Assembly: GCA_018646985.1 (NCBI GenBank)
Contig: JABGTR010000022.1
Location: 4,343 to 68,342 of the forward strand
Length of the DNA: 64,000 bases
Direction of reading: 5' to 3'
Source of the DNA: Minisyncoccota bacterium
GTDB taxonomy: Bacteria; Patescibacteriota; Microgenomatia; UBA1400; PJMF01
Part shown: positions 1 through 64,000 of the stretch, piece by piece
Layout of the letters: every line of letters starts with the position of its first letter
Numbering within the stretch: position 1 is the stretch's first letter
Program-made: the position numbers and the translations under genes
Notes under the pieces: model-generated
Told to the model about the DNA's origin: nothing
Database searches by the model: none
What the model saw: the letters and a program-made list of their open reading frames with translations, nothing else

Positions 1-52
1 TCCAAAGCAAATGAGGTCTTGCCAACTGCGGTGGGACCAACAATCGAGAGTA
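1..52 (-). CDS. miaA: tRNA dimethylallyltransferase, N-terminal fragment running off the window start
   Basis: The reverse-strand translation of nt 1-52 reads LKILSIVGPTAVGKTSFAL, a MiaA-type P-loop start. A TTG at about 50-52 is the likely start. The gene lies directly downstream of the miaB-like gene. Confidence 0.4.
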
Positions 53-55
53 TCT

Positions 56-1207
56 TCAAACTACCTTTGGTCTAATTTGTAAGTTATCTTTATTAATTAT
101 CTGATCCAAAATCTCCCAGCGCTTCTTCTTCACATGATGAGGAATATTGTCAGGATAAATTTTCCAACCCGCAGTGCCTGGTCTAGGAGAGTAGATAGCC
201 ACAAAACCCACGTGCCAATCCATCTGTTTAGCCAAATCCACAGTTTCTTGAAACTCAGCCTCTGTCTCTCCAGCAAAACCAACCACAATATCTGTTCCGA
301 TCACAATCTCAGGATCTGCTTTTTTGAGTTTATCTACCACTTCAATATATCTCTCCCGGGTATAGCCACGATTCATCCGATAGAGCACTTCATTGCTCCC
401 AGACTGAATTGGCAAATGGACATAGCGATCAATTTTCTTGTTGCGGCCAATTTCTTCAATCAATTCATCATGAAAATCCCAAGGATTACTACTCATAAAC
501 CTAATCATCTTAATTTGATCAAATTGTGAGATATCCTGAAGCAGCTTCACAAAGGGTGGAGTGCCTTGAGGTGCTAAATACTGCGATTGATTGTCTGGCA
601 AATCCTCTCGATTGAAATCCTTATTTTCCATCATCATTTTTCGAAAACCAATTCCCACTTTTTCTAGTCCCCAGGAGTTAACATTCATTCCCAATAGCGT
701 AATCTCCTCATAACCCTGATCAGCTAGATTTTTAACCTCTTGCATGATTTCTTCTTTGCTGCGGGATTTCTCTCTACCTCGAGAGTAGGGCACAATACAG
801 TAGGTACAAAAAGAGTTGCAGCCAGTCGAAATCGGAATCCAGGCATGTTTTTTATCTTTTCGAATCGCTGCTTGATTAAAACCAACTTCATTTATCGGCA
901 AAATTTCATCAACTTCCGGCAATCTTTCTAAAAGTTTTTGATTGCCATGGTGAACCATGCAGCCAGTTAAGATAATTTTAGGTTGGGGTTGAGCAGACTG
1001 TTTGAAATGCTCGGTGACGTTATATAAAAAGCCTTCTGCTTTATCTTCAGCTCGCTGTCTGACTGCGCAGGTATTAATCACCAACTCATCACATTCGTGC
1101 CAATCTTTGGCCTCAGTGTAACCGCGGGCAAAATAATCACCCGCAATTCGCTCTGAGTCTGACTTATTAGATTGGCAACCAAAAGTATGGATAAAAAATG
1201 AAGGCAT
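56..1207 (-). CDS. miaB: Radical-SAM methylthiotransferase of the MiaB/RimO/MtaB family
   Basis: N-terminal MTTase domain FFIHTFGCQSNKSDSE. Radical-SAM CxxxCxxC motif (CNSFCTYCIVPYSRG). A C-terminal TRAM-like region. I placed the start at the internal Met (MPSFF). The neighbouring gene is miaA. Confidence 0.7.
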   Translation of the reverse strand: MPSFFIHTFGCQSNKSDSERIAGDYFARGYTEAKDWHECDELVINTCAVRQRAEDKAEGFLYNVTEHFKQSAQPQPKIILTGCMVHHGNQKLLERLPEVDEILPINEVGFNQAAIRKDKKHAWIPISTGCNSFCTYCIVPYSRGREKSRSKEEIMQEVKNLADQGYEEITLLGMNVNSWGLEKVGIGFRKMMMENKDFNREDLPDNQSQYLAPQGTPPFVKLLQDISQFDQIKMIRFMSSNPWDFHDELIEEIGRNKKIDRYVHLPIQSGSNEVLYRMNRGYTRERYIEVVDKLKKADPEIVIGTDIVVGFAGETEAEFQETVDLAKQMDWHVGFVAIYSPRPGTAGWKIYPDNIPHHVKKKRWEILDQIINKDNLQIRPKVV

Positions 1208-1250
1208 GTCTTGTATTTTACCAGTAAAAACTGGCTGACCCTGATACAAT

Positions 1251-2453
1251 ATGCGAGTGAAAAAATATCAGCAACAATTTTTAAAAAGAAACGTGGGCAC
1301 CTTTTATCTCACCAATGGCTTTGCATCATTGATCTTTGTGGCTGCCACCTGGGCTGCTTACGAGCTTCAGTATCTAACTTTCTCTCAACTAACCATTGCG
1401 GAGAGTTTAATCATGTTCACTCAGCTAGTAATGGAACTACCAACCGGCGCACTCGCAGACATGATTGGTAAAAAAATCACCGTGATTATTAGTCATTTCT
1501 TAAGATCAGCCTCGATGTTGGCTTTTGCTTTTGCCGACTCTTTTCCCGAATTTGTTCTTTTTGCAGTTCTCTTAGGGCTGGGAGAGGCGATGGGCTCAGG
1601 TGCTGGAGAGGCATTACTTTTTGATACGCTCAAACAAGTCGGAATTGAAAAAGATTTTTCTAAATACTCAAGTAAGTTTGGGCTAATTTTTCAAATCGGC
1701 CTAGCGATCTCGGTGATCATAGGCGGTTTTATGGATTTAGTCTGGTTTAGATTACCAGCCATTAGCTATGCAGTCGCCTCATTTTTGGCTGGCATTGCTA
1801 GTATCCGTTTTATCGAACCAACGATTGATACTCAAAAATTTACTCTCAAAAACTATATTCTGCAAACTAAAAATGGCATCAAGGAAATTACAAAGAGTAG
1901 CTATGCTAAAAAAATATCTCTTTTTTATGTTTTGGTATCAGGAACTACCTGGATAGTAGCTTACAGCTTTAAAACTATCTTGCTGACAGATTTAGGATTT
2001 ACCTCTCCACAAATAGGTATTTTTCAATCTTTAGCTAGGGTGGTGGGGAGCATACTGTTGTTTAGAGTGATCAGTAAAACAAAATTCATCACTAAAAAAA
2101 TGGCCTTCTATCTATTCCCAATTTTAATTATCATCTCCATGACTCCAGTCTACTGGCTATCGAAATGGGCCACTCTGCCTTTTGTAGCTGTAATCATGCT
2201 CGCCTCATCTGCGAGGTGGTCTGTTTTGTCTGGCTACACTAATGAAGTTTTTTCATCTAAAAACAGAGCCACTGCTATCTCAACTCTGAGCATGGCCGTT
2301 AGCTTAATTTTTGTGATTGTCATGACTGCCTCCGGACCAATTATGGAGTTCTTTGATGGTGCACCGATTATCTTTACAATTTTAGGAATATTAGCCGTGG
2401 TGACAACTTTGCCGATGGGAATTCATTTGGCAAGATACCATTCAGAAGAATAA
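1251..2453 (+). CDS. MFS-type transporter with multiple transmembrane segments
   Basis: About 12 hydrophobic segments. MFS motif A-like GALADMIGKK. Confidence 0.55.
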   Translation: MRVKKYQQQFLKRNVGTFYLTNGFASLIFVAATWAAYELQYLTFSQLTIAESLIMFTQLVMELPTGALADMIGKKITVIISHFLRSASMLAFAFADSFPEFVLFAVLLGLGEAMGSGAGEALLFDTLKQVGIEKDFSKYSSKFGLIFQIGLAISVIIGGFMDLVWFRLPAISYAVASFLAGIASIRFIEPTIDTQKFTLKNYILQTKNGIKEITKSSYAKKISLFYVLVSGTTWIVAYSFKTILLTDLGFTSPQIGIFQSLARVVGSILLFRVISKTKFITKKMAFYLFPILIIISMTPVYWLSKWATLPFVAVIMLASSARWSVLSGYTNEVFSSKNRATAISTLSMAVSLIFVIVMTASGPIMEFFDGAPIIFTILGILAVVTTLPMGIHLARYHSEE

Positions 2454-2461
2454 AAGCCTTG

Positions 2462-2534
2462 AGGCACGGGCGGGATTCGAACCCGCGAACGAAGGTTTTG
2501 CAGACCTTGCCATTAACCACTCTGGTACCGTGCC
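2462..2534 (-). tRNA. tRNA-Cys (anticodon GCA)
   Basis: The reverse complement folds as a cloverleaf: acceptor GGCACGG/CCGTGCC, anticodon loop CTGCAAA, T-arm GCGGGTTCGAATCCCGC, discriminator U. CCA is not encoded. Confidence 0.85.
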
Positions 2535-2644
2535 AAGATATTCTATTATATTACAGACCCATAATTTTAAACAAAGTGAAAAAATTCTGTAGGTATGTAA
2601 GATGCAAAGCTACCTGCTTTATTTATCCTGTATAATACCTACCT

Positions 2645-3604
2645 ATGACAAAAAAAGAACCAACTAAAAAAACCGTTAAAAAAGATAAAAAAACAGAGCA
2701 GCCCAGCATTGTTTCTGACAACACCAAACTCAAGTTAAAATTAGTTTGGAACGATATCGAGACAGAATACGACAAAGTCCTCAAAGCTTCAGCCAAAAAT
2801 GTTAAATCTCAAGGCTTCAGAAAAGGCAAAGTTCCTCTTAAAGTTGCTGCAGAAAAAATCGGTAAAGAAAAACTTATTAACAAAGTTCTCGAAACGTTAA
2901 TTCCCCCCAGATACGATGACTTAATCGAAAAAGAAAAGAAGCAGCCATTAACCCAACCCCAGATCAATCCCATCAGTATGGAATGGGGCAAAGACTGGGA
3001 GCTTGAGATCCAAATTGCCGAGAAACCATCCATCAAACTAGACAACTACAAGAAATCTGTTAAAAAGGGCCTAAAAGAGGCTCTCAAGCAGCTCAAGGAG
3101 CAAGAGAAAGCCGTTGCTAAAGAGGTTAAGGAGAGTAAAGACAAGGAAACTAAAAAAACCACTCCAGAACAAACAGCCGCCAAGAAGAGAGAAACTAAGC
3201 TTCACCATATATTTAAAACTTTAGTTGAAGATGCTGGACCTCAGATTCCAGAGCTATTGCTGAAGGATGAGACTAAACGTGAAATCCAACGAATGGCTAA
3301 GGAACTTGAGAAAATGGGTCTATCTCTAGATGATTATCTGACTAGAAGAGGCCAAAAGTTTGAGGAGATGTCATCTCAAATAGCTGCTCAGGTATTAGGT
3401 CAGCTTCAACTAGAATTTATTCTTCGAGAAATTGAAGAAAAAGAAAAGATTGAAGCAACCGATAAAGATAAAAAAGAAGAATTAGATAAAATTGAAGATA
3501 AAAAAATGAAAAAACAGATTGAAGACAATCATCACTATCTAGATCATTTTGCTAAACAGATCATTCGTCGCAAGCTGATTGATCAGCTACTAGAGATAAA
3601 ATAG
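2645..3604 (+). CDS. tig: Trigger-factor-like protein: N-terminal ribosome-binding domain plus a charged coiled-coil region, shortened
   Basis: Trigger-factor signature GFRKGKVP in the N-terminal domain. The remainder is K/E-rich. Confidence 0.5.
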   Translation: MTKKEPTKKTVKKDKKTEQPSIVSDNTKLKLKLVWNDIETEYDKVLKASAKNVKSQGFRKGKVPLKVAAEKIGKEKLINKVLETLIPPRYDDLIEKEKKQPLTQPQINPISMEWGKDWELEIQIAEKPSIKLDNYKKSVKKGLKEALKQLKEQEKAVAKEVKESKDKETKKTTPEQTAAKKRETKLHHIFKTLVEDAGPQIPELLLKDETKREIQRMAKELEKMGLSLDDYLTRRGQKFEEMSSQIAAQVLGQLQLEFILREIEEKEKIEATDKDKKEELDKIEDKKMKKQIEDNHHYLDHFAKQIIRRKLIDQLLEIK

Positions 3605-3714
3605 TTAATAAACTCATTCTTTCCTAAAAAATTTCCTACTAGTACAATGAGGATAATTGTTTATAGCAATTATTGTCCTATAACATATTTGTATGCTATA
3701 ATACTGGATCATAA

Positions 3715-4389
3715 ATGAACAATTCAGGGAACTTAACCCCACCAGGAAACTCTAGTAAAAAAAACCAGAGTTCTTCCAATCCATTTGCCAGAGCTTTAGC
3801 TGAGTCTGAAAAGAGTGTTTTTGCTGATAAAAAACCTCAAGACGAGAAGAATAACTTATTTGGTGAAGCTTTAGCTAGAGCGGGTGGACAAATCCCACAA
3901 GAGAGCAATCCTGAGGATCTTGAAAAAAAACAGGCTGATCTTAAAAAAGAACAGAAAAAAGCTGAATTGCGTAAAAAACTTCATGATCAAGTCAACCCAG
4001 TGGATCAAAAAGATATTTTCAGTGCCAATAAAGAACGAACTAAGAAAGAGCTTGAGGAAGTTCGAAAAGAACTTAAGATATTGGCTAGAGAAATCAGTAA
4101 GTTCTACAAAGAAGTTGATATCCAAACTACTCAAGGAATTACTACTCAAGGTACTGAGGGTACTGGTCTTAAATCATATTTCCAGAATCTGAAGGCTTTC
4201 ATTATGCTTTTGACTCAAAAAGTTAAAAGTGCTCGCACCTGGATGAGAGCCCAAAAATCCAAGCAGCAACGGATGAAGGGTCGTAAGATCAAGGGTGGGA
4301 TGTCAGTTGATGGTAGTAGTGCAGAACAAGGCAAAACCGTTTTTGACATGATGCACCAAGAGAGAAGTACAGCTTACAGTGGAGCCTAA
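3715..4389 (+). CDS. Hypothetical lysine/glutamate-rich coiled-coil protein
   Basis: The ORF is preceded by a TATAAT-like -10 element. The protein is low-complexity and K/E-rich, with no recognisable motif. Confidence 0.3.
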   Translation: MNNSGNLTPPGNSSKKNQSSSNPFARALAESEKSVFADKKPQDEKNNLFGEALARAGGQIPQESNPEDLEKKQADLKKEQKKAELRKKLHDQVNPVDQKDIFSANKERTKKELEEVRKELKILAREISKFYKEVDIQTTQGITTQGTEGTGLKSYFQNLKAFIMLLTQKVKSARTWMRAQKSKQQRMKGRKIKGGMSVDGSSAEQGKTVFDMMHQERSTAYSGA

Positions 4390-4394
4390 ATTTG

Positions 4395-4468
4395 TGAACT
4401 CGAGAGGACTCGAACCTCTGACCTCTACAATGTCAATGTAGCGCTCTAACCAACTGAGCTACGAGTTC
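4395..4468 (-). tRNA. tRNA-Val (anticodon GAC)
   Basis: Reverse complement GAACTCGTAGCTCAGTTGGTTAGAGCGCTACATTGACATTGTAGAGGTCAGAGGTTCGAGTCCTCTCGAGTTCA. Anticodon loop TTGACAT. Confidence 0.85.
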
Positions 4469-4585
4469 TGCAAAGAACCAACATTATAACACCGACTATT
4501 TCCAGTTTCACAATCAAAAAACTCCTGGTATAATACACGCCTTACTGTATAAAATATTTATAACCAGAAAGTAAACACAACCATA

Positions 4586-5137
4586 GTGGGCAGACGCAAA
4601 TACAGCAAATTTAAAAAGAAAGACCGAATCGTTGTTAATAGAGCGATTCGTTTTCCTGAGGTCAGAGTAATCGACCACCAAGGAAGTCAAGTCGGCGTCA
4701 TGTCAGCTGACGAAGCCCTAGAAGAGGCTAAGCAGCAAAACAAAGACCTAGTCTTAATTACCGGTAGCGCCAAGCCACCAGTAGTCAAGATAATTGAGCT
4801 TTCTAAACATAAATATTGGCTACAGCAAAAAAAATCTGAGCAAAGAAAAAGTGCTAGACAGCAAGAAATAAAGGGAGTCAGACTCACACCATTTATTGAT
4901 GAAGGTGACTTTCAGACCAGATTGAAAAGAGTTGTCAGGTTCTTAGAAGATGGTGATAAAGTCAGAGTAGAAGTAGACTTTCGTCGAGGCAGACAACGAA
5001 CTAAAAAAGAATTTGGGTTTAAAAACTTTGAGCGAATTATTGAGGAAACTCTAGAATTAGCCGAGGTCGAAATCGCACCCAAATCAATCGGAACAAAAGT
5101 AATGATGCAGTTAAGACCAAAAGGAAAGCAAGCATGA
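4586..5137 (+). CDS. infC: Translation initiation factor IF-3
   Basis: Typical IF-3 N-terminal and C-terminal domains (RFPEVRVIDHQGSQVGVMS...). The start is non-ATG (GTG at 4586 or nearby), as is usual for infC. Classic infC-rpmI-rplT order. Confidence 0.88.
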   Translation: MGRRKYSKFKKKDRIVVNRAIRFPEVRVIDHQGSQVGVMSADEALEEAKQQNKDLVLITGSAKPPVVKIIELSKHKYWLQQKKSEQRKSARQQEIKGVRLTPFIDEGDFQTRLKRVVRFLEDGDKVRVEVDFRRGRQRTKKEFGFKNFERIIEETLELAEVEIAPKSIGTKVMMQLRPKGKQA

Positions 5138-5337
5138 AAAAATATAAACAAAAAACTAGAAAAAGCGCCGCCGCTAGGTTTAAGGTGACTGGAACTGGTA
5201 AGGTCATGCGTCGCCGACAAAATTCTAGACATCTCCGCCGAAAGAAAAGTAAAAAAACTATTCGTAAATATCGTTTATTAGCTACAGTTACCGGCAAATA
5301 CGCGAAAAAAGTCAAACAAATGATGGGACTCGCTTAA
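5134..5337 (+). CDS. rpmI: 50S ribosomal protein L35
   Basis: 67 aa and basic: MKKYKQKTRKSAAARFKVTGTGKV... Confidence 0.9.
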   Translation: MKKYKQKTRKSAAARFKVTGTGKVMRRRQNSRHLRRKKSKKTIRKYRLLATVTGKYAKKVKQMMGLA

Positions 5338-5349
5338 GGAAATTAAATT

Positions 5350-5709
5350 ATGCCAAGAACAAAAACAGGATTCACTCGTCGTCGTCGCCACAAAAAAGTA
5401 CTCAAACTTACTAAAGGCTACCGCGGTACATACAATCGTTTAATTAAACGAGCTACTGAAGCTTTGCTTCATGCCGATCAATATTCTTTTATTGGTCGTA
5501 AGCTCCGTAAACGAAACTTCAGAAAACTGTGGATCATGAGAATTAATGCCGGAGTCAGACAGATTGATGCCAGTTTCAAGTACTCACACTTCATCGCTGC
5601 TTTGAATAAAGCCAACATCAAGATTAATCGTAAAATGATGGCTGAATTAGCAGTCAATAACCCAACTGCATTTAAAGCCATCGTTGACAAAAGTGGTCTC
5701 GGAAAATAA
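5350..5709 (+). CDS. rplT: 50S ribosomal protein L20
   Basis: MPRTKTGFTRRRRHKK...YRGTYNRL... is a canonical L20 sequence. Confidence 0.92.
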   Translation: MPRTKTGFTRRRRHKKVLKLTKGYRGTYNRLIKRATEALLHADQYSFIGRKLRKRNFRKLWIMRINAGVRQIDASFKYSHFIAALNKANIKINRKMMAELAVNNPTAFKAIVDKSGLGK

Positions 5710-5798
5710 GATCAACTACAGATGACAATTAAAAAAAACTCAGCCAACTCTTCCTTTTTTAGCCACTGCTAAGGGGGAAAGTTTTTGATAAAAAAACT

Positions 5799-5823
5799 AA
5801 CTCCCCAACAGGGGAGTTTTTTA
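5799..5823 (+). terminator. Rho-independent terminator (or attenuator) between rplT and pheS
   Basis: Hairpin aactcccc-aaca-ggggagtt followed by a 5-nt T-run (ttttt, 5819-5823). Confidence 0.55.
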
Positions 5824-5851
5824 ATGACAAAATGTACTAAAATGAATAAAC

Positions 5852-6913
5852 ATGACTAAAGATACAAAATCACTATCACAACTCAAACAAGCCATTGATA
5901 ATCTCAAGCAGCAGTTTGATGCTGAAGCTAAAGATGATGTTAGTAGTTTACAAAATAAGTATCTGGGTAAAAAAGGTCTCACTAATGACTTAATGAAGGG
6001 AATGAAAGATGTTCCCAAAGAAATGAGACCTACAGCTGGTCAATTGCTTAATGAACTCAAGGAAAACCTTCAACACCAATTAGAACTATTAGCTGAGAAG
6101 AAGCCTCTAAAAAACACTCATAAAATTGACCTGACTATGCCTGGCATCAAGCTCAAGATAGGTCACACACATCCTGTTTCTCAAGCCATGGAAGAGATTG
6201 CTCATATTTTTGAAAGAATTGGTTTTACTAGAGTTCGTTACCCAGAAGTAGATTGGGACTACTACGTCTTTGAATCACTCAACATGCCTCCCAGCCATCC
6301 AGCTCGCGACGAGTGGGAAACTTTCTTCGTAGACACACCCCAACACGATCAAATGGGAAAAATGGTTTTAACTACTCACACTTCTAATGGGCAAGTTAGG
6401 GAAATGGAGCGACTCAAAAGCAAACCTCCAATCCGAATGATTAATATTGCCCGTTGTTATCGCCGCCAGCAAGATGCGACCCACACTCAAATGTTTCATC
6501 AATTTGAAGGACTAGTGGTAGATAAGGGTATTAATATTCAACACCTTAAAGGCACCCTAGATCATTTTGCAGAACAATTTTATGGTCCTGGTACCAAGAG
6601 CCGCATTCGACCCTTCCACTTCCAATTTACTGAGCCTTCTTTTGAAGTAGATTTCAGCTGCCACATCTGCCATGGAACTGGTAAAAGAGGTAAAGAAAAA
6701 TGCAAGTTCTGTAAATCTGGCTGGCACGAAGTCGGTGGAGCTGGCATGGTTCATCCTAATGTTTTAAAAGCCGGTGGTATTGATCCAGAAGAATATACTG
6801 GCTTTGCTTTTGGCTGGGGAATAGAGCGCACCTATACTCTCAAAGAGGGCTTAAATATTGACGACATTAGACTTATTTACTCAGGAGATCTGAGATTTTT
6901 GGAGCAATTTTAA
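5852..6913 (+). CDS. pheS: Phenylalanine--tRNA ligase alpha subunit
   Basis: Class II synthetase motifs: FERIGFTRVRYPEVDWDYYVFESLNMPPSHPARDEWETFF and GWGIERTYTLKEG. Confidence 0.92.
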   Translation: MTKDTKSLSQLKQAIDNLKQQFDAEAKDDVSSLQNKYLGKKGLTNDLMKGMKDVPKEMRPTAGQLLNELKENLQHQLELLAEKKPLKNTHKIDLTMPGIKLKIGHTHPVSQAMEEIAHIFERIGFTRVRYPEVDWDYYVFESLNMPPSHPARDEWETFFVDTPQHDQMGKMVLTTHTSNGQVREMERLKSKPPIRMINIARCYRRQQDATHTQMFHQFEGLVVDKGINIQHLKGTLDHFAEQFYGPGTKSRIRPFHFQFTEPSFEVDFSCHICHGTGKRGKEKCKFCKSGWHEVGGAGMVHPNVLKAGGIDPEEYTGFAFGWGIERTYTLKEGLNIDDIRLIYSGDLRFLEQF

Positions 6914-6914
6914 A

Positions 6915-8915
6915 ATGAACATTCTCATCCCGCACACCTGGCTATTGGAACACCTTGAAACTGAAGCAACTCCAATGGAAATTCAAAAATACCTTTCTTT
7001 GTCAGGACCATCTATAGAGCGCATTTATCAAACTGAGGGTGAAAGTGTTTATGATATTGAAGTCACTACCAATCGAGTTGACTCAATGAATATGCGTGGC
7101 ATTGCCCGTGAAGCAGCAGTAATTTTAAATCAAGCAGGAATCAAAACCACCCTCAAGCCTCTGCGAATTAATGATCAAGATTCACTTCAATTAACTAAAG
7201 CACTGCCACTACCAAAAATTTTTAATAATTCTGAATTTAATAAACGGACTATCTTCATAGTTCTAAAGAATATTAAACGTGCTGCTACTCCAAGTTGGAT
7301 GGCTAAAAGATTAGTCCAGACTGAGATGAACATTCACGACGCAGCGATTGATATTACCAACTATGTCACTCATGATGTTGGTCACCCCATCCACGCCTTT
7401 GACTACGACAAGCTAATGAATACTGGTGGAGAAATTCATATTGTCGAAGCAAAAAAGGGTGAGAAGTTTGCCACCTTAGATGGAGAAGAATTTGAAACAG
7501 TTGGTGGAGAAATAGTCTTTAAAAATAGCGAAGGTCAAATTATTGATTTACCTTCTATTAAAGGTACTGCCAATACTTCAATTGATGAAAGTACTCAAAA
7601 TGTGCTCTTACTAGCAGAATCAATCAGAGCTGATAAAGTCAGATTTGCGAGTATGACCCATGCCATCCGCACTACCGCTGCTCAATTAATGGAGAAAAAT
7701 ATTGATCCTCACTTAGCAAAAACTACAATTCTTAAAGCTGTCGAGCTCTACCAAGATCTATGTGGAGCTGAAGTTGGGAGTGATTTATATGATGATTTTT
7801 CAGGAGAATCTCAGCCAATTGAAATTAGCATCAGTATACAAAAAATAAATGATTACCTAGGTTTAGAAATTGATCAACAAGAAATTATCAAAATTCTCAC
7901 TGACCTAGAGTGTGAGGTTGAAACTCAAGGAAAGGGAGGGACCGCTGAGCTGGTGGTAACACCTCCTACTTTCAGACCAGATCTGACTATTTCAGTTGAC
8001 GTAGTTGAGGAAGTAGCCAGAATATATGGCTATCACAACCTTCCTAGTAAACTTATGGATACTCCTATTCCAACCACATATCCAAAAAACATTGATTTCA
8101 ATCTAGAAAATAAAATCAAACACTTTCTAGCTAACATTGGTTGGCAAGAAATCTATTCATATTCGTTGGTGAGTGAGAAAGTTGCTCTAGAATCTAACTA
8201 TAAAATCATGCAGCATCTTAAACTACAAAATCCTTTAACAGATGATCGAGTTTATCTCCGCCGTTCGCTTTTACCATCATTGGAGGAAATAATTGATACC
8301 AACTCCCAGCAAAAGAAATTATCTGTATTTGAAATTGCCAATATTTATCCACCGCAGAATAGCGATCATCTCCCAGATGAAAAAATGGTATTAAGCTTAG
8401 TTTCTACAAAAGAATACCGCTTGGTAAGAGGAATGCTTGAATCTCTCCTAAATCAGCTATTTATTACGAATCATGAAATAATTGACCATAAAAAAACAAC
8501 TAAACCATTTTCTCAATCAGCTGAAATTTTAGTTGAAAAAAATATAATCGGAACCATTGGAGTTCTAGAGTCTGGAAAAATTGGAGTTGAGATTGCATTC
8601 ACAAAACTACTCGAGATGACTAATACTCATCCCACTTATCAACCAATTCCTAAAAGCATGCCGATTATAGAAGACTTAACTTTTACACTCCCAAAAGAAA
8701 TAGCCGTCGGAGAGGTAATAACTACTCTCAAAAATACAGATAAGTTAATTACTGCTGTAGAACTAAAAGATATTTATAAGAAAAACTACACTTTCACCAT
8801 CAACTTTCATGATCTAAAAAGGAATCTGTCCGCATCAGATATAGAGCCAATCCGAAAAAGTATTGTCAAGCAAATTGAAAAACAACATCAGGCCAAACTA
8901 GTTGGTGAAGTATAA
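6915..8915 (+). CDS. pheT: Phenylalanine--tRNA ligase beta subunit, shortened to 666 aa
   Basis: Translationally coupled to pheS. Contains B3/B4 and B5-like regions, but the N-terminal tRNA-binding domain appears to be missing, as in reduced genomes. Confidence 0.8.
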   Translation: MNILIPHTWLLEHLETEATPMEIQKYLSLSGPSIERIYQTEGESVYDIEVTTNRVDSMNMRGIAREAAVILNQAGIKTTLKPLRINDQDSLQLTKALPLPKIFNNSEFNKRTIFIVLKNIKRAATPSWMAKRLVQTEMNIHDAAIDITNYVTHDVGHPIHAFDYDKLMNTGGEIHIVEAKKGEKFATLDGEEFETVGGEIVFKNSEGQIIDLPSIKGTANTSIDESTQNVLLLAESIRADKVRFASMTHAIRTTAAQLMEKNIDPHLAKTTILKAVELYQDLCGAEVGSDLYDDFSGESQPIEISISIQKINDYLGLEIDQQEIIKILTDLECEVETQGKGGTAELVVTPPTFRPDLTISVDVVEEVARIYGYHNLPSKLMDTPIPTTYPKNIDFNLENKIKHFLANIGWQEIYSYSLVSEKVALESNYKIMQHLKLQNPLTDDRVYLRRSLLPSLEEIIDTNSQQKKLSVFEIANIYPPQNSDHLPDEKMVLSLVSTKEYRLVRGMLESLLNQLFITNHEIIDHKKTTKPFSQSAEILVEKNIIGTIGVLESGKIGVEIAFTKLLEMTNTHPTYQPIPKSMPIIEDLTFTLPKEIAVGEVITTLKNTDKLITAVELKDIYKKNYTFTINFHDLKRNLSASDIEPIRKSIVKQIEKQHQAKLVGEV

Positions 8916-10161
8916 TGTGAGTGTGTTGAAACAAATTTCTTTTAATAAAATCTATATTTTTTTAATCTGTCTAGTAATTTTTTTAATTCCTGCTAATCTT
9001 TTTTTTAAAGTTAACCCTGCTAGCGCATATGTGAATGGATTATTAGTTGATTACTTAATTCCTAAATTTTACGCCAGTGATGTACCAATCATATTCTTAC
9101 TTTCACTTTGGTTAATTGAAGTGATTAAAAGTAAACAAAAAGTAATTCTCAAAACATCGAGCTTTATTTTACCCAGCATCTTAGCTTCATTATTTATTAT
9201 TCGGCAAATATTTACTCCATATCCTTTAGCTGCAGCTTGGTACTTATTAAAATTAATTGAGGTTGGACTACTAGCTTGGTTCTTAGTTACTCACAGCAAA
9301 TTTTTAAAAAAATCCTCGATTTATTGGACCATTATTTTTACCACATTATTTCAGTCCAGCTTAGCTTTGTGGCAATTCTTCACCCAAAAATCACTTCTTG
9401 GTTTTAGCTTTTTAGGTGAACCAAATCTAGCTAAATCAATTGGATTAGCTAAAGATATGTGGTGGTATACTGGCCGAGTTTTACCCTATGCCACAACGGC
9501 TCACCCCAACATCTTGGGAGGAATCCTGGCTGTTTTTAGTTTATTTATCATTGCTCAAAAGAGACATAAAATACTAACTGCGGTTGTTGTTTCACTAGCT
9601 TTGGCCATCATTATTATGACTCAATCAATCTCTGCGCTAACAAGTTTAACTCTGGGAGTATTGCTACTTACCCTTAAACCCTATTATCAAAAAATTAGCA
9701 ATATCAGCGATAAACTACTAATAGGCTTCGGAGCAACAATGATTGTTCTGCCACTTCTAATTAATTTGGCTGCCAACTTATTTGAAGCTGACTCACTAAC
9801 TCGTCGATCTTATCTCCAGAGCGCCTCCATAAGGATGTTTTTAGATAATCTGACTACAGGTGTAGGCTTGAACCAATTTACGACCAGAGTAGAGGAGTTC
9901 AGTGACACTCAGGAGGTAGTTAGGTTTATTCAACCAGTCCACCACATTGGATTACTCTGGATCGCAGAAACTGGGATATTAGGAATATTACTATCCTGGA
10001 CATTAATAAAAAAAATAAATACTAAAAAGATAGTCTTGCCATTCTTGATCCTCTTACCAATTGCAACACTAGATCACTACTTACTAACTCAACAATCTGG
10101 ATTATTACTCGCAGTTTTTATGTTGTCTCACCCGAACTACTCGCTTCAGGATCGTCGCTAG
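8902..10161 (+). CDS. Polytopic membrane protein, O-antigen ligase/Wzy_C-like
   Basis: About 10-12 transmembrane helices with a central periplasmic loop. TTG or GTG start overlapping the pheT stop. The family assignment rests on topology only. Confidence 0.35.
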   Translation: MVKYNVSVLKQISFNKIYIFLICLVIFLIPANLFFKVNPASAYVNGLLVDYLIPKFYASDVPIIFLLSLWLIEVIKSKQKVILKTSSFILPSILASLFIIRQIFTPYPLAAAWYLLKLIEVGLLAWFLVTHSKFLKKSSIYWTIIFTTLFQSSLALWQFFTQKSLLGFSFLGEPNLAKSIGLAKDMWWYTGRVLPYATTAHPNILGGILAVFSLFIIAQKRHKILTAVVVSLALAIIIMTQSISALTSLTLGVLLLTLKPYYQKISNISDKLLIGFGATMIVLPLLINLAANLFEADSLTRRSYLQSASIRMFLDNLTTGVGLNQFTTRVEEFSDTQEVVRFIQPVHHIGLLWIAETGILGILLSWTLIKKINTKKIVLPFLILLPIATLDHYLLTQQSGLLLAVFMLSHPNYSLQDRR

Positions 10162-13030
10162 GACTTACTGAAGGACTGGGAGATGGACTTGGTGATGGCT
10201 CTGGCTCTTTCCAATCTTCACCGCCAGTTCCAATTTTAGCTTTACCAGTCTCTTTAGATTTATCTTCACGAGAGTACGCCTTTGCCCAAACTTCATAACG
10301 ACCCTTGGACAAATGCAGCTTGCCACTATATTCACGATCATTAATAGTTTCTCTGATCTCACCATTTACAATAATCTCAATCTTCTCAATCCCCTCACCG
10401 CTCTCAGCCCTAACTTCAATCTCAATGTCTTCGGAGTCATAATTTTTTTCATTCTCAGGTTGCTTCATCTCTACAAAAACATCGCTTGACTCACCACAAA
10501 ACTCAGTGGGGAATTTATAGCGTGGATCACTTTGAGCCTCTATCCAAGCGTTAGCTGCTTCCTGCCAACGATTTTTATCATCCTGGCTAACTGGATCATC
10601 TATCTTGATCACGATATATTCTCGCTCATCGTAATCACCAGCTGCAATTCGAGCATCATTGGCTAATTTTTCCTCACCCCTACACAATTTAAGCATGGTA
10701 TGAACTGGATCTGACAAAGATGGCAACGTGCCCTTAATTACGTATTCAGTTTTTTCTGGAAAGCCATGATGAGATAGATAGCCAGAAATACTATCGACTT
10801 GAACTTGCTCTACATCCTCAGGAACAATCCATTCTGGAGCGCCATAACCCTTTTCTAATGCTGATAAAATAATTCGTCGCCAAATTGGTGAGGCGCCAGT
10901 TACACCGGAGGCAACTTGCTTCATGGGGGAGTTATCATTATTTCCCACCCAAGTACCAACCATAATTTCCTGACTCCAACCAATCGTCCAATTATCGCGC
11001 TGATCATTGGTAGTTCCAGTTTTAACTGCAATTGGCTGACCTGTATTCAGTAGAGAATTAGCCCCAAAAGCTAATAAACGAGCGTTATTATCTGATAAAA
11101 CATCATTTATTAAAAATGCCTCAGCAGGAGTAATAACTTGTGAGCCATCCACCTGCTTGTGCTCGTATAAAGATTTGCCGTTCTTGTCTTCTACTTTCAA
11201 AATTGAGGTGGGCTGTACTTTACTCCCACCATTAGCGAAAGTGCTATAGGCAGTCACTGTATCTAATAAATGAACTTCACCACCACCCAAGGTAACAGCT
11301 AAACCAAATCTCTTCAAATTTTCTTCAGATGGTTCTAGAGTTTCAAAACCCATTTCGTAAGCTAATTGCAAAAAGTTTTCTACTCCCACTAGAGCCACAG
11401 ATTTAACAGCAGTGACATTGATCGAACTACCCAAAGAGTCTCGCAAGCTAATCGGACCATGAAACTTACCATCGTAGTTTTTAGGTTGGTAGGGTATTTC
11501 TGTCTGATCAACTCCAGTCGCGAACTCAGTTTCCACATCCATCAGCATGCTAGCTGGGGTGTAGCCGCGTTGAAACATCGCCAGATAAGTCACTGGCTTG
11601 ATTGATGATCCTGGCTGACGCAAACCGTCGGCTGCTACATTAAACTGTCCTCCAATGGTTAACTCGCCTTCCTCCGTAGCTTCTTTAACAAAGTAATCAG
11701 CACTACCCACCATGCTCAAAATCTCACCGGTCTTAGGATCCATCACCATCGCTGCTCCATTAGTGATATTGAGATAAGCAATGTCCGACACCTCTTCTTT
11801 GACTATCTCTTCAGCCTCTTCATGCAGTTCTAAATCTAGAGTTGTTGTTACTTGAAGACCACCGCTTTCTACTACTTCTACGCCGAACATCTCTTCTAGT
11901 TGGTCACGAATATAAAAAACAAAGTGAGGTGCCTTAATATTACTGACTGTACGCTCAAACTCCATTAAGTCCAGCTCGGCTATTGCTTCTTGATGTGCAA
12001 TCTCTGATAAGTAGCCCTGCTCTTTCATCTTATCTAACACAGCTCTAGTTCTACCTCTCCAATAAAGATTACCGTCTTCATCTGTTTTGCCAGCAAAGGG
12101 AGAATAGACAGAGGGTCGCTGTGGTAAACCAGCTAAGAATGCCGACTCGGCCACACTTAACTCATCAACATTTTTAGAAAAATACATATCTGAAGCAGCA
12201 CCCACACCCCAAGAAGTACCGCCATACGGGGCCTCATTGAGATACATCTCTAGAATTTCATCTTTACTAAAGTGGCGCTCAATTTGAAGTGACAAAATTA
12301 ATTCTTTAAACTTACGGATTACTGTTCTTTCATTACTTAACAAGGCATTCTTGACTAACTGCTGAGTCAGGGTTGAACCGCCAACCACCCGGCTTCTGAA
12401 GATGGCATTGTAGGGGATACGTAAAATAGTTAAGAAGTCAAAGCCTTGATGCTTGTAAAAGTCTTTATCTTCGATGGCAACGGTAGCATGTTTGAGATGT
12501 TCTGGAGCTTTTTCGATTTGAATCGGAGTGCGACGTTCACTATTGTATAAGTCATATAAAAGCTCTCCCTCACGATCATAGATCCGAGTACTAAAGCCTT
12601 CTTTGCGGACTACCTCACCGGGCTTAGGCAAATCTTTGGCATACCAAGCATATAGAGCAAAAAAGCCTAAAACACCGATTACCACTGCCGCTAAACCACC
12701 AATTGCTAGTAGACGAATGAGTTTTATCTTATTCATCTGTTGTGTAGCTGAAGATGAGGCTCGACGAGGTTTAGGTTTGCCAGAAATTAGTCTTTTCAAC
12801 CAGCTAAAAGGAGCGACGATAGTCTCCCAGATGGCAGTTAGGTTTATTTCCATATCTCGTATAGTAACAGTTTGAGGTATTCTTGCAAGTAGTTTTTTAG
12901 CCTGGTTTAGCCAAGTAGAGAGCAATTCAGTAATTTTATTCTGGGGGAAAGTAGACTGAGTATTCAATCGAGATGACGCTGGCTCATCCTGATCTAACAC
13001 AGATTTGAGATTTCCATAATCTTGGACCAT
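10118..13030 (-). CDS. Class A penicillin-binding protein (GT51 glycosyltransferase plus transpeptidase) with a C-terminal extension
   Basis: GT51 motifs EDKDFYKHQGFD, GGSTLTQQLVKN and RKFKE. Transpeptidase motifs SSIKP, SLN and KTGTT. About 240 extra C-terminal residues that end in a (PS)n linker. Confidence 0.85.
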   Translation of the reverse strand: MVQDYGNLKSVLDQDEPASSRLNTQSTFPQNKITELLSTWLNQAKKLLARIPQTVTIRDMEINLTAIWETIVAPFSWLKRLISGKPKPRRASSSATQQMNKIKLIRLLAIGGLAAVVIGVLGFFALYAWYAKDLPKPGEVVRKEGFSTRIYDREGELLYDLYNSERRTPIQIEKAPEHLKHATVAIEDKDFYKHQGFDFLTILRIPYNAIFRSRVVGGSTLTQQLVKNALLSNERTVIRKFKELILSLQIERHFSKDEILEMYLNEAPYGGTSWGVGAASDMYFSKNVDELSVAESAFLAGLPQRPSVYSPFAGKTDEDGNLYWRGRTRAVLDKMKEQGYLSEIAHQEAIAELDLMEFERTVSNIKAPHFVFYIRDQLEEMFGVEVVESGGLQVTTTLDLELHEEAEEIVKEEVSDIAYLNITNGAAMVMDPKTGEILSMVGSADYFVKEATEEGELTIGGQFNVAADGLRQPGSSIKPVTYLAMFQRGYTPASMLMDVETEFATGVDQTEIPYQPKNYDGKFHGPISLRDSLGSSINVTAVKSVALVGVENFLQLAYEMGFETLEPSEENLKRFGLAVTLGGGEVHLLDTVTAYSTFANGGSKVQPTSILKVEDKNGKSLYEHKQVDGSQVITPAEAFLINDVLSDNNARLLAFGANSLLNTGQPIAVKTGTTNDQRDNWTIGWSQEIMVGTWVGNNDNSPMKQVASGVTGASPIWRRIILSALEKGYGAPEWIVPEDVEQVQVDSISGYLSHHGFPEKTEYVIKGTLPSLSDPVHTMLKLCRGEEKLANDARIAAGDYDEREYIVIKIDDPVSQDDKNRWQEAANAWIEAQSDPRYKFPTEFCGESSDVFVEMKQPENEKNYDSEDIEIEVRAESGEGIEKIEIIVNGEIRETINDREYSGKLHLSKGRYEVWAKAYSREDKSKETGKAKIGTGGEDWKEPEPSPSPSPSPSVSPSDDPEASSSGETT

Positions 13031-13057
13031 AGAGTCATTGTATAATAAAAAAACAAT

Positions 13058-14248
13058 ATGCAAAACATCACCATCCAAGAAGCTCTAACTAGGGGAGTTA
13101 CAGAAATACTTCCTTCTAAAAAATCTTTAGCAGAACTCATGGAGCAGAAAAAGATCCGCCTTTACCTAGGCATCGATCCTACTGGATCACTTTTAACATT
13201 GGGTCACAGTGTGTTACTGCGTAAACTCCAACAGTTTGCTGACCTAGATCATGACGTTATCTTGCTTATTGGTGGTGGTACAGTCAAAATTGGCGACCCA
13301 ACCGGCAAAGACTCCACTCGTCCAGAACTAACCAACGAAGTAATTGAAGAAAATTTTAAAAACTGGCAAGAACAGGCCAGCAAGATTCTAGACTTTAGCA
13401 AAATTAAAATCATGAATAATGCTGATTGGCTCGATAAGCTCACCTACGTTGATCTCATTAAAATAATGGCCAAAACTACCGTCCAACAACTAATGGAGCG
13501 AGACATGTTTCAAGAGCGAGTTAAAGCTGGTCGTCCAGTTCATGCTCATGAAATCATTTACCCACTGATGCAAGGTTATGACAGTGTCCACATGGATGTC
13601 GATTTAGAAATTGGCGGCACTGATCAAACCTTCAATATGATGATGGGTCGCACTCTCCAAAAAGCCTACAACAACCACGAGAAGTGGGTCTTAAGCACTC
13701 CAATCATCAATGGCACTGATGGCCGCAAGATGAGCAAGTCATATGGCAATTTTGTAGCTCTGACTGAAAATCCCAATGATATGTACGGCAAATTGATGAG
13801 AATTGGTGATGAGATGATAATTAATTATTTCACGGTGCTAACTGATGTCCCAATGGCAGAAATAGAAGAGATGGAAAAAGCTATGGCAGCTGGTGAAAAC
13901 CCAATGACATTCAAGAAAAAACTCGCCTTCACCATTACCACTATGTACCATGATGAGAAACTAGCTCAAACAGCCCAAGAAAATTTTAAAACTATTTCTC
14001 AAGAAAAAGGCATTCCTGATCAAAAACCAGTTCATTTAATTAGTGCTGCTTCCACCACAATTCTAAGTCTAGCCACAGGAGCTAGAAAAGAGTTGAGTAG
14101 CAGTGATGTTCGCCGTAGAATAGAACAGGGAGCAGTCTCAATTGACTCTCAGAAATACACTGATCCCAATCAAGAAATTACTCCCAAATCAGGCAGTATT
14201 TTGAAAACTGGCAAAAGAGACTTTCATGAACTAAAAGTGGAGGACTAA
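13058..14248 (+). CDS. tyrS: Tyrosine--tRNA ligase
   Basis: Class I synthetase: the HIGH-region is GIDPTGSLLTLGH, followed by GGGTVKIGDPTGKDSTR and the KMSKS motif. A C-terminal S4-like domain (DVRRRIEQGAVSID). Confidence 0.82.
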   Translation: MQNITIQEALTRGVTEILPSKKSLAELMEQKKIRLYLGIDPTGSLLTLGHSVLLRKLQQFADLDHDVILLIGGGTVKIGDPTGKDSTRPELTNEVIEENFKNWQEQASKILDFSKIKIMNNADWLDKLTYVDLIKIMAKTTVQQLMERDMFQERVKAGRPVHAHEIIYPLMQGYDSVHMDVDLEIGGTDQTFNMMMGRTLQKAYNNHEKWVLSTPIINGTDGRKMSKSYGNFVALTENPNDMYGKLMRIGDEMIINYFTVLTDVPMAEIEEMEKAMAAGENPMTFKKKLAFTITTMYHDEKLAQTAQENFKTISQEKGIPDQKPVHLISAASTTILSLATGARKELSSSDVRRRIEQGAVSIDSQKYTDPNQEITPKSGSILKTGKRDFHELKVED

Positions 14249-14357
14249 AATGACAAGAAAAAATAGAGAGCGAATGACCAAAGCTTTTGGGATTATATTC
14301 ATGCTAGCTATGCTCCTGAGTGTCATCGGCAGCAGCGTGCTTTATTTACTTTAAGAT

Positions 14358-14660
14358 TTACTCTGCTAAACCAGTTATTACCTCTTTACCTATTAGACCA
14401 AATTTAGATGGGCCTTGTTTTGAAGAAAAAACAAAATTATTGCTTTTCACCCTAACCAAAGAGCCACGATCTTCAATAACTTCAACAACTCCATGATTTA
14501 TGACCTGAACTCTGTCTCCAGGCTTATATATGGTGTTTTTTTCTAATTTTTCAGCAGCAGCAGATTGCCCTGCACTAGGATGTTCTTCATCATAATTACT
14601 TGCGCTACCAGCATTATGATCATAAAACCTTCCTGATTCTAGTCCTCTTCCATATGACAT
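14358..14660 (-). CDS. Hypothetical 100-aa protein
   Basis: ORF only. It lies convergent to tyrS and divergent from recG. Confidence 0.3.
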   Translation of the reverse strand: MSYGRGLESGRFYDHNAGSASNYDEEHPSAGQSAAAEKLEKNTIYKPGDRVQVINHGVVEVIEDRGSLVRVKSNNFVFSSKQGPSKFGLIGKEVITGLAE

Positions 14661-14729
14661 AATTTCCCTTTTTCTAAAACATACTTTATCAAATTATATC
14701 AGATCTAAATCTGTGTCATAATTAGACTC

Positions 14730-16691
14730 ATGTACTCACTCTCTGGCAAGATCACCAACGCTACCGGCATCGGCCCCAGCGTCTCCGATAAACTAGCTCT
14801 TAAAAATATCCACACTATTCAAGACCTTTTACTCTGGGTCCCACTTCGCTATGAAGACCGCTCTGAGCAAAAACTCATCATGGATTTAGTCAAAGATGAA
14901 TTAGTCACTATCCAAGCTGAGGTAACCGCCATTTCTAATCAATACAAAGGCCGTCGCTCTATGCAGCGAGCCACAGTCCGAGATAGCTCTGGTCCACTTA
15001 AGCTAATTTGGTTTAACGCCCCCTTCATCAAAGATGCTTTAGTAAAAGGCCAATCATATTTCTTCAGCGGTAAACTCAATAACCGCGGGATGATGACTCA
15101 GCCCAAAGTAGAAAAAATCTCCAATGACACTACCCATACTAATCGCTTGGTCCCCATCTATTCTTCAGTTCCTGAAATAAAAGCCGGCAACTTGCGTCGC
15201 TATCTCAAAGAAGTCACTCAACATCTCGATCCCATCTCAGATTTATTGGCCACAGAATTTGACCTCCTCCCTTTAAACGAAACTTTTAAACATCTCCATT
15301 TCCCAGATGATCAAGAACTAACCATCAAGGCTCGCGAGCGTTTAGCCATCGAAGAACTCTTGGGTTTAATGCAGCACTCGGCTGAAATCAAACAACAATG
15401 GAAAGATAATGCTTCAGCTCACTTAGTTACAGTTGATAAAGAAAACTCAATTCCAGATTTACCATTTACCCTAACTTCCGCTCAGCAACGTAGTACTAGA
15501 GAACTCCTAGTGGATATTCAATCAACCACACCCATGAATAGACTCTTGTTGGGTGATGTTGGCTCTGGAAAAACTGTCGTGGCTGGAATTGCAACCCTTC
15601 ACACACTCAATAATAATCATCACGTCGCTTTTATCGCTCCCACTCAAATATTAGCTGAGCAACACCTAGAAACTCTCAGCAAGCTTTTTCCTCAAATTAA
15701 TATTCAGCTGCTAACAGCTAAAACTAAGTTTTCCCTTGCTGAAAAACCTACTCTTTATCTGGGCACTCACGCCGTCATCAACAAACTTCAGCAGATAAAA
15801 CCAGCCCTAGTCATCTATGATGAGCAACATCGCTTTGGGGTAGAACAACGCAGTGAGATCTCCAAACTAACTTTCAGACCCCATATTCTAACTATGTCAG
15901 CTACTCCCATTCCCCGTAGCTTAATGCTGACCATTTTTTCTCATCTAGAACTAAGCGTAATTGATGAAATGCCAGCTGGTAGAAAACCAATTAAAACCTG
16001 GTTAGCGTCAGAAAAAAAACGAGCAGGATCATATGATTGGATCAAGAAAAAACTCCGGGAGAGTGGGGGGCAAGTATTGGTGGTCTGCCCATTCATTGAA
16101 CATTCAGAGCATGAGGCTTTTGCCAATGTTAAATCTGCTACTGAAACTTTTGCGGAGATTAAGCCCCAATTTCCTGATCAAAAAGTTGAGTTACTCCACG
16201 GTCGTCTGACCTCAGATCAAAAAGATAAAATTACCAAGCGTCTATTTGATCAAAAGATAGATATTTTAGTTACCACCCCAATTGTTGAAGTCGGTATTGA
16301 CCTGCCAGCAGCATTAATCATTATTATCGAGTCAGCTGAAAGATTCGGTCTAGCTAGTCTTCACCAACTTAGAGGCCGAGTAGGCAGGGCTGGACAGCAG
16401 GCTTACTGTTTATTATTTCCTAGCTCTAAATCTCCCACCATCAGCCAACGTCTTGATGTTTTTACCAAAACTAATGATGGTATTAAACTAGCTGAATTTG
16501 ATCTGCAAAATAGGGGAGCGGGTGATCTTTTCGGCACCAACCAACATGGCTTTGACCAGCTCCAGTTCTCCAATTGGACCAACATCGAGCTCATCACCAA
16601 AGCAAAACAAATCTTTGATGAACTAAAAAGCTCTCAAATTACTTGGAAATCTGTTATTTCTCGTCAGTCAACTACCCCTACAGCCAACTAA
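14730..16691 (+). CDS. recG: ATP-dependent DNA helicase RecG
   Basis: Wedge/OB N-terminal region. SF2 helicase motifs GDVGSGKT, DEQHRFGV and TATPIPR. C-terminal QLRGRVGRAG. Confidence 0.88.
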   Translation: MYSLSGKITNATGIGPSVSDKLALKNIHTIQDLLLWVPLRYEDRSEQKLIMDLVKDELVTIQAEVTAISNQYKGRRSMQRATVRDSSGPLKLIWFNAPFIKDALVKGQSYFFSGKLNNRGMMTQPKVEKISNDTTHTNRLVPIYSSVPEIKAGNLRRYLKEVTQHLDPISDLLATEFDLLPLNETFKHLHFPDDQELTIKARERLAIEELLGLMQHSAEIKQQWKDNASAHLVTVDKENSIPDLPFTLTSAQQRSTRELLVDIQSTTPMNRLLLGDVGSGKTVVAGIATLHTLNNNHHVAFIAPTQILAEQHLETLSKLFPQINIQLLTAKTKFSLAEKPTLYLGTHAVINKLQQIKPALVIYDEQHRFGVEQRSEISKLTFRPHILTMSATPIPRSLMLTIFSHLELSVIDEMPAGRKPIKTWLASEKKRAGSYDWIKKKLRESGGQVLVVCPFIEHSEHEAFANVKSATETFAEIKPQFPDQKVELLHGRLTSDQKDKITKRLFDQKIDILVTTPIVEVGIDLPAALIIIIESAERFGLASLHQLRGRVGRAGQQAYCLLFPSSKSPTISQRLDVFTKTNDGIKLAEFDLQNRGAGDLFGTNQHGFDQLQFSNWTNIELITKAKQIFDELKSSQITWKSVISRQSTTPTAN

Positions 16692-16731
16692 GCTTGCAAA
16701 TATACTCACACCGAGTTACAATTCTGTTTCT

Positions 16732-16893
16732 ATGGGAGCAGTACCAAAAAATAAAATTACCAGATCCGAACGTGGCAAACGTCGTCAAGGCAATAAGCCA
16801 AAGCTAAAGAAAAACTTAGTACATCACAGTATTCCTTTGCATAAAAGAGGTTTAGTGGCACAGATTTTTAAAACAGTTGGACTTAAAGACTAG
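16732..16893 (+). CDS. rpmF: 50S ribosomal protein L32-like protein, 53 aa; too short to appear in the ORF track
   Basis: MGAVPKNKITRSERGKRRQGNKPK... resembles the L32 N-terminus (MAVPKRKTSKSRRDKRR). It has no Cys zinc ribbon. Confidence 0.5.
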   Translation: MGAVPKNKITRSERGKRRQGNKPKLKKNLVHHSIPLHKRGLVAQIFKTVGLKD

Positions 16894-16930
16894 TTACAAC
16901 TCCACCCATTTTTTATATACTACTAGAGAT

Positions 16931-17356
16931 ATGTCAGACACAAACCAAATTCCTGCTGGTGATCACATTGTTGAGAAAGAAACCAAGGACACCAATCCAG
17001 ATCCTCGGCACCAAAAAAGAATTAGGCTTATGCAAGCCTTGTTTAGTCATAGTTTCAACCAAGAAACTGACTTAATAGATGATGAGCAGCAAATTTATAA
17101 TAAAACCATCTCTTCGCTTGAAAACATTGATCCTCTTATAGCTAAACATGCTCCAGAGAGACCTTTGTCAGAAATTAACCAAGTAGATTTAGCCATCCTA
17201 CGCCTGGTAATTTTCGAGACTCAAAGCACTAAAATACCAGTTAAAGTAGCAATCAATGAGGCCGTCGAGCTAGCAAAAGAGTTTGGGACTGAAAGCTCAC
17301 CTCGATTTGTTAACGGGGTACTAGGCCAGATACTGTCCCAGACAACAGCAAAGTAA
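16931..17356 (+). CDS. nusB: Transcription antitermination factor NusB
   Basis: NusB fold motifs RHQKRIRLMQALFS and PVKVAINEAVELAKEFG. The start is set at the internal Met to avoid overlap with rpmF. Confidence 0.8.
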   Translation: MSDTNQIPAGDHIVEKETKDTNPDPRHQKRIRLMQALFSHSFNQETDLIDDEQQIYNKTISSLENIDPLIAKHAPERPLSEINQVDLAILRLVIFETQSTKIPVKVAINEAVELAKEFGTESSPRFVNGVLGQILSQTTAK

Positions 17357-17365
17357 AAGGAAGTC

Positions 17366-17626
17366 ATGAATCAAAATAGAGATAGTATTACAGATGAAAT
17401 TAAAGATATTATTGAAAAAAAACTCTTAGTTGATATCTCCCAACTAGAAAGTGATGACAACCTAAAAGAAACCTTGGGTATTGACCCAGAAATAGACCAA
17501 CCTCTCTTAACATCGGATATTGTTAAAAACTACAATATTTCACTAGAAGCAGAAGAGCTTTTGAATCAAGCCAACACCCTCAATCAACTAGTTAGCATTG
17601 TTATCGAAGAGACAGAACTGGGATAA
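17366..17626 (+). CDS. Acyl-carrier-protein-like acidic protein lacking the phosphopantetheine-attachment serine
   Basis: Aligns to AcpP along its full length. The DSLD motif is replaced by DPEIDQ (TLGIDPEIDQPLL against DLGADSLDTVEL). Confidence 0.5.
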   Translation: MNQNRDSITDEIKDIIEKKLLVDISQLESDDNLKETLGIDPEIDQPLLTSDIVKNYNISLEAEELLNQANTLNQLVSIVIEETELG

Positions 17627-17633
17627 TCAAACT

Positions 17634-18296
17634 ATGCTACCAAAATTTAATAACCCACTTTTACTAGAAACAGCATTAACTCATCGAAGTGCGCTTAATG
17701 AACGTGTCTCCTCAGCTTTAGAATCAAATGAGAGACTTGAATTTCTAGGTGATGCTGTCTTAGAGTTAATCACTACCGAGTTTTTGTTTGCAGAATTTCC
17801 CGACGAACCAGAGGGTATTTTGACTGCCTACAGAAGTTCATTGGTGAAAACAACTACCTTGTCAGAAGTTGCTTTAGAAATAGGATTGGGTGAAAAACTC
17901 CATATGAGCAAGGGAGAGGAAGCTACTGGTGGTAGAAATAACCCCGGCTTATTAGCTGATACTACCGAAGCCATTATCGGTGCTATTTATCTAGATCAAG
18001 GCTATGAAGCAACTCAGGAATTCTTAGAAGAGAACCTTTTTAACAAGTTTGCCAAGATTAAAGAACAAAAACTATATCAAGATTCTAAAAGTGTTTTGCA
18101 GGAGATTGTTCAGTCAAAAGGCTTTGAAGCTCCAATATATAAAGTAACAAAAGAAGAGGGACCAGATCACGATAAGCAGTTTACTATCGAGGTTTTAGTC
18201 AACTCTAAGCCTGCAGGAACAGGTATGGGTAAGAGCAAACAGCTGGCTCAACAGGCCGCAGCTCAAGCAGCTCTCAAAGAGCTGGCTAATACTTGA
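17634..18296 (+). CDS. rnc: Ribonuclease III
   Basis: RNase III signature ERLEFLGDAVLEL. C-terminal dsRBD (GPDHDKQFTIEV...). Confidence 0.9.
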   Translation: MLPKFNNPLLLETALTHRSALNERVSSALESNERLEFLGDAVLELITTEFLFAEFPDEPEGILTAYRSSLVKTTTLSEVALEIGLGEKLHMSKGEEATGGRNNPGLLADTTEAIIGAIYLDQGYEATQEFLEENLFNKFAKIKEQKLYQDSKSVLQEIVQSKGFEAPIYKVTKEEGPDHDKQFTIEVLVNSKPAGTGMGKSKQLAQQAAAQAALKELANT

Positions 18297-18329
18297 GTAA
18301 ATAGGACAAAACCCTTATAATCGCAACCT

Positions 18330-18776
18330 ATGTTAAAAATAAAACTAGTTAGATTCGGAAAAAGAAACCAACCCCACTATCGTATAGTGATTCAAGAAGC
18401 TCGCACTAAAAGAGATGGTAAGTACACTGCCAAAATTGGTCATTACGCACCTACTCAAAATCCAAAGATTCTAGAGATTAATATGGAAGAGTATAAGAAA
18501 TGGATCGCTAAAGGTGCTCAGCCTACAGAAACTGTAGCTAGCTTAGCCAAAAGATTTGCCAGCGGCAACCCTTTCCCAGAGAAAAAGAAAAAGGTTTCCA
18601 AGAAGCAAGCTATAAAAAATAAGAAAGCTAAAGAAGAAGCAGCTAAACCTGTAGAAGAGAAACCAGCTGAAGAAGAAAAGGTTGAAGAACCAGTGGTAGA
18701 AAAAGCTGATGAGCCTGTAGAGGAAAAAGGGGTTGAAGACAAAAAAGTAGAAAAAGAAACAGAAACCAAAAAATAA
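18330..18776 (+). CDS. rpsP: 30S ribosomal protein S16 with a K/E-rich C-terminal tail
   Basis: MLKIKLVRFGKRNQPHYRIVIQEARTKRDGKY... The last roughly 60 aa are K/E/A-rich low complexity. Confidence 0.88.
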   Translation: MLKIKLVRFGKRNQPHYRIVIQEARTKRDGKYTAKIGHYAPTQNPKILEINMEEYKKWIAKGAQPTETVASLAKRFASGNPFPEKKKKVSKKQAIKNKKAKEEAAKPVEEKPAEEEKVEEPVVEKADEPVEEKGVEDKKVEKETETKK

Positions 18777-19063
18777 TGAAGAATTTACTAGAATTTATCT
18801 TAATCCACCTTGTCGACAATCCAGAAGAAGTCAAAATTGAAATTAGCGAAGATGAGCGAGGCACAACCTATCTCATGCATGTTCACCCAGATGACATGGG
18901 AAAAGTGATTGGTAAAAAAGGTTCAGTTATTAACGCCATTAGAAATATCGCTAAAATTCGTGCTATCAAAGAAGGAATTCGTCCTTATATTACACTAGCA
19001 GAACCGGCTGAGACTGAAGAAAAAGTTGAAGAAGAAACTAAAGAAGAAGTCGCGGCTGAATAA
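18776..19063 (+). CDS. KH-domain RNA-binding protein of the YlqC/UPF0109 family
   Basis: KH motif VIGKKGSVINAIRNIAKI. Conserved position after rpsP. Confidence 0.7.
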   Translation: MKNLLEFILIHLVDNPEEVKIEISEDERGTTYLMHVHPDDMGKVIGKKGSVINAIRNIAKIRAIKEGIRPYITLAEPAETEEKVEEETKEEVAAE

Positions 19064-19067
19064 GATA

Positions 19068-19901
19068 TTATTGTGTCAATTGATCTTCATCAAGATCTTG
19101 CAAGTTCAATCCAAAAAGATCATCTAGACCACCACCCTGAATATTCTCTTGCACGTTAAAGGCAGGAAATGAGTAGTTACTAATCTCTTCAATTATCTCT
19201 TGTTCTTTGATACCTATGTCTGGTAGAGAAGAGCTCAACTTAGATGTCACGGATTGTGTGAAAAAATAAGTCTTAAGTACTACTTCTGCTTGAACTTCAT
19301 CCGAAGGCCTAATGATATTATCATTACTCTTAATATCAAGTGATAAGCTAGTAATAGTGGTTAGTGGAGATACTCTCTCTATATCCTCAAAAAAACTTTG
19401 AACATTACGAAACTCACCCAATATTTCTGCCTCTACCACCAAAGAGTCATAGCCTTCATTACTCACTTTTGGTTGCGCCTTCTTATTTTTAGAACTAGAC
19501 TTTGCTACTCCTAGAAACTCTGCACTTTCAGAAGCAATTTTCCCAGGAGAAAGACTTAAATCTACAAAAACCACATCATTTCTACCTGCAACGACATTTA
19601 GTGATGTCATTAACTCCAGCAATGGTTTTTTTGACGGTAAAATTAAGTTGACTAAATCCAAAGAATCATAAGCTTCCCTAGCCTCTATGTTTTCCAAATC
19701 ATTAGTTTTCTGTCGCAACACATTTACTTGATCTTGTTCAACAGAAATCTCTCTATTGAGATCAAACAATTTATTGACTTGAGTAGTAATACCTGAAAAA
19801 ACTATTATTAAAGATAAGACGGCACTTAATATAGACAGCAACAGATAACGACGATTAGTAAATAAAGATTTAAAATTAATCTCTGACTTATTATTGATCA
19901 T
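19068..19901 (-). CDS. pilO: Type IV pilus assembly protein PilO-like
   Basis: N-terminal transmembrane segment plus coiled coil. Last gene of a pilM-pilN-pilO arrangement, translationally coupled. Confidence 0.45.
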   Translation of the reverse strand: MINNKSEINFKSLFTNRRYLLLSILSAVLSLIIVFSGITTQVNKLFDLNREISVEQDQVNVLRQKTNDLENIEAREAYDSLDLVNLILPSKKPLLELMTSLNVVAGRNDVVFVDLSLSPGKIASESAEFLGVAKSSSKNKKAQPKVSNEGYDSLVVEAEILGEFRNVQSFFEDIERVSPLTTITSLSLDIKSNDNIIRPSDEVQAEVVLKTYFFTQSVTSKLSSSLPDIGIKEQEIIEEISNYSFPAFNVQENIQGGGLDDLFGLNLQDLDEDQLTQ

Positions 19902-20449
19902 TCTTTTTTTCCCATCACTACTGTGACTTGCATTTGATAAACCCCACTCGTTGTTCTTTGAAGATTACTCTTGGATAAAGATGAAAACTTTTCGATTGAT
20001 TGTTGATTAGATAGTAACTCAAACACATTTTCTAAAGAAAAAATATCCGCAGACATAAGGCGAAAAGTAAGTAGTTGCGAATTTGCATCATAAACAATCC
20101 TCTCAATGGTCACATCATCGCCAAATATTTGAGAGAAATAACTAATTGCTTCCTGTTTGTCTTTCCTTTTTTGAAAAATATTACTCAAAACCCTGAGTTT
20201 GTTAACAAATAAAACAAATGTCTTCTCCCTTTCTTCTTGTTTTTTAATACGACTTAAATAGTTATTTTGATTGCTTTTAATTTCATTGAGCTGAGAAGTT
20301 AAGTAAATTTTATAACCTAAGACTACAGCCAACATTAATAACAAAGCAGAAGTAATAATAGCTGAAATTCTAAAAACTTCTTGATCTCTCTCTTCAATTT
20401 TTGTCAGCTTCTTAATTCGCTGACGAACAAAATTAATATCTGCCATCAT
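19898..20449 (-). CDS. pilN: Type IV pilus assembly protein PilN-like
   Basis: Short cytoplasmic N-terminus, one transmembrane segment and a coiled-coil periplasmic part. Coupled to pilM. Confidence 0.5.
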   Translation of the reverse strand: MMADINFVRQRIKKLTKIEERDQEVFRISAIITSALLLMLAVVLGYKIYLTSQLNEIKSNQNNYLSRIKKQEEREKTFVLFVNKLRVLSNIFQKRKDKQEAISYFSQIFGDDVTIERIVYDANSQLLTFRLMSADIFSLENVFELLSNQQSIEKFSSLSKSNLQRTTSGVYQMQVTVVMGKKE

Positions 20450-21462
20450 TAAAGCTCCTCACGTGCCATTAGCCCCATACAGACAGTCCAAGTGGGATGA
20501 TTAGCTTCAGGAATCATGCCAGTAACATTTGAAAAAGGGGCCGCTACCAATACCTCTACACCTACCTCCTGGGTAATGTATTGAACTAGCCCAGGTAATA
20601 GAGTAGGGCCACCAGACAGGAGGATACGCTGTGCATTTACACCTGGGTATTGATTTACAAAGAATGTCATTGCTTTTCTAATTTCATTAACCATGATTTG
20701 CACTACTGGGAGCAAGGCCGCCTTAACTTTCCCCTCAAACTGATTTTCATCTAATCCATATGCTCGCTTATATTCTTCTGCCTGTTGAGCACTTAAATTT
20801 ATCTGCCTTTCCAAAGATTGTGTTAGGGCATGACCTCCAGTCATTTGAGAAGTTATAAATCTGAGTTCTCCCTCATAAACCATTGCCAACTGGGTATTGC
20901 TTGCACCCATCTGAAGCACTAACGTAGGTGGTTCTTGTTTTTCAATATCTAATGCTCTCAGCACAGACAGCATCTGTGTCTCTAGTAATTTTGGCTCAAT
21001 CCCTAGTGTTAAAAATACATTTGTATATCTCTCTACCAAATCCTTATGGACCCCAACTAAAAGGACTCTCATTTTCTCATCGTTTTTATTTTCTTTACTA
21101 GGTCTATGTAGAACCTGATACTGCAAAGATAGCTGATCTGGAGGAATAGGAATGTGTTGCTCTGCCTGCCAACCAATTGCAGAGGCTAGCTCCGCATCAC
21201 TTAAAGTAGGTAGTTCAATAATATTGGTAGAGACAACTGACTCAGGCAAGCTCAACCTCACATCATTTCGGGGTAGTTTATTGTCAGCTATTATCGATTC
21301 TATTAAATCAACAAATTTCTGCATTAAAGCCTCGTCACTGGGAATAGAAACCCCGAGTGGATTAAAAACTTCAACGAATCGCTCAACCTCTATTTTTTTT
21401 CCAGGATTACCGCTAATAGCTTTAATAGCATAAGTACCGATATCTAAAGAAAGGGCAGACAT
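20449..21462 (-). CDS. pilM: Type IV pilus assembly ATPase-like protein PilM (actin/FtsA fold)
   Basis: MSALSLDIGTYAIKAIS... with FtsA/PilM-like phosphate motifs. Confidence 0.75.
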   Translation of the reverse strand: MSALSLDIGTYAIKAISGNPGKKIEVERFVEVFNPLGVSIPSDEALMQKFVDLIESIIADNKLPRNDVRLSLPESVVSTNIIELPTLSDAELASAIGWQAEQHIPIPPDQLSLQYQVLHRPSKENKNDEKMRVLLVGVHKDLVERYTNVFLTLGIEPKLLETQMLSVLRALDIEKQEPPTLVLQMGASNTQLAMVYEGELRFITSQMTGGHALTQSLERQINLSAQQAEEYKRAYGLDENQFEGKVKAALLPVVQIMVNEIRKAMTFFVNQYPGVNAQRILLSGGPTLLPGLVQYITQEVGVEVLVAAPFSNVTGMIPEANHPTWTVCMGLMAREEL

Positions 21463-21484
21463 ATTTATAGTTTAGCGTAAGATT

Positions 21485-22267
21485 CTACTTAGATAAAGAT
21501 CCACCGCTATAAACTGCATAATCTAATATTGATGGTGCAGACTTAATAGTTCTATTAACCTCGACAACTCTAGTTTCATTGCTTTCGGTGTTAGCTGCTT
21601 CTGATCTGATTGAGTAATATTGAACAGGCATCGTAAAATCACTACTTGAAACTTTAATGAAGGTATCGTTATAAACCGTTTTCACCCTAACTAAAAAATC
21701 GTCTGCCTGAAGGGGTAAATTGTAGCGTCTATGATAGCCATTTTCATCAATTACAGAACTAGTGGTAAAACCATCGCTATTATCACAACCACCAATAGCC
21801 CCATACCTGACCTTAGTCACTCCTGCATCATCGTAGTAAATAGAAACAATCAGGGAAGCCAGTGTCTCAGTGTTGCAATCCGATAATCTCGACCAATCAA
21901 TCTGCAGCTCATTACCATCACTCACACCAGTCACATCCACTCCAGCTGAAATCCCTTCAAACAATCTAGTTTCTAGTACATTAACTTTCTCGACAGAGTA
22001 ATTAACTCCCACCCCAACTACAGAATCAACAATTCCGCTATAAAGATTATCGACAAACTCTAAGCCCCCCAGATCTTCAGAAAGAGCATCTTCGATGCCC
22101 TGCTCAGCTGCATTAAAAACTCGAGATGACTCAACCTCTTTGCCAGATAACAAAGCTTCCTGTGTAGTTCTAGAGGCTAGTGACAAGCCCATGGTTAACA
22201 TACCAGTCATAGTTAATAGAACAATCACTCCAACTTGACCAGATTCACGATTAAAACTAAATCTCAT
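21485..22267 (-). CDS. Hypothetical pilus-associated protein, PilX-like N-terminus
   Basis: N-terminal hydrophobic segment (GVIVLLTMTGMLTMGLSLA) resembling non-canonical minor-pilin PilX N-termini. Confidence 0.3.
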   Translation of the reverse strand: MRFSFNRESGQVGVIVLLTMTGMLTMGLSLASRTTQEALLSGKEVESSRVFNAAEQGIEDALSEDLGGLEFVDNLYSGIVDSVVGVGVNYSVEKVNVLETRLFEGISAGVDVTGVSDGNELQIDWSRLSDCNTETLASLIVSIYYDDAGVTKVRYGAIGGCDNSDGFTTSSVIDENGYHRRYNLPLQADDFLVRVKTVYNDTFIKVSSSDFTMPVQYYSIRSEAANTESNETRVVEVNRTIKSAPSILDYAVYSGGSLSK

Positions 22268-22329
22268 ATGATTCCATCATAAGAAACTTCTGGCTCTACT
22301 GCAACTGCGATCGTGCTAGACTCGTTTAT

Positions 22330-22854
22330 ATGAGTATTAAAGAAAAAAGTGGGTTCACCCTCATAGAACTACTAATAGTAACCTCTATTACAGTCATCTT
22401 GTTGCTCTCAGCCTCAGTTTTATTTATGACTTTTTTAATCAGTAATAGCAAAATAAATAGCGAACAACTGGTCAAACAGGAGGGACAACACGCTTTGAGT
22501 CAAATAGAGTTTTTATTAAGAAATGCTTTAGAAATCTTACCAAATGAATTGGGCCAAGAGTGTGAATTGGGTATGACAGAGATTAAATTCTTTTCTATAG
22601 ACGGTGGAACTACCTCACTGAAAAAAGAAGATGTTGATGGTAATAATAAAATCGCTTCTAATTCTAGCTACCTTACTTCAAGCACAGTCGAGATTACTGA
22701 CGGGCCAACATTTAACTGTACTCAGGACAATGATGAGAGTCATCCTCATATAAATATCAGCTTCACCCTCAGAAAAGGCACTCCAGGACTAGATCGAGAT
22801 CGAGATATAGTGGAGGAGATATTTACTAGTAGCACTACGGTGCGTAGCTTATAG
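22330..22854 (+). CDS. Prepilin-type N-terminal cleavage/methylation domain protein (minor pilin)
   Basis: Class III signal GFTLIELLIVTSI. Confidence 0.65.
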   Translation: MSIKEKSGFTLIELLIVTSITVILLLSASVLFMTFLISNSKINSEQLVKQEGQHALSQIEFLLRNALEILPNELGQECELGMTEIKFFSIDGGTTSLKKEDVDGNNKIASNSSYLTSSTVEITDGPTFNCTQDNDESHPHINISFTLRKGTPGLDRDRDIVEEIFTSSTTVRSL

Positions 22855-22862
22855 AAGCTTAT

Positions 22863-23321
22863 TTAATTTATCTCTTTGAAGGTTTGCTCTGCTTCAACTT
22901 GTTTTTCCAAATTACCATCCATCCAAGTAACTATTGATTCAACCTTTACCTCATCAGCTAAAATAGTCAAAATTGCCTCGCGACCATAGGTTGTCCCAAC
23001 TATAACTTCTTCATCGCCGCACTCTCCTGGACTAGAAGCAACAAAACTAGCTGAGTCAGCTGGCAATGTATTAAAACAATAAGTATCATCCACCAAAGAA
23101 GATTGAAATGAGCTCCAACCCAATGCATATCTTTCTCGCTGGAAAACTTCAAGCGTCTCCTGAGCAAAGCTGGCTGCCATACTTCTTTTTTTATTTTCAC
23201 TAGTGTTTTTAGCTGACATACTAACACTAGCTGCAATCGCTGTTAAAACAGTTGCCACTACTACTGTTACTAAAATAACCTCGATCAAACTCTGCCCAGA
23301 CTGTTGTTTGCTTTTTTTCAT
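22863..23321 (-). CDS. Pilin-like protein
   Basis: N-terminus QSGQSLIEVILVTVVVATVL. Confidence 0.5.
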   Translation of the reverse strand: MKKSKQQSGQSLIEVILVTVVVATVLTAIAASVSMSAKNTSENKKRSMAASFAQETLEVFQRERYALGWSSFQSSLVDDTYCFNTLPADSASFVASSPGECGDEEVIVGTTYGREAILTILADEVKVESIVTWMDGNLEKQVEAEQTFKEIN

Positions 23322-23327
23322 AAATAT

Positions 23328-23816
23328 TTAAAGAAAATCCCCTTGGGTGATCTCTCCTCCTTGAGTAACTTCGAAGCTATAGGTTCTATCTGCTGCGCCA
23401 ACTACTTCGATTGTGCCTGAGCCAATCACTCCACCGTGTAGACCCAAAAAAGTTATGTTTATATCACTACTCAGTGTGGTAGATTCTGGCAATAAAAAAC
23501 TATCCTTTTCAATGCTTTCTTCCACGCCACCAGTAGAACAAACGGCCAATATCTTAATCTCTTTTACCGTGCCAGCATCTGAACTAGTCACCTTATAACC
23601 GACCAACTTGTCACAACCGGCGGGGGACTCTCCAACTCTAACTAGAGTTTGGGCTGTCCTCAAATAGCTTCGTAGCTCTTTACTTCCATTTAAAACTTGT
23701 TGCTTATCATTAAAATTTAAAAACGCAGCAATCCCTCCACCAGTAATTAAAACTAAAATTCCAATTGAAACAATTAACTCAATTAAAGTAAATCCAAGTG
23801 ACTGTTTTTTTTGCAT
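23328..23816 (-). CDS. Prepilin-type minor pilin
   Basis: LGFTLIELIVSIGILVLI. Confidence 0.65.
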   Translation of the reverse strand: MQKKQSLGFTLIELIVSIGILVLITGGGIAAFLNFNDKQQVLNGSKELRSYLRTAQTLVRVGESPAGCDKLVGYKVTSSDAGTVKEIKILAVCSTGGVEESIEKDSFLLPESTTLSSDINITFLGLHGGVIGSGTIEVVGAADRTYSFEVTQGGEITQGDFL

Positions 23817-23818
23817 AA

Positions 23819-24193
23819 TCAAGGATTATAGATATAGTAGTATTCTGATCCAGAACTAAGCTCTATATCGGCTCGCAAAGTAAACACAGCTCCATCAGAG
23901 CTGTAATAATAATCATAGGTGGGTGATTTTGGATCAGTTAAAGAATTAAAGCTAATGTATTCACTAATTGCTATCAGCATCAGATCAAAGCTAGCGCTAT
24001 CAGGATACTCGTCAGTATCATTTCTGTACAAAACCAAAGCTTGCCTAACCGACTCGAGATCAGACTTTCTTTTTGCGTTACGACTACTTCGGCTGGCTTG
24101 TCGATAACTTACTAGACCAATTGTCATCAAAACAATGATAATGGTTGTCGTTACTAGCAACTCAATTAATGTGAATCCAAATTGTTTTTTCAT
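23819..24193 (-). CDS. Prepilin-type minor pilin
   Basis: MKKQFGFTLIELLVTTTIIIVL. Confidence 0.7.
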   Translation of the reverse strand: MKKQFGFTLIELLVTTTIIIVLMTIGLVSYRQASRSSRNAKRKSDLESVRQALVLYRNDTDEYPDSASFDLMLIAISEYISFNSLTDPKSPTYDYYYSSDGAVFTLRADIELSSGSEYYYIYNP

Positions 24194-24201
24194 AATTACC
24201 T

Positions 24202-25110
24202 TTATTGTCCTTTCACTAACACTAACATGTTCATGATTGGTAGATCCACGGCTGAAATACCCTGACTGTTCTTGGCTGATAGTTTAACCGAGTAAGAACA
24301 TTCTTTCTTTGAGCACTGATAATCGTGAGTAAAGGTTTGGCTATCTTTATAAAAAGAATCAACCTGGCCATCTCCATAGTTGACCTCCACAGCAACCGAG
24401 TCAGTCAGACCAGAGTCGATCACAAAACTAAAGGTAATACTTTCTCCATTGTTAATAGTTACTGATCTATCTTTTAAGTTTAAGAATGGTTGAGTATTGA
24501 AAGACAATATAATTGGTCTATCTTCACAACTACTAAAACATGTCTTGGGACAATCTAGAGAGCCGCTAAACTGCTCCCCAGAACCTTGCTCAGACTCATA
24601 CCTACAACAAGAAAAACCATAACCAGCGCATGATGTGATCGGTCCAACTCCCAGCTCACTATCAGTAGAGAATGAGGTGATGACTCGATCTTCAACGCCA
24701 ATTGATCTCTGTTTTTTAAACGCCTCCAAAGCTATTCCACTCCGAGTGTCACCCCAGATGATGCCTGTCTGACCAGCAACTTTTTTAATAAACATCGGCA
24801 ACTGCACTCGTTCAAGTAGAATCGGATCAATACTAAACTGGCTACATAATACTTCTAGAACATACTCGTTGTCTGAGACAAATCTTAACTGCATCACTGC
24901 GGGGTCATCTCCATCAATAAAAACTGAACCTTTTTCTTTACACTTAGTAAAATAACTTTTTTGAACTGAAGCACTACGTAAAGTTGATAAAGAACTCTTT
25001 ACTTTACTAACCCCCATAAACATCAGAATTTCTCTAGCTAGTAAAAATCCAACTGAGACTAGTATCGCAGTTGAAAGAACTGATTTAAAAATAAATTTAA
25101 TAATTCTCAT
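24202..25110 (-). CDS. Membrane-anchored, Cys-rich protein with a C-terminal PKD-like domain
   Basis: N-terminal transmembrane segment. About 14 Cys residues. The C-terminal segment VEVNYGDGQ...FTHDY...YSVKLSAKNSQG matches PKD-domain hallmarks. Confidence 0.4.
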   Translation of the reverse strand: MRIIKFIFKSVLSTAILVSVGFLLAREILMFMGVSKVKSSLSTLRSASVQKSYFTKCKEKGSVFIDGDDPAVMQLRFVSDNEYVLEVLCSQFSIDPILLERVQLPMFIKKVAGQTGIIWGDTRSGIALEAFKKQRSIGVEDRVITSFSTDSELGVGPITSCAGYGFSCCRYESEQGSGEQFSGSLDCPKTCFSSCEDRPIILSFNTQPFLNLKDRSVTINNGESITFSFVIDSGLTDSVAVEVNYGDGQVDSFYKDSQTFTHDYQCSKKECSYSVKLSAKNSQGISAVDLPIMNMLVLVKGQ

Positions 25111-25121
25111 AATTTATTCAC

Positions 25122-25931
25122 CTATAGCCAATGCATGTACCAGCTAAATATAGCATCTCCCCAAAATAAACTCACTACAGCTCCGAGAATAATAAACGGA
25201 CCAAAAGGAATTACCTGCCCAACTCTTTTTTTACCTAGAATCAGCAAAATAACTCCAGAAATTCCACCAATTATAAATGAAAAAAACAAACCAACCAGTA
25301 TCTTGGGCCAGCCTAATAAAAGTGCTATCGGTGCCATTAGCTTCACATCACCAAAACCCATGCCCTTGCCTTTAGTTAGGGCCCATAAACCACCTATAAA
25401 AGCTACTGCTATCAACATACCAACAAGTGCCAAATATAGATCTTGTGGCTGCATGATCGAAGCTGAAGTTAGATATATTCGATAAAATAGGGTCAACAAA
25501 AATAATGCACCCACAGCCAAGTCTGGAATAATCATGTGCATTAAATCAGCGAAGAAAATAGTTAACAATAAAATTCCCACCAACAACCAAAAAAGAGGTT
25601 GTAAAACTTGAAATGGAGCAGTGGTTAATCTAAAAAAAACAAAACCTATCCCATACCACCACACGAATAATGAGCCAGTGACAAACTCCACAAACGGGTA
25701 TGAAATGGGAATCCGTTTCTTACAACAACGGGACTTTCCACCAAGTAATAGAAAGGATAAGATAGGCATGTTGTCATACCAAGCAATTTTTTTCTGACAA
25801 TGATCACAGTGAGAACGACCACTCACCCAAGACTCACCTCTAACAGTTCTGTAAATAAGAACATTCAAAAAACTGCCCACAGCAGACCCTAAAATAAATA
25901 AGAAAAAGCTAAAGAAAACTAGACTGCCCAT
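25122..25931 (-). CDS. pilD: Prepilin peptidase (A24 family)
   Basis: N-terminal zinc-binding CDHCQ...CCKKRIP tetracysteine. Polytopic membrane domain with conserved Asp residues. Confidence 0.85.
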   Translation of the reverse strand: MGSLVFFSFFLFILGSAVGSFLNVLIYRTVRGESWVSGRSHCDHCQKKIAWYDNMPILSFLLLGGKSRCCKKRIPISYPFVEFVTGSLFVWWYGIGFVFFRLTTAPFQVLQPLFWLLVGILLLTIFFADLMHMIIPDLAVGALFLLTLFYRIYLTSASIMQPQDLYLALVGMLIAVAFIGGLWALTKGKGMGFGDVKLMAPIALLLGWPKILVGLFFSFIIGGISGVILLILGKKRVGQVIPFGPFIILGAVVSLFWGDAIFSWYMHWL

Positions 25932-25990
25932 TATATTTTAATCATATCAGAAGCTTGAGATAGAGTAGAGTATTAAGATGAGAATTTCAA

Positions 25991-26608
25991 CTAAGGTAAA
26001 CAAATCAGGTCGTCAGTCCCACCACCGATGTCGCAAACGGCAACTCCGGCGATAGGAGTGGTTGTTGTCCCATCAGTGCAATTGTCTTCTGCTTCTTGAA
26101 CAAAAGCCTTGGAAGTAGGCATAAAACAGGCATACATAGTTTCATTATAACCTGCAGATTTACCTATAAATAACTTATTATCATCTTTAAGACGATTGGT
26201 GAAACCTTCCTTTACTTCAGATGTAGAAACTAAGACATCCACCCAGTCCCAATCTGTATAAGTCACAGCCAACCCATGCTCAGTGATCAAAGTAGAAGCA
26301 GCTCCAACGAAGTCAATCGCTGCATTAGGCAGATCTAACAAAGCTACAGGAGCAGTATAATCAGGTGCATTAGTCACATTCCAAGGATATTTTTCATGGA
26401 TAGCATAATACCTATCAATGGCATTAATTAGCTGAGCTGCATCTGAACGAGTCCGAGTGTCTCGACCTTTGTTAATCTGTTCGATTGGATTAATAGAAGA
26501 GAGGACTGCCACTGCCAATACACCAATTACGGCGATTACCACTAACAACTCGATCATGGTGAAACCAGCTTTAGAAGTAAAAGATAGAATTTTGGACAGT
26601 TTTTTCAT
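25991..26608 (-). CDS. pilA: Major type IV pilin
   Basis: Class III signal KAGFTMIELLVVIAVIGVLAVAVL after a short leader. The start is set at MKKLSK. Confidence 0.7.
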   Translation of the reverse strand: MKKLSKILSFTSKAGFTMIELLVVIAVIGVLAVAVLSSINPIEQINKGRDTRTRSDAAQLINAIDRYYAIHEKYPWNVTNAPDYTAPVALLDLPNAAIDFVGAASTLITEHGLAVTYTDWDWVDVLVSTSEVKEGFTNRLKDDNKLFIGKSAGYNETMYACFMPTSKAFVQEAEDNCTDGTTTTPIAGVAVCDIGGGTDDLICLP

Positions 26609-26683
26609 AAACAACTTTAAATAATATATATTAACTTTACAACAGCTCTCACTTGACACGCAAGTACCTATCAGTCTGACAGT

Positions 26684-27886
26684 CTAAAACTGACTCGTCA
26701 AGCTATAGATCGGCATAATAATGGCTACCACCATTACACCTACGCTCAAACCCAAAACAATCATAATTGCTGGTTCAAGGGCAGTTGTTAAATTCTTGAC
26801 TGCTTGCTCACTCTCAGTCTCAAAGTAAATGGAAAGCTTCAATAGAATTTCATCAAGTTTACCAGTCTCTTCTCCTACTGAAGTCATCTGATATAAAATT
26901 GGCGGGAAAGTCTCACTGGCACTCAAAGCCTGAGACATCGGAATGCCTTTTTCCACTTTTTTAGCAACGGCTTCCAGTGAATCACGATAGTTGATGCTCT
27001 CAATCGCTTCAGAAACAATCCTTAAAGCGCTGATCAATGAGACTCCGGCGCTTAGTAGTAAAGACAAAGTTCTAGCAAACTCAGTCACAATAACTTTTTC
27101 TTTCAACTCACCAAAAACAGGTATTTTAAGTAAAAAACGATCAAAAGAACGATCTCCCGCCTCTGTCTTTCTCCAACTCCTGAACAAAAACCCACCAGCT
27201 ACCATAAAAGAGATCATTGCCCACCAGTATTTTACAAAAACATCTGATATATCAATTAATAATTGAGTAACAAATGGTAGGTCAGCACCAAAATCTTGAT
27301 ACATCTCAGTTAGCTTAGGAATAACAACCACCATCATTACAAAACCAACACCCAACATGGCGGTAACAATGATTGCTGGATAAATTAAAGCACCCTTAGT
27401 TTTGCCTCTAAATTCTTTTTGTTTTTCCAATGTATCAGCTAGACGAGACAGTATTTCATCGATTACACCACCAGCTTCACCAGCTCTAATGAGCTGGACA
27501 TAAACCCGTGAAAAAACTTTTGGTTTTTTCTCTAATGCCTGAGAGAAGGTCTTGCCACCCTCAATGTCTCTTAAGAGTTCATTAATTAATATTGAGACTT
27601 CCGATCGCCCTTGTTCAGCCAATATTGATAGAGAAGTACTCAGAGGCAATCCGGCTGTAATCATGGTTGAAAGCTGGCGAGTCATATTAACAACATCATC
27701 CTCTTTAATGCCAGAGGTCATGTTCTTAATAAAAGTGAAAGATCCTTGTTCAAGTGGGGCAATGTTAATCACTAATAAGCTACGGCTAGCTAGAATTGAG
27801 GCAGCCACACTAATACTCCTGGCCTCAACCTTACCCTTTACAGTTTCGCTATGTTCGTTCTTAGCCGTATATTTAAAAAAAGGCAT
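26684..27886 (-). CDS. pilC: Type IV pilus inner-membrane platform protein (GspF family)
   Basis: Two T2SSF repeats with the 3-transmembrane topology. Confidence 0.85.
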   Translation of the reverse strand: MPFFKYTAKNEHSETVKGKVEARSISVAASILASRSLLVINIAPLEQGSFTFIKNMTSGIKEDDVVNMTRQLSTMITAGLPLSTSLSILAEQGRSEVSILINELLRDIEGGKTFSQALEKKPKVFSRVYVQLIRAGEAGGVIDEILSRLADTLEKQKEFRGKTKGALIYPAIIVTAMLGVGFVMMVVVIPKLTEMYQDFGADLPFVTQLLIDISDVFVKYWWAMISFMVAGGFLFRSWRKTEAGDRSFDRFLLKIPVFGELKEKVIVTEFARTLSLLLSAGVSLISALRIVSEAIESINYRDSLEAVAKKVEKGIPMSQALSASETFPPILYQMTSVGEETGKLDEILLKLSIYFETESEQAVKNLTTALEPAIMIVLGLSVGVMVVAIIMPIYSLTSQF

Positions 27887-28944
27887 TATCTACCTTCCAT
27901 TAGTTGATCAAAAATATCTGGTCTAAAAGAGAAGTCTCTAGCTACTTCTTTAGACACAACTCCTTGCCTTACTTTGTCTACCAGTGAATTTTCCATCAGA
28001 ATCATCCCATCTGCACTAGAGGTCTGAATAACATTTTCCATTAAGTGAGTCTTAGATTCTCTAATCAAATTTTTAATCGCTGAATTAGCGATCAAAACTT
28101 CGGCAACTACAGTTTGAGCTCCATCTATGGTCGGCACTAGACGTTGAGAAACAACTGCTTTAATTGATCCAGCTAGTTGTTGCCTAATCTGACCCTGTTG
28201 ATTGGACGGAAAGACATCAATCATCCTATCCATAGTTTGTGAAGCAGTATTAGTATGAAGAGTTGTAAAAACTAAGTGACCAGTTTCAGCCACAGTAATA
28301 GCTGAAGCAATTGTCTCATAATCTCTAATCTCTCCCACCAATACAACATCTGGATCTTCCCTCATGGCGCTCCTCAAAGCTAAGCCCCAATCCTGAGTAT
28401 CTTGGTTCATCTCTCGCTGAGAAACAATACTTCTCTTTGATTCAAGAACAAACTCAATCGGGTCTTCAATCGTTAAAATGTGCTCTGATCGTTGTTGATT
28501 GATTTCATCAATAATAGCTGCCAAAGTTGTCGACTTTCCCTCACCTGTGGGACCAGTGACTAGGACTAAGCCTTGTTTATAAGCGGTAAATTGATGGAGA
28601 ATATCTGGTAACTTCAACTCATCAATACTCCTGATTTTTCGAGGAATTAATCTTAGGGCTGCTGCTAATGCCCCGTTAGCGTGATAGACATTAACTCTAA
28701 ACCTGCCATCGTCTCCAAACTGATAGCCAAAATCAATTTCTTTATGTAACTCAACATAATCTCGCTGCTCATTGTTTAATAGCGGGTTTATCAAAGCTAC
28801 AGTTTGTTCTGGAGTTAATCTGGGGGTGTTTTCAATCGCTTCCAGGTTACCATTGACTCTAAAGGTCGGCTGAGCTCCAGCGATAATATGCAGATCTGAT
28901 CCTTGCCGATCTACTAGTATTTTGAGCATGTCGTAGATATTCAT
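27886..28944 (-). CDS. pilT: Twitching-motility retraction ATPase PilT
   Basis: Walker A GPTGEGKST. Asp box. His box TLHT. About 350 aa, PilT-sized. Confidence 0.85.
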   Translation of the reverse strand: MNIYDMLKILVDRQGSDLHIIAGAQPTFRVNGNLEAIENTPRLTPEQTVALINPLLNNEQRDYVELHKEIDFGYQFGDDGRFRVNVYHANGALAAALRLIPRKIRSIDELKLPDILHQFTAYKQGLVLVTGPTGEGKSTTLAAIIDEINQQRSEHILTIEDPIEFVLESKRSIVSQREMNQDTQDWGLALRSAMREDPDVVLVGEIRDYETIASAITVAETGHLVFTTLHTNTASQTMDRMIDVFPSNQQGQIRQQLAGSIKAVVSQRLVPTIDGAQTVVAEVLIANSAIKNLIRESKTHLMENVIQTSSADGMILMENSLVDKVRQGVVSKEVARDFSFRPDIFDQLMEGR

Positions 28945-28948
28945 ATGT

Positions 28949-30877
28949 CTAGACCTCAGCTACCCTAATTACCTCTTCAATTGTAGTCAAACCACGCAGA
29001 GCCTTCAAATACCCATCTTGCTTCATCAAAAGCATCCCATTTTTTAGCCCTGCCTGCTCCAACTCTGCTGATGAAGCATTTTTCAAAATCATCTTGCTTA
29101 CCTCAGGTGAGATGGGCATAACCTCATAGATACCAATTCGCCCCTTATACTCAGGCTCATTTTGGGGACGATTTTTCTTTGGCCTATACAACACCATTTT
29201 ATTTGGATCTTTGCCATTATTTTGACACCATTGTTGATAATTATTTCCCAAAACAGCCATCACATCTTTAACTATCTCTGGCTCAGGCTGGTACTCCTCG
29301 ATAAAGTCTTGATTAATTCTTCGCACTACTCGCTGCGCCATAATCAGCTGGATACTAGAAGCCAATAAGAACGCTTCTGCCCCCATATCAACCAACCTAG
29401 GTAAAGCTCCAGCTGCAGAATTTGTATGCAAGGTAGAGAAGACTAAGTGACCAGTTAGTGAGGCCTGAATAGCTAAGCCAACGGTCTCACTATCGCGTAT
29501 TTCTCCAACCATAATAATATTGGGGTCTTGTCTTAAAAAAGACCTCAATCCATTAGCAAAAGTCAAACCTGCTTGAGGATTTATCTGGACCTGATTAATC
29601 CCATTCATCTGGTATTCGACTGGATCCTCTAGAGTCAAGATATTTACTTTGGGCGAGTTAATAATATCTAAAATAGAGTAGAGGGTAGTGGTCTTACCAG
29701 ACCCAGTTGGACCAGTGATTAAAACGATTCCATTAGGAACCTTAATCGCCTCCCTAACTCTACTCAGAGCTAGACCATCTAAACCTAAATCAGATAAAGT
29801 TGGCACCTTCATGTTTTTTTTCAGCAACCGCATCACCACTTTTTCTCCATGAACAGTAGGTAGAGTAGAAACACGCAAATCAACCTCAGCTCCCTCAGAC
29901 TCAAAACTAAAGCGTCCATCTTGGGGGACTCTTTTTTCATCAATCTTCAAACGGGATAATATTTTAATTCTGGATACTACTGCATCATGAACAGATCTGG
30001 GTAAGATTAGTTTCTCTTGCAAAATACCATCGATCCTATACCTGATACGAGTTCTCTCAATCTCTGGTTCGATATGCACATCTGAAGCCCTAGCTTTCAT
30101 CGCAAAAGATAAGACCGTCTCCACAATCTTAGTAATTGGAGCTTGCCTGACTACTCCCTGAGAAAGATCAGCTAAGCCAACCTCATTTTTATTTTTTGCA
30201 TCACTAGTTTCTTCTAAGGCTTTAGTTACCTCACCAGATAGACTTTGAGCATATCTCTCAGCAATTTTTTGCTCAATATCAGAGGAAGTAGCATAATGAG
30301 CTTCAATCCTAAAGCCAGTTTTCTGCTGAGCGAAATCAATAGCCGTCACATCTAACGGATTTTGCATTGCTACCTTTAGAACCTTGTCTTCCTCACTAAT
30401 TGAGAAAGGTAGCATTTGGTATCTACGAGCCACACTCTCTGGCAAAGCATTGAGAGCTTCTGGGGAAACCCCTATTTCTGAGATATTAATAAAAGGCACG
30501 TGATAGAGATCAGCTTTAGCCATAGTTAAAACTTCTTCAGAAACAGTTTTATTTTTCTTAAGGAGAGCCTCAATAGTTTTACCAGTACTTAACTGTTCAA
30601 CTGATAATTTTTCTGCATCTTCACTAGTTAAATGCTGCTTAGAAACTAGAATCTCTAAAATTGAATCAAGTTTTTGATCTTGATTCTGAGTCACGGCTGG
30701 TTGAACTACTGGCTGCGGGACTGGCGAAACTGGCTGATTCAAGGGAGGCGATGATGGCTGAGTTGGAGCAGGAGTTATCTGCTGGTCAGCCAGAGGAACT
30801 GTCGTCGGCTGTGCCGAAACTGGCTGAATAGGTGGTACTTGGGCAGGTTCTGTCATACAATACAAACATAATCTCAT
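28949..30877 (-). CDS. pilB: Type IV pilus assembly ATPase PilB/GspE with a Pro/Gln-rich N-terminal extension
   Basis: GSPII N-domain. Walker A GPTGSGKTTT. Walker B. His box STLHTN. The first roughly 60 aa are P/Q/V-rich. Confidence 0.85.
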   Translation of the reverse strand: MRLCLYCMTEPAQVPPIQPVSAQPTTVPLADQQITPAPTQPSSPPLNQPVSPVPQPVVQPAVTQNQDQKLDSILEILVSKQHLTSEDAEKLSVEQLSTGKTIEALLKKNKTVSEEVLTMAKADLYHVPFINISEIGVSPEALNALPESVARRYQMLPFSISEEDKVLKVAMQNPLDVTAIDFAQQKTGFRIEAHYATSSDIEQKIAERYAQSLSGEVTKALEETSDAKNKNEVGLADLSQGVVRQAPITKIVETVLSFAMKARASDVHIEPEIERTRIRYRIDGILQEKLILPRSVHDAVVSRIKILSRLKIDEKRVPQDGRFSFESEGAEVDLRVSTLPTVHGEKVVMRLLKKNMKVPTLSDLGLDGLALSRVREAIKVPNGIVLITGPTGSGKTTTLYSILDIINSPKVNILTLEDPVEYQMNGINQVQINPQAGLTFANGLRSFLRQDPNIIMVGEIRDSETVGLAIQASLTGHLVFSTLHTNSAAGALPRLVDMGAEAFLLASSIQLIMAQRVVRRINQDFIEEYQPEPEIVKDVMAVLGNNYQQWCQNNGKDPNKMVLYRPKKNRPQNEPEYKGRIGIYEVMPISPEVSKMILKNASSAELEQAGLKNGMLLMKQDGYLKALRGLTTIEEVIRVAEV

Positions 30878-30881
30878 CTTA

Positions 30882-31628
30882 TTGAGACTATCTTCTTATA
30901 CGATATACGATCCAGACATAATGAGCAACGACCAGACAAATAATAACTTCATTACCCCAATTATTTTGAGTGTTTCTTCCAGCATAAATCAAGCTGAGAT
31001 AGCAACTGAGTTTATTAGAGAAGATTTTGGTTGGGATCTGACCTTGAACTCACCTCAGCTCAAAATTATTAATCAAGATCAAGAGACCATCTCGATAGAA
31101 AATATTAGAGACATAACTAGCGAGCTATCATATGCCTCTCATTTGGGGAAACCACGGGCTTTTATATTAATCGCGGCTGATCAACTTTCAGCAGCAGCCC
31201 AGCATGCTTTTTTAAAATCATTAGAGGAACCACCTGCAAATACGTTACTACTACTAGTCTCATCAGCTAAAAACAAACTCCTTTCAACTATTCTTTCTCG
31301 TTGCATCTCTCGCATCCACTCATCAACTACAGAATCTATCTCCCTCGAAAATCTACCCACAGAGCTAGAAGACCTACTTAATGATTCAAAAAGAACTTCG
31401 TACAAACAGTTAATTGAACTATCAAACAAATACAAAGACAGGGACCAAGCACTGCAGATTATCCAGCAGCTATTGTTTATCATCCAGCAACAAAGAACCA
31501 ACACCAAACAAAAGGTAAAGTTGCAGAGTCATCTTTTAAATACCCTCAGTAATTTACACGCTAACACCAACGTAAGACTCGCTTTAGAGGACTGTTTTTT
31601 CACTCTAAAAAGAGAGTTGGGAAAGTAG
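30882..31628 (+). CDS. holB: DNA polymerase III delta-prime-like subunit (degenerate, no Walker A)
   Basis: The central motif AFLKSLEEPPANTLLLLVSSAKNKLLSTILSRC matches delta-prime (KTLEEPP...SRC). The N-terminal P-loop is not recognisable. Confidence 0.5.
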   Translation: MRLSSYTIYDPDIMSNDQTNNNFITPIILSVSSSINQAEIATEFIREDFGWDLTLNSPQLKIINQDQETISIENIRDITSELSYASHLGKPRAFILIAADQLSAAAQHAFLKSLEEPPANTLLLLVSSAKNKLLSTILSRCISRIHSSTTESISLENLPTELEDLLNDSKRTSYKQLIELSNKYKDRDQALQIIQQLLFIIQQQRTNTKQKVKLQSHLLNTLSNLHANTNVRLALEDCFFTLKRELGK

Positions 31629-31707
31629 TACTTAATAATACTAATCCATAAAAACCCGATTTTGACACCTCTCAATGGCTTTAATTGAGAGCTAGCTCTT
31701 CCTTTTT

Positions 31708-33750
31708 ATGCTACAGTATGATAAAACAAATATCTCTATGTCAGCTGCAGCCAAATACGATGCCAAACAAATTAAACTCCTTCAAGGGTTAGAGCCGGTC
31801 CGAAAAAGGCCTGGGATGTACATCGGTTCAACCGATACCAAGGGCCTTCATCACTTGGCTAAAGAAATCCTAGATAACTCAGTTGATGAAGCTATTGCTG
31901 GTTTTGGTAAAAAGATTCAGTTGATTAGAACTACTCCCAATGAAGTCCACCAAAAGCTGAGCCCCAAAGGAGCTTTGGGCAATGAAGCCATTATCGTAGT
32001 TGATAACGGCCGTGGTATTCCGACTGGAAAACATGAGTCTGGTTTATCAGCTATGGAAGTAGTTATGACCAAGCTTCATGCTGGTGGTAAGTTCGAAGAA
32101 ACTGCCTATCAAGCTTCAGGAGGTCTTCACGGAGTTGGATCTTCTGCTGTCAACGCCGTCTCTTCAGCCATGCAGGTCATCTCCAAAAGAGATGATAAGT
32201 ATCATTACCAAACCTACTCTCAAGGTATACCAAAGAGTAAAGTAAAGGTAATTAGTGAATCAGAAGTTAAAGAACTATTTCCAACAGCATCAAAAGAATT
32301 TGTTAACTATCAAACAGGCACAATAGTTTGTTTTGTTCCTGACACAACTATTTTTTCTACCACAGATTTTAATCAAAATGTTTTAACTCAAGTGACTAAA
32401 GACAGAGCTTACTTAATGGCTGGCCTTTACTTTGAGTTTATCGATCTGATTGGCAACGATCATCAACACTTCTACTTTGAAAATGGAATTCGCTCACTGG
32501 TCACTCACATTAATATGACCAGGAAACCTTTGCATGAGGTATTCCATACTGATAAGTTTTGGAAGGATGAAGAAACTGGTAAACAAATCGGGGTAGAGGT
32601 AGCCCTCCAGTACAATGATTCATTTAATGTTAAAGTAGACAGCTATGTTAATGTCATTAGCACTCCTGATGGCGGGACCCACATCAATGGTTTCAGAACT
32701 GCTCTAAGTAAAGTCTTGCGAGATTATGCCGAGAAGAATGAGATCCTCAAAACTGGAGAATCATTCACTATCGATGACTCGATGGAAGGTCTAACTGCAG
32801 TCGTGTTTGTCAAAATGTCAGCCAATGATCTCCAATTTGAATCTCAAACTAAAGCTAAACTTAATAACGCTGAAGCTCAACCCGCTGTTTATTATGTGGT
32901 TAAAAATGCTTTCACCACTTTCTTGGAAGAAAATCCTAAGATTGGTCGTACTATCGTCAATAAAATTTTATTAGCCTCTAGAGCTAGACTCGCTGCTCGC
33001 GCTGCTAAAGATGCGGTAGTGCGAAAAGGTGTCTTAGAAGGTAGCTCTTTGCCAGGTAAACTAGCTGACTGTCAAAGCAGAAAAGCAGAAGAGGCAGAAA
33101 TCTATATTGTTGAGGGTGACTCTGCTGGTGGCACTGCCAAACAGGGCCGTGACCGAAAATTCCAAGCTATTTTCCCACTTCGAGGTAAGATTCTTAACAC
33201 TGAAAGAGCTAGACTTGATAGAGTAGTTGCTTTTGAAGAACTCAAAAACTTAGTGATTGCCCTTGGCGCTGGAATTGGAGAAACTTTCGATATTTCTAAT
33301 TTACGATATCATCGAATTATCCTAATGAACGATGCTGATGTCGATGGTGAGCACATTACTACCCTGGGACTAACTTTCTTCTTTAGGCATTTGCCAGAAG
33401 TAGTTAAACAGGGCTACTTATATGTAGCTGTACCACCGCTCTACAAACTTACTTATGGGAAGAACGAAGCTTATGTTTACACGGAAGACGCCAAAGAAGC
33501 AAAGCTTAAGGAAATAAACAAAACTTATAAGGGTGTCCTTAAAACCCAACGTTATAAGGGTTTGGGTGAAATGAATGCCGTCCAACTCTGGGATACCACC
33601 ATGAACCCAGAAACTAGAATCTTAAAAAAGATTACTATTGCCGATGCTGAGATTGCTGATCAAACCTTTAGTGACTTAATGGGTGATGATGTAGCTCCAC
33701 GTAAAAAATTCATCCAAAAACAAGCTCAATTTGCCAAGATAGATATTTAA
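31708..33750 (+). CDS. gyrB: DNA gyrase subunit B
   Basis: GLEPVRKRPGMYIGST, EGDSAGG and Toprim PLRGKILN motifs. Confidence 0.95.
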   Translation: MLQYDKTNISMSAAAKYDAKQIKLLQGLEPVRKRPGMYIGSTDTKGLHHLAKEILDNSVDEAIAGFGKKIQLIRTTPNEVHQKLSPKGALGNEAIIVVDNGRGIPTGKHESGLSAMEVVMTKLHAGGKFEETAYQASGGLHGVGSSAVNAVSSAMQVISKRDDKYHYQTYSQGIPKSKVKVISESEVKELFPTASKEFVNYQTGTIVCFVPDTTIFSTTDFNQNVLTQVTKDRAYLMAGLYFEFIDLIGNDHQHFYFENGIRSLVTHINMTRKPLHEVFHTDKFWKDEETGKQIGVEVALQYNDSFNVKVDSYVNVISTPDGGTHINGFRTALSKVLRDYAEKNEILKTGESFTIDDSMEGLTAVVFVKMSANDLQFESQTKAKLNNAEAQPAVYYVVKNAFTTFLEENPKIGRTIVNKILLASRARLAARAAKDAVVRKGVLEGSSLPGKLADCQSRKAEEAEIYIVEGDSAGGTAKQGRDRKFQAIFPLRGKILNTERARLDRVVAFEELKNLVIALGAGIGETFDISNLRYHRIILMNDADVDGEHITTLGLTFFFRHLPEVVKQGYLYVAVPPLYKLTYGKNEAYVYTEDAKEAKLKEINKTYKGVLKTQRYKGLGEMNAVQLWDTTMNPETRILKKITIADAEIADQTFSDLMGDDVAPRKKFIQKQAQFAKIDI

Positions 33751-33767
33751 TAGTTAATAAAAAAATT

Positions 33768-34715
33768 ATGCCAACTACCTACATCATCGGCCACAAAAAA
33801 CCTGACACTGACTCAGTAGTAGCAGCAATGGCATTGCAGTATCTCTACCAACAACGAGATTGCTTTGAATATGAACAACCTCGAGCAGCTATTGTTGACC
33901 CCTTAAATCCAGAAACCAGTTACCTATTTGATAAATTTGAAGTAGAAACACCTCAGTTGATTACTACTAGCGATATGGGCTCAGATGATCAAGTTGTTTT
34001 AGTTGACCACAATGAGGCTTCACAAAGACTTGGGGGTTTAAGTGAAGATCAAATTGTAGATGTGATTGACCACCACAAGGTTAATTTAAACCTAAGCAAA
34101 CCCATCTACATGACTTTTAAAACTTGGGGCTCAAGCTGTACGATTGTTTATCATTTGATGAAACAAAATGACGTTGTCCCAGATCAAAAATTAGCCTCAC
34201 TGATGTTAGCTGCAATCCTATCTGACACCGTTGGCTTTAAAGGTGCTACCACAGATGAAACTGATAAAAAATATGGCCAAGAATTAGCAGAGATTGCCCA
34301 AATAAATAACATTGATGCCTTTGCTTTAGAGATATTTAAGGCAAAATCAGATATCAGTGCTTTAAATAATAAAGAAATTGTCCAAAATGACTATAAAATC
34401 TATGAATTTTCTCAGAAGACTTTTATTAGCCAGCTGGAAACAGTCGAGCAAGAATCATTAGTTACTACTAAAAAAGATGAACTCTTAGCAGCTATGCTGG
34501 AGGTCAAAAAACAACAAAGCGTAGAACTACTATTCGTGGCAGTGACCGATGTCTTAAAAGTAAGCACAAAGCTACTACTAGCTGGTGAAGAAGAAATTGC
34601 TATCGCTCAGGCAGCTTTTGGTGGAACTGCCATTGATAACATCTTAGATATTGGACCAAAAATGTCACGTAAAAAAGAAATCGCACCAGCAATTGAAGAG
34701 GTACTAAAAAGATAG
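33768..34715 (+). CDS. ppaC: DHH/DHHA2 family II (Mn-dependent) inorganic pyrophosphatase
   Basis: GHKKPDTDS, VDHNE and DHHK motifs. The C-terminal MSRKKEIAPAIEEV resembles the family II PPase signature. Confidence 0.6.
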   Translation: MPTTYIIGHKKPDTDSVVAAMALQYLYQQRDCFEYEQPRAAIVDPLNPETSYLFDKFEVETPQLITTSDMGSDDQVVLVDHNEASQRLGGLSEDQIVDVIDHHKVNLNLSKPIYMTFKTWGSSCTIVYHLMKQNDVVPDQKLASLMLAAILSDTVGFKGATTDETDKKYGQELAEIAQINNIDAFALEIFKAKSDISALNNKEIVQNDYKIYEFSQKTFISQLETVEQESLVTTKKDELLAAMLEVKKQQSVELLFVAVTDVLKVSTKLLLAGEEEIAIAQAAFGGTAIDNILDIGPKMSRKKEIAPAIEEVLKR

Positions 34716-34721
34716 AAAATT

Positions 34722-37469
34722 ATGACCGATCAAGACAATCAAACTCCAGCAGAAACAGTTCAAGAAGAAACCGTAGTTAATGGTGACGCCGCTAAGATCG
34801 GCACCATTGAACAAACCAAGTACGGCAAGATGAACTACATCTCAATTACCACAGAGATGGAAAAATCTTATCTAGATTACGCCATGAGCGTCATCGTCTC
34901 TAGAGCCCTTCCAGATGTCAGAGATGGCCTAAAGCCAGTCCACCGTCGTATTTTATTCTCAATGTATAAAAGTGGTATCCATCATCACAGCTCTTACAAG
35001 AAGTCTGCTCGTATCGTTGGTGACGTGTTGGGTAAATATCACCCCCATGGTGATGCTCCTGTTTACGGAGCTTTAGTTAGATTAGCTCAAGATTTTAGTA
35101 TGCGCTATATGTTAATTGATGGCCAAGGTAACTTTGGTTCAGTTGATGGCGATAGTCCAGCAGCCATGCGTTACACAGAAGCTAGAATGGCTAAAATTTC
35201 TCAAGAGTTGCTCCAAGATTTAAATAAAGATACTGTCAAGTTTTTAGATAACTTTGATGGTTCCCTACAAGAACCTTACGTTTTGCCAGCCAAACTACCT
35301 AATTTATTATTGATGGGAGCTGAAGGTATTGCTGTGGGTATGGCTACTAAGATCCCACCCAACAACTTAACTGAAGTCTGTGAAACTATTGTCGAAATGA
35401 TCGAGGGTGGTAAAGCCATTGTTGATATAGATGTGACTGAACGCATTAGTAAACTTCAAACAGAGATTGAACAGATCTCAAAAAAAGATGAGCATAAAAT
35501 TACTAGCTCCAAACTAATTGATCTCTACCTACAGGAAGAAGCTGGGAAACTAGCCGGAGAGTTCCAAGCTGAGATCACTTTTGATCAAATTATGGATCAC
35601 ATCAAGGGCCCAGACTTTCCTACTGGCGGTATCATCTATGACTTCAACAGTATCAAAGAAGCCTACCAAACTGGAAAAGGTAAGATAATTATTCGTGCTC
35701 AAGCCAGAATTGAAGAAGACAAACCAGGTAGATTTAAGATTTTAGTAACTGAGCTTCCATATCAGGTCAATAAAGCCAGACTCTTAATGAAAATTGCTGA
35801 CTTAGTTAAGAATGGTCGCATCGAAGGTATTCGTGACCTGAACGATGACTCCGATAGAACTGGGATGCAGATTACCATCGATCTCAAGAAAAATTCTCGG
35901 CCAAAAGTGGTCCTGAACAAGCTCTTCAAGTACTCACAACTCCAGACTAGTTTCCCAGTCAACATGGTGGCCCTGTCTAGTAATGGCACCCCCCAATTAA
36001 TGAACGTCAAGCAAATTTTAAGAGAATTTATTAATCACCGCCAATTAGTAATTGTCAGACGCAGTCAGTATGACTTGGCAGAAGCTAGGGATAGAGCTCA
36101 CATCTTAGAAGGATTACTAATTGCTCTTAATAACTTAGATGATGTCATTGCTACTATTCGTAAATCCAAAGATACTGACACCGCCAAGAAGTCATTGATG
36201 AGTAAGTTTGAATTAAGTGAGATTCAGTCTATCGCTATTCTTGAAATGCAGCTCAAAAGACTGGCTGCTCTAGAGCGACAGAAGATCGAAGATGAGTATA
36301 AAGCCATTAAAAAAATTATTGACGACCTCTTGACTTTGATCAGTGATCCTAAAGCTATTTTAAAAGTCATTGTAGATGAGACTAAACAACTAATTGCTGA
36401 TTATGGAGATGATCGCCGCACCAAACTAGTCAAAAGTAAGGTCGGTGAGTTCAATGAAGAAGATCTAGTTGCTAATGAAGCCGCCGTGATTACCCTGACT
36501 GAATCTGGTTACATCAAACGGATGAGCCCATCAGCCCTCAGATCTCAATCTAGAGGTGGAAAAGGCTCCAAAGGTCTAAGTATGAAAGAAGAAGACTTGG
36601 TTAAATCAATTGTCTTTACTGAAACTCATGACAACTTACTCTTGTTCACCAATCAAGGACGAGTTTTTGACCTCAAATCATTCCAGGTTCCAGAAGCTAG
36701 CCGCCAGGCTAGGGGCACAGCTACTGTTAACTTAATTAATCTTAAGCCAGAGGAAAATGTTCAATCTATTCTAGTGGTAGACCTTAAGAAAGATCAGAAT
36801 AAATTCATCACTTTGGCAACCAAGAATGGATTAGTCAAAAAGAGCTCTGTTAAATTATATGAAAATATTCGCCAATCAGGGATTATCGCCATCACTCTCA
36901 ATAAAGATGATGAGGTGGTCAGAGGGCAACTCACTCATGGTGAAGATCACATCTTGCTGACTACTAAACAGGGTAAGTCTATTCGCTTTCTAGAGAAAGA
37001 AGTTAAAAGTTCTAGCCGAGATACTAAAGGCGTAAAGGGAATTACTATTAAGAAAGATGACTATGTGATTGGAATGGAAGCTTTCTCTGATGAAACAGAA
37101 GTGGTGGGCGACAGAACAGTCGACAAACAACTTTTGGTAGTAACCGAGAATGGTCTAGGTAAACGTACCAAACTGAAAGCCTACCCGGTCCAAAAACGCT
37201 CTGGAATGGGTGTTAAGGTAGCAGACGTCACCAAAAAGACTGGTCTTATCGCTTCAGTGCGATTAGTTAAACCTACTCACAAGCAGTTGGTGATTGGTAC
37301 CAAATCAGGTCAGACTATTAAAATGCCAATCACTAAAAAATCTATTCCTACTTTGACTAGACCAACTCAAGGAGTAATTCTAATGAGACTCAAAAAGAGT
37401 GATAAGGTGGTGGCCGTTACCCTGACTGAAGAAATTGAGATTGAAGAAGAAGCAACTCCAAAGAAATAA
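34722..37469 (+). CDS. gyrA: DNA gyrase subunit A
   Basis: YAMSVIVSRALPDVRDGLKPVHRRIL. Active-site Tyr region. C-terminal beta-pinwheel repeats. Confidence 0.95.
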   Translation: MTDQDNQTPAETVQEETVVNGDAAKIGTIEQTKYGKMNYISITTEMEKSYLDYAMSVIVSRALPDVRDGLKPVHRRILFSMYKSGIHHHSSYKKSARIVGDVLGKYHPHGDAPVYGALVRLAQDFSMRYMLIDGQGNFGSVDGDSPAAMRYTEARMAKISQELLQDLNKDTVKFLDNFDGSLQEPYVLPAKLPNLLLMGAEGIAVGMATKIPPNNLTEVCETIVEMIEGGKAIVDIDVTERISKLQTEIEQISKKDEHKITSSKLIDLYLQEEAGKLAGEFQAEITFDQIMDHIKGPDFPTGGIIYDFNSIKEAYQTGKGKIIIRAQARIEEDKPGRFKILVTELPYQVNKARLLMKIADLVKNGRIEGIRDLNDDSDRTGMQITIDLKKNSRPKVVLNKLFKYSQLQTSFPVNMVALSSNGTPQLMNVKQILREFINHRQLVIVRRSQYDLAEARDRAHILEGLLIALNNLDDVIATIRKSKDTDTAKKSLMSKFELSEIQSIAILEMQLKRLAALERQKIEDEYKAIKKIIDDLLTLISDPKAILKVIVDETKQLIADYGDDRRTKLVKSKVGEFNEEDLVANEAAVITLTESGYIKRMSPSALRSQSRGGKGSKGLSMKEEDLVKSIVFTETHDNLLLFTNQGRVFDLKSFQVPEASRQARGTATVNLINLKPEENVQSILVVDLKKDQNKFITLATKNGLVKKSSVKLYENIRQSGIIAITLNKDDEVVRGQLTHGEDHILLTTKQGKSIRFLEKEVKSSSRDTKGVKGITIKKDDYVIGMEAFSDETEVVGDRTVDKQLLVVTENGLGKRTKLKAYPVQKRSGMGVKVADVTKKTGLIASVRLVKPTHKQLVIGTKSGQTIKMPITKKSIPTLTRPTQGVILMRLKKSDKVVAVTLTEEIEIEEEATPKK

Positions 37470-37476
37470 TAATTTG

Positions 37477-37550
37477 TGGACCTGAGGGGATTCGAACCCC
37501 TGACCTCCTGTATGCCATACAGGCGCGCTAGCCAACTGCGCCACAGGCCC
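37477..37550 (-). tRNA. tRNA-Ala (anticodon GGC)
   Basis: Reverse complement GGGCCTGTGGCGCAGTTGGCTAGCGCGCCTGTATGGCATACAGGAGGTCAGGGGTTCGAATCCCCTCAGGTCCA. A G3:U70 pair is present. CCA is not encoded. Confidence 0.85.
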
Positions 37551-37655
37551 TTTTATTTATTTTTAAAAGAGAAAACTCATTTTACCACGGAATCATCCCT
37601 AGCAAAACGCTTTTTGTTACACTTCTGATAGGCATGGCCATTCATAGTAAGTTCA

Positions 37656-38039
37656 GTGAAAAAACTTACCAAACATTGGCTCTCATTAGCAGAAAAAGAT
37701 TTTCTGGCTGCAGACTATCTTTTCAATGGTGCTCGTTACCCTCACGCCATTTACTTTTTATGTCAAGCAATCGAAAAAATACTCAAGGCAGATTTAATTG
37801 AATCCTCAGATTCAAAGCCACCACATACCCACAATCTATCTAGTCTAGTAAGAAAAGTATCATTTAAAATACCAGCTAATAATAAAGTCGCCATTGAAGA
37901 GCTAGACAAACACTATAAAAGAGTCAGATATCCAGACATTGCTCAAGTATCGTATAATACTAAAAAGAAAATTTTACCAATATTTAATCATGGTAAGAAA
38001 ATATATTTATGGATAAGAAATCAATTCAAAAAAAATTAG
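37656..38039 (+). CDS. HEPN-domain protein, the putative toxin of a HEPN/MNT module
   Basis: HEPN hallmarks: A..DL..A..L...G.Y..A.F..QQA.EK.LKA, THNL and RVRYPD. Confidence 0.65.
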   Translation: MKKLTKHWLSLAEKDFLAADYLFNGARYPHAIYFLCQAIEKILKADLIESSDSKPPHTHNLSSLVRKVSFKIPANNKVAIEELDKHYKRVRYPDIAQVSYNTKKKILPIFNHGKKIYLWIRNQFKKN

Positions 38040-38326
38040 TAAAATTTTTATATAAACTCAAGAAAAAAATTAGAGTTAATCAAATTATTGTCTTTGGCTC
38101 ACGCGCTAATGGGAATGCACATGAAGATAGCGATCTAGATCTTTTTATATTATCAGATGATTTTAAAAAAATGAACGAAGATCAACGTCTAGATTTATTA
38201 CATAAAGTAGCATCAAAAATAGATTTTGATATTGATCCATGGGGATTTACACCCAAAGAAGCAGAACAAGCCGATCCTCAAACTACTTTAGGTGATGCTT
38301 ACTTGCATGGAATAAGATTGATTTAA
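38009..38326 (+). CDS. Minimal nucleotidyltransferase (MNT), the putative antitoxin partner of the HEPN protein
   Basis: NTase motif VFGSRANGNAHEDSDLDLFIL (GS...D.D). It overlaps the HEPN gene. Confidence 0.72.
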   Translation: MDKKSIQKKLVKFLYKLKKKIRVNQIIVFGSRANGNAHEDSDLDLFILSDDFKKMNEDQRLDLLHKVASKIDFDIDPWGFTPKEAEQADPQTTLGDAYLHGIRLI

Positions 38327-38527
38327 ATCAATCAAAATACTAATTAATATATCTATCTATTTAGCAATAGATCAATTATTCACCAAATTGAAGAGTAGGG
38401 GAGTGATAAAAAAATACCCACAAGTTAGACCGATGTATCAAGACTAATATTTAGATAACCCTATTAGCAGTCATTAAGCTACTCTGCTAATGACCGATAA
38501 CAAAAAATCCACTTACTTTAGCTAAAT

Positions 38528-49330: not shown

Positions 49331-50233
49331 TTAATCCTCGAGGAGTTGCTTTAATGCTGAGACATTCTTGGCATCTGGTCCTTTTTTATCAGCCCCTGGC
49401 ACTTCTAATAACAATGGGATTTCTTTAGTTTGAGAATAATTGAGAAAATACTTTAAATCTGCCTGAGGAATAATCCCCTCTCCCAAGTTGGCGTGACGAT
49501 CTCGGCCTGAACCAAACTCATCTCGACTATCATTAACATGAATTACCTTCAAGCTGGACCATAGCTCCAAACGATTAATGGCCTCCAAAGCTGTTTCAGC
49601 TCTCACATTTTTAACTTCAGTTGGCTCTGCTATCAAAGAATCCTGCCCATCTTTCTGCTTGGCTTCTTCCCCTAGTGCATATCCAGCTGCATGCGCGTGA
49701 CAGGTATCAAAACACCAACCGAGCTTCGGAGAATCAACCTCGTCAAGCAACCATCTAATCTCTGCCAAATCACTATTTAACTTTCCATTTTGACCAGCTG
49801 AGTTTTCAATTAATAAAGTTGAGTTGGCTGAACTCTCATTTAAGAGCTGTTTAATCTCTGTTGCCACCTGTTCTCTAACTGTTTCCCAACCTCTACCCTG
49901 ATGACTGCCCAAATGCACGATTACTCCTGAACCTTTCACTAAGGCATCAAAGGCTAAATCATACTTTAAAGTGGCAAGTGATTTTTCTATTAGCTCAGGT
50001 TTATCAGAGGCTAAGTTCACTAAATAGATGGCATGGGTAAAGATTGATGAAACACCATATTTAGCTTGTTCTGCAAACATCTTATCGACATCATGATTGG
50101 CTAAATCTGTCTTTCTCCAAACCCGAGGACTGCCCGAAAACAACTGCAGACAATTGCAACCAATATCAGCCGCTCTCTTCGGGGTATTCTCTACCCCTCC
50201 AGCTGCTGAAACATGGGCACCAATCTGTTGCAT
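49331..50233 (-). CDS. nfo: Endonuclease IV (AP endonuclease, TIM barrel)
   Basis: MQQIGAHVSAAGG...CLQLF and HAHAAGY motifs. Zn-ligand His/Asp/Glu pattern. Confidence 0.85.
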   Translation of the reverse strand: MQQIGAHVSAAGGVENTPKRAADIGCNCLQLFSGSPRVWRKTDLANHDVDKMFAEQAKYGVSSIFTHAIYLVNLASDKPELIEKSLATLKYDLAFDALVKGSGVIVHLGSHQGRGWETVREQVATEIKQLLNESSANSTLLIENSAGQNGKLNSDLAEIRWLLDEVDSPKLGWCFDTCHAHAAGYALGEEAKQKDGQDSLIAEPTEVKNVRAETALEAINRLELWSSLKVIHVNDSRDEFGSGRDRHANLGEGIIPQADLKYFLNYSQTKEIPLLLEVPGADKKGPDAKNVSALKQLLED

Positions 50234-50244
50234 ATAACTCTATT

Positions 50245-51579
50245 CTAGCGTGCTTGATACTGTTTAAATAGCTGAGCAAATAGCTCCGGGACCAACGCCA
50301 TCTGCTCTGGAGATTCTACATAAGAGATCCTCATTTGAGTCTGACCAGGATTACTAACTCCATCAGGTAACTCATAAAAGCCAGCCATTGGCGAAACTAA
50401 AAGAGTCAGCTGCTGACCATTGATATCTACCTTACCTTCACTAGCACAGTACATTGAAAAATCTTGAGCATCAAAACCGTCATCAACTAGCTGTCTGACA
50501 TCGACTACTGAGTATAAAGATGCATCAGGGTTAGATACAATCACTCCTGGTAAAATATGTTTTAATTTCGTAGTTAAATCAATTAACATCGGCGCATAGT
50601 AGGCTCGTTGTTTCTCATACCAATTCTGCAGGTCATCATGACTAACTTCAGCTAAACCACCAATTAACCAAGAAGCAATTACCGGCGGACATAAATTAGC
50701 GGTATTTTCTGCTACTGACTGTTGATGAAACTCTTCGTTGTCTGTTACCAACCAACCAATTCTAAAGCCACACCCATTCCACACCTTAGAAGCTGACTCA
50801 ATACTAATCCTGCGACCAGTGATTCCGGGCACTTCTGCCTCTGTCAGTGCCCAAACACTAGTGTTGGTATTTTCTCCTGTGTAGGATAATTCGCGATAAG
50901 CTTCATCACTTACCAGCCATAGATTGTGTTTAATCGCTAATTTGGCTAGTTTAATCATATTTTCTGGGCTATAAAGCTGACCAGTAGGATTATCAAACGG
51001 GATCACCACCATCGCACCTGGATTTTCTTTCTCAATTACTTCTTCGATCTCATCTATATTAGGCAGGGTAAATTCACCCTGATCACTCAAAGTTCTGGTG
51101 ACTGCAACCACTTTCCGCCCCACTCGACTCGCAAAAGAACGATAGTTTGAATAAGCCGGGTTGATCATTAAGAGTGGCCTTTCCTGACTTCCGGCTGGAC
51201 CGCAAACACCTAGGATCGCTAGCTCCATCGCATGAGAACCACCATCGGTGACTTGGGCATAGAGACCATCTGTCTTCAAATTACTGGAGGCAATCACGTT
51301 TAAAATAGCTTGACGGGTTTCATCCATCCCCACCGTAGCTGAATACTTCACGACCCCACCTTTAAAAGGGCTCTTATCCCCCATCAGGTTCTTCATTCTG
51401 TCTTGAATTTGAGGGTGAGTAGGTAGAGAAACATTCCCGATCGAACAATTAACTGCCTCTACTCCATCGGTGCGTTTATTAAACTCTATTTGAGTCAAAC
51501 GGACCGCAGACGGTTGGCGGGATTTAAATAATTTGGATAAAGAAGGGGTTTGGTTTTTCATAGAAAACCAGTTTACCAT
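50245..51579 (-). CDS. PLP-dependent aminotransferase, class I/II fold
   Basis: SASKVWNGCGFRIGW supplies the Schiff-base Lys (SxSK). NPTG motif. Confidence 0.6.
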   Translation of the reverse strand: MVNWFSMKNQTPSLSKLFKSRQPSAVRLTQIEFNKRTDGVEAVNCSIGNVSLPTHPQIQDRMKNLMGDKSPFKGGVVKYSATVGMDETRQAILNVIASSNLKTDGLYAQVTDGGSHAMELAILGVCGPAGSQERPLLMINPAYSNYRSFASRVGRKVVAVTRTLSDQGEFTLPNIDEIEEVIEKENPGAMVVIPFDNPTGQLYSPENMIKLAKLAIKHNLWLVSDEAYRELSYTGENTNTSVWALTEAEVPGITGRRISIESASKVWNGCGFRIGWLVTDNEEFHQQSVAENTANLCPPVIASWLIGGLAEVSHDDLQNWYEKQRAYYAPMLIDLTTKLKHILPGVIVSNPDASLYSVVDVRQLVDDGFDAQDFSMYCASEGKVDINGQQLTLLVSPMAGFYELPDGVSNPGQTQMRISYVESPEQMALVPELFAQLFKQYQAR

Positions 51580-52886
51580 ACGAATAATGGAAATTTTTTA
51601 GCTAGCTTGATTACTTCTTCTCTAATTTCAAGCAGTCTTTGATCGTTTCTAACATTCTCTCTAAACTCTTTGATAAATTTACTGCGATCTTTTCTATCTT
51701 GAGGTAATTCATAATCCTTCACTATCTCCACCACCTGAGCAATCCAGCCCGCAATCTGATTCATCTCAGCTTCTTTCATCCCGCGCGTAGTCACTAGTGG
51801 TGTTCCCAGTCGAATCCCAGAAGGATAAAAGGGTGAGCAAGGCTCATGAGGAATACTATTGCGATTGGCGTACATGCCAGCCACATCCATTGCAAAAGCT
51901 ACTTGTGTTCCCAACCCAAAACCTTGTGGGGTTAAATCAATCAGCATTAAATGATTTTCAGTTCCATCTCCCACCAGCTTCAAGCCCTCATCCTGGAGAG
52001 ATTTAGCTAAAGCCTGTGCATTCGTCATTACCTGTTGCCCATAAGCTTTAAACTCTGGTTTCATCGCCTCCGCGGCCGCAATTGCAATCCCGGCAGTGGT
52101 GGCATTATGTGGACCTCCCTGGAGACCTGGAATAATGGCCATATCAATTTTACCTCCGAGGGTAGAGTCTCGCTCTAATCCTCGATCGGTGACCATAATC
52201 ATCGCCCCACGGGGACCACGGAAAGTCTTGTGAGTAGTAGACATAATTACATCTGCATATGGGACTGGCGAAGGATGCTCTCCCGCTATTATCAAGCCAG
52301 TGATGTGTGAAATATCTGCCAACAACCAAGCGCCCACCTCATCAGCAATCTCGCGGAACTTATCAAACTCTAAAATAAATGGATAAGCGGTAGTGCCGAC
52401 AATGATTAGCTTAGGTTTGTGCTCTAAAGCCAACTCACGCAATTTCTTAAAATCAATCCGCGCATTTTCATCTAGCTGGTACTGAACAGAGTTAAAATAC
52501 TTTCCAGAAAAAGTCACCCTAGGATGACCATGGGTTAAGTGCCCTCCACCAGACAAAGCTAAGCCCATCAAGGTATCCCCCGGCTCTAGAAGTGCAAACT
52601 CAATCGCACTATTGGCCGGCGAGCCAGAATATGGTTGTACATTCACATACGGCACCTTAAACAATTCTTTAATTCGATCTCGAGCCTCATTTTCTATTTT
52701 GTCTACTAATTGATTACCTTCATAGTAACGCCGTCCTGGATAGCCTTCAGCATACTTACTATTAAGAGTTGAAGATAAAACTTCTGACACCTCTGGAGAG
52801 ATGTGGTTCTCTGAAGGAATCAAGCCAATCATCTCTAGCTGGCGCTGCTCTTCTTGTTCAATATATTGATTAATTACGTCTGTCAT
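51573..52886 (-). CDS. glyA: Serine hydroxymethyltransferase
   Basis: LIPSENHISPEV, YAEGYPGRRYY and TTHKTFRGPRGAMI motifs. Confidence 0.92.
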   Translation of the reverse strand: MTDVINQYIEQEEQRQLEMIGLIPSENHISPEVSEVLSSTLNSKYAEGYPGRRYYEGNQLVDKIENEARDRIKELFKVPYVNVQPYSGSPANSAIEFALLEPGDTLMGLALSGGGHLTHGHPRVTFSGKYFNSVQYQLDENARIDFKKLRELALEHKPKLIIVGTTAYPFILEFDKFREIADEVGAWLLADISHITGLIIAGEHPSPVPYADVIMSTTHKTFRGPRGAMIMVTDRGLERDSTLGGKIDMAIIPGLQGGPHNATTAGIAIAAAEAMKPEFKAYGQQVMTNAQALAKSLQDEGLKLVGDGTENHLMLIDLTPQGFGLGTQVAFAMDVAGMYANRNSIPHEPCSPFYPSGIRLGTPLVTTRGMKEAEMNQIAGWIAQVVEIVKDYELPQDRKDRSKFIKEFRENVRNDQRLLEIREEVIKLAKKFPLFVW

Positions 52887-52907
52887 TCATCCAGTATACT
52901 ATGAGCA

Positions 52908-53528
52908 ATGAAGAAATCAGCTTTAATTCATCCCTACATCGAGCGTATTTTACGCCAAATTATTCTTAAAGATCTGGCTAACAAGGGCCGCCCTCATTGG
53001 GACAAGCCTCATACTGAAGCCGTAGTGCATTGGATGAAGTATTTATTAGAAAAAATTGATAATCCTCAACTCAACTCTAAGGTAATGATCACAGCCGCCT
53101 ATGCTCACGATTGGGGTTATATTAGCTTATTTAGCCAGAAAAAAATCTCCAGCATCAAAGAAGTCATTCCTTACAAAAAAGCTCACATGAAGCGCAGTGT
53201 AGAGTTGATTGAGCGCTTAATATCTCAGCGCTTACCAGGCTATTTTAGCCAGTCAGAACTACTGAAAATAACTCGTATTATTTCTGTCCATGATGATATT
53301 AAAAATATTTCTGATGAAGATGAAACCCTTCTTATGGAATGTGATGCGCTAGGAATGCTAGATTCAGAGTTAGCCCCACCCACTCTTTCAGCTAAAGAAA
53401 ATGATTACTTTATGAAACACAGCATCTATAAAATGCGACTACCAAAATTCACCCATCCAGAAGCTAAAGAGATTGCGGAGAAATTGATTGAGAAACGAGA
53501 AGAATTTTACTCATCCTTAGAGAAATAA
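52908..53528 (+). CDS. HD-domain-like phosphohydrolase
   Basis: An H...HD pattern (AAYAHDWGY) and later His/Asp residues. Confidence 0.35.
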   Translation: MKKSALIHPYIERILRQIILKDLANKGRPHWDKPHTEAVVHWMKYLLEKIDNPQLNSKVMITAAYAHDWGYISLFSQKKISSIKEVIPYKKAHMKRSVELIERLISQRLPGYFSQSELLKITRIISVHDDIKNISDEDETLLMECDALGMLDSELAPPTLSAKENDYFMKHSIYKMRLPKFTHPEAKEIAEKLIEKREEFYSSLEK

Positions 53529-54082
53529 CTCACCTGCTCATCATTAAAACCAAACTCTGAAATTTGCTTTTCTATTTCCTCATCAATTTTACCTTGCTTT
53601 TTCAAAATTCGACTCACATCACTGATTGTCTCTCGGACTTCATAGGGGAAAATTACCCATTGATCAGTTTCTACTTGCCAAAAATCTGGCTTAAACCTAC
53701 TAATTGGTTTTATATATGGAGCCAGTGTCACAATCTCTTGGGGCTGAAATTTCCGCAGATACTCCAGAGCTGCTTCAAAAGAGCTACCACTATCGATAAT
53801 CTCATCAACTAGCAAGATCTTCTCGTCCTTGATACTAGTTTTTAACTCTTCTAGAATTTTAGGCTGACTCAGTTTTCCAATTTCTTTATAAGCTACCATC
53901 ACAAAACTGGAAATCTTTAATCCTAAAAAATCAGATAGAAACCGAGCTACTATTGCTCCTCCTCGATCAATGCAGACAATCCGATCAAACTTTTGCCCAC
54001 TCGCCTCTACTTTTTTAGCCAACTCAAAAACATCTTGATGAAATTGTGACCAGGTTAAAGATAAAAAAGAAATTTGTGACAT
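53507..54082 (-). CDS. Type I phosphoribosyltransferase, purine PRT-like
   Basis: PRPP-binding motif ILLVDEIIDSGSS. Confidence 0.6.
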   Translation of the reverse strand: MSQISFLSLTWSQFHQDVFELAKKVEASGQKFDRIVCIDRGGAIVARFLSDFLGLKISSFVMVAYKEIGKLSQPKILEELKTSIKDEKILLVDEIIDSGSSFEAALEYLRKFQPQEIVTLAPYIKPISRFKPDFWQVETDQWVIFPYEVRETISDVSRILKKQGKIDEEIEKQISEFGFNDEQVSYFSKDE

Positions 54083-54098
54083 AAGGCCTTTCCTAGAT

Positions 54099-54899
54099 TT
54101 AGTTCAATCCTAACAAACTTACTGCTACTTGTTGATATCCACCGTAACCCTTCCTGTCTCTACGCTTTTGCCCTTCAATAGAAAAGTTAAATGCCAACTG
54201 AGATAATAGCTGAGGTGGAATAACTTTATTTGTAATCATCATTATCAAAAAATCATGAGGAATCTCTTTCCAAACTCTATGTCCCTCTATATAATTAGCA
54301 ACTCTTACAATTGCTCTATCGTCTGTAGCTAACTCAGCTAATTCAAACCCCGTATTAAAATTTATATTAAATGATTCTTCAATCTCTGCTTTTGTAGGTG
54401 GAGTACTAAACTCTGCCTGAATAACTAATCGGATCACCTGTCTATCACTTGATTGGAGCTGGTCTTCATGATCTTTCCAAAATAACTGAAAACCAAAAGA
54501 CAGTAGCCATTCTACAGTAATATTTTGATCACCCTCAACTTGCTCCCACTCAGCAATCACTGCTTCTCTAGCCTTAGCAACAACAGCTTCAAACTCTGGA
54601 TGGTCTTGATAACGACTGATCTTTAATCGTTGTTTATCATCCATCCCTCTATACTCAACATCAGATGAAATCACCATTAATATTCCCCCTGCAGGGATAT
54701 CACTCATTTGCCCTACCCGGAGTTTCCATAGCGCAGCTGCTAAATCACTTTCAGTTGGTTCAGCTTCACCAATAATTTTTTCGGCATTAACTGCCTGGGA
54801 CATAAGCCCATATGCTTCTTTAAAACCACGCACCACCTTTGTGGGGTTTCCGTTGGCATGAAGAACATCTGGTTTACCGGTCATATTTGACTCAATCAA
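54099..54899 (-). CDS. Hypothetical protein
   Basis: ORF only. No motif recognised. Confidence 0.3.
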   Translation of the reverse strand: MIESNMTGKPDVLHANGNPTKVVRGFKEAYGLMSQAVNAEKIIGEAEPTESDLAAALWKLRVGQMSDIPAGGILMVISSDVEYRGMDDKQRLKISRYQDHPEFEAVVAKAREAVIAEWEQVEGDQNITVEWLLSFGFQLFWKDHEDQLQSSDRQVIRLVIQAEFSTPPTKAEIEESFNINFNTGFELAELATDDRAIVRVANYIEGHRVWKEIPHDFLIMMITNKVIPPQLLSQLAFNFSIEGQKRRDRKGYGGYQQVAVSLLGLN

Positions 54900-55072
54900 G
54901 TCAAAAAACCAAAATTAGTGAGTGAAAAAGTGTGTTTAAATAAAAAAAACACCCCTTCTTGTCTTTAGCTCGACTTGGTTTTCCTCTCCCCGATTTTGCG
55001 GGGCGGTTTGTGACTTGGGAGCGAAAGCAATTTTGAGATGCTATCGCAACTTATTATTTATATAAAGGTGAA

Positions 55073-55888
55073 TTATACAGACTTATTCAAAAAACTCAAA
55101 GCCTGTCGCAAATCCTCCGCTAGCTCAACCTCAAAACTAACTTTTTTACCAGTTCTAGGATGGATAAAATTAATTTGACTAGCGTGCAAAAACTGTCGTG
55201 GACACCAAACTTCATCGAGCTTAACCCGCTTTTTACCCACATACTTATCATCTCCCACTAGCGGATGTTTCCAATGCTTTAGATGAACTCTAATTTGATG
55301 AGTACGGCCAGTTTTAGGCCAACAGTTAACTAATGAAAATCCCTGATAGGAAGAGAGATTTTTCTTAAATTCCTTCAACTTCTCCAAGCCTTGGTCATTT
55401 AAATCGGGATAATAATCAATTACCTTATATTCAGTAGTTGCTGATCTGCCATCCGAAGAAACATCAAATTTCTGACGATTTGTTCTAGATCTCCCCAGTG
55501 GAGCAATAATATTCCCCTGTGGAACTCTAAACTTGCCATGAGCCAAGCAAGTATATTTTTTACTAGTTTTTCTCTCACGAAACTGAGCCAATAAATTCAC
55601 CAAAGAACCAGGGTTTTTAGCCGCTACCATAACTCCACTAGTATCTTTATCTAGGCGATGAACCAAGCCAGCTCGCTCTTTAAAAATCTCTTCAACCGTT
55701 CCATACTCATTATTGAAATCAGCCGGCACTAACTCTTTCCAATCATCAGAAACATTCTGAGCAGTTTTCTCTACTAGCCAATCTTGTAAACTAGGCTCTT
55801 TTACTGATTGAGCGCTATTTGATACCATTCCCGCTGGTTTATTCACTACCAATATGTCTTGATCTTCAAAAATTATTTCAACCTTCAT
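55073..55888 (-). CDS. RluA-family pseudouridine synthase
   Basis: Catalytic motif HRLDKDTSGVMVAAK. Confidence 0.8.
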   Translation of the reverse strand: MKVEIIFEDQDILVVNKPAGMVSNSAQSVKEPSLQDWLVEKTAQNVSDDWKELVPADFNNEYGTVEEIFKERAGLVHRLDKDTSGVMVAAKNPGSLVNLLAQFRERKTSKKYTCLAHGKFRVPQGNIIAPLGRSRTNRQKFDVSSDGRSATTEYKVIDYYPDLNDQGLEKLKEFKKNLSSYQGFSLVNCWPKTGRTHQIRVHLKHWKHPLVGDDKYVGKKRVKLDEVWCPRQFLHASQINFIHPRTGKKVSFEVELAEDLRQALSFLNKSV

Positions 55889-56267
55889 AGCGACCTTTAA
55901 ATTCTTTTATTAATAACAAAATAAGTGAGATGAAGAGATAAAAATCAGCTAAATTATTTTTGATCTCCAGATAAGGCAATGAAATCCAATCAATCACTCC
56001 TCCAAAAAAAATTCGATCTAACAAATTAGAAATAACTCCTGCCCAAAAAAGTCCATAAATTGCTGGATGTCGCCGCCACTCTTTCTTCAATAAATAAGCA
56101 ATGGCAATTGCTAAAAAAACTAATAGTACGGTCATTGTTTCACTTGATAACTCACTCAACCAACCAAAGGAAATTCCAGAGTTAAGATCAGTCTCAAGAT
56201 ATGCAGCTGCTATCAATTTGCTAATCTGATCTAACACTAAAGATATTAAAAAAACTGGCCAGAACAT
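55878..56267 (-). CDS. lspA: Lipoprotein signal peptidase II, short
   Basis: Conserved DQ.SK, NSGISFG and NLLDRIFFGGVIDW boxes. Four transmembrane segments. Confidence 0.72.
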   Translation of the reverse strand: MFWPVFLISLVLDQISKLIAAAYLETDLNSGISFGWLSELSSETMTVLLVFLAIAIAYLLKKEWRRHPAIYGLFWAGVISNLLDRIFFGGVIDWISLPYLEIKNNLADFYLFISLILLLIKEFKGRYEG

Positions 56268-56268
56268 A

Positions 56269-57063
56269 TTAATTTTTGTTATTTTTAAAAATTATTAATC
56301 TACCCGACTTAATATACATCATCACTCCTCCAAACAGAGCCATTGCTCCATAAACCAGATAATCTAATCCAAACTGATTAATTTCAAGTTGGGCTGGCCT
56401 AACAAACCTCATGAGTAGCATTGATAGTCCAGTAACTATTAAGAAAATAGAAGTCAAAAAGCCAGTCTGAGCTGTCTTTTTACCAGCTCGATACCAGAGG
56501 AAAGTTCGGTAGTGATACTCTGCCCAGTACAAATAAATATAAAGTCCTAAATAAACCAAGGCCCCGTATAACTGTGTGGGGTGGTGTTTTACAAAAACAC
56601 CAGGGAAAACCATCCCCCAAGGTAACTGCGTTTCATAACCAAATCCTACTCCCATAAAAAAGTTACCTAATTGCCTGAAAACCATTCCTGCAGAAATAGC
56701 TAAAAACCAAAAATCAAGTACCTCGAACCGATCCCATTTCTTTTTACCTGCATAACGATAAAGGTAAATTGAAGCTCCCAACAAACTAAATATTTCCAAG
56801 CTTCCAGGACGATTGATCACATCAAACCAGTTCCAAATATTTTTTCCCAACTCCCCAAAATTAAATAATACAAATCCTAGCCTACCTACCAACAAACCCA
56901 TCACGCTAGCTAATAAAAATGCGTCGAAGACTTGATCTTGATGATAGTGTTCTTCTCTTGTTTTGCGCCAATATACAAAAGCAGTGGTTAGAAAAGCCAA
57001 TAAATTAAAAATGCTCCCCATGCTAATAGCAACTGAGCCGATGTTGATGAACGTTGGATACAT
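56269..57063 (-). CDS. lgt: Prolipoprotein diacylglyceryl transferase
   Basis: Polytopic. GRLGFVLFNFGE resembles the Lgt signature. Adjacent to and coupled with lspA. Confidence 0.6.
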   Translation of the reverse strand: MYPTFINIGSVAISMGSIFNLLAFLTTAFVYWRKTREEHYHQDQVFDAFLLASVMGLLVGRLGFVLFNFGELGKNIWNWFDVINRPGSLEIFSLLGASIYLYRYAGKKKWDRFEVLDFWFLAISAGMVFRQLGNFFMGVGFGYETQLPWGMVFPGVFVKHHPTQLYGALVYLGLYIYLYWAEYHYRTFLWYRAGKKTAQTGFLTSIFLIVTGLSMLLMRFVRPAQLEINQFGLDYLVYGAMALFGGVMMYIKSGRLIIFKNNKN

Positions 57064-57088
57064 GATCTTTATTGTATACTATACCCCT

Positions 57089-57535
57089 ATGTTATCGATA
57101 TCTCATACCTTAACTGGCGCTTTCATCGCTAGTAAATTACCTCATCCCGCACTTTATATCCCCCTCACTCTTGCCAGCCACTACTTTGAAGACTGGGTTC
57201 CTCACTGGGATGTCGGTACTGGGCTCAGCAATGGAAAAAGAAAAAGAAAAACTGCTTTTTTACTGGAAATAGTGGATTTAGCCATCAGCCTCGCTGCAAT
57301 TTATTATTTCTGGCAATCTGGGCAAAATGAAATCCAATACCACATTTGGATTGGAGCTTTCGTGGGCTTAGTCCCAGATTTTTTAGAAGCACCACGTAAT
57401 TTTCTCAAATGGGAGCCTTGGTTTTTAAAACCACTCAATAACTTCCACCATCTATTCCACAACTCAACGACAAATATGGTATTAGGCCTAACACCGCAAT
57501 TCATTACCGTGGGATTAATTTGGCTGCTAAAGTAA
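57089..57535 (+). CDS. Hypothetical membrane protein, possibly a membrane-bound metal-dependent hydrolase
   Basis: His-rich hydrophobic protein. The start is set at the internal Met to avoid antisense overlap with lgt. Confidence 0.3.
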   Translation: MLSISHTLTGAFIASKLPHPALYIPLTLASHYFEDWVPHWDVGTGLSNGKRKRKTAFLLEIVDLAISLAAIYYFWQSGQNEIQYHIWIGAFVGLVPDFLEAPRNFLKWEPWFLKPLNNFHHLFHNSTTNMVLGLTPQFITVGLIWLLK

Positions 57536-57838
57536 AGTTATCTTAATTCTCTTCCCCATCGCTGCTGCCATATTCATCAGTGTTTGAAGAGTGGGGTTAT
57601 AACTTCCTGATTCTACCTTGGTGATAGTAGTCCGAGGCATTGATGCTTTTTTGGCCAAATCAGCTTGAGTTAATCCTTGTTCTGTTCTAGTTTTCTTTAA
57701 AGACTGGAGGGCATCATAATATGCAATCTCACTCTCCACCATTCTATTTTGCTCATCAGTAAAGTCTTTACTGAATTCACTCCAAGGAATAGTGTTTTTC
57801 TTAATGTAATCCTGTTGCTTCTTACTCATTTTTTTCAT
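57527..57838 (-). CDS. XRE-family helix-turn-helix antitoxin, HigA-like
   Basis: HTH motif QGLTQADLAKKASMPRTTITKVESG. It follows and overlaps the toxin gene. Confidence 0.65.
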   Translation of the reverse strand: MKKMSKKQQDYIKKNTIPWSEFSKDFTDEQNRMVESEIAYYDALQSLKKTRTEQGLTQADLAKKASMPRTTITKVESGSYNPTLQTLMNMAAAMGKRIKITLL

Positions 57839-58152
57839 AGGTATTCCTCCAATCTTTTACGTGCTTTTACTATTTCTCTAGAAGGTGTTTTGTTAGTTTT
57901 TTTCTGAAATACTGATAATAAAATTACATGATTATCCCAAATGTACGCATAAAGAACTCGCCATTGGCTTCCAACTTTAACTCTAATTTCAAATAATTTG
58001 TCATCTATTTTCTTACCAAATGGATCTATCAACTTCCCATCTCTAGACAAAATCATCACTCTAGAATCAATTTTAGCTCTGATATTTTTAGATAATTTCT
58101 TAAATTCTTTCTGTGCTGACTTAGCAACTATTACTTTTTTATTCACTCGCAT
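57835..58152 (-). CDS. RelE/ParE-superfamily toxin, HigB/Gp49-like
   Basis: A toxin-first, HTH-antitoxin-second order with a 4-nt overlap is typical of HigBA. Start choice is uncertain: the upstream in-frame sequence extends to 58269. Confidence 0.45.
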   Translation of the reverse strand: MRVNKKVIVAKSAQKEFKKLSKNIRAKIDSRVMILSRDGKLIDPFGKKIDDKLFEIRVKVGSQWRVLYAYIWDNHVILLSVFQKKTNKTPSREIVKARKRLEEYL

Positions 58153-58256
58153 ATTGTTCCTTAAAAAGAACATTTTGTCAATCAGTAGAAAGTGAAAGTA
58201 GGTTATTTCTGCAGGAACTAGTGGACTCCTGTCCGCCTTGGGCGGGGTGTTGGAAC

Positions 58257-58724
58257 CTATCTCAACCAATCTTTAATTGCCATCAGTATTTGATTGTTGT
58301 CTTCATAAACCACAGCCATTAAGCCTGCCTCTTTTGCTGCCTCTACATTATCTTTAGTATCATCAATGAATATTACTTGACTTGGCTTAACCTCAAGCCT
58401 CTCACAAAGAATATTGTATGCTTTCGGATCAGTCTTCAAAAAACCAATCATTGGGACATTAAACACATCCTTAAACACCGTCCTAACCCTATCTATAATC
58501 TCAGGTGCACTTTGCACTTTTCCAGTCGTAAAAACATACTTATCTATGTCTAATTTCACTAGTTCATCTAATAAATCCTCATTTAGAGAAAAATAATCGT
58601 TAAAGTTTTTGTTCGTGCTCAAAATCTGATCATAAAGCTTATTCAATCCCCCCTGATAACTATTATCTTTAGGAAAAAGTTGAACTTTTGAAAAATCTGA
58701 AATTAATATTTTTTTCATACTCAC
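58257..58724 (-). CDS. HAD-superfamily hydrolase, short
   Basis: Motif III/IV region VIFIDDTKDNVEAAKEAG. Confidence 0.55.
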   Translation of the reverse strand: MSMKKILISDFSKVQLFPKDNSYQGGLNKLYDQILSTNKNFNDYFSLNEDLLDELVKLDIDKYVFTTGKVQSAPEIIDRVRTVFKDVFNVPMIGFLKTDPKAYNILCERLEVKPSQVIFIDDTKDNVEAAKEAGLMAVVYEDNNQILMAIKDWLR

Positions 58725-58737
58725 ATCATATCACATA

Positions 58738-58764
58738 TTAAAAAAGACCTATTTAAAGGTCTTT
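58738..58764 (-). terminator. Rho-independent terminator on the minus strand downstream of tRNA-Leu
   Basis: On the minus strand: aaagacct-ttaaat-aggtcttt followed by TTTTT. Confidence 0.45.
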
Positions 58765-58814
58765 ATTGCCGTTTGCAGTGACTAGTGGACTCGAACCTAA
58801 AAAAATAACTGAGT

Positions 58815-58898
58815 GTGCCGTGGGAGAGAATCGAACTCTCACGAAGTTGCCTTCATGGGTTTTTGAGACCCACGCGTCTACCAATTCCGCCACCACGG
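58815..58898 (-). tRNA. tRNA-Leu (anticodon CAA), type II with long variable arm
   Basis: Reverse complement GCCGTGGTGGCGGAATTGGTAGACGCGTGGGTCTCAAAAACCCATGAAGGCAACTTCGTGAGAGTTCGATTCTCTCCCACGGCA. Confidence 0.85.
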
Positions 58899-58947
58899 CT
58901 TAATGCTTGATATTATATCCTAAATCAGTCATCATAATTATACAATT

Positions 58948-59181
58948 ATGCCACCCGTCGAAGTTATCGTTCAATCTGCTTTTAATGTCAATAATATTTG
59001 GTGGCTAGTCATCAAAACTGTGATCTGGTTTTCAGTTGCACTAATTATCATCATCAAAACTGACTCACCTCACCCCGAAAGAGCTTTCAAAAGCCTTAAA
59101 TCTACATTGGGATTTTTTCTGATGTTTATTTTTCTATCTACGGGATTGCTGTATCTACTCTTTGGCCAAGTACCAACCTAA
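58948..59181 (+). CDS. Hypothetical small membrane protein
   Basis: Two hydrophobic helices. ORF only. Confidence 0.3.
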   Translation: MPPVEVIVQSAFNVNNIWWLVIKTVIWFSVALIIIIKTDSPHPERAFKSLKSTLGFFLMFIFLSTGLLYLLFGQVPT

Positions 59182-60491
59182 GCTGTCGGCTTAGCAGCCA
59201 TATCAAAGAATTTAATTCTGTCACCTCTAAAAAAGAGATCTACTGTCGCTAGTGCTCCATTACGATGCTTAGCAATTTTGAGCTTCATAGATTCTCTAAT
59301 ATCATCATCTTCTCGGTATAAAAACATGACTACGTCTGCGTCTTGCTCAATAGAACCAGATTCTCTTAGATCTGATAATTGAGGAGCTTTTTCACCACGG
59401 CTCTCTACAGAACGGTTAAGCTGTGACAATGCAAGAACTGGAATCTTTAACTCACGAGCGATATTCTTTAATCCTTGTGAAATCTCACCCACCTCTTGAA
59501 CGCGATTGTCGCGAGTCTGGCCATGAGCCAACTGCAAATAGTCCATTACAATTAAATCTACGTTCTGTTCAGTAGCCAATCTTCTAGCCTTAGTTCTCAT
59601 TTCATAGATAGACATACCAGGAGTATCATCAATAAATAACGGTGCATCAGCTAAAACACCCATGGCGTCTGAAAGCTTCAAGAAGTCTTGTTGATCTAAT
59701 CGACCAGTTTTTAACTTCCAAGCATCGATATCTGCTTGCGAAACCAATAGACGATCCACTAACTCCTCTTTACTCATTTCTAGAGAAAAGAAACCCACTT
59801 TTTTAGCAGCACTAGCTGCTACATAGTGAGCGATATTTAAAGCCAGAGCTGTCTTACCCATACCAGGTCTAGCGGCCAAAATAATTAAATTAGAACGCTG
59901 CAGACCAGCTGTAACTTGATCCAGATCATTAAATCCAGTCGGCACTCCCCGCAACTCACCTCCAGAGCGTTGTAGCTCATCTAAGCGCTCAAAACTCTCC
60001 ACCAAAGTATCTTTCAATGGAGTAAAAGATTTATCACTTCTAGTTTGAGAGACTTTAAAAACTTTCTGTTCCGCAATATCCATCAACTCACCCGACTCAA
60101 CACCGTCATCAAAGGCCTTCTCAGCTAACTCTCCAGAGAGCTTAATCATTCGTCGTCTGACATGAGTTTCAATGATTAATTTGGCGTAATGTTCAACATT
60201 AGCAGCTGTAGAAACTAAGTTAGACAGCTCAGCAATTCGAGAAGCACCGCCGGCTTGTTTCAGTTGTTTTTGTTTTTTGAGTTGATTGGTTAAGGTAACT
60301 GCGTCAATAGGGCTGCGAGCCTCATATAAAGTCTCCATTGCCTGGTAAATAGCTTGATGGGCTGGACTGTAAAAAGCGTCTGGACGTAAAATCTCACCAA
60401 TTTTAATAATTGCTTCCAAATCAATTAAAACAGAGCCTAAAACTGACTCTTCAGCATCGATATTATGAGGAGGTACTCTTTTATCAACCAT
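59178..60491 (-). CDS. dnaB: Replicative DNA helicase
   Basis: N-terminal helical domain. Walker A GMGKTALALN. H3 and H4 motifs. Confidence 0.92.
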   Translation of the reverse strand: MVDKRVPPHNIDAEESVLGSVLIDLEAIIKIGEILRPDAFYSPAHQAIYQAMETLYEARSPIDAVTLTNQLKKQKQLKQAGGASRIAELSNLVSTAANVEHYAKLIIETHVRRRMIKLSGELAEKAFDDGVESGELMDIAEQKVFKVSQTRSDKSFTPLKDTLVESFERLDELQRSGGELRGVPTGFNDLDQVTAGLQRSNLIILAARPGMGKTALALNIAHYVAASAAKKVGFFSLEMSKEELVDRLLVSQADIDAWKLKTGRLDQQDFLKLSDAMGVLADAPLFIDDTPGMSIYEMRTKARRLATEQNVDLIVMDYLQLAHGQTRDNRVQEVGEISQGLKNIARELKIPVLALSQLNRSVESRGEKAPQLSDLRESGSIEQDADVVMFLYREDDDIRESMKLKIAKHRNGALATVDLFFRGDRIKFFDMAAKPTA

Positions 60492-60550
60492 GTAGTTATC
60501 TGGGCAGAACTTGACTAATATTTTAAGAAATTAAGTATCAACAGTATACC

Positions 60551-61210
60551 CTATCCCCGTCGCAGCACCACCACTTCTGTTTCCTCTGGTAAACGAGATC
60601 TATCCATATTCAATTTCTCTTCAGCTTCGACTTCAACACCATACTCTTTCAAAAACTCTTCTAAAGTAGACACCTCTCCAAAAGTTTTTTCATCATGGGC
60701 TGGGGTTTTATAATGCATTGGAATCACAATGCTGGGCTCTAGAGACTTAATTGTTTTGACAGCAAGCTTAGGATCAATAGTAAAAACTCCACCAACTGGG
60801 CAAAGAAGAACATCAACTGAGCCAATTTTTTTGATCTGTTCCGGGCTCAACTCATGGCCTAAATCTCCCAAATGACAAACCCGCATCTCATCTAATAAGA
60901 AGGTAAAGATTATATTTGTTCCTCTGTCTTCACCCTCCGATTGATCGTGAGATGTTTTTACCCCAAATACAGAGATGCCACCTACCTCATACTCGCCAGG
61001 AGCATTGATCACAAATGGTTGATCTCTGCGAGCTGTCTTACCAACTTTACCCACTTGATTATGATCTTCATGATCATGAGAAGTAGTGACAATATCAGCA
61101 CTTGTTTTGGGAAAATCAAAGCCTATTGAAGAGCTAAAAGGATCAGTCACGACTGAGCCATCTTTGCCTTTTAATTTAAAACTAGAGTGTCCATTGTAGG
61201 TAATAATCAT
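60551..61210 (-). CDS. Metallo-beta-lactamase-fold hydrolase, UPF0173-like
   Basis: HxHxDH-type pattern (SHDHEDH) and conserved His/Asp residues later. Confidence 0.55.
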   Translation of the reverse strand: MIITYNGHSSFKLKGKDGSVVTDPFSSSIGFDFPKTSADIVTTSHDHEDHNQVGKVGKTARRDQPFVINAPGEYEVGGISVFGVKTSHDQSEGEDRGTNIIFTFLLDEMRVCHLGDLGHELSPEQIKKIGSVDVLLCPVGGVFTIDPKLAVKTIKSLEPSIVIPMHYKTPAHDEKTFGEVSTLEEFLKEYGVEVEAEEKLNMDRSRLPEETEVVVLRRG

Positions 61211-61235
61211 ATGTAAGGTATAATAAGATACTTAA

Positions 61236-61715
61236 ATGAAAAAAGAAATGCTCATCTCAGTATTAGTCGGACTCTTCTTCGGGCTAATTATTGTTTATGG
61301 AGTTTATACAGCCCAGAGCTCATTAGCTAAACCAGAACTAACCACCGAAAAACTAGAGGTTAGCCCTTCAGTAGAAGCAGAAAATGAGACTACCGGCATT
61401 CTCTCTATCCACAGTCCAGAGGATGAAACTATCGTCAACGAGCCTGTTACCACTATTACCGGAACTACTATTGCCGATAGCTACGTGGTTATATTTATAA
61501 ATGATAAGGAATCAATTACTAACGCTGATGAATCTGGTAATTTCTCCATTGAAGGTGAGTTGGAATTAGGGAGCAATATCATTGAAGTCCATGTAATCGA
61601 TAGCGATGGCAAGGTAGTAGTCAAAGAAAGAACTATCATCTACACTACTAAACCACTAGTTGAAGAAAGTAGTGAAGTTGCTACCGATTCTGCAAAAGTA
61701 GATCAAGGTGAATAA
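61236..61715 (+). CDS. Hypothetical membrane-anchored protein with a beta-rich extracellular domain
   Basis: N-terminal transmembrane segment. T/S/E-rich. Confidence 0.35.
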   Translation: MKKEMLISVLVGLFFGLIIVYGVYTAQSSLAKPELTTEKLEVSPSVEAENETTGILSIHSPEDETIVNEPVTTITGTTIADSYVVIFINDKESITNADESGNFSIEGELELGSNIIEVHVIDSDGKVVVKERTIIYTTKPLVEESSEVATDSAKVDQGE

Positions 61716-61718
61716 AAA

Positions 61719-62408
61719 ATGAAAAAAATCTTATTTTCTATACTAACCTTACTAGTCCTAGTCATTGTTAAGCCTGCTATGGCTCAGGAGGCAACCACCT
61801 CAGGCTCACCTAGCCCAGCTGAAACCACCCAAGAGCTAAAAGAGAGAATCCAAAGAATTGTTGAAGAAAAAAGTGATCAGATTAAAGGTGTCATTGATCA
61901 AATATCGCAGCAAAAACGGGGCTTTATCGGTCAAGTAGAACGCGTTACTGAAGAGAGTTTAACTATTACCAATACTAAAGGCACTGAAATTATTCCTTTT
62001 GATGAAAACGTATCTTTACTTAAATCTAATCAGGAAATCTCAATCGATGATGTAGCTGTTGGTGATTGGCTAGTAGTAATGGGATTAATCATTGATGATG
62101 CTTTTACCCCCAAAAGAATTCTGGTCTCTTCGGTAAGTATTCGACCTAAGAATCACCTGGTGGCCATGGGTACAATTATTGATCAATCTTCAAAAGAAAT
62201 AACGATCCTATCAAGACAAAATGAAGAGCTAGTTTTTAAAACTGGAACAAAAACTAAGTACCAAGATCGAAGTGGTGAAACTGCTTTTAAGAATGACTTC
62301 ACCGAAGACATTCAGGTCTTAATAATTGGAGACGAAGACGACGAGAGCAAGAATGCCTCTATTATTAGATCTCTGGTTTCATTAGAGGCACTCCAAGACA
62401 ATGAGTAA
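61719..62408 (+). CDS. Hypothetical secreted protein
   Basis: N-terminal signal peptide (LLVLVIVKPAMAQEA). Confidence 0.35.
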   Translation: MKKILFSILTLLVLVIVKPAMAQEATTSGSPSPAETTQELKERIQRIVEEKSDQIKGVIDQISQQKRGFIGQVERVTEESLTITNTKGTEIIPFDENVSLLKSNQEISIDDVAVGDWLVVMGLIIDDAFTPKRILVSSVSIRPKNHLVAMGTIIDQSSKEITILSRQNEELVFKTGTKTKYQDRSGETAFKNDFTEDIQVLIIGDEDDESKNASIIRSLVSLEALQDNE

Positions 62409-63474
62409 ATTTGCAGATAGAATTAATAAGCTCAGTCAATTTTTGAGTGAAAATCAAGGCTTACTGCTCTCTGTCCCCACTGATATTGCTTACCTGACGG
62501 GCTTCAATCATCTGGTTCCTGAAGAAAGAGAGTCTTTTCTCTTAATCACCCCTACTACCAATATCTTCTTCCACGCTAGTTTCTCTCCTTTTCAATCTCC
62601 ACCTGGAATAAATGCTCATAAAGGCTGTGCTCTCAGCAAAGTTGGAACTGAAATTAAAAAATTACACCAAAAAGAAAACCTCAAAGAGCTCTTGGTTGAT
62701 AAATCTAATTTATTTGTCGATGAATACGAAGCTCTAGATAAGCTCTCATTCTTAAAAATAGCTGGTTTTGATCGTCAACACATCTGGAAACTGAGAACTA
62801 TTAAGGATGAAGGAGAGGTTGAGAATCTTAAAAAAGCGGCCCAAATCACCCAGCAAGCAGTGACTGCAGCAATTAAGATGCTAAAAGTGGGCATGACTGA
62901 AATTCAACTCAAAGAAATTATTGAAACTGAACTCAAAAAATTTGGCTCAGAAAAACCAGCCTTTCCGACTATTGTCGCTTTTGGCCCCAACTCTGCTCTA
63001 CCTCACCATCAGCCTACCGAGATGGCACTTAAATTAGAGATGCCAATCTTAATAGACCTGGGAGGAACGGTGAATGGATATCATGGTGACATGACTAGAA
63101 CTATTTGGTTTGGTGAGAGTCCAGATGCTGAATTTTTAAAGATTGAGGAAAATGTAAAAACAGCTTATCAAGCAGCAGTAGCTGTACTTAAAAATCGTCA
63201 AAATGATCAGATTTTAGCTAAAAACTTAGATCACGCTGCGAGGAGTACTATCACTGAGGCTGGTTATGGTAAAAATTTTATCCACACCACCGGGCACGGG
63301 CTGGGATTAGATCTACATGAGAACCTCTCCTTAAACTGGAACAATGAGCAACCTATTTTGCCGCAGATGGTAATTACTATTGAGCCAGGTATTTATTTGG
63401 AAGGAAAGTTTGGCTATCGGTATGAGAATATGATCCTGGTGACAGAAGATGGTGCGTTGGAGATGATGACGTAA
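62401..63474 (+). CDS. pepP: M24-family Xaa-Pro aminopeptidase
   Basis: Metal ligands D...D...HGLGLDLHE...E...E. N-terminal creatinase-like domain. Confidence 0.8.
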   Translation: MSKFADRINKLSQFLSENQGLLLSVPTDIAYLTGFNHLVPEERESFLLITPTTNIFFHASFSPFQSPPGINAHKGCALSKVGTEIKKLHQKENLKELLVDKSNLFVDEYEALDKLSFLKIAGFDRQHIWKLRTIKDEGEVENLKKAAQITQQAVTAAIKMLKVGMTEIQLKEIIETELKKFGSEKPAFPTIVAFGPNSALPHHQPTEMALKLEMPILIDLGGTVNGYHGDMTRTIWFGESPDAEFLKIEENVKTAYQAAVAVLKNRQNDQILAKNLDHAARSTITEAGYGKNFIHTTGHGLGLDLHENLSLNWNNEQPILPQMVITIEPGIYLEGKFGYRYENMILVTEDGALEMMT

Positions 63475-63475
63475 G

Positions 63476-63549
63476 TGGTGGACTCACCGGGAATCGAACC
63501 CGGAATTTACCCATGCGAAGGGTATGGTATACCGTTTACCTATGAGCCC
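63476..63549 (-). tRNA. tRNA-Ala (anticodon CGC), CCA encoded
   Basis: Reverse complement GGGCTCATAGGTAAACGGTATACCATACCCTTCGCATGGGTAAATTCCGGGTTCGATTCCCGGTGAGTCCACCA. G3:U70 present. The variable loop is 4 nt. Confidence 0.78.
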
Positions 63550-63582
63550 CTGAAGTGAATATTTTACCGTATAATAACACTT

Positions 63583-63870
63583 ATGATAAAACAAACAGAT
63601 GATCTACTAGCTGCTTTTGAGCAACTTAAGAATAAAAAAGAAATTAAAAACTTTCTCAGAGACTTGCTTTCTCCAGCAGAAAAAGATGAATTTGAAACTC
63701 GCTTCCAAATAGCTAAATTACTTTGGACTACAGAGATGTCTTACGCCAAAATTGCCCAAAAACTCAACACTAGCACCACTACTGTCACTCGAGTGGCTAG
63801 ATTCTTACATAAGGAACCATACAAAGGATATAAGACAGTCTTAGAAAGACTTTATCCTCAAAAAAGCTAA
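63583..63870 (+). CDS. TrpR-like/YerC-YecD family DNA-binding protein
   Basis: LSPAEKDEFETRFQIAKLL...MSYAKIAQKLNTSTTTVTRVARFL matches the YerC/TrpR-like HTH. Confidence 0.6.
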   Translation: MIKQTDDLLAAFEQLKNKKEIKNFLRDLLSPAEKDEFETRFQIAKLLWTTEMSYAKIAQKLNTSTTTVTRVARFLHKEPYKGYKTVLERLYPQKS

Positions 63871-64000
63871 GCTACTGATAAACCTAAGTGCAGCTCAACC
63901 CCATCAACTCGCTCAATCGTTCTACTAAACTTTTTATTAGTATCTTTTACTTCAACTAATACCTCTTCTATTAAACTCTCCATTTTATCGAATCTATCAT

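What the first reader, a model, noticed from the sequence alone, without database searches (positions are those of the whole stretch)
17366..17626. ACP homologue with the 4'-phosphopantetheine serine replaced by proline, in the conserved acpP-rnc position
The 86-aa acidic protein aligns by eye with AcpP over its whole length, including helix II. However, the invariant DSL motif carrying the prosthetic-group serine reads DPE (TLGIDPEIDQPLL). It therefore cannot be phosphopantetheinylated.

It lies immediately upstream of rnc, exactly where acpP sits in Firmicutes-type fab operons. No fab or pls genes are present in the window.

This suggests a retained, repurposed ACP scaffold, perhaps kept for a protein-protein interaction role, in an organism that has lost fatty-acid synthesis.
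Basis: partly seen in the sequence, partly recalled or inferred. Interest (0 to 1): 0.6.

Follow-up and report, generated by a model that had tools for sequence, protein, structure and literature searches.

The report
Serine-less acyl carrier protein of CPR bacteria
This small gene is a real descendant of the acyl carrier protein of fatty-acid synthesis that has lost the serine holding its cofactor (glutamate sits there instead). It belongs to a conserved, apparently undescribed family in ultra-small CPR bacteria, so it must now do something other than carry acyl chains.

Summary
The ORF at 17366-17626 (+, 86 aa) is real. It comes from a Candidatus Pacebacteria (CPR) MAG. It has an ACP fold: AF2 pLDDT 86, and all top-50 PDB matches are ACPs with TM 0.7-0.8. 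It scores only borderline on Pfam PP-binding (20.9 vs 20.8 bits).

No Ser/Thr/Cys is available at the prosthetic site.

I found a CPR-restricted family of 126 sequence clusters. Glu replaces the Ser in 89% of them (WWE3-type motif DLNIGEMEL for DLGADSLD). In every locus examined the gene lies nusB-X-rnc, on a recG...rnc-rpsP-khpA backbone. This echoes B. subtilis acpA-rnc and the fabG-acpP-fabF-rnc order I found in two non-CPR phyla.

dN/dS is about 0.1. The Glu and the invariant C-terminal E-x-E/D-L-G are kept through synonymous codon changes.

In the window's subfamily helix II has lost its acidic character and an acidic C-terminal tail has appeared. No fab, pls or AcpS genes occur in the window.

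Best reading: a non-carrier ACP scaffold kept for protein binding, possibly mimicking holo-ACP. The partner is unknown. The closest analogue is apicomplexan mitochondrial ACP (Ser to Phe).

The parts
17366..17626 (+). ACP-like CDS (86 aa, pI about 4.05, net charge -14). A Ser-less acyl carrier protein homologue of the 'ELG' subfamily.
   Evidence: ORF. Pfam PP-binding 20.9 bits. AF2 ACP fold with Foldseek hits to ACPs. Homologues. Charge. dN/dS 0.09-0.13.
17489..17491 (+). Codon GAA for Glu42, the residue aligned with the phosphopantetheine-bearing Ser36 of E. coli AcpP.
   Evidence: HMMER alignment to PDB ACPs. MAFFT alignments A4 and the census. Glu is found in 112 of 126 family members. Both GAA and GAG are used across lineages.
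17486..17488 (+). Codon CCA for Pro41.
   Evidence: Treated as an insertion. It varies among close and distant relatives (P/L/Q/M/E/V).
17501..17503 (+). Codon CCT for Pro46 near the start of helix II. It is a hallmark of the window's subfamily (92% of 24 members) and replaces Val40 of AcpP.
   Evidence: The codon position follows.
17606..17623 (+). C-terminal acidic tail E81-E82-T83-E84-L85-G86-COOH. E82, L85 and G86 are invariant across the subfamily.
   Evidence: Alignments A1 and A2. Synonymous codon variation at Glu, Leu and Gly across seven loci. The last 8 residues carry net charge -3, against 0/-1 in canonical ACPs.
16931..17356 (+). nusB, the upstream neighbour in the same tightly packed gene string (9-nt gap to the ACP-like gene).
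   Evidence: Pfam NusB 2.3e-25. The nusB-X-rnc order is conserved in all family loci examined.
17634..18296 (+). rnc (RNase III), the downstream neighbour (7-nt gap).
   Evidence: Pfam Ribonucleas_3_3 5.5e-38 plus dsrm. Gene call in L001.
16732..16893 (+). rpmF (ribosomal protein L32). From my own knowledge, rpmF precedes plsX-fab-acpP in E. coli-type clusters.
   Evidence: Pfam Ribosomal_L32p 21.8 bits against a cut-off of 21.3. It is also present upstream of nusB in L092.
14730..16691 (+). recG, part of the conserved backbone tyrS-recG-(rsmD)-(rpmF)-nusB-X-rnc-rpsP-khpA.
   Evidence: Pfam annotations of the called genes.
18330..19063 (+). rpsP (18330-18776) and khpA (18776-19063), the downstream end of the conserved gene string.
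   Evidence: Pfam Ribosomal_S16 and KH_KhpA-B.

Best explanation
The gene is a true evolutionary descendant of acpP that has stopped being a carrier.

Shown:
- It has the ACP four-helix fold.
- It lies in the ancestral acpP-(fabF)-rnc slot.
- The prosthetic-group Ser is replaced by Glu42, with an extra Pro41 before it.
- It belongs to a CPR-restricted family (Pacebacteria, Microgenomatus, Woesebacteria, WWE3 and other Patescibacteria). Glu occupies the Ser position in about 89% of 126 sequence clusters.
- The family is under purifying selection.
- The gene lies between nusB and rnc in every locus examined.

Inferred:
- A PPTase needs the Ser hydroxyl, so the protein cannot be phosphopantetheinylated or acylated. 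It must act by non-covalent binding as a small, very acidic adaptor or accessory subunit. ACP is already known to play this role for MukB, MmpL5, EmbAB and Isd11-Nfs1.
- The conserved Glu carboxylate sits at the first turn of helix II, where the phosphodiester of holo-ACP would be. It plausibly mimics that negative charge, giving a permanent 'holo-like' surface without the arm.
- In the WWE3-type members the acidic recognition helix II is intact. In the window's subfamily helix II has become neutral (Pro46, Lys54). Instead an invariant acidic tail ending in E-x-E/D-L-G-COOH has appeared, which I take to be the docking element.
- The partner is not identified. The conserved nusB-X-rnc-rpsP-khpA string makes an rRNA-transcription, RNA-processing or ribosome-biogenesis partner the first candidate. 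However, the position may simply be inherited from the fab-acpP-rnc cluster.
For: Fold:
- Window protein.
- WWE3-type member P0142: pLDDT 93, TM about 0.9, rmsd 1.2 A to FAS ACPs. Helix II starts exactly at the Glu (E38).

Homology bridge:
- Pfam PP-binding scores 27-46 bits for CPR relatives L011, L017, L019 and L049.

Ser column:
- Searches give 112 Glu, 4 Asp, 3 Ala, 2 Leu, 2 His and 1 each of Gly, Pro and Arg among 126 family members.
- In the unbiased rnc-anchored scan, all 13 ACP-like ORFs between nusB and rnc lack Ser. Both non-CPR ACPs upstream of rnc have DSLD.

Selection:
- dN/dS is 0.09-0.13.
- The Glu is encoded by GAA or GAG in different lineages. The terminal E-L-G codons vary synonymously.

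Surface change:
- Helix II net charge is -5/-6 in canonical ACPs and -2 to +1 in the ELG subfamily. The C-terminal 8 residues carry -3, against 0/-1.

Synteny:
-.
- The acpA-rnc operon of B. subtilis (PMC4838370).

Precedents for PPant-independent ACP roles:
- Apo- and holo-AcpP stimulate the MukB ATPase equally (PMC8602292).
- Plasmodium mACP (Ser to Phe) binds Isd11-Nfs1 (PMC8547962).
- AcpM in MmpL5 and EmbAB complexes appears among the structural hits.

AcpS recognition:
- D35N, E41A or E47A/E48A alone block modification by AcpS in vivo (10.1101/2025.01.28.635281). The window protein has L47, V53 and K54 at the E41, E47 and E48 positions.

FAS status of CPR:
- CPR genomes lack fatty-acid initiation and elongation pathways (PMC4742961).
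Against: - No partner is identified and no expression or binding data exist.
- The gene is missing from most CPR rnc loci. In 35 of 80, nusB abuts rnc directly. In 20 of 80 another gene lies between them (NUDIX-like, by eye, in the two loci inspected, L061 and L081). Any role is therefore dispensable or lineage-specific.
- The protein evolves 2-3 times faster than its neighbours. It is 27-32% identical where Rnc is 60-66% identical.
- Within the ELG subfamily the Ser column is not always acidic: Gly, Leu or Ala in P0052, P0066, P0080 and P0088. This weakens the phosphate-mimic idea for that subfamily.
- dS is saturated (>1), so the dN/dS values are rough.
- The Gly/Glu codons just before the rnc start may also serve as its ribosome-binding site.
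- Whether the genome truly lacks a PPTase, FAS II and a second canonical acpP could not be checked.
Confidence: 0.6

Rival explanations
1. A specific version of the main idea. The Glu-ACP is an accessory subunit or regulator of the rRNA transcription and processing machinery it is co-encoded with. It would bind NusB (or NusB-S10) or RNase III, or chaperone basic ribosomal proteins such as L32 and S16. It would link antitermination, RNase III cleavage and early ribosome assembly in organisms with few biogenesis factors.
For: - The order nusB-X-rnc-rpsP-khpA(-trmD), with 4-30 nt gaps, is invariant across family members that are only about 25% identical.
- The scans gave no sign of internal promoters or terminators: counts did not exceed those in shuffled sequence, though promoter-like consensus matches do lie inside and just before the ACP-like CDS.
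- nusB-rnc is a CPR-wide pair, seen in 72 of 80 loci.
- CPR retain rnc but only about half the usual ribosome biogenesis factors (PMC12641178).
- From my own knowledge, mitochondrial ACP is part of the MALSU1-L0R8F8-mtACP module on assembling large ribosomal subunits.
Against: - Adjacency to rnc is fully explained by descent from fab-acpP-(fabF)-rnc.
- Many CPR keep nusB-rnc without the ACP-like gene.
- No co-varying feature in NusB or Rnc was sought or found.
- No interaction modelling was possible with the tools.
Confidence: 0.2
2. The protein is still a covalent carrier but uses a different attachment chemistry. The conserved Glu gamma-carboxylate could be used, as in the LysW/ArgW amino-group carrier proteins. 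In the ELG subfamily the invariant C-terminal Gly carboxylate could be used, as in ThiS, MoaD or ubiquitin-like proteins. A ligase encoded elsewhere would load it.
For: - A carboxylate is conserved at exactly the prosthetic site of a carrier-protein fold, in 89% of members.
- The ELG subfamily has an invariant free Gly C-terminus.
Against: - Some family members have Gly, Ala, Leu, His, Pro or Arg at the site.
- The ...LG end is confined to one subfamily. Others end in EY, EF, EV, FI and so on.
- No ATP-grasp, E1-like or adenylating enzyme lies in the window or in the conserved neighbourhood.
- The fold and termini are unrelated to LysW (a small zinc-binding protein, from my own knowledge) or to beta-grasp carriers.
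Confidence: 0.05
3. It is a decaying relic of acpP with no function of its own, still open only by chance or recent loss of function.
For: - It evolves faster than its neighbours.
- It is absent from many CPR lineages.
- The Pfam score is borderline.
Against: - An intact ORF of constant length (76-96 aa) occurs in 126 sequence clusters across several CPR classes.
- dN/dS is about 0.1.
- Residues are conserved family-wide and subfamily-wide despite synonymous turnover.
- AF2 folds are confident.
Confidence: 0.04
4. The ORF matters mainly as a translated leader that couples or tunes translation of rnc. The conserved 3' codons would then reflect the rnc ribosome-binding site rather than protein function.
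For: - The stop codon lies 4-7 nt before the rnc ATG in all seven loci compared.
- The last codons GAR-YTN-GGN supply G-rich, SD-like sequence.
- In B. subtilis the acpA-rnc mRNA is autoregulated by RNase III.
Against: - Conservation is at the amino-acid level along the whole protein, including positions far from rnc.
- Leu85 uses CTG, CTA, CTT, TTA and TTG, and Gly86 uses all four GGN codons.
- The protein folds confidently.
Confidence: 0.04
5. It is still phosphopantetheinylated, on another hydroxyl residue (for example Ser50, or a Ser one position before the canonical column, as in L017, L019 and L030).
For: - Ser50 is invariant among the 13 closest relatives.
- A few family members have Ser at position -1.
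Against: - Neither Ser is conserved in the wider family.
- PPTases modify the Ser at the N-terminus of helix II and need D35, E41, E47 and E48. The window protein lacks the last three.
Confidence: 0.02

Closest known systems
Bacterial FAS II acyl carrier protein (AcpP of E. coli, AcpA of B. subtilis; Pfam PF00550, TIGR00517)
   Same: - Same four-helix fold (TM 0.7-0.9), similar size (about 80 aa) and similar pI (about 4).
- The D-L-G/N-hydrophobic loop before helix II and the T-V motif before helix IV are conserved.
- Same position immediately upstream of rnc as B. subtilis acpA, and one gene closer than in the fabG-acpP-fabF-rnc order.
   Different: - No prosthetic Ser (Glu42 instead, plus an inserted Pro41).
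- Helix II is not acidic in the window protein.
- It has an extra acidic C-terminal tail ending in ELG.
- No fab or pls neighbours.
- TIGR00517 scores 12 bits against 70.45 required.
Apicomplexan mitochondrial ACP (P. falciparum mACP, Ser to Phe), which binds Isd11-Nfs1 (Falekun et al. 2021, PMC8547962)
   Same: - An ACP scaffold retained after loss of FAS II in the compartment or organism.
- The attachment Ser is replaced by a residue that cannot be modified.
- The function is therefore PPant-independent. In Plasmodium it is essential and the substituted residue contributes to partner binding.
   Different: - Eukaryotic organelle versus free bacterial genome.
- Phe (hydrophobic) versus Glu (charged).
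- The Plasmodium partner is a LYR-motif protein (Isd11). LYRM proteins are eukaryote-specific as far as I know, so the partner here must differ.
- That paper found no Ser-less ACP outside Apicomplexa and Vitrella by BLAST from mACP.
ACP as a non-catalytic accessory subunit: AcpP-MukB, AcpM-MmpL5, AcpM2-EmbAB, AcpP-IscS
   Same: These show that the ACP fold is used as a bound structural or allosteric subunit of machines unrelated to lipid synthesis. For MukB, apo- and holo-AcpP work equally well (PMC8602292). Complexes of this kind are among the best structural matches of the family.
   Different: - In all of these the same protein is also the working, Ser-bearing FAS carrier.
- The E. coli ACP-IscS contact needs S36, D35 and D38 (PMC13343975).
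- From my own knowledge, MukB, MmpL5 and Emb are not CPR proteins.
LysW/ArgW amino-group carrier proteins (own knowledge)
   Same: A small, very acidic protein in which a Glu carboxylate, not a Ser-linked cofactor, is the functional attachment point.
   Different: - Unrelated fold (zinc-ribbon-like versus four-helix bundle).
- The Glu is C-terminal in an EDWGE motif.
- LysW is always clustered with its ATP-grasp ligase LysX. No such enzyme is seen here.

Membership tests
ACP / carrier-protein fold superfamily (PF00550 PP-binding) | Four-helix-bundle ACP fold | tested here: met
   AF2 pLDDT 86 with helices at 2-20, 33-37, 44-56, 60-68 and 72-85. All top-50 Foldseek PDB hits are ACPs, TM 0.64-0.81. 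The relative P0142 gives pLDDT 93 and TM about 0.9.
ACP / carrier-protein fold superfamily (PF00550 PP-binding) | Significant sequence match to the family profile | tested here: met
   The window protein scores 20.9 bits against a gathering score of 20.8, which is borderline. CPR relatives in the same genomic slot score 27-46 bits. A profile of the close family hits tandem-ACP PKS domains at E down to 1e-20.
Functional (holo) acyl carrier protein AcpP | Conserved Ser of the D-S-L motif at the N-terminus of helix II, the 4'-phosphopantetheine attachment site | tested here: not met
   Glu42 lies in the Ser column and Pro41 is inserted before it. No Ser, Thr or Cys is adjacent.
Functional (holo) acyl carrier protein AcpP | Acidic recognition helix II (E41, E47, E48) needed by AcpS and FAS enzymes | tested here: not met
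   Helix II net charge is -2, against -5/-6. L47, V53 and K54 lie at the E41, E47 and E48 positions. The requirement for these residues is shown.
Functional (holo) acyl carrier protein AcpP | Score above the trusted cut-off of the AcpP equivalog model (TIGR00517 / NF002148-50) | tested here: not met
   TIGR00517 scores 12.0 bits against 70.45. NF002150 scores 18.4 against 66.
Functional (holo) acyl carrier protein AcpP | Genome encodes a PPTase (AcpS/Sfp) and ACP-dependent enzymes (FabD/H/G/Z/I/F, PlsX/C) | not testable with these tools
   None were found in about 62 ORFs of the 64-kb window. The rest of the genome (GCA_018695255.1) could not be read. Published CPR surveys report no FAS initiation or elongation pathways.
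Functional (holo) acyl carrier protein AcpP | Orthologous genomic position (acpP upstream of rnc) | tested here: met
   The ORF lies immediately upstream of rnc. Canonical acpP lies upstream of rnc in L044 and L076 and in B. subtilis.
PPant-independent 'divergent ACP' (apicomplexan mACP type) | Attachment Ser replaced by a non-modifiable residue, conserved among relatives | tested here: met
   After setting aside the 6 Ser-bearing hits of the census (4 canonical ADSLD ACPs and 2 LELSSLEFF outliers), none of the remaining 126 clusters has Ser at the column, and 112 have Glu.
PPant-independent 'divergent ACP' (apicomplexan mACP type) | Binds a LYR-motif protein (Isd11) of the Fe-S cluster machinery | not tested
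   No LYRM or cysteine desulfurase gene lies in the window. Interaction modelling was not available.
LysW-type amino-group carrier protein | Zinc-binding Cys motif, C-terminal EDWGE, and an adjacent ATP-grasp ligase | tested here: not met
   The protein has no Cys or Trp. It ends in EETELG. No ATP-grasp gene lies in the window or in the conserved neighbourhood.

The most novel reading that the evidence does not exclude
The Ser-to-Glu ACP is a permanent mimic of holo-ACP. On this reading it survives in FAS-less CPR bacteria because ACP has an old, lipid-independent job as an obligatory subunit of a core machine. The most likely candidate is the NusB/RNase III rRNA-processing and ribosome-assembly pathway with which it is always co-encoded. 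The family would then isolate the 'moonlighting' function of ACP from its carrier function in a natural system.

A still more radical variant is that the Glu or the C-terminal Gly carboxylate is a new covalent attachment site. This is not excluded, but I put it at about 5% or less.
Probability: 0.2. Interest if true: 0.8.

Novelty: new variant of a known kind. Interest (0 to 1): 0.62.

Why it matters
- Databases label these proteins 'acyl carrier protein' or 'hypothetical'. Metabolic reconstructions and HGT analyses of CPR that count an acpP gene may therefore wrongly infer ACP-dependent chemistry.
- Until now, Ser-less ACPs kept after FAS loss were described only in apicomplexan mitochondria. 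A large bacterial family with a conserved Ser-to-Glu change shows the same outcome arose independently. It offers a simple system for asking what ACP does apart from carrying acyl chains.
- The family gives a concrete, testable candidate for an unknown factor in the minimal RNA-processing and ribosome-biogenesis toolkit of CPR bacteria.
- The Glu-for-phosphoserine-ester substitution suggests a design rule for making 'holo-like' ACP probes without a cofactor.

Tried and rejected
- Promoter and terminator consensus scan of 14200-19300: 15 promoter-like sites against 10.5 +/- 3.6 in shuffles, and 7 terminator-like sites against 4.5 +/- 2.1. This is not informative.
- The first profile search, built from only the 13 close relatives, found just about 11 stand-alone clusters plus many tandem-ACP PKSs. 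The family's true breadth appeared only after the rnc-anchored locus scan supplied divergent seeds.
- DNA for the closest relative P0002 (84% identity) was unavailable. dN/dS therefore had to use pairs at 78% identity or less, with saturated dS. Several neighbour-gene pairs returned no dS.
Only the window was scanned.
- Modelling a complex of the ACP-like protein with NusB or Rnc was not possible, because the structure tool takes single window or database sequences only.
- Literature searches for CPR, WWE3 or Patescibacteria together with ACP found no description of this family.
- I rejected the idea that Pro41 is the functional replacement. It is a variable insertion.
- I rejected Ser50, or a Ser at position -1, as an alternative attachment site. 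Neither is conserved.
- Rfam and repeat searches of the 1.5-kb gene-free stretch at 39467-40951 gave nothing decisive.
Full report
**1. What is there**

The window carries an ATG-to-TAA ORF of 86 codons at 17366..17626 on the + strand. It starts 9 nt after the stop of nusB (16931..17356; Pfam NusB 2.3e-25). It ends 7 nt before the ATG of rnc (17634..18296; Ribonucleas_3_3 5.5e-38 plus dsrm). Upstream lie a tRNA-synt_1b (Tyr/Trp-type) tRNA synthetase gene, recG and rpmF. Downstream lie rpsP and khpA, followed by a type IV pilus cluster on the other strand. The identical protein is HN846_04265 of a Candidatus Pacebacteria MAG (GCA_018695255.1). It is recorded on 56 contigs and in 112 index blocks, so it is not an assembly artefact.

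**2. Is it an ACP?**

Yes by fold and descent, but only marginally by sequence.

- Pfam PP-binding gives E 4.5e-4 and 20.9 bits, against a gathering score of 20.8.
- NCBIfam ACP models all fall far below their cut-offs. TIGR00517 scores 12 bits against 70.45.
- The best solved relative is T. maritima ACP, E 0.005.
- AlphaFold2 with 13 relatives gives a confident four-helix bundle (pLDDT 86, pTM 0.72). All 50 best Foldseek PDB matches are acyl carrier proteins, TM 0.64-0.81, rmsd 1.6-2.7 A.
- Relatives found in the same genomic slot of other CPR genomes bridge the gap to canonical ACPs. Their Pfam PP-binding scores are 27.1 (L011), 30.9 (L017), 35.2 (L019) and 45.7 bits (L049).

**3. The attachment site**

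HMMER's alignment to PDB ACPs reads lgidpeidqpll over lgad-sldlvdl. That makes Pro41 an inserted residue and puts Glu42 in the Ser column.

The replacement, however, is Glu and not Pro. Pro41 varies (P/L/Q/M/E/V) even among close relatives. The protein has no Cys. No Ser or Thr is conserved across the family except Thr71, which corresponds to the structural T-V motif of ordinary ACPs.

**4. A family, not an oddity**

The first searches gave these results:

- A word-indexed search found 13 proteins of 63-100% identity.
- A profile search over 1.84 billion representatives added about 10 stand-alone clusters of 25-40% identity. All end in ...E-x-E/D-L-G. It also hit many tandem-ACP polyketide synthases.

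To avoid presupposing the gene, I then scanned GTDB species genomes for RNase III relatives and looked upstream of rnc (80 loci, mostly CPR).

| Arrangement upstream of rnc | Loci (of 80) |
|---|---|
| nusB present upstream | 72 |
| nusB abuts rnc directly | 35 |
| another gene between nusB and rnc (NUDIX-like, by eye, in L061 and L081) | 20 |
| short gap, no ACP-like ORF detected | 4 |
| ACP-like ORF of 77-96 aa between nusB and rnc | 13 |

The 13 loci with the ACP-like ORF are labelled Pacebacteria, Microgenomatus, Woesebacteria, WWE3 and unnamed Patescibacteria. None of the 13 has Ser in the DSL column. The two non-CPR loci in which an ACP was detected upstream of rnc carry canonical DSLD ACPs. 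They are arranged fabG-acpP-fabF-rnc (L044, Calditrichaceae) and acpP-fabF-rnc (L076, Eisenbacteria).

Seeding a last database search with these divergent members returned 132 small proteins. I aligned them with E. coli and B. subtilis ACP.

- Six have Ser and were set aside. Four are canonical ADSLD ACPs and two are outliers with the motif LELSSLEFF.
- Of the remaining 126, the Ser column holds Glu in 112 (89%), Asp in 4, Ala in 3, Leu in 2, His in 2, and Gly, Pro and Arg in 1 each.

The dominant WWE3-type motif is D-L-N-I-G-E-M-E-L-x-E-I-L, in gapless register with D-L-G-A-D-S-L-D-x-V-E-L-V.

A WWE3 member, P0142, models at pLDDT 93. It superposes on FAS ACPs at TM about 0.9, rmsd 1.2 A and 28-30% identity. 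Its helix II starts exactly at the Glu (E38).

This last census is biased towards Ser-less sequences because of its seeds. The rnc-anchored scan is the unbiased evidence.

**5. Selection**

For pairs of 62-78% protein identity, NG86 gives these dN/dS ranges:

| Gene | dN/dS |
|---|---|
| ACP-like gene | 0.09-0.13 |
| rnc | 0.03-0.06 |
| nusB | 0.04-0.07 |
| khpA | 0.03-0.08 |

dS exceeds 1, so these figures are rough. The gene is clearly constrained, yet it evolves 2-3 times faster than its neighbours. Its protein identity falls to 27-32% where Rnc is still 60-66% identical.

The conserved Glu is encoded by GAA in some lineages and GAG in others. In seven loci the terminal Glu-Leu-Gly uses GAA/GAG/GAC, five different Leu codons and all four Gly codons. 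This conservation therefore acts on the protein and not only on the nearby rnc ribosome-binding site.

**6. Two flavours of the family**

| Feature | Canonical ACPs | WWE3-type members | Window's 'ELG' subfamily (24 of 126 clusters) |
|---|---|---|---|
| Helix II net charge | -5 to -6 | -5 | -2 to +1 |
| Helix II hallmark | acidic E41, E47, E48 | acidic helix kept | Pro at the V40 position (92%), often Lys or Arg further on |
| Extra residue before the Glu | no | no | yes in most members (absent in L011 and L013) |
| C-terminal tail | net charge 0/-1 over last 8 residues | not uniform | E82, L85, G86-COOH invariant; net charge -3 over last 8 residues |

The whole window protein stays very acidic (pI about 4.05, net -14). 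It has L47, V53 and K54 at the positions of E41, E47 and E48. Single charge-neutralising changes at those positions in E. coli ACP already abolish modification by AcpS (10.1101/2025.01.28.635281).

**7. Synteny and origin**

All family loci inspected share the string tyrS/trpS-type synthetase gene - recG - (rsmD) - (rpmF) - nusB - X - rnc - rpsP - khpA - (trmD), followed by pilO/N/M on the other strand.

In B. subtilis, rnc is the second gene of an acpA-rnc-smc-ftsY operon, and an acpA-rnc bicistronic mRNA exists (PMC4838370). From my own memory of the B. subtilis map, recG-fapR-plsX-fabD-fabG precede acpA, and ffh-rpsP-khpA-rimM-trmD follow ftsY. I did not check this with tools. If correct, the CPR string looks like the same backbone with the fab/pls genes deleted. 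Together with the fabG-acpP-fabF-rnc loci found here, this makes orthology with acpP the simplest reading.

About 62 window ORFs were scanned with Pfam. They contain no Fab, Pls, AcpS/Sfp or other ACP-dependent enzyme. [quoted passage not shown] I could not check this particular genome.

**8. How it most likely works**

Shown:
- ACP fold.
- No attachment Ser.
- Conserved Glu at that position.
- Purifying selection.
- Fixed position between nusB and rnc.

Inferred:
- The protein is not a carrier. It acts by binding something.
- ACP is known to serve as a bound accessory subunit. Apo- and holo-AcpP stimulate the MukB ATPase equally (PMC8602292). AcpM sits on MmpL5 and EmbAB (structural hits). 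Plasmodium mitochondrial ACP has Phe for the Ser and uses it to bind Isd11-Nfs1 after loss of mitochondrial FAS II (PMC8547962).
- A Glu at the first position of helix II places a carboxylate where holo-ACP carries its phosphodiester. I therefore propose it mimics the charge that partners of holo-ACP recognise.
- In the window's subfamily, the invariant acidic tail with a free ...L-G carboxylate is the more likely docking element.

The partner is unknown. The operon suggests NusB, RNase III or ribosome biogenesis, and CPR have few biogenesis factors but keep rnc (PMC12641178). The position can, however, be explained by inheritance alone. Many CPR also keep nusB-rnc without this gene. I give the general non-carrier adaptor model 0.6 and the RNA-processing partner 0.2.

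**9. Rivals**

| Rival | Confidence | Main argument against |
|---|---|---|
| Decaying relic | 0.04 | Breadth of the family, constant length and dN/dS about 0.1 |
| New covalent carrier using the Glu or the C-terminal Gly carboxylate | 0.05 | Exceptions at the Glu column; the ELG end is confined to one subfamily; no ligase in the neighbourhood |
| Translated leader for rnc | 0.04 | Protein-level conservation along the whole sequence |
| PPant on another Ser | 0.02 | No such Ser is conserved |

**10. Novelty**

Sources call these proteins 'acyl carrier protein' or 'hypothetical'. Full-text searches found no description of a Ser-less ACP family in CPR or Patescibacteria. The Plasmodium paper reports finding no Ser-less ACP outside Apicomplexa and Vitrella. 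I therefore rate this a new variant of a known kind: an ACP-fold protein that has lost carrier function. Its features are a conserved Ser-to-Glu substitution, a CPR-wide distribution and a fixed nusB-rnc context. Interest is moderate to high (0.62). The mechanism remains inferential.

Noticed in passing
window 39467-40951 (with 37476-39466): About 1.5 kb has no ORF of 60 aa or more in an otherwise tightly packed genome. It lies next to a tyrosine recombinase (38528-39466, -), a HEPN plus nucleotidyltransferase pair (37656-38326, +) and tRNA-Ala(ggc) (37476-37550, -). There is no Rfam hit at E<=1. It may be a small integrated element or an unannotated RNA.
   Followed up: partly
window 40475-40494 and 40545-40564: Two copies, 70 nt apart, of a 20-nt repeat, GTC[T/A]CCAGGCTAGCCTGGTA. 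It contains the perfect palindrome CCAGGCTAGCCTGG and lies inside the gene-free stretch.
   Followed up: no
L011-L090 (rnc loci), e.g. L020 3606-3965/4001, L025, L043: nusB lies immediately upstream of rnc in 72 of 80 loci, nearly all CPR. The two genes often overlap or sit less than 60 nt apart. This looks like a CPR-wide nusB-rnc operon that exists with or without the ACP-like gene.
   Followed up: partly
L061 3453-3950; L081 3441-3938: In these two Saccharibacteria-labelled loci, a 165-aa ORF occupies the slot between nusB and rnc instead of the ACP-like gene. It looks NUDIX-like by eye (GHIEEGE...REIxEETG). Twenty loci, mostly labelled Saccharibacteria, have a gap of comparable size there.
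   Followed up: no
L013, L014, L015, L025, L033, L039, L043, L053, L059, L063, L069: The GTDB/NCBI record titles call these contigs 'Pseudomonadales' or 'Gammaproteobacteria'. Their Rnc is 49-64% identical to the window's and nusB lies immediately upstream of rnc in each, as in the CPR-labelled loci; four of them (L013, L014, L015, L059) also carry the ACP-like gene. One isolate name even contains 'PATE'. The taxonomic labels are probably wrong.
   Followed up: no
window 55878-57063 (-): Lgt (prolipoprotein diacylglyceryl transferase) and LspA (signal peptidase II) are present. The organism therefore lipidates proteins with diacylglycerol from phospholipid, although its lineage is reported not to make fatty acids.
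   Followed up: no
window 46425-47069 (+); 57527-58269 (-): Defence or toxin-antitoxin genes occur in a streamlined genome: an AbiEii-family nucleotidyltransferase toxin, and a Gp49 (HigB-like) plus HTH_3 pair.
   Followed up: no
window 14358-14660 (-): A 100-aa ORF between the Tyr/Trp-type tRNA synthetase gene and recG has no Pfam match. It is called as a gene at the same place in related contigs (100 aa in L001, 89 aa in L003 and L004), so it is a conserved protein of unknown function.
   Followed up: no
window 33768-34715 (+): A DHH/DHHA2 phosphoesterase gene (family-II pyrophosphatase or NrnA-like) is inserted between gyrB (31708-33750) and gyrA (34722-37469).
   Followed up: no
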